From Octopus sinensis (taxonomy: Eukaryota): a stretch of 64,000 nt of DNA. The notes under the pieces are model-generated. The model did no database searches. It was given only the letters and a program-made list of their open reading frames with translations, and was not told where the DNA came from. The stretch covers positions 51,584,001 through 51,648,000 of the forward strand of contig NC_043008.1 of NCBI RefSeq assembly GCF_006345805.1, in the 5' to 3' direction. The translations under genes and the position numbers were made by a program. Positions 1 to 64,000 of this stretch are shown here, piece by piece; position 1 is the first letter of the stretch; the number at the start of each line of letters is the position of its first letter.

Positions 1-510
1 CCATAGACACTAATATAACAGAACAGAACAAAATAAAAGAGACAGTGTAGATAGCCAATGTAGACTTAAAAGGGAATATAATAGGAAAGAGACCCAACTG
101 TAGATATATTATATCTGCCAGTCTCCACCACTACTTCTGTTTTTATGATTTAGAATAGAGTGATATTTTCAAGTTGAATATACTAAGATGACAAGACCAG
201 GCTCCCTTCGTGCTGACATCATCTGTAGATTAATATAATTCCTTTAAGCTGTTTTAATTTTCTTAAACCATGAGTAAAGAATCTGAATGGCTCAGCTCCT
301 GTAAACATGGGCTTGTTTGATTATTTATAAAGCTTTCAATATTTGTAAAAACACTCCAGATGAAAAAGAGATAGAATTACTGCATAGATGGATAAATTAG
401 ATATTCCTTATCTATGTAATTACTGGATCAAGAACAAATTGTCACCTACCTAAACCCATGTAATTCCAGGACACATAATTTTGTTGTTTTTTCTTTTAAT
501 TTTGCTTTAG

Positions 511-604
511 GTCAAGCTGAAGAATATGGAAACTTCCAACACATATTCTTGTATTTATGTTCTTAAACAAAGTATTCCTTACCATGAGTGTTCATTGATA
601 AATA
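511..604 (+). CDS. Gene A exon (second half of extracellular repeat module; phase 0->1), VKLKNMETSNTYSCIYVLKQSIPYHECSLIN
   Basis: Acceptor ttttgctttag|, donor ata|gtaagt. 94 bp open in phase 0. Same length, phases and T/Y/C/V/K/C/N positions as exon 8077-8170. Confidence 0.8.
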
Positions 605-825
605 GTAAGTTGATAAAACATATTTCTTATATCACTTTATTAGAAATTAGGAAATAGTTCTGCTTTGCTGGCTTTTATCAGATGTTATTAAGAAGGAGAG
701 TGATCAAGGTGAATTCTAAATGACTCATGCTGCTGCATTGATATTACTATTAAGAGTTAAATCTTCCTATCACCCACACCAATTTCCAAAGCCATACTAC
801 ATTCATGGTAATATTTCCTTGGTAG

Positions 826-990
826 TATGTGGCAAGCTGGCAGAATTGGGCAAAATGCTTAGCAGCATTTTGTCTGTCATTATGTTCAGAGTTCAAATTC
901 TACCAAGGTTGACTTTGCCTTTCATCCTTTTGGAGTCAATAAAATAAGTACCTGTTGAGAACTGTAGGTCAATGTAATTGACTTATTTCC
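826..990 (+). mobile_element. Degenerate tRNA-derived SINE (same family as 54682-54920)
   Basis: gagttcaaattc B-box-like motif followed by the shared gactttgcctttcatcctttt..aaaataagtacc core. Confidence 0.65.
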
Positions 991-1027
991 TCTTCTGAAC
1001 TTGCTCTTGAAACCAATATTCCCTTGA

Positions 1028-1570
1028 TAGTGTGATAAAAATATTGCTTCCCAACTACATGATTCCAGGTCAATCCCACAGTATGGTTCCTTGGGCAAGT
1101 GTCTTCTACTATAACTCAGGCAGACCAAAGCCTTGTGAGTGGATTTGGTTGACACAAACTGAAAGAAGCCCATTTTGTAAAAATATATATATGTGTGCTA
1201 ACACGGAAAACGGATGTTAAACAATGATGATTATGATCATGATATATATATAAATATATCTAGTCCAATCCATGCTAACATGGAAAATGGACACTAAATG
1301 ATGATAATCATGATGTTGATCATATGTGTGTGTGTGTATGTGTGTGCACACGTGTGCACATCTGCTTCTTTTTGTTCCCCACCACTATTTGACAACTGAT
1401 GTCAGGGTGTTTACATTCCCGTGACTTAGCGGTTTGGCAAAAGAAACTTATCAAATCAGTACTAGGCTTTTAAAAAGTGAAGTACTGAAGATGATTCGTG
1501 CAACTAAAATTCTACAAGGTGTTGCCCCAGCATGGCCAAAGTCTAATGTCTGATACAAGTAAAAAATAGA
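1028..1570 (+). mobile_element. Bipartite SINE-like dispersed repeat (second family)
   Basis: The gcttcccaactacatg...gggcaagtgtcttctactata...aagccttgtgagtggatttgg block recurs at 13345-13745 (+), 26520-26610 (+) and ~63000-63405 (-). Confidence 0.6.
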
Positions 1571-2039
1571 AGATATAAATAGTATGAAAGATTGACATAT
1601 TTTACATCAGATTTGAAATGAAGGAACCAATTGTATGATGGTGGTGCTCATTTATGATCATTTCTCAGACAAGGAGACACAAGCACCCCTGCCACACTCA
1701 CACACACTCATATGACATCCTTCTTTCATTTTCTGTTTACTAAATCTACTCTCAAGTCTTTGTTGGTCAGAGATTATAGTAGAAGACATGTGCTTAAGGT
1801 GCCTTCCTCAAATCTGAACTTGGAATGCTTAAGTTCAAAAGTCAAAACTTCTGATGAATAATAATATTATATTAGGTAATATTGACCAACGCTATTCTGG
1901 TTACATCCCTGTGGCCAGAGTAGTGAGTTGGCAAATTGCCCCCAGAGCTGAAAGAAGCATGGCTAATGACAGCCATAATGTACAACATGAATGAAGAGGC
2001 CAAGTTACTGGAGGCCACAAGGACCCAAAGTATAAACTA

Positions 2040-2830
2040 CTGGGGATATGGGATTGAGTTAACCATCCAAGCAACAGTGGAAGACTTAAACTGAATTGTT
2101 GGAGAGATAGTGCAGCCCGATGACTTTAGATTGAGAGTGGTGGTGGAGGGCAGGCCACCTATATGTTTTACATGTGAGGAAAAAGACCACATGAAGGCAA
2201 GGTGTCCCCAAAGAGAACAACAAATAGAGCAGACGGAGAGGCAGGAGAGCACAGACCAGGTGGTACAGGTCGAGATAAAGGAGAAAGCAACGGAGGAGGA
2301 ATTCACAGTGGTAAAAAAAAAGTAAGAGAAATGCGAGAGTGAGCTCATCGCCATAGCAGCAGAAAAAGAAGTAGTGGGAAAGGAGGAGACCAAAAGGAAG
2401 GAAGACGAAATGGTGGTGGAAAGAGAAAGCAAAAAGAAATTTGAAAATGTGTTCGAGGAGGAACTGAATAAAGAAGAGACATTGGTGAAGACACCGGTTG
2501 TTCCCAGGGAGGGAGAAGATTTTGAAACGCAACTGCAGAGACCGAGGAGAGTGGATGGAGAAAAGAAGGTCCTAGGACTGGAATGGGAAAAGAGAAAACA
2601 AACAAGAAAAGGAAGATTTCGATTAAATTTTGTGACATTCGTGAAAAGCAAAGAAACTGAAAAGAAAGTTTTAAAATTTAAACATGTCATAAAAGTGAAA
2701 TTACCCACAGATGTGTATACCAAGAATGTGAAGCCCATCATGGTTGACAAAGACACAACAGACTAAAAGACATGTGTTGAAGCAGGATTGACCCGCCAGG
2801 AGTGTTGGTGGTGTTCGACGAATTGCCACC
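2040..2830 (+). mobile_element. Non-LTR retrotransposon ORF1 (gag-like) remnant with CCHC zinc knuckle
   Basis: CFTCEEKDHMKARC (C-x2-C-x4-H-x4-C) in ORF 2110..2325, then a charged low-complexity region; disrupted by stops. Confidence 0.65.
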
Positions 2831-3089
2831 AGTAGTGGAGCTAAAAGATTTAAAACCTTTCATGAGGCATTAAAAAGGAAAAAAAGTAAATTGTTTTGTT
2901 GCAAAAAAGGAAAAAAGTAAAATTGTTTCATTTAAAAAAAAAAAGAGGAAAAAACGATGATTAAGAAAAAACAATAAGAAAATAGAACGATTGTAAATAG
3001 TTTATATAAACGTTCAAATAGTACTGCATGGGAATGGGGCTCATGCAGCCATTTCATTTTTCATTTTCATATAACATCTCATTTTCATT

Positions 3090-4350
3090 TGTTTAATGTT
3101 TTTGTTTTTGTCCCCACAGTGGTGTTGTGTCTATCTTTGTAGTGTCCCCTCTGTGTTGTGGCCGTAGTGCCAAAATAAAGAAAGAGAGAGCATTTTGGTA
3201 GTCTTGCAAAGTATGTCATGTGAACACATTGATTAAACCTCCGCTAATTTATCTATACCAACCTGTGGTAGGATATAAAAGTGGCAAAGAGATATTTTAA
3301 GCTTGCGTAGAAAGTTTAATTTTTTTTATGAAACCAAGGAAAAAAGTCATTAACATGGAAAATTTGTTGGCTAATGTGGTGCAGCTGCAACAGCAACAAC
3401 AGCAGTTACAACAACAACTATAACAACAGCATCAATACCTGACAGCATAGAAACTTCAATTGGAGAATTTATTTATAACCCAGAAGAAAGTATTTTTCTT
3501 CATATTGTCAAAGATACAAAGAAATCTTCAAAGAAGAATGTAAGAATTATAATGACGAGAAGGTGCGACTACTTTAAAAAAAGTTATCGCCTGCTGAACA
3601 CAAAAAATATTGTAACTATATTCTGCCAAACAAATCAGGTAAGATTTGTTTCTATGAAACAGCTAATTTGTTAATGAGAATTATCTGTGAAAGAAGTTCC
3701 CTGTTCAATATTCATTAGCAATATTTAAATTTAGTTAAAAAATATGATGAAGATTTCGTCACCAATGTTGGGATCATTAAAAGAGTGTGAAAAATTCAAA
3801 TTAAATGAATTAATGCCAGATTTGTTCAAATGTCTAATTTTTGTTCAAGGGTTAACAGCAAGAAAAGATGCTGATATACGTTTCCGTATATTAACAAAAT
3901 TAGAACAGGACCAAAAATTAACTCTACAAGCAGTGGCTGAAGAATGCCAGAGGATTATCAATTTAAGGCATGGCGTAGATAAAATTGAAGAAAAAGATTG
4001 CTCTCAGATACATGTGTGTCATCCTGAAACAGATAAAAAAAGAAAAACGAACATCCAGGCCAAATCCATGCTATGGTTGCAGAGGTTTACGTTTTAAAAG
4101 TAATTGTCCTTTTAAAAATTGTAAATGTTTTGATTGTTGAAAAATCGGACATAAAAAGCTCCCACTGTATAGTGAAACAAGCAAAAATTCTAGAAAGAAT
4201 GGACTGTTAAATGAAATTCTAAGAGAGGCTCAGAAAAGAAAATTTGTGTCCATAAAAATGAATAATATGAATATCAAGTTACAATTGGATACAATTGGAT
4301 ACGGGTTATGATATCACGATAATCAATACAGATACATGGAGTAAAATAGG
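3090..4350 (+). mobile_element. Ty3/Gypsy-like LTR retrotransposon 5' remnant (LTR end, PBS-like TGG, gag, protease start)
   Basis: ...gagagca at 3192 followed by tggtagtc. Gag-like FKCLIFVQGL...LTLQAVAEECQRI, degenerate Cys knuckles ~4070-4165 and aspartyl-protease LQLDTG-DITII near 4280-4325. Many stops and frameshifts. Confidence 0.75.
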
Positions 4351-4611
4351 GAACACATTGATTAAACCTCCACTACATAATTTATCTATACCAACCTGTG
4401 GCAGGATATAAAATATCTCAACAGAAATATGGTAACAAAATGGTTAACAAAAAGGGAAGAAAATCAGTCATCTTCTCTTGAATAATAATTCAGATTTCAA
4501 AATGTCAAGTAATTCACGATTTTTTCACAGCACATTTCTTTTTTTTTTTATGTTTCACAAGTACTATACCATCTTTTTATTGCTTTTTTCATTTTCTTCT
4601 TTCATCTCTAG

Positions 4612-4844
4612 ATACTGTGTGGAAAATAGAACTAACCTTTCAATCGAAACTAATTGGAAATATAGAAGAAATGAAAATATTTTTTAGAATGACTGGTAGT
4701 GAAACAAACACTTTACAAGCTCTAACATTAAAAAAATTAGCTTATCTCCCCACATTTTCTGCTTTTATCAATATTGGAAATATAAGCATGGATGAAGTTG
4801 AAATATCCTTTGAAAATAATAACAAAGCTATTGACATATCTAAA
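4612..4844 (+). CDS. Gene A exon (first half of repeat module; phase 1->0), TVWKIELTFQSKLIG...NNNKAIDISK
   Basis: Long polypyrimidine tract ending catctctag|, donor aaa|gtaaga. 233 bp. Coincides with ORF 4617..4892. Phases match both neighbouring exons. Confidence 0.85.
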
Positions 4845-5184
4845 GTAAGAATTTTTACTTTTTTAAATTTCGTATTTCCTTTTTTATTTTAATTATTTAT
4901 TTACTTATTTATTGTAATCATTGCTATTATTAATGCTGTTGTTAAAGTCTTGATCAGCATTCACTGATAAAACCTAAGGGTCAAAGATATTCTAGGCATG
5001 GCCATCAAGTTGTTTTATGAGCTGCATAAACCTACAATCTTTATTCAGTCAGCCTTAAAGGAAATTTGGTACCTATTTCCAGCAAGTTGACTAATCCCAT
5101 ACAACCTTCCTTCATTCACTGGGGCTATTTTATATGTATCAATGTGTGTATGTTTCTGTGTGTGTGCATATAGATTAACAGATA

Positions 5185-5203
5185 GATAGACACACAGACA
5201 GAC

Positions 5204-5259
<56 letters not shown>

Positions 5260-5284
5260 GGATGGATGGATGGATGGATGGATG

Positions 5285-5366
<82 letters not shown>

Positions 5367-5400
5367 CAGCTAGATAGATAGATAGATAGATAGATAGATA
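5185..5400. repeat. (TAGA)n/(TGGA)n microsatellite
   Basis: Direct reading. Confidence 0.95.
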
Positions 5401-5744
5401 CACACACATATATAGGTTTCAAATGGAAAGAGGTTGCTCTTTCAACAGGGATGCATTTCATCCAAGCATACACTGGTTTAGCCCTATATCAATTAATTTC
5501 CCTGTAACTTGTTAATTTGTGTTAGTATTGGTGTTTATTGATGGTTCTTCTTCGACATCAGTACTTAACACTTATGAAGTTCCAGTTGCCATTATAGATG
5601 CTTTCATCTATCCAATACAGGAGAACAGAATTTTAAAAATATAATATAAAGAAAATGGAGAGTGTAAACACAGAAAAAATTAGTTTATTTACAAAATAGT
5701 CAATTTCATATCATCTATGCACGTTTCAATTCCTAACTTCATTT

Positions 5745-7610
5745 CATCATCATCATCATCATCGATTAACGTCCGTTTTCCATGCTGGCATGGGTTAGAC
5801 GGTTTCTCTGAGGTCTGGAGAACCAACGACTGCACCAGGCTCCAATCTAGTCAAGCAGAGTTTCTGCAGCTGTCCTTCCTAACGCCAACCACTCTGAGAC
5901 TGTAGTAGGTCCTTTTTATGTGCCACCAGCACAGGAGCTAGTCAGGAGGACCTGGCAACAATCATGTTTGGATGGTGCTTTTTACATGCCACCGGCACAG
6001 GAGCCAGTCAGTGGGTACTAGCATCGGCCATGTTCTGTTGGTGCTTTTTACGTGCTGTTGGCATGGGAGCCAGTCAGGCGGACCTGGCATTGACCACGTT
6101 CAGATGGTGCTTTTTATGTGCCACTAGCACAGGAGCCAGTCAGGGGGCACCGGCCCCAGCTATGATATTGGTTTTACTTGACTTAAGAGGTCTTCTCAAG
6201 CATATCATTTCACTCGATGCATCAGGAGTATTCTTAACAGGGATGGATGTGTGTGGTTGTGATCTCACTTTAGTTGCTGGGTTTTCTCAATCACAGCATA
6301 TCTACAAAGGTCCCGGTCTTCTGTCATTGCTTCTGTGAGGCCCAATGTTCAAAGGTCATTCTTCACCACCTCGTGCCATGTCATCATGGGTCTACCTCTT
6401 CCACAGGTTCCTTCTACAGTTAGGGAGTGGCACCTCCTCACACAGCTGTCTTCATTCATACGTAACATATCAGCATAGTCACCTCTCTTGCATACCACAT
6501 TTGATGCTTCTTATGCCCAACTTTTCTCTCAGGGTGCTTATACTTTGTCATGTATGCACACTGACACTACACATTCAGCAGATCATACTAGCTTCATTTC
6601 TTTCAAGCCTACGCATATCCTCAGTATTCATGGCCCATGTTTTACTGCCATGTAGCATGGCAGTTCGCACACATGCATCATACAGTCTACCTTTCACCCT
6701 GATTGAGAGGCCCTTAGTTGCTTGCAGAGGTAGGAGCTCCTTGAACTTTGCCCAAGCTATTCTTATTCTAGTCGCTACACTCTCAGAGTAACCACTCCCA
6801 CTACAGACTTGGTCGCCTAGGTAACAGAAACTATTAACTACTTCTAGTTTCTTCCCCTGTCACCACACACAAAATCTATTTTCCCAGTTAACCTTCCTTT
6901 GATATTACTGCATCTCATATGCATCCATAGCTAACATCTGGTACATCATATGGGGTTTCTACCCATGCCTTTTCTACAGATCATGCAGGGCCATCTTCCT
7001 GAAGCGGGTTGTGATTTTACAGCCTTCCTACTTACTAAGACTTTGGTTTTGGCTAGGTTAATCCTAAGGCCCTTTGATTCTAGACCTTGCTTCCACACCC
7101 TAAATTTCGTTTCCAGTTCTGTCAGTGACTCAGCTATTAGAGCAAGGTCATCAGCATTGGGGAGCTCCCAGGGGCAGCCTGTCTTGAATTCCTCTGTTAT
7201 TGCCTAGCGGACTATAATGAATAAGAGGACTGATCCTTGGTGAACCCCTACTTCTACCCAGAATTCTTCACTATACTCGTTGCCAACCCTCACCTTACTG
7301 ACAGCTTGTACAGCCCTTACTAGCCACTCACCTATCCCCAGTTTCTGCATTGACCACCAGATAAGGGATCGGGAGACCCTGTCAAAGGATTTCTCCAAGT
7401 CAACAAAAGCCAAGTACAAAGTGAGCTATGACCCTCTCTGTAACTTTCATCACCTGATCCAGTAATTTGATACCCCTGTAGTTATTTCTATCTGAAGCAT
7501 CACCTTTTCCCTTGTAGCAGTTGACTATGGTGCTGCTACACGAGTCATTGGGTATGACTCCTTCATGAACTACCTAATTTATGATGCAGGTGACAAGACC
7601 ATAACCCACA
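5745..7610 (-). mobile_element. 5'-truncated RTE-clade LINE (RT C-terminal part, 3'UTR, (GAT)n tail)
   Basis: LAFVDLEKSFDRV and GVHQGSVL RT motifs (ORF 7204..7419). Decayed RTE C-terminus at 6345-6790. The 3'UTR carries ~55-bp subrepeats and ends in (gat)n. Confidence 0.85.
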
Positions 7611-8076
7611 CTGCCTGATATCTAGATTTTACAATTAAATAGCATTATAAATATAAAGGGTAGAAATCAATATATTTAACTTCTACTTATTTAATTGAGA
7701 TAATTTCAATTTTTATTGTAATTTCTTATTTAATTAGATGTATTAATCTTATCTGTTGATAGTTTGGGTTAATATACATATATATATTTAGATACATTTT
7801 TATGTATTATAATGGGGGAACGATTTACTCTGTATCATATGGAGTTAGATTATTTTCAAATTGTGAATTACTCACACATGCACACAAACACACTAAAAGA
7901 CATTTTTTTCTGAGTTTATATTTCAAGCAAAAATTGACTGTCAGAATAGGTGAAAAATATTGATCATAATACACTCATAGAGGCAACAACTACCCTACTA
8001 TCAGTGTAGACATTTGTGTTAATTTAAAAATGTAATAAAACTTATCAGCTAACAATTTTCTTCTATAATTTTTCAG

Positions 8077-8170
8077 ATTGTCATGACAAGAATACTTACT
8101 GGAGAAGAATATGGTTGTGTTAACGTACACAAGACAAATTCTAATGAATATTCTTGTAAATTCCTAAACA
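8077..8170 (+). CDS. Gene A exon (second half of repeat module; phase 0->1), IVMTRILTGEEYGCVNVHKTNSNEYSCKFLN
   Basis: Acceptor tttttcag|, donor aca|gtaaga. 94 bp; homologous to 511-604. Confidence 0.85.
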
Positions 8171-8664
8171 GTAAGATTTCATTGAACACCTAAACCAAAC
8201 TCATGTAGTCTCTCTAATGGGTACAGCTATTACAAGGGAGTTAATTATTACAAGCAGAGTTAGAAATTTGAAATTAAAATTAAGGAAACTAAAAGAAAAG
8301 ATGCATAGAATTCACATATTTATTATTTTGTTTATTTAATACAAATTTCTTAAAATTTTGAGTCATTGGTAATCATGGATAGCACTATTACATTTCTTTG
8401 ATAAATAATCAGTATGGTATGATGTCACATAAAGAACTTACTCAAGAGAATCTTGGGATAGTTTCTGTATAATCAATGAAAACACTTAGCAAATATAATA
8501 GAGGTCTCTAGCAAGTCTCTTAATGAATTAAAGCTCCAAGTAAGGAGTTGATAATCTGTCAAATATTAGGGGTGAATTTTAAGTGAATATGAACCTATGG
8601 ATTCCATCTGTACTGTAAAACAAAAATAGAAGCAATGAATGTTTTACAAATCCACAGGTATTAT

Positions 8665-9400
8665 CATCATTTAATGTTTGTCTTCCATGCTGGCGTGGGT
8701 TGAACAGCTTGACAGGAGCTGGCTGGGTAAAAGGCTACACTAGGCTATTGTGACTGTGTGGCATAGGCATGGGTTTTATGGTTGGATGCCCTTCCTAACA
8801 CCAACTACCCCATAGAGTAGATTGAGTGCTTTTTATGTGACTCTAGCACAGGCAAGGTTAGTTTTGGCATGGCTTTTACAGCTGGATGCTCTTCTAAATG
8901 CCAACCACTTTACAGTGTGGACTGGATGCTTTTTACATGGCACCAGCACTGGCAGGGTCACCAAGTAACTTGCAAGACAAAGATCCTTTAAGAGTGGAGG
9001 CGCATTGGAGGAGGGGATCTTGAGCCAGATGATGAAAGGTTATAGTGTGACAGGGAGGCAGAAACAGGTGTCTTGCTATAGAGGAGGTACATAGTTACCT
9101 AGCCAAGAGAGAGAGAGAGAGTGTGAGAGACTGCAAGAGTGCAAGAAGATGATGCATAGGTCTTAGTGTATACACACACACACACACACACACACATGTA
9201 TCATCATCAACAGCAGCAGCAGCATCATAATCATCTTCATCATTTATCATCCACTGGCATGGGTTGGATGGTTTAACAGGATCTGATGGGACCAAGGACT
9301 CCAGTATCTTTTTTGGCATGGTTTCTATGGCTGGATATCTTTCTTAATGCCAACCACTTCACAATGCATAGTGATTGTTCTTTTTATGGTACCTGTGCTG
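8665..9400 (-). mobile_element. Two RTE 3'UTR-type fragments
   Basis: catcatcat-adjacent ccatgctggc(a/g)tgggtt...ggatgcccttcctaac blocks matching 5750-6200. Confidence 0.65.
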
Positions 9401-10499
9401 GTGGCAAACTTTGTGAAATTTGAAAGCAGGTGAAATTTCTCTAAGTTCATGTTAGACAGGATCAGATGCACTGGGGTATCAGCAGGATATGCAAGCAACT
9501 TGAAACAAAGCTCTAGAATACTGAGTCAGATTGTTAGAAGTAGCTATAAAGTTTTGCCATCTAAGCTAAGTAACATACAAAGAACTGAACCTACGCTAGT
9601 GTCATAAGAGCTAAGATTAGATGAGGGGGTCAAAGATATTTCAAGAACAGCTCTTTAAGCATTTAAGTACAACAATGTTCAGCTTAGGGCTGAAGCAAAA
9701 GACATCTGTCCAAAGTGCCACATGGTGAGATTGAACCTAATGTCATGATTCCAAACCAAACTTGTTAATGACACAGCCATGTCTGCATCTATTAATTAGA
9801 TCAATTAATATGTCATTATATTAATTGTATATCCATTTTGCATTAATGCCTATTTTACAACAGAAATTACTGTTGTCACACATTCTTGAATGACAGTTCA
9901 CTGTTAACACTTTTCTTACAATATTTTCATTAAAATTCACTACTTTGCTTTCAACTTATTTTGAAAATGAATTAATTAATGAATAATTTTATTGGAAGGT
10001 TTTAATTTAGATCACTTTAAAGCTGGAATTTTGAGTCACAGAATGAGGGGTGATATTAAGTTGGTATCAAAATAGTTCAGCAGGTAGTTGAAGTACACTG
10101 CTTTAGTTTTGTGAGTGAAGTGTACATATTAAGAGATTCAACAGACTGAAGCGATCAACAATCCCAACAAGTTCAGGTGGTTTGCTGCAATCTGAGCCAT
10201 TGAACACTTTACAGGTCTAAAAATATTTGTGTGTGTGAGTGTGTGTGAGTGTGTGAGTGTGTGTATGTGCATGTGTGAGTGCCTGTGTGCATGAGTGTGT
10301 GTGCGAGAGGAGAGGGAGAGTTAACAATTGCCTGGTAAGGAGGTAATCGATCTGGCTTATGTGCCCACCATACTGATAAGTGATTATGAAGAGGAAATGT
10401 GGGGAAGAGAAGAAAAACACTTTGGGAGAGAAGTGGGGAATGTAGATTGGTTTGCTGGAGTAGGGTGTGTGAAAGTTTTATTGCGGGACACAATGCTTC

Positions 10500-11560
10500 T
10501 AGAACTCAGGTTCGCTGACATGGGCAGGTCTTCTTTAGAACCTCATATCGCCAGACATCTGTGTCCAGTGTCATTTCCTCTGTGAATCCCAGCATCCTGA
10601 GATCAATCCTCACCACTTCATCTTATGTTTTACTGGGTCTCCCTTTTCCACAGGTGCCATCCACTTTCAGTGACTGGCACTTCTTTGTAAGGCTGTCTTC
10701 ATTCATACATATCACATGTCCAGACCAATGTAGTCTCTTGCATACTGTACTTGATTCCTCTTATGCCCAACTTTTCTCTCAATGTATTTGCAATTTGTCA
10801 TTCATGCACATCTGGTGGAACATACTTCTTTTGTTTCTCTCTAGTCTATGCATGTCCTCTACAATCAGAGCCCATGGAATGTAACTGTTCATACTCAAGC
10901 ATCATACAATCTACCTTTCACTTTCAGAGAGAGTCCTTTGTGTCCAACAGAGGTAGTAGCTCTCTGAACTTTCTCCATCCCATTCATATTCTAGAAACAA
11001 TACTTTCAGAGCATCCGTTCCCATTGTTGATTTGGTCACCTAAGTAACAGAAATTATCTACTACCTTGAGAGAGCCTCCTGAACATTTGAGAGAGACTGA
11101 ATTTGGTGTGCTCTTAGTGCTTATTGTTCCTGCACATCTGCCACACACAAAGTTGACCTTAGCAGTTAATCTACCCCTGATTCCACTGCATCTCTTATGT
11201 GTCCATAGTCTACTTCCTACTCCTTTCCTACAGATTACGCTGGGCCTTTTACCTGGTGGAATTAGAGGCTTATTTGCTTTCTTGCTAACAATACCTTTGA
11301 TCTTAGCTAGCTTGATTTTAAGGCCCTTTGTTCCAGGTTTTGCTCCCATACCTGGAATTTCTTCTCCATTTCTACTATGGATTCTGCAATAAGGGCGAGG
11401 TCATCAGCATAAAGTAGTTCCCATGGGGATCCAGTTATGGCCTGGAGGACTTTGATGAATAGGATTGGGCTGAGAACTGAACTTTGGCGAGCCTCTACTT
11501 GTACACTAAAGTCATCACTGTATTCATGGCCAACTCACACCTTATTGACAACATCACTGT
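10500..11560 (-). mobile_element. RTE-clade LINE fragment (RT C-terminal region)
   Basis: VVDNFCYLGDQI...GCSESIVSRI plus a Cys/His segment CRKGVG..WTHKRCSGI..CGRC (ORF 10984..11349). Similar to 6350-7300. Confidence 0.8.
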
Positions 11561-12707
11561 ACATGGCTTGTTGATATATATATATATATATATATTATTT
11601 TACACACACATAAATATGAACATGCATTTTATGTGGGACTAGCACCTGTAAAGGATAACAGCAAATTTACTTAACTTGATGTTTCACATCAAGTACAGCA
11701 AATCGCCACAATTCCTATTCCCTTGTCATTTCTTCAATGAGGTTCAGGATCTGAAGACCCTTTCTCACCACTTTTTCCCACGTCTTCATAGGTCTACTCC
11801 TCCTCCAGGTTCCCTCTACTATGAGCTCAGCACTTCTTAATGCAGCTGGCCTCATCCATATGCATCATGTGACTAACCAGCACAGTCTTCTCTTTTGCAT
11901 ACATCTGGTGCATTTTATACCCAGCTTTCTTCTTATACATTTCAGTTGTACTGAAGGATAAAGCTGGTTTGAGTTCCAATGTATGTGTGCGTGTAGATAA
12001 AGGAAGAAACAGAAAACCAGGAGGATTAGATGTGATGATTTATTCAAACCTTTGAAGAGCATTGACACGACAAAGCTGTTAAGATACATCTTGAAATATA
12101 GTATCAGCAAATATATACAATGAGTCTCATGCAGTTGGTACATGAAGTATATATCTATATATGTGTATGTGATGTAGAAAAAGAAAACAAATATGTGACA
12201 TGACTTCTGCCAGAAGACAAGAACAGATGTACATGTCAAAGAATACTTGTGGGAATAAACTAGCTGTTGACCCCTTGTGAGAAACCAATTGGTAAAATTG
12301 GCCATGATGGATAAATAATACTGTACTTTCATTAATACCATATATATATATATATATATATATATATGCTGTTTTGCAAACAACTTGCACATGCAAGTGC
12401 TACCAGTCAAAAGTTCTGCATACTGGAAGCCAGCAAGTGTGTGGGGTCATCAAAAGAGAATGTGTGCTGTTTCAGGGCTTACTTCTCAATGGCACCATTG
12501 CATCCTCACTGATATGAGGCACTCCGCTTACTAGATCAACTGATTATCAAATAAACCTCAATATTCTTCTTGCCAACGCTCATCATCTCTTTTTAACCAA
12601 ATCCAGTGGAGTTCAATGATAATATTCTCAGTTCAATGATAATGTTTTTATGTATTTCAGAGATATTTTTGTCAATTTGTAATTAAAATTTATTCTTCAC
12701 TTTCTAG

Positions 12708-12755
12708 AGAAAGAAGAACTGCAATCAAATGAATCATATCTCCTCATAAAAATAG
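12708..12755 (+). CDS. Gene A stalk exon (phase 1->1), KKEELQSNESYLLIKI
   Basis: Acceptor cttcactttctag|, donor tag|gtaatt. 48 bp, keeps frame, contains an NES sequon. Confidence 0.7.
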
Positions 12756-12781
12756 GTAATTATCTATTTCTTTCGTTAAAC

Positions 12782-12831
<50 letters not shown>

Positions 12832-14072
12832 GATTGACAGTTTGATAACAGCCCCAAAAATGTGTGAATGAGATTAACCCCTTTTGTTACTATATTTTTA
12901 TTCAATTATTCTTCATCTATTTTAATTAATTTTGAAAGTAAAGAAGAATTTAGAGTAATAAATTTATCATTAAGCTAGTATTTGGGAATTTAAAAACTGC
13001 AGCTAGAATGTCTGAATGAAAGACAAGGGAGTTAAGCGAGGTTTTCAAATTTAATACATTAACTTTCCCACCCCAAAATATTTAATTAACTCTTAAAATC
13101 ATATGGAAAATTTTCCAAGTCAAAAGCACAGTTTTCTAATGATTCTGAGATAAAACAAAGCTAAATGATAGAAGAAGGGATTAGGGTTTTCCCTCCTTAC
13201 ATCAGACAGTTCCCTACTGCCCTCCAAATGAATCTAAACAAAGTTTGTACATTTCCTTATGGTACTGGGTCATCGTACAGGTAGTTAAGAGATAAAATTA
13301 CACTGACTATGAAAAGAAAACTCATAAGTATGAAAAATCATTACGTGCAGGTGTGCTTGTTTGGTAAAAAGCTTGCTTCCCAACTACATGGTTCTGAGTT
13401 CAGTCCTACTTCATTGCACCATGAGCAAGTATCTTCTACTATAGCTTCAGGCTGACTAAAACCTTGTGAGTGGATTTGGTAAACAGAAACTAAAAAGCTT
13501 GTTATATATACATATATATGTATCACTGTGTGTCTTTGTGTCTGTTTCTCTCCTCTCTCACAGCTTGACAACTGGTGTTGATGCGTTTACGTCCCAGTAA
13601 CTTAGCAGTTTGGGAAAAGAGATTGATAGAATAAGTACCAAAATTTTAAAGAAAATACTGCAGTCAATTCATTCAACAAAAATTATTCAAGCCAGTGCCC
13701 CAGTATGGCCACAGTCTAATGACTGAAACAAGTAAAAGAAAAAAAAGACAATAATTAACAATAATCCTTGTCAAAAACTTCAACATTCAAACTATTTTAA
13801 AACAATGTAATTGTGCAGGAGGGAGTGTGTGCAGTCTGGTAAGAACAAATATTACTGTATTTTACTGGGGAGTTTTTTTAACAATCTTTATCTTGGAAGT
13901 GTCTTGATTCTGACACCAATTCTCACTTAAGCTAATAAATTTTCTTTTAATTACATTAGTAACTTTGAATGGAGAATTATTTGTTTTCAATTATTACATT
14001 AAGTATATTAGCAGAGACTTAAGCATACATAAAATATTGTTTGATTGAATATCTTATTCATTTTTTCTTTAG

Positions 14073-14127
14073 TTGTTGGTCCCCTTGTAGTCCTTATATT
14101 ATGCTTGATCATGATTTTCATTGTCAG
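14073..14127 (+). CDS. Gene A transmembrane exon (phase 1->2), VVGPLVVLILCLIMIFIVR
   Basis: Acceptor ttttttctttag|, donor cag|gtaaaa. Uninterrupted hydrophobic stretch. Exon and flanking intron are homologous to 63746-63788 (-). Confidence 0.88.
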
Positions 14128-14339
14128 GTAAAATCATATAATATTATTCTTTACTCTCAATTTATTTCCTACTTATTTTTGCATGTGCATGCACATATGT
14201 GTACATACATACACACACAGCACGCACACACACACACACACACATACACATATGGATATATATTTTTTTCTTTATCTTTTAGTTTCACCTCAAAGCTGCG
14301 GCCATGCTGTGGTACCAACGTTTTGCTACACTGTTATCA

Positions 14340-15045
14340 TTGAGAGCTTCCTCTAGTATGTAGTATTTGTTGAATAAGGGAGTTTCATGTTACTAATCTC
14401 ATTAGCAGCTCTTGCTGCAAGGTAGGTTCATCTGGGACTCTCAATAGAAAGAGGTCCAGTTTTGATTTGAAAACACCTACATCCTCTTTGTGTAGGTCCC
14501 TCAGGCTCCTTGGGAGAATATTAAAAATCTGTGGGCCTCTGAAACCCAGGCTGTTGCAGTAACTGGTCCTGAAGTGCGATGGCATTGCGGCGATCTTTGG
14601 TACTGTGCAGTGTTGACCCATTCTGGCACTGGTGTAGCTTTGAATGCCAAAATTTGGCACACTTCCTTCCAGGATCTTCCAGATATATATTACTGCATAC
14701 CTCTCCTGTCTTCACTCTAGGGAGTAGAGTCTTAGCTGTTTCAGCCTTTCCCTGTAGCTGAGCTCTTGCAATAAGACAATCTTCTTTGTCAAAAGCTTTC
14801 GCAAAATCAAGGTGTATTACATCCATGTTTGAGTTGTTGAGTAACTGCCTCAACAGCCAGTCACAATGTTGTAAGAGCTGGGTCAGGCAGCTCCTACCTG
14901 GTTGAAAGCCATGCTGAGTATCACTCAGCAAACTATCTTCTTCAAGGAATGTGATTAGTTTCCCCTCTGACTATCCGTTCCATGACTTTGTTGATGTGTG
15001 AAGTCAGATAGATAGGCCTATAGTTTTTGGCATCTGCTCTGCTTC

Positions 15046-15089
<44 letters not shown>

Positions 15090-15419
15090 TATATACTATA
15101 TATATATATATACATATATACGTATATACATACATATATATATGTACGTCTTCTTGAAAATTTTAGTTGCTTCTATGCTTAATTTAGGCAACATGTTCTT
15201 TGTCTATCTCCTTAACTCCTTGAGATTTTAGGTATAATTGTACTAATGTGTCCATCTGTTCTAATTTAATTTTATGTCTTTGTGCAGCTGAATATTGCTC
15301 AACATTTTAAATTGATGTAATGATTGCTTTGTTCAATTAAATGGAATTGCATGAAATGGTGAACTGCATTACCTCTGGATATCCTTGTTGCTTATTTTGA
15401 TTTATATGGATATATATAT

Positions 15420-15481
<62 letters not shown>

Positions 15482-15577
15482 ATAGATAGATAGATAGATA
15501 GATAGATAGATGGATGGATAGATGGATGGATGATGGTTGGATGGATGGATGGATGGTTGGATGGATGGATATATATT

Positions 15578-15621
<44 letters not shown>

Positions 15622-15632
15622 GTATATAAAAG

Positions 15633-15711
<79 letters not shown>

Positions 15712-16900
15712 TATATATATAATCCTTAAATCTTTAAAAATGTTTCAACCCAAAAGCTGCGGTCATGCCTGTGTTCTGGAGGTGTAGTGAATACACTTTG
15801 GAACTGTTCGTCCAGTATTTCACTTATCCTCATGGGATTTCCTGTGAGGGAACGATCTTTTTGGAAGAGAGGTCCTATCCTCTGGCATACTGCAACTGTC
15901 TCTTTGGCAAACTTAAAGAAGGCTTTAGGGTTTGACTTGATATTTTCTATAACCCAAGCCTCTTTATCTGCTCTCTCCTTTTCATGAGACTGATGCAGAC
16001 TTTTCTCAATTTCCATTTGCATTCTCTCGAGGTGAGACTTCTCGCCACTTTTGGTGTGCTTGCTCAGGCAGTCTGCAATCCTTCTCCGTCATCTCATAAG
16101 AATCTTCCTTTCCCTAGGGATCCTGTTTTTGTGTTTGCTGGCCCTGCACACTGGGACATATTTGTCACATATGGCTTGTATTATGGACATGAAACGTTTG
16201 TGTTTCACGTCAATGTTTGGTGTGGAAAGGCATTTAGGCCAATCCTGTTTGAGGATCTCTTTCTCAATCAACTTCCAATTAGCTTTATGAAAGTTTAGTT
16301 TGGAGAGATTGTGGATGCTTCATATAGGCTGTGTGTCTGTGGGGGCTTTTGGTCCATACATAGACAGCTCTATTATGTTGTGATCCGAGACCAATGTTGG
16401 CATCACTTTAACATTATGGATAATGTCCATATTGTTTGTGAATCAGAGATCCAGTATATTATTTTCCCTGGTTGGTTGCAACACAATTTACTCCATGAAA
16501 GAGACATTTGTGAGGTTGAGCAGGGACTCCACCTGTGCTTGCTGATGGTGTGTCATCCCTAGGAGCATCTGCTCCCCAGGCCATTCCACATTGGGGAAGT
16601 TAAAGTCACCCAGGAAGAATACACTGTTGTGTTGTTCCAGTTTGGTGAGAACTTCTATTTTTGTTAGTCAGTCTTCAAACATGCCTGTGTGATTTGGGGC
16701 ATCCGGTGGGCGATATGTAGTACATATGATGATATTCAGTTGTCTTATGTGTACAATTTGAGTGTCACACACTGAGTTTGAATATGACAATAGGACCTTG
16801 GGCATGAGGTCATCTCGGATGTACACTGCAACTCCACCATGACTCCTCTCTTTTCTATCTGAGTGTATGACAACATATAGCGGTATGTTTATTTCTGCAT
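14340..16900 (-). mobile_element. CR1-group LINE ORF2 remnant (APE, RT and C-terminus) split by a microsatellite-flanked insert at ~15047-15725
   Basis: QHGFQPGRSCLTQLL...DVIHLDFAKAFDK (ORF 14521..14931), SLGFRGPQIFNILP...FKSKLDLFL, and YRPP / LGDFNFP endonuclease motifs at ~16600-16730. Confidence 0.8.
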
Positions 16901-17734
16901 ATATATATAATTATATAAAAAATACATAATGGGACTAGAACACAAGACATCCACACAGTTTGGTGATACAAAAAGGGTACACTAAATCTTGTACGACTTT
17001 ATTCTTTCCTTCTGTCTATCAGCCCTTTCACGCATACTTCGTTCATTCCACACTTCGTTCTTTCGTTCCCCCTCTCTCACATTTTCTTGACTTCTGTTCA
17101 TGCTCACTTTCCTTCCTCTTTCACTTCACTGTGTCCCTGTCATTCTTCTCCTCTCCCTTTCACTGTTCCCTCTCTCTTACTCCTCCTCCTCCTCGACTCT
17201 CTCGTCACTGATACGTGATCAGAGGGAAGCCATCTTTCGAACTGCTATCTTCACCAAGACAAGACCGCTTATCCTGTCTCTCTCATAATAAGCTGTCTCC
17301 TCAAACGTTCAGAATAATTTTTCCAATGTCTTGGCTTAACAGCCCTCATCATTTGTTTTTACTGAGTTATTCTCTTTGTTCTGTCTTTTACTGTTTTTAC
17401 TGTCGTCTTGTTTTGTTCTTACTCTCCTGCTCATGTTACCACTTTTACCCCTCTGCAAAAAATCCCAAATTTTATTTAATTTGCTTTGCGGGAAGGACTG
17501 TTTCAACAAAGTTGCATCTTGTCCTTGCCTTCGAACACAGAGTAGGCAAAACAGGGACAACTGAAGAAGGGGAATATTCCTTGTGTTGTATGTCTTGTAC
17601 TCTATTATTTTGTTTTTTGAAAAATAGTTTGTTTCCATGTTTTTATTTTTATGTTTTCGTTTCTCATTGTGTACAATGTTTTTTTTTGATGTTTTGTACC
17701 CATATATGCATGTATATATACATATAGATGTAGG

Positions 17735-18018
17735 TATGTAGGTATGGATATATATATATATATATATATATGGATATATATATATATATATGGATATATA
17801 TATATATGGATATATATATATATATGGATATATATATATATATGGATATATATATATGTATATATATATATATTATATAAATGGCGGTGCCCCAGCATGG
17901 CCACAGCTCATTAGCTGAAACTAGAAAAATCAAAAATCAAAAAAATCACATATATATGTATATATATATGTATATATATATATGTATATCTATATATATA
18001 TATATATATATGTATATC

Positions 18019-18051
<33 letters not shown>

Positions 18052-18135
18052 GTATATCTATATATATATATATATGTATATCTATATATATATATATATA
18101 TATATATATCTATATATATATATGTATATCTATAT
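17735..18135. repeat. Compound (TA)n microsatellite blocks
   Basis: Direct reading; source of several spurious YIYI ORFs. Confidence 0.9.
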
Positions 18136-18220
18136 AATAATAAATATTAGGGAATAAATCCAAATTTACAGGGAAAAAATCAGATTTAGGATTAAATCCA
18201 ATTTTATAGTAAAATATTAT

Positions 18221-18417
18221 ATAATATTAATTCGAGACAAAACCACTATTTTGCAAATCAAACAAGGAAAGACTTAATCAATACATAAAAAAATTTAATA
18301 TAAAGTAAATAAATAAATAAAGTAAATATTTACTTTATATTAAAATTTTTTATGTATTGATTAAGTCTTTCCTTGTTTGATTTGCAAAATAGTGGTTTTG
18401 TCTCGAATTAATATTAT
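18221..18417. repeat. Near-perfect inverted repeat, 90-bp arms (18221-18310 / 18328-18417)
   Basis: ataatattaattcgagacaaaacc...aaagtaaat versus its reverse complement. Confidence 0.9.
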
Positions 18418-18594
18418 GTATATCTATATATATATATATATGTATATCTATATATATATATATATGTATATCTATATCTATATCTATATCTATATAACGG
18501 GAAGCTTTATGAAAATAAACAAAAGACGAAGGCAGGTGGAAAACAAACGAACAATTGTATTAGTATGGCGCTCAGGAAATATAAATAAAACAAG

Positions 18595-18632
18595 TCTTTA
18601 ACGTTTCGAGCCTACGCTCTTCAACAGAAAGA
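18595..18632 (-). ncRNA. Minimal type-I hammerhead-like motif (variant core CUGUUGA)
   Basis: tcttt-CTGTTGA-a-gagc(gtag)gctc-GAAA-c-GTT-aaaga. Stems I and II pair; the conserved A6 is replaced by U. Confidence 0.5.
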
Positions 18633-18999
18633 TACACAGAGAGAGAAAAACACAGAAAGAAGAAGAGAAAAAAAATGCGTGCAGTAGCTAACGAATCAAC
18701 ATGGCTCTGCAAGACAAATGTCGTGTTTTCAAAAGTTCTAAATCAAAATCTTCCACCAAACCTTAGTCACAATTTATAGTACATACATACATATCCTTTT
18801 ACTGAGTGTCAAGCTAATACATTCCCTGAGTATGTCTTCTTATCTGTTATTGTTAATTTTTAATATTAATCATTTATTTGAATTGACTATCTATATCTAT
18901 CTATATACCTATCTACCTATCTATATATCTATCAATCTATCTATTTATATAAATGTGTGTCTGTGTGCCTCTCTGTGTGTGTGTGTGTGTGTGGATATA

Positions 19000-19032
<33 letters not shown>

Positions 19033-19044
19033 TGTCTATTGCAG

Positions 19045-19315
19045 AAAGAAAGTGTTCAGAAACAGTGTAAACAGAGGTAACACATCAAAACTTCAAGATG
19101 TAAATGAAAATCATTATTACTCCATGCAAAATACTACTCCAGTTTGTATCAGCAAACGCAATCAAGAATTACCATCTTCACAGCTTAAATCTCAAGATCT
19201 TGTTGAAGATGGATATTGCTGTATGAAAAATCCCAGTTCAGTTTACATCAATAAACCCACACAACAACCATTCTATTCAGATCTAGAAATCCATATATAT
19301 GAAGAACTTGCATAA
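19045..19315 (+). CDS. Gene A terminal exon: cytoplasmic tail RKKVFRNSV...FYSDLEIHIYEELA*
   Basis: Acceptor tgtctattgcag| in phase 2, in frame with ORF 18953..19315. Basic juxtamembrane residues. Homologous to 55096-55390 (-), including the start of the 3'UTR. Confidence 0.88.
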
Positions 19316-19655
19316 AAAGAACTCCTCACCTTGTTGATAATCCTCGTATTGAACAACTCAACACATAACCTGACAAATATATATTAAGATAAAATTTTAA
19401 TGCTTGGTAGTTTGGCATGATTTTTTTAAATTTCAGAAACTGTATCTTACTTTTTTAGACAGTGACATCATCACCCAGAAAATTTGAAAAATATACCCCA
19501 TAATGAATAATTTCAAAATAATATATGGAATAATTTCTCATTATTTTTAACTTACAAAAAATCTTAGTATAAAACCATTTTAAAAAATAAATTGTATTTT
19601 TTAAAATCAATCTATTATTATTATCATTATTAGCATCATTATTTTTATTGCTACT

Positions 19656-19830
19656 GGGGTGTATGGCTTTGTGGTTAGGGTGTTGCATTCACAACTTAGT
19701 GATCATAGTTTCAATCCCTCTACTAGATGGTGCATATTGTTTTTAAGCAACATATTTCATCTCGCATTGCTCAGTGATAACTTTGACACTTGACACATAG
19801 TACTCTATGCACATTAAAAAGACAGGCAAA
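19656..19830 (+). mobile_element. tRNA-derived SINE (third family; related pieces at ~33480-33660 + and ~45700-45840 -)
   Basis: A-box-like tggctttgtggttag, B-box-like gtttcaatcc, shared downstream body. Confidence 0.5.
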
Positions 19831-20099
19831 GGCAATCCCAGTATGATATGGCCTTGCTCTTTATCTTTCCAGGCTCAATGGAATTAAATCATTTGAACAC
19901 TAAGGTTGATGAAATCATACAAGCCTCACCTCCTAAAATTACAGGCCTTGAGCCAGAATTTGAAACCATTAGTATATGCACACATGCACACACACACACA
20001 CACACACACATACACACATACACACACACACACTCAATGTAAATTCCTTGTGATTAATAAAGAAATCATTATCAAGACAGAATCTAATTGTTGTTGATA

Positions 20100-20780
20100 T
20101 TATTATTATTATCATCATCATCATCATTTCTTTTCATCACAGGTTGTGTTTGAACTCCTGGAGTTCTGCATGCATAGCAGGCTTGCAACCTGCAGTCTAC
20201 TGTACCATGCTATCCATTCTTTTCAGTTATCTAATACTTTCCTGATTATTCTAGCCATCTATTTTTTCACCTTCCATCTTGATTATTCATGGGACAAAGG
20301 AGCATGCAACACCAACTATATAGCACATGTAGTGCCTCTTGACGACCACCACTAGGCCCAGTCTGTTATTCTCTAGCACCTGATCTATTTGGATTGGGTA
20401 ATCCCAGAGAATTTTGCAAGTCCCCGACACTGCCACTCTCTGCAGTTTGTACTCATATCACGTCTTGCCTCTCACTAGCCCCCACTTTTTGCACAGTTTC
20501 CAATGTAGCTCTTTCACTACCTGATCATGTCCCCACAACTTGTAGTGGTTTTGGGCAAGTCTATGGCATACGTTTGTGATATGGGTAATGGTTTCATCCA
20601 GTCTATTACAGATGCAACACAACAGAGACACTTGCTCATTCCAGTTCATGGCCAAAGCTTGGTCTTGTGCTGCCAGTACAGTACTCTCAGTCTCTTTTTT
20701 TAGTGTTCTTTTCTTCAGGCAATCCTACCTATTTTTTCCAGCAACTTCTGTTGTGACTACATGGAATTAATTGTGTAGTC
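20100..20780 (-). mobile_element. R4/Dong-type (restriction-like endonuclease) LINE 3' fragment
   Basis: CCICNRLDETITHITNVC..LAQNHYK..HDQVVKELHWKLC CCHC/RHD region (ORF 20458..20655); microsatellite tail at ~20100-20127. Confidence 0.75.
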
Positions 20781-21134
20781 CCTTGTTGCACAATTCTTCT
20801 TTGTGTGCTTTTGTACTTCTTATTTTGGTTTTCCTTTTTTGTCTATTTTTTCTCTTTGTCTTGGGGTTTGAAAATGTACCTGATATTACACAGATGTTGC
20901 TGTATCTACCACTGGAATTCCTTAGTGTAGATTGAGTATAAAACAGTGAAGCAACACAATATAAAGCATTATTAATTCAGTAATAATTTCAATATACTGT
21001 TGAAATAGGTTTGATATTTGAATTACAACATGCAATTAATGCAATTGAAACATAGGTCAGACAATTATTATGAATAAACCAACTGTAAATAAACAAAGTT
21101 TGAATGTTCAGATTCTTCATTCTTCACTACTGAA

Positions 21135-21767
21135 CATTATTTACATTATGTATATTTGTCCTCATCTTGTTTGTTGTTAACACGTTTTGGCTGATATACC
21201 CTCCAGCCTTCATCAGGTGTCTTGGAGAAATTTCGAACCTGGGTTATCATTCCTAAGGTATTTTTCAATGCTATTATTATTATTTTTATTATTATTATTC
21301 AGGTCACTGCCTGGAATCGAACTCAGAATCTTGGGGTTAGTCGCCATAATCTTAACCACTATGACAGCTGCACTTTCGAGGAAATACTTAAATTTTTTCC
21401 CTACATTACATTATGGTATCATAAATATAAAATGATTTCTGTTTGTATAAATGTTATATATATTTTTTTCCATCAATATATGTAATTTCTATAACTATAT
21501 TTCATAGTGGTTAAGAGCACAGGCTACTAACCCCAATATTCCGAGTTTGATTCCAGGCAGTGACCTGAATAATGACAACAACAACAACAACAACATCAAA
21601 AAATACCTGAGGAATGAGAACCCAGGTTCGAAATTTCCCCAAGACACCTGATGAAGGCTTGGAGGGTATATCAGCTGATACGTGTTAACAACAAACAAGA
21701 TAAGGACAAATATCCATCAAATGTAAATAATGTACATAATTCCTCATCTCTTAAATATAGAACTGTA
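21135..21767. mobile_element. Inverted pair of composite elements (tRNA-like head, SSR, degenerate hammerhead-like tail) flanked by a 12-bp direct repeat
   Basis: 21143-21363 is the reverse complement of 21503-21722. Head tagtggttaag...gagtttgattcc; acacctgatgaaggct..cagc motif. ttcactactgaa at 21123-21134 and 21768-21779. Confidence 0.7.
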
Positions 21768-21819
21768 TTCACTACTGAAGATATACTGTTTTGCTTCAAC
21801 TGCACTTTCTAGAAAATGC

Positions 21820-21919
21820 NNNNNNNNNNNNNNNNNNNNNNNNNNNNNNNNNNNNNNNNNNNNNNNNNNNNNNNNNNNNNNNNNNNNNNNNNNNNNNNNN
21901 NNNNNNNNNNNNNNNNNNN
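21820..21919. other. Assembly gap (100 N, probably unsized)
   Basis: Exactly 100 N next to a minisatellite. Confidence 0.98.
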
Positions 21920-23300
21920 CACACAGCCACTCCTGCACCTACTGCCACACAGCCACTCCTGCACCTACTGCCACACAGCCACTCCTGCACCTACTGCCAC
22001 ACAGCCACTCCTGCACCTACTGCCCACAGTCCACCTCCTGCACCTACTGTCACACAGCCACTCCTGCACCTACTGCCACACAGCCACTCCTGCACCTACT
22101 GGCACACAGCCACTCCTGCACCTACTGCCACACAGCCACTCCTGCACCTACTCCCACACAGCCACTCCTGCACCTACTGCCACACAGCCACTCCTGCACC
22201 TACTGTCACACAGCCACTCCTGCACCTACTGCCACACAGCCACTCCTGCACCTACTGCCACACAGCCACTCCTGCACCTACTGCCACACAGCCACTCCTG
22301 CACCTACTGCCACACAGCCACTCCTGCACCTACTGCCACACAGCCACTCCTGCACCTACTGCCACACAGCCACTCCTGCACCTACTGCCACACAGCCACT
22401 CCTGCACCTACTCCCACACAGCCACTCCTGCACCTACTGCCACACAGCCACTCCTGCACCTACTGCCACACAGCCACTCCTGCACCTACTGCTGCCACAC
22501 GTCCACTCCACCTGCACCTACTGCCACACAGCCACTCCTGCACCTACTGCCACACAGCCACTCCTGCACCTACTCTGCCACACAGCCACTCCTGCACCTA
22601 CTGCCACACAGCCACTCCTGCACCTACTGCCACACAGCCACTCCTGCACCTACTGCCACACAGCCACTCCTGCACCTACTGCCACACAGCCACTCCTGCA
22701 CCTACTGTCACACAGCCACTCCTGCACCTACTGCCACACAGCCACTCCTGCACCTACTGCCACACAGCCACTCCTCCTGCACCTACTGTCACACAGCCAC
22801 TCCTGCACCTACTGCCACACAGCCACTCCTGCACCTACTGCCACACAGCCACTCCTGCACCTACTGCCACACAGCCACTCCTGCACCTACTGTCACACAG
22901 CCACTCCTGCACCTACTGCCACACGTCCACTCCTGCACCTACTGCCACACAGCCACTCCTGCACCTACTGCCACACAGCCACTCCTGCACCTACTGCCAC
23001 ACAGCCACTCCTGCACCTACTGCCACACAGCCACTCCTGCACCTACTGCCACACAGCCACTCCTGCACCTACTGCCACACAGCCACTCCTGCACCTACTG
23101 CCACACAGCCACTCCTGCACCTACTGCCACACAGCCACTCCTGCACCTATTGCCACATGTCCACTCCTGTGCCTATTGCCACACGTCCACTCCTGTGCCT
23201 ATTGTCACACAGCTACTCCTGCACCTATTGCCACATGTCCACTCCTGTGCCTATTGCCACACAGCCATTCCTGTGCCTATTGCCACACGTCCACTCCTGC
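21920..23300. repeat. 26-bp GC-rich minisatellite (ACACAGCCACTCCTGCACCTACTGCC), ~53 copies
   Basis: Direct reading. The 26-aa translated repeat equals three units. Units diverge toward 23140-23300. Confidence 0.95.
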
Positions 23301-24337
23301 AACTTCAACTTGAAATTATTACTCTATTCTAAATCATAAATTCATATAGAACTGAATGTAGAAACAGAGGTAGTGATGGAGACTGGTAGACGTAATATGT
23401 CTACATTTGGGTCTCTTCCCTATTATATCCCCTTTTGAGTCTACACAAGCTGTCTACCCTGCCTCTTGATATACCATCTCACCTCTTTATCAGCTCTATA
23501 CCACTTATCTGTCCATCACTCACTCCCTGTTCACCATCCATCTCTTCTGATCACTCTGCTATGGTGTATGCATAACTAAGGATAACAGTGAATCCCTCAT
23601 TTTCTCTATACCAAGCAACCAATGTAGGGATGTTAATGGACTTGTCTTTCAGATACCCTTTCTCCTTATCTGTGTCATTCTGCCTGTATTATGAAAGATG
23701 ACACTGGAACTGTCTGTTCTCTATCCTGCCTACAACCATCCCATCCTGCTTTCCTTCCTAAAGAAACAGTCAACATTCCTTCTCTCTCCTCTCTTCAACC
23801 ACCCCTCACTTCATTTTCCCTCTTTCTGCTATCATTCACTTGTCTCTCTTTGCAAACACGTCCTAGATTCTCCTACCATCACTCAATCTGTCATTCTCCC
23901 TCTTTGTCGCATTGCATTAAGAGAAGAGACATGGCATGAACTGGGAAATCTCACAAGTTTTTGTCTTGTGATAAAATGCAACCAGTGTATGCTTTAATTG
24001 GATTAGTAATTGATTGAAGATAGCATAGGGTCAAGAAAACCTGTTGGTCTTATGAAGAACAGGAGAGCCACCCTCTCACCAGTACCATGCATGTGTATGT
24101 CTGTGTAACTGATTGCATTCTACATTGAGGTGACTCAGAGATGGTGAGGTTTGTTGACATTTCTCAGTCAAGGTTGTCCAGTAGCTCTGCACTTTCAAAG
24201 ACAAGCGGAATGAAATCTCTCTCTCACTTAAACACATGTAAGGGTTAGTAACAAGAAGAACACCCAATTTTAAAGCAATGACTTGGTAATATGTATTCAT
24301 CAAACTGATGCTAAAATGAGAAACAAATGTAAAACTA

Positions 24338-24393
<56 letters not shown>

Positions 24394-25692
24394 GTTTATG
24401 AATTTGTGTTGCAAGACTCCTGATGTGAAATCGTGTGTTGAAACAGATATTATTGTATTTTGGGGCACACACTTGAAGATGGAAAGTGTTGTTGAAGGGG
24501 TCACAGATGTGTGACGAAAGATTTCCAGATAATGGACATGACTTAGAATAAGAAAAGTAATAAACAATGAAGAACAAATATATAGCGTATGTTTATTTCG
24601 CAGAAATAAATGACCATCCCAAAATACAACAACACACACACATATATACTATACTTTACTGTTCCTTTGTAGTAGGATCTGCAAAATAAGTATTCAGGCT
24701 CAGTGCATACAGTTAGGCTTATTTGAAAACTAGGACACTGGTCTATGAAAAAAATTTAGATAATTAGCATCATGGGATTCCTGTAGTTGAGATCTATAAT
24801 ATAATATAATTTTCTTTTGAAGATACATGAAATTGACTTTTACTCCATATATTCAAGTAAAAATTGATTTCATGCGTTAATCTCAATTTTTTTTCGTCAG
24901 TTTTTACCTCAGTACTTTTTTTTTACTGAATATTTATGTATATAACTAACATGATTAGATTCCTGTCATCGAGATCTATCATATAAGCTAAAACAAAATA
25001 AAGATTTATTTTTTAAAAATATTTACACTCAAAGTCGATTTCAGGCATCATTCTCCCATTTGTGACCTCCCATATTTAACTTTTTTTTTACAGAACCAAT
25101 TTTCAAATTTTTTAGCTTGAAATGTAGCTTATGATGTGACCAATCTAAAAATGTAAACATCATCTAATTTGGTTAAAAACTGAGTTAGTGAGTAAACAAT
25201 GACCGTAAGAATATTATTCACACACAACCATGTGGTGAATGATATACATATTAAAAATGTTTAGTGTTATAAACATTTTTGAATTTAATGCTTTCTCTTA
25301 TTAATATTTCAACATGTTAACAAAGCACAACTTATGTAACTAATGATATTTCTTTTGACTATGAATAAAAACAGTTTTTAGAGTAATTGAGAACATAAAT
25401 TTGAAAAAGCATTTTGCTATTATTCATTTTGCTAAACAACAAAAAGGATAAATGGTAAATTTAAACCTGGCATGAAGTGAACACAGAAGAGTGATGTTGA
25501 ATCATTCATCCAAACCATCTACTTTCTAATGAGAAATTATCAATACACATCCGTATGTTTGCTGAATTATGTATATGCATACATGTATTTCATTTAATCA
25601 AATCCAGAAAACCTGAAAACAAGTAATACTTTGAAGTCAAGTGAACCAGTTATACGTGTTTCTAAATGAGAGAAAATAAAGGGTTTACTTAC

Positions 25693-25898
25693 AACTGTCT
25701 CTGACCAAAATTTTCCTGTAGTCTCTATTTCTATTCTTGACCTTGTATTCATTTCCCTTGGAAGGAAGAATGATTTATTTGATGTTTTAGAATTCATTCC
25801 AAAATTAATATTTTTTACACCAGAAGGCTTTATTTCAAAAGAATAGTTATAATTGTCATTTATCTCACTACTTATAACTTCAAGGTTCCATTGTGTCC
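25693..25898 (-). CDS. Gene C exon (first-half module; phase 1->0), TQWNLEVISS...TTGKFWSETV
   Basis: Acceptor ccttctattactttctag|, donor gtt|gtaagt. 206 bp open, overlaps ORF 25594..25797. TxW start motif. Confidence 0.75.
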
Positions 25899-26800
25899 CT
25901 AGAAAGTAATAGAAGGAAAAGTGACATTAATGACAACAAAATTTCAAAGTTAATAAATTTAAAAGATTAATTGTTTCATAAGTGGGGTGGGATTTAAAAT
26001 GAAATTAGTAGAATATGATTGGAAAACATCTTCTCTGCTCTTCCATCATGGGTTTATTATACTTCATTTATAATTTTAGATTTGATTTCAAGAATTTTAT
26101 AAACTTTCAAGGGAATTTGAAATAATGCTTTCTTGGAACAGTAGATCTCAAAGCACACATGTAAAGTTGTAAATAACAGCATGTAAATGTTAGGTTGGAA
26201 ATCCCCTTTTGGATAAAAAAAAACAAATCAGTGAAATGCTGTACATGAGACTCAAACCCACCACCTCTGTAGAGGTGGGTTTGAGTCTACCATTGGACAA
26301 AAGCAATCCTTCAAATTTTTCTATCCATTTTAGAAACTTTTTTCTTACCAGTGAAAACTCTATGTTGTTGATTTCATAAGAATTTTTCCATAAACTTTTG
26401 AGAGAATGTGAATTAATTCTTATTTTCAGAATATCTCAAAGCCTTTGACTATTTCTATCCAAAAGGATTTTCAATGCAATATTTACATGCTAAATTTCTG
26501 AAATGGTTAGATATAAACATGGCTATGCATTGAAAAGTTTGCTTCTTAACCACATGGTTCCCAGTTCATTCCCACTACATGGCACTTTGGGCAAGGGTCT
26601 TCTATTATAGTCCCAGACAGAAACTTATGAAACTTATGAATTTACATCTAATGTAGGATAATTACCTCAATGACCTCCTTAGCCATGATCGGTCCTTCAC
26701 AGCAATCAGCCTCTTGTGTTGAGATACGTGGGCCACCAGTCAGGAAGTCCTGAAGGCCTCACCATGGACCACTGTCTCAGATGAACTACGTACACACACA

Positions 26801-26855
<55 letters not shown>

Positions 26856-27539
26856 CATATTCATTTCTGACATATCACTTCCACAGATGTACCCTGATAC
26901 TATTTCTAGCAACTCAGCAGTTGTCAACATTTGCATGTAGTGAAGAATTATGTGTACCAACAAATTAAGTTCAGTGAATAAATCATTTTAAATATGAATC
27001 GATTCATTCATTTGTTTACTTCAAAGGCATCCACATTCCTATCGCATTTTTTCACCTGATTAGCATTAACCACTACACACACACACACGCACACACACTC
27101 ACACACACACACACGCACACACACACACACTCACACACACACACACACACACAGCACACACTCACACACACACACATATATATGGCAGGACTCCACACAG
27201 TATCCATCTACCAAATTCATTCACAAAGCATGTATTTGTCAGCATGGAGCCTATACTAGTCCAAGGTGCAGTGCAATGGGACTGAATATGATGAAGCAGC
27301 ACTGTCACAAAGAAATCTTCTTAACCACACAGCTACACATGTGCATACAATTACCACAAAATTTTATTCTCTTGCCTCAGTTTAGTAAGAAATTTCATTT
27401 AGTTAAGAATTCCTGTATTACATACATCACCCCTTTATTTTATTCACATTCATACCATCGGTACATTTGAGTCATCTTCCTAAGCACATTTTATAAAATT
27501 TATTTACACAAAATATACTTGCCCAAAATTTTTCGGTAC

Positions 27540-27636
27540 TATTTTTCAATATGTAAAAATCATTGCCAATTGGAGTAACTAAACTATCTTGATGAGGTCC
27601 ATCGAACTGAAACTTATCCATAGTTGTTCCCCTTGT
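27540..27636 (-). CDS. Gene C candidate exon (phase 0->1), TRGTTMDKFQFDGPHQDSLVTPIGNDFYILKN
   Basis: Acceptor cttaatttgcag|, open frame. Ends L-K-N-a|gt like gene A's L-I-N-a|gt and F-L-N-a|gt, but the donor (gtaccg) is weak; an alternative phase-1 donor ends the exon at 27519. Lacks the Cys pair. Confidence 0.45.
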
Positions 27637-28025
27637 CTGCAAATTAAGATCATGCTTTCCTTCTTATAATTTAAAGTTAGCGTTTCTTTATTAATTGTAT
27701 GTTCTGCATTATTTTCATTAAAAAATCCCTTTTCTTCCTTTTGAATAAGGCTGTAGTTGATGGAGCATGACTTTCTTCTCCTCTCAGCAGTTCAGAGGTT
27801 CATTTATAATCTAAGATTATAATGGTTACTCAGAATATTCATGTCACCAACAGTGTAACTTTCAATCATATGTTTACATTTTTTTTGTTTTGTTTTCATG
27901 TTCTCTCATTTTCATTTTATATTCTGTCTTGAACACATTCCCTTATTTCATTTTATATTCTTTGATGTTCCTGTGCTTGTTCTAGTGATTCGACCCTCTG
28001 CTTCTCTTTACACCATTGCCTATAC

Positions 28026-28244
28026 CAGTGCTTTTCAAACTTTTTGCTGGAGCGGAACCCCAAGGAAACATTCCACTGGCTCGAGGAACCCCTGTGCAAT
28101 AATTTAATAGTTTTATGCACACATATCTGCACAGGAGACTTAAAAATTACTACCGACTTTAGTAGTTTTGTAACTTCTTGCAGAACACCTGGACTGTACT
28201 GGCGGAACCCTAAGGTTCCACGGAACCCTGGTTGAAAACCACTG
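28026..28244. mobile_element. hAT-type MITE with perfect 8-bp TSD (GCCTATAC)
   Basis: TIR cagtgcttttcaaac / gttgaaaaccactg. gcctatac at 28018-28025 and 28245-28252. Confidence 0.9.
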
Positions 28245-28769
28245 GCCTATACAATCTCATTCTATCTCTTGTTAACTTAAATTGTCTGTCATTCATTTCT
28301 TATAAACAAATATCATTTTCTAGGTAAGCAGGTGATAAATAATTGTAGTTATATGTATGTGCCATGTGAAGGGTGATATAAAAAAAAACTACCCTTTTCA
28401 CTATCCACTCACCACCGCCGCCACCACCACTGCCACTACTACTACCATCATTATAGTTTTTAGTAATAGAGCTCAGTCTAAGTTGTTTGCCGACCAAAAT
28501 TGAAGATTTCAAGTAATTAAGAATTTTCTGCATTCATCAACCCTAAAAAATTTGTCCAGATTCTTAAACTCTGAGTTTAGCCATTGTAGAAATTATTGTT
28601 TTTATATCCATTTTCATGTGTCAATATTGGTTGGAAAAGTTCTTGAAAATTTCAATAATGACATGTGATTGGCTGGAAATATTGATTTCATAGCTGTTTG
28701 CTTTTCTTAATGCTGACTACGTATCAGTGAATTGAACCACGAAATACAGGATAATGTGTCTTTCCTAGA

Positions 28770-29100
28770 GATTGAATAGAAACAATGTGTGTGTATGTGT
28801 GTGTGTATGAGTATGTTTATGCATGAGTGTGTATATATGTGTGTATGTGCATGTGTGTACATTTGTGTGTGTTTGCATGAGTGTGTGTAAGTGTCTGTGT
28901 GTAAGTGCTTGTGTGTGAGTATGTGTGTACATGTGTGTGTGTGTGTGTATGTGTGTGTACATATATGTGCATGAACGTGTTTTTGTGTGTGTGTGTGCAT
29001 ATGTGTGTCTGTGTATGGGTGTGTCTGTGTCTGTGTATGGGTGTATGTGTATTCACACATGTGTGTGTGTGTGTGTACATGTTTGTGTATGAGTGTGAAA
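28770..29100. repeat. Degenerate (GT)n/(ATGT)n microsatellite
   Basis: Direct reading. Confidence 0.9.
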
Positions 29101-29337
29101 AATATTCCTTAAGGAGTTTAAAAGAGAAAGGAAAGCAAAAAAGAAAAGAATAAGGAAGAGTTCTAAAGCAAAAATCTTACATTTTTCTAATTTCTGCTTC
29201 TTAGAACAACTTGATGAGCATCTGAGAAAATACATTTCTGGAATATCGTGATTTTGAACATATGCCTAAAATAGAATAATTCAACAAAATTAATAACAGT
29301 GTAGTATTTTAAATGGTTTGACGACGACGACGACGAC

Positions 29338-29373
<36 letters not shown>

Positions 29374-29542
29374 AGTGACCATCACCATCACCATCACCAT
29401 CATCATTATTATCATGCTGTTGATGACAATGAGGATAAAACTGTTTCTCAGCCAAAAATTGTTTGAATTAATCTACACATGCATGTGCAGACAAATGTAT
29501 ATATATACACATGTACATGTGTATACATATACGTATAGATGT

Positions 29543-29577
<35 letters not shown>

Positions 29578-29589
29578 TATAATAATGAT

Positions 29590-29790
29590 CAAGGTGACAG
29601 GCAGATGCACACAAATGCAAAGTTTTTCGCAGATGAAGAGTGTACACCCCAACATAGGCTACCAGTTAGTGACTTCAGAATTAGGGCTAGAGAGACTCAA
29701 AGACATAAACCACATCGGAAAAGAAGATTATGGAAGCCTCAAAGACCCAGCAAACCAACAAAAATTTAGAGAAAATTTCCAATCCCCTTT
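29590..29790 (+). mobile_element. Short RTE endonuclease-end fragment
   Basis: EECTPQHRLPVSDFRIRA, matching 58980-59030. Confidence 0.65.
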
Positions 29791-30942
29791 CTTGCCCTCA
29801 CTGCTCTGTTCCCTGTATCACTACTTCTCACACCCCTAACACCTATACCCTATTTTTCTATCCAGGTTCTATATTCATATTTTTGTTACTTGTGAGTATA
29901 CCCCAGCACTACACCATCACTCTTCTGCACTCTCTCTTACACTTTTCCTACTCCCTCTCTCTCTCTTTCCCTTTGGTTACTCTCTCTCTTTTCCTTTGGT
30001 TACTCTCTCTCTCTCCTCTTATTTTTCCTCTGACTAGATAACCAAGTATCTCCTTTACATCAGCACATTTGTTTTTGGCCTCTTTCTTGTACCTCTCTCT
30101 CTCACCCACTGTCTCTTTTCTCCCTCTCTCCCTCCCTCTCTCTCCTTCTCTCTCTCTCACTCTGTAACCATTTACCTCCTCTATAACAAGAAATCCTCTC
30201 TGTTTCTCTGTTACACTCTAGCCCTTCATTATCTGATACTGGATCACCTCCTCTAATGTCCCCTCTTTGTAGCAAGACATTTGCTTCTGTCTCTCTGTTT
30301 CTTTGTCACACTCTAGCCTTCCATCCTCTGACACAAGTTCCCCTCCTCAAATGCCCTGCCCATCTCATAATTCCTTGTCTTGTGAGTTACTTGGTTTTAC
30401 TGCCAGTGCTGGTGCTACATTAAAAGCATCCAGTCCACACTACAACATGGCTAGCCTTTGGAAGGGCATCCAAATCATGCTGAAACTAACCTTGCCCGTG
30501 CTAGTGCCACATAAAAAGCACTGCCAAAACAGACACAGTAGCCTAGGGTAGTTTTTCTACCTGGCCAGCTCCCGTTAACCATCCTACTCAAGCATGTATA
30601 GATGGACGTTAAACAATGATGATGACGATGATGATGATGTTTAATGGTGACATGGGTTTGATGGTTTAACTGGATCTAATATGTCCAAGGACTACATTAA
30701 ACTCCAGTGTCCATTTTGACACAGTCTTTCAGGTTGAGTACCTTTCCTAATACCAACCATTTCAAAGCCTGGACTGGGTACTTTGTCCTGCTGTGTATTT
30801 ATATGTGTGTTAAAGATGTACACACACACACACACACATACACAACCACACACACCCACACCCACACACACACATACACACACCCGCACACACATACACA
30901 CACATGCACACACACACACATATACACACACACGCACACATA

Positions 30943-30987
<45 letters not shown>

Positions 30988-31337
30988 CAACAGGCTTATA
31001 TGTATATATATATATATATAACTTCTTTTCAAGCCATCTAACTAATTAATTTAATAATTAATGTTTACAGAAGTTTTTAAACACAAGTGGTAGAAATAAC
31101 AAAAAGGGTCAGAATCCTGTTAGGGGTGAAAATTTTCAAGCTCTTTAGATGCAAATATATATTCAAGTATAAAAAACATATGTCATGTCAATGCAATTAT
31201 TAAATACCAGTTTCACCTTATTTCTCTGAAAACAGCATAATGTTCGATGATACAGGTGTACAAGTATATATGTATGTATATGTGTTTATGTATGTGTATG
31301 TAGGTAGGTGTGTGTATCTTTAATTTAATATAATTAC

Positions 31338-31531
31338 CTTATATTTATATTTCAGATTAACTTTAAAAGAACTGGGCTCTTCTCCACCGTTTAATTCAAA
31401 ATTGGTGTAGAAGCAGTTTTTGTAGCCTTTATATGATATTTCTTTATATTCATAGTTCAAATTACAGTGAACTGAAGAATAGTAAGCCTGAGCAAAACAA
31501 ACTGTTACATCCCATCTTGTGGCCTGGATAT
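31338..31531 (-). CDS. Gene C exon (first-half module; phase 1->0), IQATRWDVTVCFAQ...FKVNLKYKYK
   Basis: Acceptor ttttttcaatctatttccag|, donor aag|gtaatt. 194 bp fully open. T-x-W-x-[ILV]-x-[LV] start as in 4612-4844. Confidence 0.72.
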
Positions 31532-32047
31532 CTGGAAATAGATTGAAAAAAGAAGAAAAAATCTCAATTTATTTTCAAAACACCTTAAACTTTTTATGAT
31601 GTGAATAGTTACATCAAGAAAACTCATATAAAACACTGGAAATGGTGTTTAAAATAACATAAAACCTTAATAATCAGGAAAATTTGAATTCTTTCCACAT
31701 TTTGTCTGAAGAAAATGATTTTTTTTACATTTTCTTTAAGAATCAGACATAAATCTGATTGCATCATTTTCATTTATTTTTTACAAAATCACTTGTATTT
31801 CATGATAGAGTGGTTAATATTAATATTAATATTGATTTCAAATATTAGCACGGGGTCAGCAGTTTCAGGAAAGGGGTTAGTCAATTACATTGATCCCAGT
31901 GTTTAACTGCTACTGATGAACCCTGAAAGGATGAAAGCAAATTTAATATTAATATTAATATTATGTTAATGTTAATATTGTGGAAAGAATTGCTTTATCA
32001 GAAATATTAAATTTCTAAATATCTCATAGAGATATGTACAGTGGTGG

Positions 32048-32367
32048 AGCAATAGAGTGGTTGTATACTGTCAACTTAACGTGACAGTCCTGTACAGGAA
32101 TTACACCACCGCTGTTTAGCCCTAGGAAGCATCGGTGCTTCCTGTCGGCCTTGACACATTTCCTGTGTCCCTATATATTTACGAAGAGGAGACAAATACC
32201 CCTAACATGATGGGAGTATTTGTCTCCCCTTCGTGAATATATAAGGACACAGGAAATGTGTCAAGGCCAACAGGAAGCGTCGATGCTTCCTAGGGCTAAA
32301 CAGCGGTGGTGTAATTCCCTTACAGGACCGTCACGTTAAGTTGACAGTATACAACCACTCAATTGCT
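32048..32367. mobile_element. Foldback/palindromic MITE (~155-bp arms, ~9-nt loop)
   Basis: 32048-32202 is nearly the reverse complement of 32212-32367. Confidence 0.88.
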
Positions 32368-33110
32368 TTATCATTATAGCCAAAATTTTTCTACCACTGT
32401 CCTCTACATTTTAATAGCCATTCCATAGCCATACTAGCATGCAAAAAGAAATGAAAAACAGTATGTAAATCAGAAAACTGACAACAGAAAAATAGACAAT
32501 TTCTTAAATGATATGTCATCATCATCATCGTCATCATCCTTATCTTTATTCCTACCACCACCACATTTACCACTAAAATAAAAACATACACAAATACAAC
32601 CATAAACGCACATAAGTATATACATGCATATACACACAAAAGGTCAACACACACAAATATACATGTATGTAAACATGCATGTACATGTACACATCAACAC
32701 ACATGTACAAAAATACATGCATTCACATGTGTTACTACACATATGTATGTGTGTCTGTGTTTACAGAAACACTGAAATAGCATTAAAAGATATCATGATG
32801 TGTTACAAAGGGCCACAAGTCCTATAAGTCAATAGATCAACCAGGTCCACAGTGATGAGGGATGCACAGTGTACTCATTGAAAAAGCCATAGCCTGTGGT
32901 AAATAGGTGAAATGTTCTGGGAGTGGTGCTAATATAACTAGAAGGTGTAGAAGTCAGATGAAGCCAAGTGTATGGTCGTGTTTGTGTATGCATCTACAGC
33001 TGTATGTGTGTGTACGCTTTTAGTTTTTCTATATTTATTCATTGATCTATTTCATATATTTTTGGATGTGCCTATTGTATTTTATCATCATGATCATCAT
33101 GATCATCATG

Positions 33111-33143
<33 letters not shown>

Positions 33144-33689
33144 GTTTAATGTCCATTTTCCATGCATGGGTAACATGGCTGACAGGACCTAGCCAGGTAG
33201 AAAAAAACTACCCTAGACTACTGTATCTGTTTAGGCTGGGATTTTATGGTTAGATGCCCTTCCTAACACCAACCACTCCACAGAGTGGTCTTAGTACTTT
33301 TTACGTGGCACTAACACAGGCAAGGTTAGATTTGGCATGATTTTTACAGCTGGATGCACTTCCAAATGCCAACCACATTACAGTGTGCATTTGGATGTTT
33401 TTAACATGGCACCAACACTGTGGAAAACGTATATTGTACACTCTGCATTGCCCTGCTAAGGTAGGCTTGTATAAATTAAGGTGGTACTTTGTGTTCTTGA
33501 GCAAAACACTTCATCTGACATTGTTCCGTGATAACTTCAACATCTAACATGTGGTACACAGTGCATCTGTTCTGGGAACGTCAATTTGATGGAGGGAGTG
33601 AGCTAATGTACGGCACCTATATATGATCGTGATAAATAAATCATTTGTGCAGGTTGGCCAATAAGAAATTGCAGAAGCATCTTTCTCGG

Positions 33690-34750
33690 ACTAAGAGAGA
33701 CTATCATCATTCTCACCAGAAAAAGGGATTCATGGTTGCCCTTAAGTGCAAAGGCCTTCCCTGGTGAAGAATGCAACCATCAGCATAGATTAATCATTAG
33801 TGACTTCAAACTGGAGGTATGAAAGAAGCCAAGAAGCAAGTCAGTTTGGAAAAGAAAGATCTGAAAGCTTAAGGATCCTTTGAATAGTCAGAGGTTTAGG
33901 GACTTCCTAACTGAAGCATTTGATGAGAAGGAGGAGGAGTTACAAACTTGCAATATAGAGGATAATTGGAAGTTCCTATGAGACAACTTACAGAGAGCCA
34001 CAGACCAAATCTGTTGGTGGTGTGAAGTCCTTGCTTGACCATGGGTGACATGGTGGTGAAACAGTATAGTTGATGGCCATTAGAGCAAAGAAACACATTT
34101 GGAAGGACTAGAAGGGTGGTGGTTGGAATGAGCTATATCAGACAGCTAGAAGAAAAGCTAGGAAGCAGGGGTGATGCAGAAAGGAAGAAGATTTTGCCCT
34201 TGTTCTACAGTGTGAAGACCAGAGGCTTGAAGTGTTTTTGTTTGCAAGACATCGTGCCAGGGAAAATTGTGATGCTGTGGGAGAGAAGTGTGTTCACGTG
34301 GTTGATGGTTCACTTGCAGTTAGTTATTCTGCAAAGTAAAAGTCTTGGAAGTGCCACAGTGAAAGGCTACTAACTATAGGGAAATCATGGGAGAAGGAGA
34401 GTCTGTCTAATGTTGATCCAACAAAGGGACCAGTAACCCAAATAGATAGTAGCATTGTAGACAAAGCCATGAAGGATATGAAGATGGGGAAAGTCCCCTG
34501 CCCATCAGGAATCATCGCTGAGATGCTTAAAATATCTGGTGGTGTAGGTTATGTATAATTAATCAGATGCTACATGAAGGAGTCAGACCCAATGACAGTC
34601 ATAGTAGCACTACAGTCAATTGCTACAAAGGTAAAGGTGATACCTTAGATATAAATAATTACAGTGGTATCAAAATGTTGAATCAGGTGATGAAAGTTAC
34701 AGAGCAGGTCATAGCCCAACTAATTAGGGAGAGAGTTAGTCTAGATGTGC
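33690..34750 (+). mobile_element. RTE-clade LINE fragment (endonuclease end to RT start)
   Basis: gaagaatgcaaccatcagcataga (EEC..QH) and MKMGKVPCPSGIIAEMLK...CYKGKGDTLDINNYSGIKML segments. Confidence 0.75.
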
Positions 34751-34759
34751 CACTCTGTG

Positions 34760-35290
34760 ATAAATTTAGCTAGATGAGTTACGATGTGATAAACTTGAAT
34801 AAATAAATATGTGACGATTAATGGATGTGCATGAACTTAAGACAACAACGAGGAAGATGAAACTATTGAAACTATGTTTACATGGTAATGAAACAGATAG
34901 AATAATGAAAAGAATTAATAAGGGGTTTATGACCTGCACAGAAATAGAGGAGTAGATGAACGAGGTTGAAAAGACAAAATTTCTTATCTGAGCATCTTCT
35001 GAAATTCGTATTCTTTCAGCGGAGGTATTAAAAAATTGAGTAGGGGAATCCGAGTACATGCGCTAGTTTATATAGGGTGGGGGTGGCGGAAGAGGGGAGT
35101 GACCACGTGTATACTGTTGGCAATTTTTTTTCCTCCATCTTCCCTTCTTTGGATCTTTCCTTTTCCTATGTTTCTGATGAAGAGCTCCCCTCGAAACGTT
35201 AAACCCTCCTTCTTTCCTTCTTTCCTGAGCATCCAATAATACTATACTTGTTCCACGTCCTCGCATTGTTGTGTTTTCATGTTTGGATCA
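34760..35290. mobile_element. Penelope-like element remnant carrying a hammerhead motif
   Basis: Contains the motif at 35170-35204; the minus-strand frame loosely resembles a GIY-YIG C-terminus. Confidence 0.45.
35170..35204 (+). ncRNA. Minimal type-I hammerhead-like motif
   Basis: gttt-CTGATGA-a-gag(ctccc)ctc-GAAA-c-GTT-aaac. Stem I gttt/aaac, palindromic mini stem III. Confidence 0.6.
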
Positions 35291-35928
35291 ACTATATATA
35301 TATATATATATATATATATCGTTTTTAGAAAAACATAAATCCAGAGAAGAAGCACACTATAAAAAGTAGAGCAGTCTATATTTTTCCTGATTGCAGCACA
35401 GTGAATTCTGCAAAATTTCCTCAAGAGCAACGTTATAGCATAAAACCATTTGCTACAATATTTCTCTTAAATAACTTTGATACCTTTGATAGGTTTCGGC
35501 CAGTATGGGCCCAGGCCATGTCTAACGTATGCCTTTGTCTATTACTTTTGAAAATAATGAAGAATTTAGTAAAATAACTGTGTCGTTATTAAGCTGTTAT
35601 TTGGAACATAAATTGACATGAAAGTTTGATGTAAGGTTTCCATTTGGATCATTTTAAAACAGGAAGCTTGTATTATTCAACCAGGTGCAATTTCAGGTAG
35701 TTTAGTATGAAAAAGATTAAACCAAGATCAAGAACAGAAATAGACTCTACAAAATCTCTACATATGAAGTTCCACTCCATAGTTTTTGGTTGATGTGAGA
35801 CTATTGTACAAGACAATAATCCAAGGTGTCATACAATAGAAACTGACCTGGAAACAAACTGCTTGATCGTACACAGCCATACTCAGTGATTTCATAAATA
35901 AATAGTAATAATAACAAATAAAACTTAC

Positions 35929-35983
35929 TTGTAAAATGTGCCAAGGTGAATACTAAAACACTCCAACAGGAAAGAAGTACCAT
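35929..35983 (-). CDS. Gene C first coding exon: signal-peptide-like MVLLSCWSVLVFTLAHFT (ends phase 1)
   Basis: ATG in accaccATGG Kozak context, hydrophobic 18-mer, donor caa|gtaagt. Phase fits exon 31338-31531. Confidence 0.7.
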
Positions 35984-36513
35984 GGTGGTAGATGGAACGA
36001 AGTGGATATTCTTCAGTTACTGATTTTCCTCTTGTTTTGGGGTATTTTTTTGTTTTTTTTAAAGAAATTTTGAAGTTGATTAGAATTTCTATATCAAATG
36101 TTCTTAGAGATGAATATTATTAATTTCTTTACTTCCATGTGTTTAACTGTATTTACAAACTGTAAAGGAGAGAAAAATACGATATAGTCTTTTTTCAGTT
36201 GATATAATACATGATGTTTTATAATTCTCAGTACTTCAAATTACCAAGTGTTTATGTACAAAAGAAACAACAACAGGGTATTGCAAGTTGAAAGGAAAAC
36301 TGATGATTTTGAAGAAATGTTTGTCCAATATTAATGCATCTCAGCTATTGCAATATAACTGGCAGTTATGGTAGAATTATTAATAGCTGGATAATCTATG
36401 TATATACGCAGATGTTTATCCATCAACTTTTTCTATCCTAAGCCAATATTTACACGCTATTGTCTACAATTTTTGTCTCCTCTAAGTTCTACCGTTTCAA
36501 AAAAATAAATATT

Positions 36514-36597
<84 letters not shown>

Positions 36598-36784
36598 TGT
36601 ATGTATGTATGTATGTATGAATGTGGCATGTAAAAGCACCCACTACACTCTTGGAAGGGTATCCAGCTGTAGAAACTCTGCCAGATCAGATTGGAACCTG
36701 ATGCAGCCATCTGGTTCGCCAGTCCTCAGTCAAATCGTCCAACCCATGCTAGCATGGAAAGCAGACGTTAAACGATGATGATGA

Positions 36785-36830
<46 letters not shown>

Positions 36831-37065
36831 CACACACACACCATATATATATATATATATATATATAAGTAGGTGAATGAATTATCCTAGTATGGACAAT
36901 TCGGTTAACCGATGCCCGGGTAGCAAATTCACGTCAGAAAACATGGTTGAAGCTACATGCCAGGGGCAGAAATCACGTGTTTTCGTGTGGAAATCTGTGT
37001 GTTTTTTTAACTATAAATAAGTGAAAGAATGGAGTCGAACGACGATTTTAACAAAATTCTTTTAT

Positions 37066-37146
37066 TCTCGACATATGTTTCGAAGACTGCATATTCTTAA
37101 TTCCGAAGGAATAAAGAGTGCATTATGCTGCCTTCTCATCAGGAAA
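37066..37146 (-). ncRNA. Type-I hammerhead ribozyme with canonical core and GUC triplet
   Basis: tttc-CTGATGA-gaaggcagcata...tatgcagtcttc-GAAA-catat-GTC-gaga. ~12-bp stem II, palindromic stem III (acatatgt), 4-bp stem I. Confidence 0.75.
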
Positions 37147-37436
37147 GACAAGGAACCTATGTCAGCATCATGACGAACAAAAACTTTTAGATGACTTCCC
37201 ACATGGAGTCCACAGTGGTAATGTAGCAAGCGTCCTGGCCTTTGACTCAGCCTGTACAGTGCTGGCATGTATTCATAAGACACATATTAGCATCTGTTGT
37301 AATGACCATGTTACTTAGAAAATTGTCAAAAGGTATTTAAATATTGCATGACATGATTTAAAAAATTTATTTAGAATATATAAATACAGAAAGTAATATA
37401 GATAGAGAAATGTATTGTATGAAAATTATAAAATAT

Positions 37437-38030
37437 TTACAGAACTTCAGTATACACAATATGTTTAATATTTTTCTTTGAAGTATATATGAAGAGTTTG
37501 TGTGGGCTTCCTATTCTGGAACAATCTACATACAATTGACAATGTGAGAAACAACCCTCTTCTTGATGGAGACCAACAACCTGCAGTATTTCACACTGGG
37601 ACTTGTTTATGGTCAATGCATAACTGACTCCCACTGGGAATTGCAATTGTTTGAAATGAAAGGGGACATCTGTTGGTATTAGTGGTATTCTAGGTATAAA
37701 TACAGAGTCTCCCTTACCACATCCAGTGAGGATGTTTGCTTCAATATTTTGAGGCTGTAGTTCAATCACACCCATACATGTACCATTGCATAATCTTGGC
37801 TGATCCAGGTTTCTGAGAAGCATGATGACTGTGCCCTTCTTTAATTCTAGCTTGTGCAGTGAAATACCAGATGGTTTCAGACTGTTGAGGAATTCAACAA
37901 GATAATGAACAGCATCATCCTCACCGACAACTTTGTTGATAGATTCATAGATGTGGCTATCTCCAGGTATCATTTGTAAAAGATTTTTGATGGTGGCATT
38001 TACTGTAATGTTTTTTGGGGCTAGGATCAC
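37437..38030 (-). mobile_element. Helitron RepHel PIF1-like helicase C-terminal fragment
   Basis: EFLNSLKPSG..HKLELKKG..MLLRNL...CNGT, IPRIPL, QFPV..SYALTINKSQ and FSH.QLYV..SR motifs, several of them degenerate. Confidence 0.9.
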
Positions 38031-38224
38031 TCATTCACACAGTCACTCATCGTTGGAATGGTGAATTTGTGAATTTCGAAATTTGGGAACACTTGATGAA
38101 TGATGGTATGAATGCTTTCCACAAATGATGAGGAATCAAAATAGCCTTCAGTCAAGGGATATTTTGCTTTCACCAAGTTTTAGGATGTTTTGAGCTAACT
38201 CTGCAGAAACGTTGTCACTGTAAG

Positions 38225-38640
38225 AAATTTCAGTTCACAAATGAAAATAAGATTAATTGGTATCATAGAACTTGTAAGAGAAGGAATGTTGTTGAAATAG
38301 TAAATGAAATCAAAATGTTTAATATAACACCAAATTTCAGTTCAGAAGATGAAAATACAATAACTCGGAATAGTAATACTTGTAAGGAAAGGTATGTTCA
38401 AATAGTAGATGAAATCGAAATCTGTTATATATCAATAAATTTCAGTTCACAAAACGAAAATACAATTACTTTTAATCGTAATGCATCTAAGAGAATGAAT
38501 GTGGAAATAGTAGATGAAATAAGAATCGTATTTTTTTTATACATCACCAAATTTCACTTCACCAATGGAAAATATGATTACTTTTAATCGTAATACATGT
38601 AAGAGAATGGATGTTCCAATAATAGATCAATGTGAAAGTG
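38225..38640. repeat. ~107-bp degenerate tandem repeat, ~4 copies
   Basis: aaatttca(g/c)ttca starts at 38225, 38332, 38437 and 38549. Confidence 0.75.
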
Positions 38641-39109
38641 TTTTATGGATAAGATGAATTTGAAGCAGCTGGAAAATGTGTCTTTGCATAAACTGTAAAT
38701 TGGGTATTTGACGTAGCATTAGAAATTGCATTTGTGTTGTGGAGAACTTTTGGCCTCATGGTCATATGGTTTCCGTCTTTGGGACTTCTGACACCAGCGT
38801 ATGTGGACGGATATTTTTTTAGGGGCAATCAGCAGATAAGGTCATAGACATAAAATACACTGGTATCAAGTGTCCAATGAATTTGGCGCATGGAAAGACA
38901 AGAATATATGTATGCAAAGAAGAAAATACTCACAACCACCCAGTGGGTGCTTTTCTATAAATGAAAGCAGTTAAGATGTGCTTATCTGTAACTCCCTTCC
39001 CATGTTGTGAGAGTTATATGTTGAGAGATGTAGAAAAGAATGTATGTATATGTAGGTATATATAAATATACATGTGTGTTATGTTTGTGCATGAGAATAT
39101 GTCAGTTGC

Positions 39110-39142
<33 letters not shown>

Positions 39143-39154
39143 CATCTCATCATC

Positions 39155-39720
39155 ATCATCATCATCATCAACGTTTAACGTCCGTTCTCCATGCTAGCAT
39201 GGGTTGGACGGTTCGACCGGGGATCTGGGAAACCAGAAGGCTGCACCAGGCTCCAGTCTGATCTGGCAGTGTTTCTACAGCTGGATGCCCTTCCTAACGC
39301 CAACCACTCCGTGAGTGTAGTGGGTACTTTTTATGTGCCACCTGCACAGGTGCCAGACAAGGCTGGCAACAGCCACGGTTGGATTGGTGCATTTTACATG
39401 CTACCGGCACGGAAGCCAGTCAAGGCGGCGCTGGCATCGGCCATGATTCGGATGGTGCTTTTTATGTGCCACCGGCACGGAAGCCAGTCGAGGCGGCGCT
39501 GGCATCGGCCAAGTTCAGATGGTGCTTTTTACGTGCCACCGGCACAGGGATCACAACAGCAGTTTCCATTGATTTTGATGTTGGTGTACTTGACTCAATG
39601 GATCTCCTCAAGCACAGGGTCGAAATGGTGTTTCTTCACTTGCCACCTGAACAGGAGTCAGTCCAGCAGTCCTGGCAACTGCCGGGTGCCAGTCGTAGGA
39701 TTGGTTCAATTTCGATTTTT
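39155..39720 (-). mobile_element. RTE 3'UTR-type repeat with internal ~55-bp subrepeats
   Basis: Matches 5750-6200 and 56474-56952; (cat)n at the left end. Confidence 0.75.
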
Positions 39721-40234
39721 TAATAATAATATTAAATAATAATATTATTTGTAAATAATAATAATGGTATTTTTATATAAGCTTAAAGCTTATGGCAATC
39801 ACTAGGCATCTTAATTATAACATCTATTATTTTCATGCTTGCATGGTTTTAACAGAATGTGTTGAGGTTTTCTATGGCCTGATGCCCTTCCTGTCACTAA
39901 CACTCACCTGATTCCAAGCAAGGTTATATTTCTTCCTGGTCTGACATATTTTCACAGTAGAATGGAATTGAAAAGTTTTTGACTAATTATGCCATGTCAA
40001 GGTAAGGAGACAAACATAGCATATATGCACACACACACACACATTTATTGATAATAATAAAGTTAGAAGAAATGAAGTCTTTCTTCCTTAGTTTATATAA
40101 AGGTACAAAAAGCTTCAAACTTTCCAAGGAAATGAAATGGAATGAAATAAAATTATATAAAGTCAAACAATGTAGAATACCCCAGGAGTACAACCATTCT
40201 CAAATGCTTGGCGTAATTTCTTCCATCACCTTTG

Positions 40235-41070
40235 GTATCCCCTAAAGCAGGCTGGCCAACCTGAGACCCACAGGCCACATGCAGCCCACAGACTGTTAAC
40301 TTGCAGCCCACTTGATATTTTCTTGAAATGGGTTTATTGAGACAAACATTTAAAATTTTTTATCAAAAATTAAAGATTGTAATGAAAAGGAAAAGAGAAA
40401 GATACCATGTTTTGAAGCAATAATATTTCATGCTGAATCAACAATCATTCATTCACTGTTGTAATAATAGCATGAGAAAGCAAAATGTTTTCAATTCTGT
40501 CAGTATACAAGTGGCCTTCAAAAAACTTCCTGTGATTAAAGTAGCCAACAATGTAATTTGTGTTGACAGGCTTGTGGTGAAGTGATTGCAGAGCAATGTG
40601 AGATGAAGTGTTTTGCTCAAGAACACAACACACCTCCTGGTTTAGGTGTGCAACACCCAAACTGCTAGGACATGCATTCTCAAAATAATGAGTCAATATT
40701 ATTTTTGTTTGTAAATTGAAATTAAAATGCATAGTTGATGTTAATATATAGGGAATAATTTGTATAAGTAGGTTACAATTAAGTAAGTGGATGCCTAATA
40801 TCAAGCAAGTGAGCATTGTTATTTGTATAATAAAAATAATTATATGTCAATTATAATCCTCCTATTATTGTGGCAGTGACAAGGACCCATTAGTAATCAA
40901 TAATGGTATTGCAATCTTTGATAAAAAGTTGGGAGAAAGCACTTATATCCCAAACCCATGATACTATTACAATAAAGGTCTGAGAAAGTGTTTTAAATTT
41001 ATTTTCTTAAAGCAAGATTTATTATATAAGGAGGATTGGTTATAAAATAAGATTGAATAGTTGAATAGAT
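40235..41070. repeat. Segmental duplicate of 44957-46540 (begins with a hAT-like terminus cagg(g)ctggccaacc)
   Basis: Long runs of near identity. The second copy has extra inserts at ~45300-45841 and ~46230-46500. Confidence 0.85.
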
Positions 41071-42948
41071 ATAACTATAATACTTGAAAATATAACTGTT
41101 ATAGTTATATTTGTGTGTGTATATATATAAAGAGATAGAGAGAGAGAGGGAGGGGCACACTTATAGGGTGGTATATATTCGGCATCTTAAAGAAGATTTT
41201 CCCATCAGTTCTCTTTCTTCTATACAGAGATGACGCTCAAGCAACTCTTGAGGGGCTAACATCTGCACTCTTGAAAGGCCTAATTAGCACACGTGTGGCT
41301 CAAAATTACAATCGCGATTAACTTCGCCGTTGTAAACTTTTTGGATGCTACCTTAGACCTGAGTTTTGTTCTTACAGACCCTACCACAAAGCAAAATGTG
41401 AGGCTGCCCTACACTAACACAACCTTCTGTCATATTCAGAAACATAATGAAGGGTGACAGAATCTTAAACCTGTCCTCGAACCAAGTGATGTTCAACGCC
41501 ACAGCCCACTTTTTACAACATGGTTCTGGCATCCACTGAGTTTAAGCACCGCATTTCCTAATTGCCAAACCCTGGCACTCGCAAAAGGAACTATCATCGG
41601 AATGTCGTTTGGCTTTCCGCACCCTTCTTTCTTAATGTTAAAAGCTGTGTGTGAAGAATATTCCTTTGATTGTTGGACAAACATTTCGCACACTCTTAAA
41701 GATCCGGACGTTTGTTCAGTAATTTTATTGTCTGGACAATAAAATAAGAACAATAAAAAATAAACTGAAGTGAAGATCGAATATATAGTGCGTATCTTTA
41801 ATTGGCCAGAAAAGAAGAAAGAAAAGAACAAAAGACCATGGCAAAATATAACAATAACTGTTTCTACAGACGATTTCATAGGAATTTTGCAAAACAAACG
41901 CATAAACGTTTCATTGTGAAGCCGTTGGATTTATAAATGAACCTCTGAGAGAAAGGGGAAGTCCTGCCCATTCCATAATATCCTTATCTAGGAGAACTGA
42001 ATGTGTTTTTAAATGAAAATAATGCAGAATATACAATTTATAAAGTAACATTAACTTTAAACCATGTAAAAAATTATGTATATATAGTGCAATCTCCACC
42101 TGTGCTGCTTGTCTATATATTTACGGGTTAAGGTAAAATTTGTTAACGGTAAAGAGAAAAACATAGGAGATAGATAGGTAGATAGATAGATAGATAGAGA
42201 GAGGGTCTTTATGCATAAACAAACTATTGATCGTACACAAGATATGCCACTTTTTAAATTGTAAAATATTTAACAGTAGAACGAAACAAACACGGCGAAG
42301 TTTCAGATCTGCACGCGACTTAATTTAGATATTCTCCGATTTGACGGAGATTTTCCGAATTTTTTTGTTCACCACGACTTTTGAAAAGAGAGATTGGGAT
42401 GTGCATCTGTTTATGGAAAATAATTTCTGCAAATTCAAGATCCTTTTCACCTCCACCCCATCGCGCACTCCTTCAGACAGATTTTGGCCAATTCTTTTGG
42501 CACGAAAATCCATGTGAAAGGCTTTGATCTTCCTTTCTTTTTCTCCGTTGCTCTCTTAAAGAGTTGTCTGTTTAATAGAAGAGAGATAACTGACATTTAC
42601 TTATTAGCTTCACGTCCCTTGGTTACTATTTTCTTGCAATAAAACGCAAAGTGAGTCATTGGTCACACAAGAGAGAGAAAGAGGAGAGAGAGAGGGAGAG
42701 AGAGAATAGAGAGAGAGAGAGAGAGAGAAAGGATTAGAGGACAAAGGGAATAGGAGTGGATGGAAGTCAGAGACGTTGAAGGCAGGCTGAGAGCATTCAA
42801 AGGTTTTCTTCTGAAGATATGGATATTCTAATCAAAATAAAACTGCAAATTTGTATCATAAATTATATATAATCTATCAGATTCACACACACACACACAC
42901 ATACGCACCTCATATACATACATATCCACACAAATATATATATATATA

Positions 42949-43341
42949 TCTATACATATAAAACTGTAGTTGTGTGAGTGTCTGTCCCCTTTGATTTAGA
43001 TTCCTAACTACTCCCACATTTTGCGGTGCAGTTTAACCAAAACCGGGTATCTTATATTTGTGATTCATATCGAGCCTTTCTAGGTATTAGCGCTTGTCTA
43101 CGATGAGTCTACGATTTTAAAAATAATTTACCATCATTTTTTCCATTTTCATGAATATTTTTTTAAAGGGAAGTAACTCTCTAAAAATGTCTACGATGAA
43201 TCAATGATTTAAAAAAAAAATTACCATCATATTTTATCCATTTTTAATGCCTTTTTTTGCTATTTTTTGGCTATAACTCTCTAAAAATGCTGTATAGTTA
43301 TTTCCCTTACAAACCCGAGCAACGCCGGGCGATACTGCTAG
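42949..43341 (+). mobile_element. Non-autonomous Helitron
   Basis: 5' TC-tatacatataaaa, 3' hairpin cccgagcaacgccggg then CTAG (43338-43341) followed by T. Confidence 0.8.
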
Positions 43342-43426
43342 TATATATATATGAAATAAAATTATTAAACACATTTGTTTTCAGAATATTCCCGTTCTCA
43401 TGTATATGGATGTTGTTTGACTGAGA

Positions 43427-43461
<35 letters not shown>

Positions 43462-44142
43462 TGTATGTATGTATCTGTATGCATATGTGTGTGTGTATAT
43501 ATAAATAAAGAGAGAGAGAGGGAGGGGCACGTTTATAGGGTGGTATATATTCGGTATCTTAAAGAAGAGTTTCCCATCAGTTCTCTTTCTTCTATACAGA
43601 GATGACGCTCAAGCAACTCTTCAGGGGCGAACCTCCGCACCTCTGAAAGGCCTAATTAGCACAAAATTACAATTAGCACAAAATTTATTTATTAGCTTCA
43701 CGTCCCTTGGTTACTATTTTCATGCAATAAAACGCAAAGTGACTCATTGGGCACACAAGAGAGAGAGAGCGAGAGAAAGAGAGAGAGAGAGACAGACAGA
43801 GACAGAGAGAGAGAAGGATTAGAGGACAAACGGAATAGGAATGGATGGAAGTCAGAGACGTTGAAGGCAGGCTGACAGCATTGAAAGGTTTTCTTCTGAA
43901 GATATGGATATTCTAATCAAAATAAAACTGTAAATTTGTATCGTAAATTATATATAGTCTATCAAATTCACATGCACGCACATAGACACGCGCGCGCATA
44001 CACACATATACACCTCATATACATACATACCCACACAAATATATTTATGAAATATAATTATTGAACACGTTTGTTTTCAGAATATTATCGTTCTCATATA
44101 TATAGATGTTATGTTATTTGACCGAGAATATATTTATGTGTG

Positions 44143-44243
<101 letters not shown>

Positions 44244-44519
44244 TATGTGTGTATGTATGTATGTGTGTTGTGTGTGTATGTGTACATATATTTATATACA
44301 TATATATATATACATATATGAGGGAGAATTCACAAAAAGGAACAAAAGACGAAATACAGGAGAAATTAGAGAAGGCCAGATTTAAAGGGAAAAATTAAAA
44401 AAAGGGAAGGAAATTGAAAAGGGCAGGTTCAGAACTAAAAATGAATGAGTGCTTGGGAATGATTGTAATAAGAAAGAACATTATATATAAATGAGCATAC
44501 ATAGGTGCAATGAGCAACC

Positions 44520-44770
44520 ACTTCAAAAAATGATTCAGGAACCAAGTTGCATCATTTACCAGTAACTGCAAGAGTCAATGCACCTCACTCACAGACTTTG
44601 CATGGAAACTTAAAAACAAAGGGATAAGATCTGTAACAACGTAGTTAGTATTAAGAAACACAAACCCCTATGATGCACTGTCCCATGTTTGCAACTTATA
44701 CCTGGAAGAGACTCTAAAGATAATTTTATGTAAGGACAAACTAATTAATAAGCATTATCAGGTTATACTT
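44520..44770 (+). mobile_element. Penelope-like GIY-YIG C-terminal fragment
   Basis: Translates as ..ASF....TSLTDFAWKLKNK....PYD....CNLYLEE..I....LINK. Confidence 0.6.
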
Positions 44771-47108
44771 ATGTGTAACCATAAATTAAATAGCACTTTT
44801 AAAGGGTTTGGGAAAATAATATAAGAAATTCTAGCTGATATTGAAACTGTTTTTATAAAAACCTTCATTACTCTGAACGGATTACTTGTGTTGGCAGGTT
44901 GGAATCCTTACTTGTTTGCATGTTAAAGAAGTTGTAACAAATTGTAAAAGTTGTTTAGTATCCCCTAAAGCAGGGCTGGCCAACCTGTGACCCACAGGCC
45001 ACATGCAGCCCACAGACTGTTAACTTGCAGCCCACAGACTGTTAACTTGAAATGGGTTTATTTAGACAAACATTTAAAAAATTTTATCAAAAATTAAAGA
45101 TTGTAATGAAAAGGAAAAGAGAAAGATCCCCTGTTTTGAAGCAATAATATTTCATGCTGAATCAACAATCATTCATTCGCTATTGTAATAATAGCATGAG
45201 AAAGCAAAATGTTTTCAGTTCTGTCAGTATAGAAGTGGCCTTCAAAAAACTTCCTGTGATTAAAGTAGCCAACAATGTAATTTGAGTTGACAGGCTTGTC
45301 CTAAGGGATAATAATAAGTTGATTAACATTGATGTTTGCATCTTCAGCAAAGTTATAGAAAAAAAATCTGTATTCATCATATGCAAAATCTGTGATAATT
45401 ACTATTTGTTAGTTTTAATCACTTTAAATAATGAATCAACATTATCGCTGATTACATTTATATCCAAATACCTGTTAATGTTGATGGTTGTTGATGAGAT
45501 AGGATAGGTATTTACAAGACTGTCAATGAAATTGTAATGAGGTGTATATGTCTTTTGGTATACCATAAGTGGCTAACTTGTATTAACATATTAACATTGT
45601 TGTTTGCATGTTCAACATAGTTACTGTAAAAATTTGTAAATTTTTTAATTTTATATATGCTGTATGGAACCTTGAAATGATGGACTCTCCCATCAAAGAC
45701 GACATGTGAGCATTCAGCTTTTGTCAAATGATCTTCACAAATGACTTCTTTTATAGTGATCAAATGTTTGTGCCGTACATTAGCTCACTCCCTCCATCAA
45801 ATTGACGTTGCTTGAACAAGTGCACAGTATACCACATGTCAGGTGGTGAAGTGATTGCAGAGCAATGTGAGATGAAGTGTTTTGCTCAAGAAAACAATAC
45901 ACCTCCTAGTTTAGGTGTGCAACACCCAAACTGCTAGGACATGCGTTCTCAAAATAATGAGTCAATATTATTTTTGTTTGAAAGGGTTATGTCAATTGAA
46001 ATTAAAATACATAGTTGATGTTAATATACAGGAAATAATTTGTATAAGTAGGTTACAATTAAGTAAGTGGATGCCTAATATCAAGCAAGTGAGCATTGTT
46101 ATTTGTATAATGAAAATAATTATATGTCAATTATAATCCTCCTATTATTGTGACAGTGACAAGAACCCATTAGTAATCAATAATGGTATTGCTATCTTTG
46201 ATAAAAAGTTGGGAGAAAACTATTTCCCAAGTGTGTGTACTTACAAGTCAGTGGGTCTTCAGTAAAGGAAAATTCGATGAAGATAGTTGTCTAGTTACTT
46301 CTGTAGTAGAATACTCTGGATGCTGGCTTTTTATATGATTCACAAGATTTGTCAATTGAGTTCCTTTTTCTGGGTCACCTTTCTCCAACTTGCATTTCCA
46401 TACATGTTCACTGTCTATCTGGTTAAAATATTTTCTAATGATTTGTTCGTTTTCATGAAGCATGGGTTAGTTTAAAATAGAAGATACTTTGCCACCCCAC
46501 TGATTGGTTATAAAATAAGATTGAATAGTTGAATAGATATTAAAATAATTGCAATGATTATATGGAAGACTGAAATGGTAAAATAGTGAGAATAGCTACA
46601 AAGGGGCATGTTAATCAGTGATAGTCATAAAATAAATATGAAATATAGTTATAATAAATTACATATATTGATGGAAAAAATATATATTAACTTTATTCAG
46701 ACAGAAATCATTTTATATTTATGATACCATAATGTAATGCAGCTGAAGCAAAATAGTAATCTTCAGTAGTGAAGAATGAAGAATCTGAACATTCAAAATT
46801 TATGTTTATTTACAGCTGGTTTATTCATAATAATTGTCTGACCTGTGTTTTGATTGCATTAATTGCATGCTGTTGTAATTCAAATACCAAACCTGTTTCA
46901 ACAGTGTATTGAAATTATTACTGAGCTAATATTGCTTTATATTGTGTTGCATCACTGTTATATCAAGGGCCTGGAGAATGTAGTGCTGCCCTGGGTGAAC
47001 AGTGTGGCCGCTGGAAGACCCTATGTCTGGTAAAAGGACTCTGCACCATGCCACGCAAGCAGGAGAACCCAGTAATGGTTGTAAGACAATTCCTGTGACC
47101 ACATCACC

Positions 47109-48290
47109 AGAGGTTGTAAAAAATTAATTGATGAAAAATCAATTGTAATATATTCGTCTAATTAATTGATTGAAATCATACTGCCAATTAATTGATTGCT
47201 ATTATATTAATTAATTGCAACATTGTCAGCGAAAGTTTTTCAAATGGCTCATACTTCACTTGACAATCAATTGGCAAATACAGTGTTCTATTATTATTTG
47301 AGGTGTTGTGTTGACACTCTGTTCTGACTGCTGAGAATAATTCACACATTCCATCATGCTTGGGAATTGGCTATTGTGTATGTTGTCAAATAACTTCTGT
47401 TGGGTGCTGACACTTGGTTAAGACTGCTGAGAATAATTCACACATTCTGTCATGTTTGATAATCGGCTATTGTGTATGTTGTCAAATAATCGCTATTGAG
47501 TGATTCTTGGTTCTGACTACCAAGAATGATTCACACATTTAATCATAAGCTTGCCTGCAATGCAGTTGTATCATGAATTCCATTCCAACATATTAACTGA
47601 ATCAGACTTTCATCAGTGGGGTGGCAAAATATCTTCTATTTTAAACTAACCCATGCTTCATGAAAACGAACAAATCATTAGAAAATATTTTAACCAGATA
47701 GACAGTGAACATGTATGGAAATGCAAGTGTGGAGAAAAAGGTGACCCAGAAAAAAGGAACTCAATTGACAAATCTTGTGAATCATATAAAAAGCCAGCAT
47801 CCAGAGTATTCTACTACAGAAGTAACTAGACAACTATCTTCATCGAATTTTCCTTTACTGAAGACCCACTGACTTGTAAGTACACACACTTGGGAAATAT
47901 GACAAATGTGACATTAAGGAAATACATGGAGAGATTTACTCAGGAAGTGGAAAAGAAAATATCTGATGAACTTTCAAGTAAATTTTTGTTGGTAATCGAT
48001 GGCTGGACAAAGGGTTTGATGCATTTCATTGGACTTTTTCCATCTGAACCATGCAATTATCAAAATGATTATTGTACCTTTTTCCTGGCATTTTCGCCAA
48101 TGGTAAGGGAAACATCATTCACTGCCTCTGATCATTTTGAACTTATAGAATATGTGTTAAGTGTCTATGACAAAAATTTAGAAAATGTTTTAGCTATAAC
48201 TGGAGATGACACTGAAGTGAACAAATCTATAGCAATTTCGTGTGTAGAAACCATTGACTGGATGGGCCACCCATAAATTCAATCTAGCTG
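47109..48290 (+). mobile_element. hAT-superfamily transposon remnant (subterminal ~95-bp repeats, BED-finger-like segment, start of DDE domain)
   Basis: YFNQIDSEHVWKCK..TNLVNHIKSQH; LVIDGWT and ITGD in ORF 47890..48276; repeats at 47326, 47422 and 47515. Confidence 0.75.
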
Positions 48291-48329
48291 TTACTGCTTA
48301 TCTCAACAAGCAGGAAATTAAGGTCTGAA

Positions 48330-49900
48330 AAATATGAGTAATATTAGAATAACAACTGAAATGGTAACCAAACAGACAACAAAGATCCCAAACTGGAAAT
48401 GCCCAGGACTGGATGGGGTACAAGGATATTAGCTGAAAATTTTCCCACAACTACACAGAAGAATAGCCATGCAAATGGATAAAACGATCACAAACGGTGT
48501 ACAAATCCCAAATTGGCTAACCACTGGTAAAACAATTTTTGTCAAGGATCCCAGCAAAAGCAATGGCAATGCAGAGGATAATTACTGGCCTATCGCCTGC
48601 CTGCCCTCTGATGTGAAAGTTGATGACGGGAATAATATCTAGTTGTGTGTATAACTTCATGGAAATGAATGACAAACTGCCAGTGGAAAAGAAAGGGTGC
48701 AGAAGAAAAAGCTGGAGGACGAAAGACCAACTCCTGATAGACAGAATGGTACTGAATGACTGCAAAAAAAGACTAATTTGAGCATGGCATGGAACGATTA
48801 TAAGAAAGTGTATGACAGGTACAGGTGTCTGATAACACATCAAATTTCATTAGGAGATCAATAAAAAGCTGGAAAACAGAGTTAAATTCACGTGGAAAAG
48901 TTTTGCCAACAGTTAATGTCACGAGAGGCATATTTCAAGGAGATAGCCTATCACCATTGCTGTTCGGGACTTTTATGATACCCCTCACACAGATACTACA
49001 GAAGGTGACATCAGGGTACTAATTGAAAAGTAGAGGAAAATTAAATCATCTGTTATATATGGATGATTTAAAGATCTTTGGAAATAGCAAACATGAAATA
49101 AATGGCCTAGTTTCAACAGTGCAGATATTCAGTAAGGATATCAGAATGGAATTTGGTCTAAAATGTGTGGTATGCTTATAATACAAAGAGGGGATTATAG
49201 AATACCACAAAATCGAGGAAAAGGACATGAAGGAAAACTTTAGGTGAGAATATCTCAGAAGAACCAAATTAATTATGGGAAATAGACTGAATGGAAAAAC
49301 AAAATCAGGGCAAAGAACACATGTGATATGGCACAGGTGTTGTTAGGTGGAGAAAGATCGAGCTTATTGTGGGTGAGTGTAACAAGCTGGCCCAAAAGCA
49401 CTACAAAAGGAGGCACGATAACAAGGCTAAGTTCATCCACTGAAAGCTATATGAAAAGTATAGTCTGAACAGAGCACGAAAATGATATGAACATGAACCA
49501 GAAGGAGTTACCAAGAATAAGGAACATAAGATACTGTGGGATTTTACAATTCAATATGACTCCCTAATCGAGGCTTGGGAAACCAGACATTGTTGTGATA
49601 GATAAAGGTAAAGAGGAAACCAAAATCATAGATACTGCAACACCTGGAGATGCACACATTAGTGACAAAGAACTAGAAAAGATTGAAAAGTACAGAGTAC
49701 TAAAAGACAAAATTGCAAGAATGTGGACTATGAAGAGAGTATCTGTCATTCCAGTAGTTGTAGGGGCACTCAGAGTACTAACAACCAAGTTGAAGAAGCT
49801 TGTGTAAGAAATTGGAAATGACATGAAAGCAGAGTAAGCCCCCAAAACTGCCCTGTTGGGGACAGCTAGGACTTTGAGATTGGTACTTGGATGTTAAATG
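48330..49900 (+). mobile_element. R4/Dong-type LINE fragment (RT plus RLE)
   Basis: PNWKCPG.DG, NYWPIACLP, GIFQGDSLSPLL, YMDDLK, ILWDFTIQ, PDIVVIDK and IPVVVGAL motifs with frameshifts. Confidence 0.85.
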
Positions 49901-50379
49901 TCTCCCATGATAATTAACAACCAAGTATCAAAGGTTATAATGTGCAGAAAGATACCCCGAGAGAACTCTGATGGCAGGCTGCTGTACGCTCTCACAGAAT
50001 CTACCAGAACAAACAAGACTGAATGTTAGGAGAAGAAGAGGGAGGAGGAGGAGGAGGAAGAGACAAAGTAGTAGTAGTAGTAGTAGTAGTGTCCTAACAA
50101 ATGCAGTAATCTCAGTTCTGCATGGATTGGTTATAATAAGGGCTTCGACAGCATACCACATTCATGGATCTTGAAATCGCTTGATATCTTCAAAACATCT
50201 CCTTTAATTTCTTACTTCCTGAAGTAAATGTCAATGTGGAATATGAATCTCCAATTATGACACTCTAATGGAATACTGACCACAAAAAATATTAATATCA
50301 ACTCCTGTATTTTCCAAGGTAACTCGCTTTCATCTTTAATTTTTTACATAGGCCTACAACCCTTACAACAAATGAACTT

Positions 50380-51980
50380 ATCAGAACCGGGTATCGATAT
50401 AAAATTGGAAACAGGAACATAAGTCATCTGTTTTATATGGATGACTTAAAACTCTATGGCAAAGATGATAATGAGTTTGAAGGACTACTACATACTGTGA
50501 AAGCATTCAGTGGTGACATCAGGATGGAATTTAGTCTTCATAAATGTGTCACGGCCACTTTCCAGAAAAGAAAATTGAAGACCTCTCATCCAGTGGTGTT
50601 GGATGTTGACACAGTCATAAAATAACTCAAGCAGGAATGAACTTACAAATACCTCGGAATAAATGAGGGCTCTGACATTCAGCATTCAAGCATGAAAGAG
50701 ATCAGGAAGGAGTGTTACAGGAGAGTTTGAGCAGTCCTAAAATCCAAGTTAAATGCATGTAACAAGGTGTTTGCTATAAATTCCTTAGCAATTCCAGTTG
50801 TTATTTACAGTTTCAATGTGTTTAATTGGAATATGAGTGAAATAAGGAAGATTGACTGTAAAATACGTAAGCTGCTGACTTACAATAAGATGCACCACCC
50901 AAAGGTAGACGCAGATCATCTTTACCTACCCAGAACTCAAGGAGATTGAGGCTTGATCCAATTTGAAATCTTCTACAAAACCACAACAATTGAACTGGCA
51001 AAATATCTTGAAACATCAAACGACTGGATGTTAAAGCTAGTTGAAAACCATGCAAGATGTAAGAAGTTTCATTCTGTTAAGGAGAGCAAAATTTTTCAAG
51101 TGAGTTTATGCATAATACCCAGGTTGAACAGTATAATGGAAGTACAGTAACTGTAGCTGCGAAGAAGGTGAAATCAATAGCAAAGCAAAATGTGTTTGAA
51201 CAATTGGCTGATAGGTGGGAACAAAAACCTCTGCAAGGCAAATATGTGGCTCATAACAAACAAGCTGATGTAGACCAGAAGCACACCCATCAGTGGCTAC
51301 GGAGCTCAAGGCTAAAGATAGAGAGTGAAGGCTTTATCTTGGCTGCCCAAGATTAAAGCTTATTGACCCAGAACTATCAAGTCAATGTGATGAAAAATGG
51401 GATAGATCCAAAGTGCTGATCCCGCAATAAAATGATTGAAACAGTGGACCACCTAATCTCAGGATGTAAGGTTTTAGCACCTGTAGAGTACAAATCAAGA
51501 CGTGACAGAGTTGGCCAATATCTACATTGGAGAATGTGTCAGCATTATAAAATCAAAATTGCTGACAAATGGTACAAGCGCCACCCTGAGGCTATAACTG
51601 AGTGAGAAAATGTGACTATTCTTTGGGATTTCCCAGTATATACAGACTGGACTATCAAAGCAAATAAACCAGATATTGTTGTGAAATACCAAAACAATAA
51701 AGTCTGTTTATTGATTGACATGAGCATACCCTGTCACCATAATATCTTGACAAAAGAATTTGGCAAGCTCAGAAAATATAAAGATTTGCTAATTGAGATT
51801 GAAAAGATGTGGCATCTCAAGCTAGTTACAATACCAGTGATTTTAGGAGCACTTGGAATGATCAAACAAAGGAACTGAAAATCATTTAAGAATGATCCCT
51901 GACTTACCATCCATGCAGGAGGTGCAAAAGATTGTCTTAACTGGTATGTCACACGTTTTGAGAAGAGAAGGTTGCTGTGA
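50380..51980 (+). mobile_element. R4/Dong-type LINE fragment (RT end plus RLE)
   Basis: YMDDLKLY, YKYLGINE, ESEGFILAAQD, ILWDFPVYTD..IKANKPDIVV, IPVILGALG. Confidence 0.85.
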
Positions 51981-52197
51981 ATTTCCCCCACCTTTTTCTT
52001 GTTTACTGTTTTAGTTTTTTATTTTTCCTTTTTCTCTCTGTCTTCTTTTTCTCTATCACATAATTTTGTAAGTGAGCTATCTGGTGTGTTTATTTTAATA
52101 GCTTCCCAATGTATACAGTACATTTCGATGCCCTAGGTGTCAGAAGATGGTCATCAAGAAATGGAAACAGAATTGAAAGATGTATAGAAGCGGTGGC

Positions 52198-52240
<43 letters not shown>

Positions 52241-52649
52241 CAGCAGCATTTGGGTTTTATGATCTTTAGTGTAAATGAGGGCTATTCTCTCAATATACTG
52301 GTTTTACTTTTTAAAAATTAAAAAAAATAGTGCTCATGAGAACTTCCATATCCTACTTAAAATATTGTCTATGTAATCCACAAAATATTTTAATCGATAA
52401 ACAGTGTCAAAATACTTTTAAATATACATAACAATAAACACCTTTTATTGTCATCTTAACATCAAACTATCATCTTATAATCAAATTACTTTTAAAGAAA
52501 ACTTCTAATTTACTTATGTTTTGACAGACATTCTCTAGAACAATATATGGCACTCTAGTCAACACTAATTTGAACTTCTAACTTGTTGTCTCTTGAGGTT
52601 TCTGGGTGAGACTTAGAGTCAACTTGTACAAATACAAAGCAAAAGCCAA

Positions 52650-52687
<38 letters not shown>

Positions 52688-52715
52688 TAACAACAACAAC
52701 AACAACAACAAGAAT

Positions 52716-53004
52716 AAGTTAAAAATAATGAGGATTTATTCAATATATTATTTAGAAATTATTCATTATGTGGTATATTTTTCAAATTTTCTTGGAGTTG
52801 ATGTTACTGACTGAAAAGTAAGATATAGTTTCTGAAATAAAAAAAATATACCAAATTGCTAAATATTGAAATCTTATATTCATATATATTTGATTAGTTG
52901 TAAGTAAGGTTGCTTTGTATCAGGATTATCAACAGACTGAGGAGTTCTTTTTATGTAGGTTCCGCATATAACTCACTATCATGGATTCCAGCTGACCTTT
53001 CTGT
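52716..53004 (-). pseudogene. Duplicated 3' end of a gene-B-like gene (TERSAGIHDSELYAEPT* at 52951-53004 plus 3'UTR)
   Basis: Direct repeat of ~54617-55144 without the SINE; 6 differences in 54 coding nt versus gene B. Cut off by the LINE at 53005. Confidence 0.8.
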
Positions 53005-54535
53005 ATACAAATATTTGGGAACCAATGAAGGTGATGCTATCCAGCACACTAAAATGAAAGAAAAGATCCACAAGCAATGCTACTGAAGGGTAAGAATGGT
53101 CCTAAACTCAGAATTAAATGCTGCTAACAGAATTAATGCTATCAATTCCTTGGCCACACCAGTAACCTCATACAGTTTCAGCATCATTAAGTGAAGTCTC
53201 ACTGACATGCAGAATATGGATGGAAAGATCTGTAAAATCCTTACAAGGTACTGAATGCACCATCCAAAATCAGATGTAAACAGGATTTATCTCTCAAGAA
53301 AAATAGGTGGAAGGGACCTGATACAGTTCAAACTATCCTTTAAATCAGCAATGATAGGCATTGAAACATACCTTAATACAACAAGAGATGTGCTCTTATG
53401 AACTGCACTGAAGCATGAAGATTCCAAGCAAGCTTCAGTCATGAATCTTAGTAAGAAATTTTAAAAAGTCTCTTGGCCTACAGGTTAACAATAAGAATGA
53501 CCAAAGAAACCCAAATACTGACAGACCTACCATTGCTTCTCCTGATTTAGAAATTAATAATTAAAAAGACCAATGAGATCCAAATACTGACAAACCTATC
53601 ACTGATGCAAAAACCATCAAACAAAAAACAAAGAAGGATTGCATCAATAATATCGAAGACAACTGGAAAGGCAAACTCCTGCATGGAAAATACCCTAACC
53701 GCTTGTCTAAGCCAGATACTGATAAAAACCTAACACCAACGGCTACAAGGGACAGGTCTGAAAGGGAAACAGAAGGTTTTGTTATTGCAGCCCAAGATAA
53801 GGGCTTACCTATCAGAAATTATCATGCAAACATCCTTAAAGATGGATCTGTATCTCATGCAGAATTTTCAGAAAGTTCGCAGAGACAATTGTTTCTGGTT
53901 GCCCAGTCATTGCTAAAAAGGAGTATCTCATAAGACATGACGGACTATGGCAGTACGTCCACTGGAATGCTTGTAAATACTACAAAATTAAATCCCATGA
54001 TAAGTGGTACAGGCACCATTCTGAGGATGTAGTAAATGGCATGGGCATCACTATCTTTTGGAACTTCTCAATACAAACAGACAGAGAAATTGACTCCAAT
54101 TGACCAGACATTGTGATGAAGGACTACAACAGAGGAACTTGTCTGTTAATAGATATGTCTGTCCCACAAGATCAAAATATCTCAAGAAAGGAATATGAAA
54201 AGCTTTCTCACTATAAAGATCTGCAAATTGAAATCACAAAAATGTGGAAGCTGAGTACAATGATAATACCAGTAGTAATTGGTGCATTGGGAATGATAAA
54301 GAAGGGAGCTGAGAAGTATATTAAGCAACTTCCTGGCAACTCCAATTTCCAAAAGATAACTTTGATGGGTACAGCACTCTCCATTTAAAATGGAATAAAC
54401 GTGGTGATAATTTCAGCATGCATAGCAAAACAAAAGTGCCTTTGCTACTCTTGGCCTCTAGAGTATGCCTGGTACTAAGGTAGCTGAAATAAAGTTATAA
54501 TGGAAAGAAACCATAAATACTACTACTACTACTAC

Positions 54536-54569
<34 letters not shown>

Positions 54570-54580
54570 TATTATTATAA
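53005..54580 (+). mobile_element. 5'-truncated R4/Dong-type LINE ending in (TAC)n/(TAA)n
   Basis: YKYLG.NEG at the 5' junction, ETEGFVIAAQD, LLIDMSVPQD..EKLSHYKDL, IPVVIGALG. Confidence 0.85.
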
Positions 54581-54681
54581 TGGGAAACTTCATTAAAAAA
54601 TTGCTTTTATTCTTTTTAAGTTAAAAATAATGAGGAATTATACAATATACTATTTTAAAATTATTCATTAAGTTGTATATT

Positions 54682-54920
54682 AAATTGAAGGCGGAGAGCT
54701 GGCAGAATCGTTAGCACGCCGGGCGAAATGCTTAGTGGTATTTCGTCTGCTGCAAACGTTCTGAGTTCAAATTCCGCCGAGGTCGACTTTGCCTTTCATC
54801 CTTTCGAGGTCGATTAAATAAGTACCAGTTACGCACTGGAGTCGATATAACCTACTTAATCCGTTTGACTGTCCTTGTTTGTCCTCTCTGTGTTTAGCCC
54901 CTTGTGGGTAGTAAAGATAG
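54682..54920 (+). mobile_element. Young tRNA-derived SINE with 7-bp TSD (GTATATT)
   Basis: A-box tggcagaatcgttag, B-box gagttcaaattcc, core gactttgcctttcatcctttcgaggtcgat..taagtaccag (recalled as resembling the MetaSINE-type domain; unverified). TSD at 54675-54681 and 54921-54927; empty site at 52773-52779. Confidence 0.88.
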
Positions 54921-55095
54921 GTATATTTTTCAAACTTTCTTGGAGTTAATTATTACTAACTGAAAAGTAAGATAGTTTCTGAAATTAAAAAAAAGCACCC
55001 AACTGCTAAATATTGAAATTTTATCTTCATATGTTTGATTAGTTGTAAATAAGGTTGCTTAGTTTCAGGATTATCAACAGGCTGAGGAGTTCTTT

Positions 55096-55390
55096 TCATG
55101 AAGGTTCTGCATATACCTCACTATCATGGATTCTAGCTGACCTTCCTGTTCTTGAATCACTGTTTTTATATGGACCTTCAGAAATTAACTCTAAATAGGA
55201 TTGTTCTGGTATGGTGCAATATGTATCTTCATTAACGTCTAGAGAGTTAGGCTGTGAAGATGGTAATCTTCGACTGGGTTCACTGATATGAACTGGAGTA
55301 CTATTTTGCATAGGAATACAGTTATCTTCATCCACATCTTGAAGTGGTGATGCATTACTTCTGCTTCTTCTATTTCTGAGCATCATACAT
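55096..55390 (-). CDS. Gene B terminal exon: cytoplasmic tail RCMMLRNRRSR...IHDSEVYAEPS* (paralog of gene A)
   Basis: Same acceptor tgtctattgcag| in phase 2. Shares LQDV-E, MQN-TPV-IS, LPSSQ and YC blocks with the gene A tail. Post-stop aaagaactcctca..tgttgataatcct is conserved. Confidence 0.88.
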
Positions 55391-55413
55391 CTGCAATAGA
55401 CAAAAGATATATA

Positions 55414-55632
55414 TATAATGTAATATTTGTCAATCAGTTGGTTGCCATAATAAAACTCCAAGTTTCGGATGTCAGTGCAGAACCCCGCTTAGGCATCTCA
55501 TCAGTTATTAAGACAAACAAAAATGCTGTTTGTCTTAATAACTGACGAGATGCCTGAGTAGAGTTCTGCCCCAACATCTGAAACTCGGAGTTTTATTATG
55601 GCAACCGACTAATTGTCACATATTACATTATA
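55414..55632. mobile_element. Palindromic MITE-like element (~105-bp arms, 7-nt loop)
   Basis: 55414-55519 versus 55527-55632 reverse complement. Confidence 0.85.
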
Positions 55633-55738
55633 GATAAATTCTTCTATTTACACAATATCCGATCTCATTCATTCTTTTGTTGTGTCATATTATATATTAA
55701 TATATATATGATGGTGTGTGTTTGTGTGTATGCATTAG

Positions 55739-55789
<51 letters not shown>

Positions 55790-55829
55790 ATATATATGTA
55801 CGTATGTATATGTATGTGTGTGTGTGTAA

Positions 55830-55879
<50 letters not shown>

Positions 55880-55910
55880 ATATAATTAATAATATCAGGG
55901 TGAGAAAATA

Positions 55911-56031
55911 TTTTAGAAATTTTCACTACCAGTGGCTTAGTGTATTTAAATGTACACTCTATATGAATAATATATAGTCTATTGACTAATTTTTCTACAT
56001 GATAGACCACTGGTAGTAAAAATTTCTAAAA
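55911..56031. mobile_element. Small MITE with 25-bp TIRs
   Basis: ttttagaaattttcactaccagtgg / ccactggtagtaaaaatttctaaaa. Confidence 0.7.
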
Positions 56032-56103
56032 TTTTTCTATAATGAATAGCACCACAGTATGTCCTTGTTCTGTTGTTTACCTTTTACTGACCAGAACAAA
56101 GTA

Positions 56104-57781
56104 TTGAGTCATACCATAAATTATGTGGTTTTTTTAAAATTGCATGAACTAAAAGTCAGAGGGGGCAGGATAAACTACCTGCATCAACATGCTATAAAAG
56201 CAGGGAGTAATTTTACCGTATACTTATTCTTAGTACAAGTTTTGAAGAGTGCAGTTCGATTTTAGCAGTTATTTCTTCAAAGCTAAAATGGAAGTGACAA
56301 AGGAGCATATTTGGCATATTTTGTTTTATGAGTTACGTAAAGGCAACAATGCAGTGAAAATGTGAAGAATATTAATGCAACATATGGTGATTGGACAATA
56401 TGCATAAGCCAATGTCAGCAGTAGTTCCAGAAATTCTGAGCTTGGAACAACAACCTAGAAGATGAGCCACATCATCATCGTTTAGCGTCCGCTTTCCATG
56501 CTAGCATGGGTTGAACGGTTCAACTGGGGTCTGAGAAGCCAGAAGGCTGCGCCAGGCCCAGTCTGATCTGGCAATGTTTCTACGGCTGGATGCCTTTCCT
56601 AACGCCAACCACTCTGTGAGGGTAGTGGGTGCTTTTTACATGCCACCGGCACAGGTGCCAGACGAGTCTGGCAATCGGCCACGATCGGATGGTGCTTTTT
56701 ACGTGCCACCGGCACGAGGGCCAGGCGAGTCTGGCAAATGGCCACGATTGGATGGTGCTTTTTACGTGCCACTGGCACGGGGGCCGGGTGAGGCTGGCAA
56801 CGGCCACAAACGGATGGTGCTTTTTACGTGCCACCAGCACGAGGCCAGTCAAGGCGGTGCTGGCAATGGCCACGTTCAGATGGTTCTCTTACGTTTCACC
56901 GTCACTAGTATCACAGCTGCAATTTCCATTGATGTTGATCGATTTCGATTTTCCACATCTTGGAAAATCTGTAGAGCTTCACGAGAACATCCTACAAACC
57001 CTGGTGGAACAAAATCCCATTGTAACTGTTGAGAAACTAGCAGAGAAGCTTGGATTTGGTCATTCAGCTATTCATCAACTGCTGCATGCCATTGAAAAAG
57101 TCAGCAAATTGGGTCAAGGAGTTCCTCATAAACATTCCAAGTCTAATCACATGCAGAGAGTGAATGTGTACTCTTCTTTACTGTCACATATCACAAATGG
57201 ACCTTTTTTTTGATCGAATAGTGACTGGTGATGAGAAATGAGTACTCTATAAAAATGTCAAAAGCTGAAGAATGTGGGTAGGGAAAGGAGAAACAGTGGG
57301 ACCCCAGGCTAAGGAAAATCTTCACACACGTAAGGTGTTGTTATCTGTTTGGTGGGATATGAAAGATTTAGTCTACTTTGAACTTTTAAACCCAAACCAA
57401 ATGATAACAAAGGAGATCTACTGTGATCAGCTAAGAATGACATTCCAAAGGCTGAAGCAGTGTGAATAGGAAATGATGCCCCACCCTTCATATTTGCCAG
57501 ACATTGCCCTATCTGATTAACAGTTATTCTGCAGTTTTTAAAATCATTTGGATGGAAAAAATATGAATTTTGTAGACAAGGTCAAAACAGTACCGGAGGA
57601 GTACTTTTCATCACGGACAAGTGAATTTTGGAAGAGGGGCCTTGCAAGTGTACTAGATAGATGGAAGAGAATTGTAGAATATGAATGAGACTATATTTTA
57701 AGTAAAAAAGAACTTTGTTTATCTCAATTTTGAAAGATAAAAGAAGTGTATAAGAATTGTGTTATCTATGGGATGACCCAA
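56104..57781 (+). mobile_element. Full-length decayed mariner transposon, interrupted by an RTE-type insert (56474-56952, TSD CCACATC)
   Basis: TIRs ttgagtcataccata / tatgggatgacccaa with TA flanks. HTH region, DRIVTGDEK, KVLLSVWWD and PHPSY.PD.A.SD-like motifs, with stops and frameshifts. Confidence 0.9.
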
Positions 57782-58299
57782 TAATTTTTTTCCAGTTCAG
57801 ACTTTCCATATCTAAAGAGAGAATTTTCTGTGAACAATATAAATATGAGGTTCTGGTGATCTGATAAGCTAGCTCTGTTTAGATGCATTAATTTGTGAAT
57901 ATATGATTGTATTGTGTAATATGGAGTGTACATATTAATACTACATGAAGAAGGTAGCAAAACATCCAGAATTCTTTGGTCATCAGGCAGTTAAATTAAT
58001 TGATATTCACCTCTCACACCATCTGACTTTTGTGGTTCATATTCTCCTCACAGAATAATTTATCACTCGGATTTTCAGGCTTTCCAGTTACACAGAAACT
58101 TTATGTCATAAGTTTTGTAATTGATCTCGACATGAACTGATAGCCAAGACTGTAGGAAGAGCTTACTGTGATATCTACAAGCTTCTCTGAATCCATATTT
58201 TATACTACTCTTTTTGATTTTTAAATATATATATTCAGGTGCTGAATAAAATCACTTCTTTCCATGTTCCTGCCCACGTCCGTTTCCTAGTTTTCTGAT

Positions 58300-59270
58300 T
58301 TGGCACTATCAATGTAGGCACACTGAGAGGTAGGTCTAGCAAGATTGTTGAGATGCTTGAACAGAGGCGTGTTGATGAATGTTGCATCAAAGAGATAAGG
58401 TGAAGAGGAGCTTCAGCCAGGTTCCTCACAGGCAAGATATATAGGTATAAAATCTTTTGGGAAGGTAACAGTGACGGAGTAGGTGGCGTGTCATACTTCT
58501 TGCAGAGAAATGGATGGATAAGGTTATAGAGGTAATCAGAGTGGGTGATAGAGTGCTTAAGCTTAGGCTAGTCTTACAGTATAGTATAATGACAATTATC
58601 TCTGCCTATGCCCATCAAGCGGGCCTACCAAATGAACAGAAAAACACTTTTATGACATTCTTCTACAGGCTACCTTAGATACAAATTACAATGATCTCCT
58701 CTTTATGGCCGGGAATTTCCGCAGGCATGCTCGACAACAGCCTGGTATCTTCTATGGTGTGCATGGGGGCTATGGATTTGGCTCCCAAAGCAAAGAGGGA
58801 ACAAGGCTACTGGAGTTCTGTGATGCAAATAACCTTTTGATTTGCAACACAAACATCAGGAAGCCAGCCTGCCTCCTAATAACCTATCAATCAGGTGTCT
58901 GTGCTAACCAGATCGATTAGATTATCACCAAACAGTGGGATGCATGGTTGCTCCTAAATACAAAGACCCTTCCTGGAGAAGAATGTACTCCCCAGCATAG
59001 ACTAGTCATTAGTGACTTTAGACTCCAGGCCAGAAGAAAGCCAAGAAGTAAATCAATCTGGAAAAGAGGAATTTGGAAGTTTAAGGGCCCTTCATATGGT
59101 CAGAAATTTAGGGACGTCTTAATTGAGAAGTTTGATGAAAGGGAGGAGGAGATACAGACTTGAGGGCAACTGGGAATTCCTGAGGGACAGCTTGCTGAAT
59201 GCCACAGACCAAACCCTAACCCTAAGTCCCATCCAGACCTAGGGTAATGTGGTAATCAAATGATGTGATA
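58300..59270 (+). mobile_element. RTE-clade LINE APE endonuclease fragment
   Basis: GTINVGTL.GRS, ISAYA, MAGNF, GYGFG..SKEGTRLLEFCDANNLLICNT and QHRLVISDF. Confidence 0.85.
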
Positions 59271-60229
59271 GACAGGGCCATGCTGATGGCACGTAAAGAA
59301 CATTTTTAAAGATTGGGCCTCACAGGGGTAAAGTGACTGAGTTCATTTTGAGCATTGAGCCTCACGGAGGCAAAGTGGCTGAGTTCCTTTTGAGTGTTGG
59401 GTTTCATGGAGGCAATGATCAAGATCTTTGGCATTATGTTGTACTTGAGAAGAAGAACCATCAAGCCAAGCAAAATTGCAGTTGTGGCAGATACTGGTGT
59501 CTCACAAATTGGCACACATGCCAGTGAAACGTAAAAGCACCCATTACACTCTTGGCGTTGTTGGCATTAGGAAGGGCATCCAACCATAGAAAATCATGCC
59601 AAATCAGACTGGAATTAGTTGCAGCCTTCCAGTATACCAGCCTTGTCAAACCGTCCAACACATCCCAGCATGGACAATGGACATTAAATGATGATGTTCA
59701 TGGTGATGACATATACATATATATTACAATGAAAAATGCAGGTGTATGCATGTTAGAATTCTTTAGTTATTACGCCTGGGAAAATACAGAACAAGATTTC
59801 TACAGTGGAATTTGCCCACTTTGTCACCTCTAAATGTACTTAAAATTAAAATTCTACTGTACTTAAAGTATTACAGCTAAGAACAACATTTTGGAAATTT
59901 ACTATATTTTATTAAAACAAAAATTATAAAAACATTGCTGGATTTTTCCAGTTTTTTGTCTGTGGGCTTATATTCAGAAACTCTTTTCGTGTTTAGCCCC
60001 AGTAATTTTTATTATTTTCAGAAAAAAAAAGTTATTTAAACAAATTTATTTAAGTCTGTATTTTAGCCTATGGACTTAATTTTGGAAAAAGCAGTTTTTT
60101 AAAATGAAATAAAATAAAATGAATTTTAAAAACATACAGCGGAATTCGTTTAATTAGTTATTCCTAGGAGAAAATTGAAAGTGATGAATAAAATTTGGAT
60201 AATGAGCTATTTTATCCCTACTTATAAGC

Positions 60230-61140
60230 TGAATAAAACAATCTAATACATTCATACACTATCTAACCACCCACAAAGTATCATCAATGGATTGATTAGG
60301 AGGATTTCAATTAGGTTATCTAATTTGTTGGCAAACCAAATAGTTTTTAACAATGTGGTGCCTATTTTTAACGCAGCTTTGAGGAATAGCAGTTTTAAAG
60401 AAGATATATACTATTTTAAATGTATCCTATTCATATACAGATTAAGTAAACTTTTTCCAAATCTAGTGGAATCTGGTATTGATATCTTGCATGAATAAAC
60501 AACCCTCCGAACAACATGACTCCTATCATTTTAGGAGATTTCCTAGGTATCCTAACATGTATAGTAGTAGTAGTAGTAGTAGTAGTAGTAGAGGTAGTAA
60601 TAGTAGTAGTAGTAGTAGTAGTAGTAATAATAAAAATAATAATAATAAACAGTGGCAAACTGGAAGTAAAACAGTGAGAATACGGGAAGTTATATGGTTT
60701 AACTCCGCTTTCTCCCTTCAGGTTAAAAATCTCCCAAAAATGTTTTTTAGTATTGTCGATAAGAATTTTCCTGTGGGCCACAAATACTGCTCTATTTTTA
60801 ATAGATCCTGTCTAAAACTCTTATACTCAACTACACCGAATTTATGACTGATATTCGCAGGGAATAATAGATTTAAGCTTGGGAATAATGGGAATATGGG
60901 TAGCCCCAATACGAGTAGTGTTAATAATAACATATATAAAGTATGCACAGGGATGAATAACAGGAATAAAGCCTGCAATTTATGTCCCTTAGGAAAAACG
61001 TGGTATACAAGACTGAGGTTGTAATAGCCAACCAACCTAAGAAAGTATACATAGGGACTACTATAGACTTTAAAACGAGATATAGAAGACACATGAGCTC
61101 ATTCTCAAACCCAGAAACCAAAAATGCAACAGCACTTTAT
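60230..61140 (+). mobile_element. Penelope-like element ORF remnant (RT C-terminal region plus GIY-YIG endonuclease)
   Basis: ISIRLSNL...NAALRNS, VIWFNSAFS..KNFPVGHKYCSIFNR..LKLLYS..PNL, and VVYK...KVYIGTT.DFKTRYRRHMSSF. Confidence 0.85.
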
Positions 61141-62058
61141 AATCTCAGGCATTATAATGTATGTAGGCATAAGTATTTATCTACGTTTAAGTTTTTTAAA
61201 AAGGAGAAAGGATAGAATCTGAACTTATGAACATTGACTTGCCTTAATAAAATAATAAAAAAATTTTTCCGCTCTCGTTCGATATGACTAATTTAAAGTG
61301 TAAGCATAAAATTCTATATACTTTGACATCTCAGTGCTTCACAGGCTTAGCTTAGTATTTGAACTTATTAACCTTATATATATAAGTTGTAAGTCAGCAA
61401 TCATTGTAAATTATAAATATCATGTAAACTTTTAAACTGTTCCCACCAACATTCTATAGATTCAACTTATTTTAAATTATTTTTAATTATTTAACTATCT
61501 TTAATTATAAACAATCCAACAGTTCATTTAAATGGTAAACTTGATTTAAGTCTTCCTTTCTATTATCCAGTATAGCATCCGTCATTTGATTTTTACAAAT
61601 ATAATATATATTTATTTTTATTTTCATTCACACAAATGTCTTATTTCACAACCTTTTTTCACTCCGCAATGCTTTTTTCTATATCCTTGCAAACTTTTAA
61701 AAAACTATAATATTTTTAAAAAGGACAATAACATTATCTGATATGATTTCAAGTACTGTAAGTAGGAGATATTTTAAACTTTCTCAAATTTAAAAACTAT
61801 TTTAATCAATTTTTGTACATCTGATGAGGGAAATGTGACTATTTGTGTTAGCTGGAAAATTCACCCAATACAAACGTATTCTCCAAAATGATTGTAAGGT
61901 TTTGTACTAATGCTTTTCTTTGGATTGCAATATTGGAGCGCTTGAAATCTGATACCTTGATGAACTTTTTATGCATTTTGTATTCCCATGATAAAGGAAT
62001 TTGACCTACAAATATCTGTTCTCCACTTTGATTTATGTTATATATATGTGTGTGTATA

Positions 62059-62916
62059 CAGGGAGCGATGGGTAAATTGTCACCATTTCCTGTTTTTATT
62101 TCATGCATGTGCATTGTTTGTTTTTGATTTTGTCAACTACACAATACAGTAGGGTCAGTTGGGTACTGTCTGTGAGAAAAATAGCACCATGGCACAATTC
62201 ACTCTACCAGAAATTTGGAAACACACAAGAAGCGATACAAATATTTTACACTGATACAAACATTTCAGAGTGTTTGGGTGTCAATCTGAGGACAGTGCAA
62301 TCTGAATCCATGTACTGAGAGTGATAAAAATCAGACATTTACACAACACAATTGTGTTTGGAGTAACCACTTGTGATGACAACATTATGCCTCTATTCAT
62401 CTTCCCACATGACCTCACACTCAACATGAAGGGCTACATCAAGTGTCTGAAGGAGGTAATGCTGCCCTGGGTCAAGAGGGTGGTGTGGGAAGATCCTATG
62501 TCTGGCAACAGGACTCTGCACCATGCCACACGTGCAGGAGAACCCAGTCATGGCTGTTAGATAATTTCTGCAACCACATCACCCCTAACATCTGGCTATC
62601 TAACTCCCCAGACTGCAACCCTCTTTATTATGTGTTGAACAAGAAACTCTGTGTCACACCAAATATGAAGAAAAGGCTAGGACTATGGCAGCATTCACCA
62701 ACTTAAACAAGGAGACCATCCAGAAGATATGCAGGAGATTCTGAAGTCCTCTGGAGGCCAAGGTTGAAGCCAATGACGATTTTATTGAATGAATTTACTC
62801 CTTAGTACTTCAAGATATTTTTTATCTAATTTTAGTAAATACATCAGTTACAATGCGATATTAGTGTTATTTTCATTTTTGTGTAATTTAGATGACAGTT
62901 TATTCACCACACACTG
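62059..62916 (+). mobile_element. Internally deleted maT/DD37D-type Tc1/mariner element (related fragment at 46963-47108)
   Basis: TIRs cagggagcgatgggtaaattgtcacc / gatgacagtttattcaccacacactg with TA flanks. QQDSAPCH...SPDCNPL[Y] with 37 residues between the second D and the mutated third D. Confidence 0.85.
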
Positions 62917-62924
62917 TATATATG

Positions 62925-62961
<37 letters not shown>

Positions 62962-63409
62962 ATTTCTATTTATCTATAAGTATACACACACACACTTTAC
63001 TCTTTTACATGTTTCAGTCAGTTGACTGTGGCCAGGCTGGACAACCACCTTTAGTTGAAGAAATCGACCCCAGAGCTTATTCTTTGTAAGCCTTGTACTT
63101 ATTCTATTGGTCTTCTTTGCCGAACCACTACATTTCAGGGACATAAATACATCAACATCGGTTGTCAAATGATGGAGGTGGGATAAACACACACACAAAG
63201 ACACACAAATGTATATATATATATATATATATATATACATAAATACACAACAGGCTTCTTTCAGTTTCTGTCTACCAAATCCACTCACAAGACTTTGGTG
63301 GTCTGGGGCTGTAGTATAAAAGACACTGTCCAAGGTGCCATGCAGTGGACTAAACCCTGAACCATGTGGTTGAGAAGCAAGCTTCTTCAAACACAGCCAT
63401 GCCTGTGCA

Positions 63410-63479
<70 letters not shown>

Positions 63480-63586
63480 CTGCTCGCTTAGCCAATGGGG
63501 TGGCGTCATTCGAAAGCTAAAACAATGCGAACGCATTGTGACCAGCGATGTGTAACAACATCTGATGGTCTGGTCGGTTGCGTGAT

Positions 63587-63638
<52 letters not shown>

Positions 63639-63745
63639 CCACACATATATAAATACATGCAGAAAAACACAAATACACACACACATACATGGAAACAAAA
63701 GAAGATAATAAAATGAAAGTAAAGATTAATAATATATGATTTTAC

Positions 63746-63788
63746 CTGATACTGAAAATGATGATTATCAAAAATAAGATGCCAATAA
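63746..63788 (-). CDS. Gene B transmembrane exon (phase 1->2), xIGILFLIIIIFSIR
   Basis: Acceptor ttttcttctgcag|, donor cag|gtaaaatcatata as in gene A. Upstream intron 63790-63920 resembles 13940-14070. Confidence 0.85.
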
Positions 63789-64000
63789 CTGCAGAAGAAA
63801 ACAATAAGATATTCAGTTGAACAATATTTTATGTATACTTAAGTGGAAGTTAATATACTTAATGTGAAAATGAAAAATGAATTTATCATATTTCTACATT
63901 ACCAATGTAATTAAAAGAAAATGTATTAGTTTTAGTGATAATTGCTGTCAAAATCAAGAGAGGCAATTCCACAAAGTTTATAAAAAATTTAATGGAGGCA

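Follow-up and report, generated by a model that had tools for sequence, protein, structure and literature searches.

If six short coding segments, spread over positions 511-19315 of a 64,000-nucleotide stretch of Octopus sinensis DNA (the window), belong to one gene, which gene is it, and what might its product do? Random frames in this window remain free of stops in 5% of cases at 233 nt and in 4% at 271 nt, the lengths of the two longest segments. When joined, the six exons give 795 nt that code without internal stops for 264 amino acids and a stop, as a first-pass annotation of the sequence had proposed, and the product matches residues 185-448 of XP_029643494.1 ("uncharacterized protein LOC115217915", O. 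sinensis, 448 aa) at 100% identity and 100% coverage. The window also aligns to the O. sinensis chromosome CM016870.1 with 0 mismatches in an overlap of 29,315 bases. Given the exact protein identity together with the chromosome match, the exon model is therefore not a chance chain of open reading frames, and the spliced LOC115217915 exons in the window are those of a real gene.

LOC115217915 has ten coding exons, whose map gives back XP_029643494.1 exactly, and positions 511-19315 hold coding exons 5-10; coding exons 1-4, which encode the signal peptide, domain D0 and the first half of D1, lie outside the window, up to 20 kb upstream. The gene had been described at first pass as hidden and as having six exons, but it is already annotated, albeit as uncharacterised, and the six are the last of ten. 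The exon coordinates and phases given there (0/1, 1/0, 0/1, 1/1, 1/2 and 2/stop) are right, with an AG acceptor at all six exons and a GT donor at all except the last. Neither an Rfam scan nor a tRNA scan returned any match in the window. The gene itself is thus known to databases, and its function as a receptor is a proposal, which we develop below.

The six exons, all on the forward strand, follow the order of the protein's parts. Exon 5 (511-604; 94 nt, phase 0 to 1), as placed by its splice sites and phases, encodes residues 185-215, the C-terminal third of module D1. Module D2 is divided between exon 6 (4612-4844; 233 nt, phase 1 to 0; residues 216-293), which in the AlphaFold2 (AF2) model holds strands 1-5 as well as the beginning of strand 6, and exon 7 (8077-8170; 94 nt, phase 0 to 1; residues 294-324), which holds strands 6-8 and the cysteine pair C307/C320. 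Exon 8 (12708-12755; 48 nt, phase 1 to 1) encodes a short stalk next to the membrane, in which the sequon NES lies, exon 9 (14073-14127; 55 nt, phase 1 to 2) the transmembrane helix IVVGPLVVLILCLIMIFIV, and exon 10 (19045-19315; 271 nt including the stop) a cytoplasmic tail of 90 aa.

This arrangement is that of a type-I single-pass membrane protein, as had been suggested at the outset: there is a hydrophobic N-terminal leader, MLFLSCWSILVFICLNFAIYFADIQA, encoded upstream of the window, and one strong transmembrane segment with a positive-inside flank. The most hydrophobic segment of XP_029643494.1, at residues 340-358 (Kyte-Doolittle 19-residue mean 3.36), is followed directly by RKK, and the full-length AF2 model places helices at 2-24 and 333-366, with low confidence in the stalk region at 326-334. 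The ectodomain carries five N-glycosylation sequons, among them the NNT, NIS and NES already noted, and an even number of cysteines (C34, C62, C103, C107, C198, C211, C307 and C320). Residues K188, N189, T192, C198 and C211 of exon 5 are invariant across 17 aligned family sequences, as C307/C320 are among D2 sequences, and D1 (C198/C211) and D2 (C307/C320) each bear their invariant cysteine pair on the last two strands. These pairs probably form disulfides, which is consistent with an extracellular location.

The ectodomain begins with the signal peptide and D0, both encoded upstream of the window, and continues with D1 and D2; its modules are encoded by exon pairs of 206+85, 206+94 and 233+94 nt with phase-1 introns at the module borders, and modules can therefore be duplicated or lost with the reading frame kept. 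In the paralogue P0009, an additional module, D3, is likewise encoded by a long and a short exon. The two 94-nt exons, 5 and 7, share all seven of the identities listed at first pass (T8, Y12, C14, V17, K19, C27 and N31), and their ungapped BLOSUM62 score of 40 was reached by 0 of 100,000 shuffles (p<1e-5). A D2 HMM matches exon 6 with an E-value of 4e-34, and its best off-target match in the window is the 94-nt exon of D1, in register. The full-length AF2 model has eight strands in D1 and eight in D2, those of exon 5 lying at 184-189, 195-201 and 208-214. Because comparison of the D0, D1, D2 and D3 profiles by hhalign gave nothing significant (best P 0.01-0.05; D1 vs. D2, P=0.05), the case for an internally repeated two-exon module stands on the lengths and phases of the exons, the shuffle test on the 94-nt exons and the predicted strand layout.

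Which fold such a module adopts was addressed with predicted structures, which were built from shallow alignments (17-21 sequences of a single family), D2 being the module that was modelled and compared in isolation. Modelled alone, D2 has eight strands (pLDDT 77.7, pTM 0.72), and in a Foldseek search of the PDB every one of its top 26 matches, and the majority of the first 50, is a PLAT/LH2 domain. These PLAT matches (probability 1.00, TM 0.45-0.63, rmsd 3.6-7.4 Å) include PLRP2 (2oxe_A, E 8.5e-4), lipoprotein lipase (6u7m), Rab6IP1 (3cwz_B) and 5-, 12- and 15-lipoxygenases, among which the 12-lipoxygenase 8ghb superposes with a TM of 0.63 and an rmsd of 3.6 Å. For the full-length model, the only short matches (about 100-125 columns) with a probability above 0.9 are PLAT-bearing chains. 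Its whole-chain matches (PirB/LILRB3, pilins, TbpB and others) have a TM of about 0.1 and were set aside as a beads-on-a-string likeness.

Searches by sequence gave a different result. Pfam PF01477 had no match at E<=1 in 17 family members and was absent at E<=10 from the 264-aa window product and the isolated modules D0-D3; a D2 profile had 0 matches at E<=10 among all PDB sequences, a family profile found nothing meaningful there, and hhalign of D0-D3 against seven real PLAT sequences (a small, PDB-derived alignment, which makes for a weak test) reached no better than P=0.038, over 21 columns. Sub-threshold Pfam matches to 7tm_1, TMEM154 and Mid2 were discarded as noise from the transmembrane segment. 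Because none of the sequence methods (Pfam, PDB profile, hhalign) detects PLAT, the assignment is one of predicted structure. The PLAT/LH2-like fold suggested at first pass accordingly fared well when the module was modelled and compared by Foldseek, but failed every sequence-based test.

It could be argued that the modules are generic eight-stranded beta-sandwiches, either born within octopods or drawn from a C2-like or Ig-like superfamily, and that the match to PLAT is one of topology rather than of descent or function. The failed sequence tests would be expected under this explanation, as would the moderate TM and rmsd values of a model built on a shallow alignment and the presence of C2 domains further down the D2 list. 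However, the top 26 PLAT matches, all at a probability of 1.00, are spread over four or more unrelated protein families, the C2 matches are far weaker (TM 0.24-0.40), and PLAT was also, independently, the sole short, high-probability match of the full-length model. The ends of D1 and D2, which read W-x-L-x-x-V-x-(L/V) and then T-(G/S)-x-x-Y-x-C, also resemble by eye the PLAT C-terminal signature, a resemblance that we treat as a lead. We therefore regard the generic sandwich as unlikely, though a serious contender; the predicted D2 fits solved PLAT domains more closely than it does sandwiches of other kinds, and is predicted to adopt an eight-stranded PLAT/LH2 sandwich.

The cytoplasmic tail, described at first pass as rich in tyrosine, contains six tyrosines in its 90 residues, starts with RKK and has motifs of the types YxxM (YYSM, GYCCM), YxN (VYINK) and YxxL (FYSDL, IYEEL). 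Both SVYINK and YYSM correspond, as sequence motifs, to SH2-docking sites of the Grb2 (YxN) and p85 (YxxM) types. YxN recurs in the tails of paralogues, those of Argonauta included (DIYANT, EIYANM, ETYSNM, DIYENL and DIYQNL), as do YxxM and a C-terminal YxxL, and several family tails have three to six tyrosine motifs. The XP_029643494.1 tail contains neither a canonical ITAM (Yxx[LI]-x6-12-Yxx[LI]) nor an ITIM ([SIVL]xYxx[IVL]): its YSDL-x4-YEEL has a spacing of 4 residues, as against 6-12 in an ITAM. The Argonauta paralogue P0029 has the ITAM-like YSDIGNTGYDNIYLEI. Recurrence of YxN, YxxM and C-terminal YxxL motifs suggests a surface receptor that signals through phosphotyrosine; the earlier label of signalling receptor is deduced from such tail motifs.

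Alternatively, the protein could be a non-signalling adhesion molecule or an endocytic or scavenger receptor, whose tail Yxx(L/M) motifs serve as AP-2 sorting signals instead of SH2-docking sites. YSDL, YEEL and YYSM fit the endocytic YxxPhi consensus equally well, and the lack of a canonical ITAM or ITIM in XP_029643494.1 is in keeping with such a role. The PLAT domain of lipoprotein lipase binds lipoproteins and GPIHBP1, which also favors this possibility. But the best-conserved motif of the family tails, YxN (often YxNM or YxNL), is a Grb2-type SH2 consensus and not a sorting signal, and the multiple tyrosine motifs of several tails are like those of multi-docking receptors, such that we consider a purely trafficking or adhesive role improbable, if well worth keeping in mind, and favor phosphotyrosine signalling.

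Relatives of the protein are few and have been seen only in octopods. The family comprises 29 representatives among 1.84 billion proteins; 16 relatives of XP_029643494.1 were found at E<=1e-43, and membership is marked by full-length similarity and the invariant block KN..T.....C............C. All named members come from Octopus sinensis, O. bimaculoides, O. vulgaris or Argonauta hians, and among them the family thus appears to be multigene and restricted to octopods, seen in Octopus and Argonauta only. Two more family genes are represented in the window itself, one by a truncated paralogue and a third member by its 3' exons, which are partly annotated, and a paralogous tail exon within the window is 41% identical to exon 10 (E 1e-12); beyond these, domain HMMs run on six-frame peptides of the window picked up no exon of the family. 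Module number varies, in that some paralogues have an extra D3 (P0005, P0006 with its 134-kb gene, P0009, P0012 and P0013) or a duplicated part of D1. XP_029643494.1 is without D3, and the same HMMs found no relic of it in intron 7; P0008 and P0003 also do without it, so this shorter architecture recurs in the family.

The O. vulgaris orthologue has the same length and differs at 10 amino acids, with a pN/pS of about 0.3. Between O. sinensis and O. vulgaris, exons outside exon 5 show no more conservation than the introns that flank them (0.7% vs. 0.9% divergence), and because of this selective constraint is only weakly demonstrated. Positive selection behind the divergence of exon 5 was rejected, because its synonymous differences are elevated to the same extent as its non-synonymous ones; gene conversion within the family is probable. 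That LOC115217915 is a decaying or non-functional copy in a birth-and-death family, open by chance or youth and annotated by prediction without real expression, would agree with the loss of D3, the incomplete family members nearby and the intron-like conservation of its exons, but is very improbable given that in two species the 448-aa reading frame is unbroken over its ten exons and the splice sites are canonical, and given the pN/pS of about 0.3, the retention of K188, N189, T192, C198, C211 and C307/C320, and the recurrence of the short form in P0008 and P0003.

Taken as a whole, the best explanation, and one that we hold to be fairly probable, is that LOC115217915 is a type-I receptor of an octopod family whose PLAT-like modules would drive phosphotyrosine signalling by the tail upon binding a ligand. 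The chain of modules would bind an extracellular ligand, for which a lipid or membrane surface, or else a partner protein (as colipase is for PLAT domains), is most likely by analogy with the PLAT domains of secreted lipases and lipoxygenases. Clustering driven by the ligand would allow a cytoplasmic tyrosine kinase to phosphorylate the YxN, YxxM and C-terminal YxxL motifs, and the phosphorylated tail might then recruit adaptors with SH2 domains, of Grb2, p85 and Src/Syk/Shp type. A more far-reaching version, which we offer as speculative and rather improbable, is that octopods evolved a receptor class in which tandem extracellular PLAT-like sandwiches sense ligands of lipid, membrane or lipoprotein type, couple to SH2-based phosphotyrosine signalling, and diversify as modules are gained or lost and as gene conversion replaces tracts the size of an exon. 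Were this true, cephalopods would possess a new type of ectodomain for immune, chemotactile or self/non-self recognition, and its diversification would parallel that of vertebrate immune receptor families.

Cephalopod genomes contain many lineage-restricted genes of unknown function; for one family of this sort, that of LOC115217915, a concrete architecture can now be described, together with hypotheses open to test. The first-pass view that the architecture is an unrecognised one stands as far as tested: no Pfam domain is found, the source labels of the family are uncharacterised in all but one case, and a literature search on the LOC identifiers, on PLAT in octopus and on PLAT receptors outside the cell turned up no relevant paper. 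Should the PLAT-like assignment prove right, the fold of lipases, lipoxygenases, polycystins and LOXHD1 would acquire a further role, repeated along the ectodomain of a single-pass receptor, and octopus biology would have a candidate family for surface recognition in which the shuffling of domains and gene conversion could be studied.

Among known systems, the modules are most like the PLAT/LH2 domain (PF01477) of pancreatic lipase, PLRP2, lipoprotein lipase, animal lipoxygenases, Rab6IP1/DENND5, polycystin-1 and LOXHD1, in that an eight-stranded sandwich of about 110 residues is predicted. They differ in having no detectable sequence similarity to it, in the invariant cysteine pair on the last two strands of D1 and D2, and in forming a tandem ectodomain on a single-pass membrane protein with no enzyme or channel attached. 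The PLAT domain is cytoplasmic in polycystin-1, LOXHD1, lipoxygenases and Rab6IP1; in lipases it is extracellular, as are the modules of LOC115217915. The polycystin-1/REJ family also joins transmembrane segments to PLAT-type sandwiches, but polycystin-1 crosses the membrane 11 times and has a single, cytoplasmic PLAT domain, whereas LOC115217915 has one transmembrane segment with its PLAT-like modules outside the cell, and its family has no sequence similarity to polycystin-1 and no Pfam PKD, REJ or GPS match. With immune-type receptors (LILR/PirB and KIR; CD28 and DAP10) the resemblance is one of organization. PirB/LILRB3 is the top whole-chain Foldseek match of the full model, but at a TM of 0.11 this reflects only a beads-on-a-string resemblance; by Foldseek the modules are not Ig-like, unlike those of LILR and KIR, and XP_029643494.1 is set apart by having no canonical ITIM or ITAM, its YSDL and YEEL being 4 residues apart instead of 6-12. 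Like these receptors, it is a type-I protein of chained beta-sandwich modules of about 100 aa with phase-1 introns. CD28 and DAP10 have YxNM motifs, and the tails of the LOC115217915 family have YxN(M), YxxM and YxxL; and, as in immune-type receptor families, its genes are clustered and lineage-specific, differ in how many modules they encode, include truncated copies and have probably undergone gene conversion.

The coding segments at 511-19315 on the plus strand of the window belong to a real gene which, as a gene, is ordinary because it has already been annotated. The first-pass annotation had described a hidden gene of six exons; all six segments were recovered with the same ends, lengths and phases, and their joined product (795 nt) has one stop, which is terminal. 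In a search of 5.8 billion proteins, this product was 100% identical to the C-terminal 264 residues of a 448-aa protein, XP_029643494.1 ("uncharacterized protein LOC115217915 [Octopus sinensis]"; P0001 hereafter), so that the gene can no longer be called hidden. Across 29,315 overlapping bases there was no mismatch between the window and the focal locus (CM016870.1, GCA_006345805.1), and from this overlap the window maps to about 51,584,001-51,648,000 of that chromosome. Nor are there only six coding exons: a brute-force splice map rebuilt P0001 in full from ten, of which the original six are exons 5-10, with junctions at 604/4612, 4844/8077, 8170/12708, 12755/14073 and 14127/19045. The remaining four, exons 1-4, precede window base 1 by 3.2 to 20 kb. 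Exon 1 (55 nt) encodes the signal peptide, exons 2 and 3 (206 and 85 nt) domain D0, exons 4 and 5 (206 and 94 nt) domain D1, exons 6 and 7 (233 and 94 nt) domain D2, exon 8 (48 nt) a stalk, exon 9 (55 nt) the transmembrane helix and exon 10 (271 nt) the cytoplasmic tail.

According to the splice map, every ectodomain module has phase 1 at both ends and a phase-0 intron in its interior, and such phase-1 borders make the in-frame gain or loss of modules possible. The additional module D3 of paralogue P0009 is likewise built from a long exon (~228 nt) and a short exon (~100 nt); in the family alignment, D3 is absent from P0001, P0003 and P0008. An additional pair of exons, D0b-like plus D1a, is present in two paralogues, P0007 and P0009; this duplicated segment is seen in the alignment and at 4600-8780 of the P0009 locus. 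Several annotated family members are fragments. The varying number of modules and the occurrence of fragments are consistent with birth-and-death evolution of the family.

The proposed homology of the two 94-bp exons (exons 5 and 7) withstood a shuffle test: their peptides are identical at 7 of 31 residues without gaps, and their BLOSUM62 score of 40 was reached by 0 of 100,000 shuffles. Among six-frame peptides from the whole window, the best off-target match of a D2 HMM was the 94-nt exon of D1, in register (E 0.15), and the profile-profile match of the whole modules D1 and D2 was weak (P=0.05). Given the likeness of the exon peptides and this weak match, common descent of the modules is likely, short of proof from sequence.

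A profile of 17 members matched 29 proteins among 1.84 billion representative proteins, and the members whose species were looked up by name came from Octopus sinensis, O. bimaculoides, O. vulgaris and Argonauta hians only. In a tree of D1+D2, the two Argonauta copies are set apart from the rest, at least five Octopus subfamilies predate the split of sinensis and bimaculoides, and P0001 forms a separate lineage by itself. Automatic labels aside, the members are labelled uncharacterised, and two of the source labels look unreliable. That of O. bimaculoides P0011 in UniRef is 'Vitellogenin domain-containing protein', although no Pfam domain of any kind was detected in P0011; and O. vulgaris CAI9731339.1 (P0044, 'ribosomal L4, mitochondrial-like', 484 aa) falls into a 90% cluster together with P0039, the tail protein of 115 aa, an indication that it is a fused gene model.

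The O. vulgaris orthologue of P0001, CAI9731349.1, also has 448 aa and shares its 90% cluster; the coding sequences differ by 19 nucleotides and 10 amino acids (pN/pS 0.34). When exon 5 is left out, exon divergence (9/1253) is about equal to that of introns (53/6004, counting 600 flanking nt for each exon), and the two species are too close to reveal strong constraint. Exon 5 itself (511-604) is an outlier, with 10 of 94 nt differing versus 4 of 600 flanking bases (binomial p 1e-8; intron background, 0.9% divergence) and 6 of 31 amino acids changed relative to ~22480-22573 of the O. vulgaris locus. Positive selection on this exon was rejected, since synonymous divergence (pS 0.22) is raised together with non-synonymous divergence (pN 0.08) and, at 4 of the 6 differing sites, the O. 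vulgaris residues agree with those of the P0013/P0005 subfamily. The same features suggest instead a gene conversion of exon size, with a paralogue as donor.

Two further members of the family occupy the minus strand of the window. LOC115217916 (P0025, 212 aa; 35983-25594), convergent with the focal gene, comprises exons at 35983-35929 (signal peptide), 31531-31338, 29265-29181 and 25898-25594, which together run from the signal peptide through D0 to the first exon of D1. In its last exon the donor site is read through and the protein ends inside the intron; P0025 is a truncated paralogue that lacks the 94-nt exon and everything after it, and no later family exons of this gene were found before the assembly gap. 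The third family gene is LOC115217851 (P0039, annotated as 115 aa), which has 94% identity to the O. vulgaris P0008 tail. Its transmembrane exon lies at 63788-63746 and its tail exon at 55390-55096, and upstream exons, if any, would fall past the end of the window. A 17-aa copy of the C-terminus of this tail (TERSAGIHDSELYAEPT) occurs 2 kb downstream, at 53004-52954 on the minus strand.

The assembly gap (100 N, 21820-21919) lies between the focal gene and the other family genes and is adjoined by a 26-bp satellite (CACACAGCCACTCCTGCACCTACTGC; 21920-23301) of ~53 copies with 94% matches. The satellite stretch has a GC content of 53% and a strong skew of C over G, and none of the three plus-strand frames is interrupted by a stop. 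Dispersed minisatellite units of 63-68 bp beginning GGTGCTTTTTACGTGCCACC occur on the plus strand at 5908-6147, 8925, 39323-39545 and 56628-56848, with 12 unit starts in a single orientation and two in introns of the focal gene; they probably belong to an octopus repeat element. On the minus strand, a 197-aa ORF at 37437-38030, situated between the family genes, matches the Pif1 2B helicase domain (Pfam E 2e-15) and may be the remnant of a Helitron or Pif1-like transposon, and a 136-aa ORF in intron 9 of the focal gene (14521-14931; HGFQPGRSC...LDFAKAFD), which matches RVT_1 weakly (E 0.11), is probably a LINE fragment.

P0001 has a hydrophobic leader and one strong hydrophobic segment with RKK right after it, as well as eight cysteines and five sequons in the ectodomain. 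The pair C198/C211 is invariant in the family alignment, and C307/C320 is invariant among D2 sequences. These features fit a glycosylated, disulfide-bonded ectodomain followed by a cytoplasmic tail. Comparison of paralogues revealed three tyrosine motifs in the tail: YxN, often YxNM or YxNL (SVYINK, DIYANT, EIYANM, ETYSNM, DIYENL and, in Argonauta, DIYQNL); YxxM (YYSM, YFTM, YIPM); and a C-terminal YxxL (IYEEL, VYEDL, GYWGL). Motifs of these kinds match the docking consensus of SH2 domains in Grb2, PI3K p85 and proteins of the Src/Syk/Shp type. The tail of P0001 contains no canonical ITAM or ITIM, and a signalling mechanism is a possibility suggested by the motifs.

The PLAT/LH2-like fold proposed in the first-pass annotation emerged for D2 in predicted structure but not in sequence. 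Searches of Pfam and of PDB sequences gave no significant match to the family or its modules, hhalign of family profiles against real PLAT sequences recovered from PDB alignments gave none either, and the modules were not assigned by sequence to the Pfam PLAT family. A full-length AlphaFold2 model from the 17-sequence alignment has an all-beta ectodomain (pLDDT mostly 70-90) with eight strands each in D1 and D2; beyond it come a helix at 333-366 and a tail modelled as disordered. Whole-chain Foldseek matches of this model to PDB had low TM, and short matches with probability above 0.9 were to PLAT-bearing chains only (Rab6IP1 3cwz_B, PLRP2, pancreatic lipase). The model of D2 alone (21 family sequences; pLDDT 77.7, pTM 0.72) again has eight strands, and its cysteine pair is on the last two (89-93 and 102-107), a probable hairpin. 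C2 domains rank next among its Foldseek matches, at TM 0.24-0.40; the top 26 are all PLAT/LH2 domains (probability 1.00, query-normalised TM 0.45-0.63), including those of PLRP2 (E 8.5e-4), lipoprotein lipase, 5-, 12- and 15-lipoxygenases, coral 8R-lipoxygenase and Rab6IP1, which supports a PLAT-like prediction for D2. As far as checked, this structural reading of the family is new, and its members would be octopod-only, single-pass membrane proteins that combine tyrosine-motif tails with tandem ectodomain modules predicted to resemble the PLAT domains of lipases and lipoxygenases.
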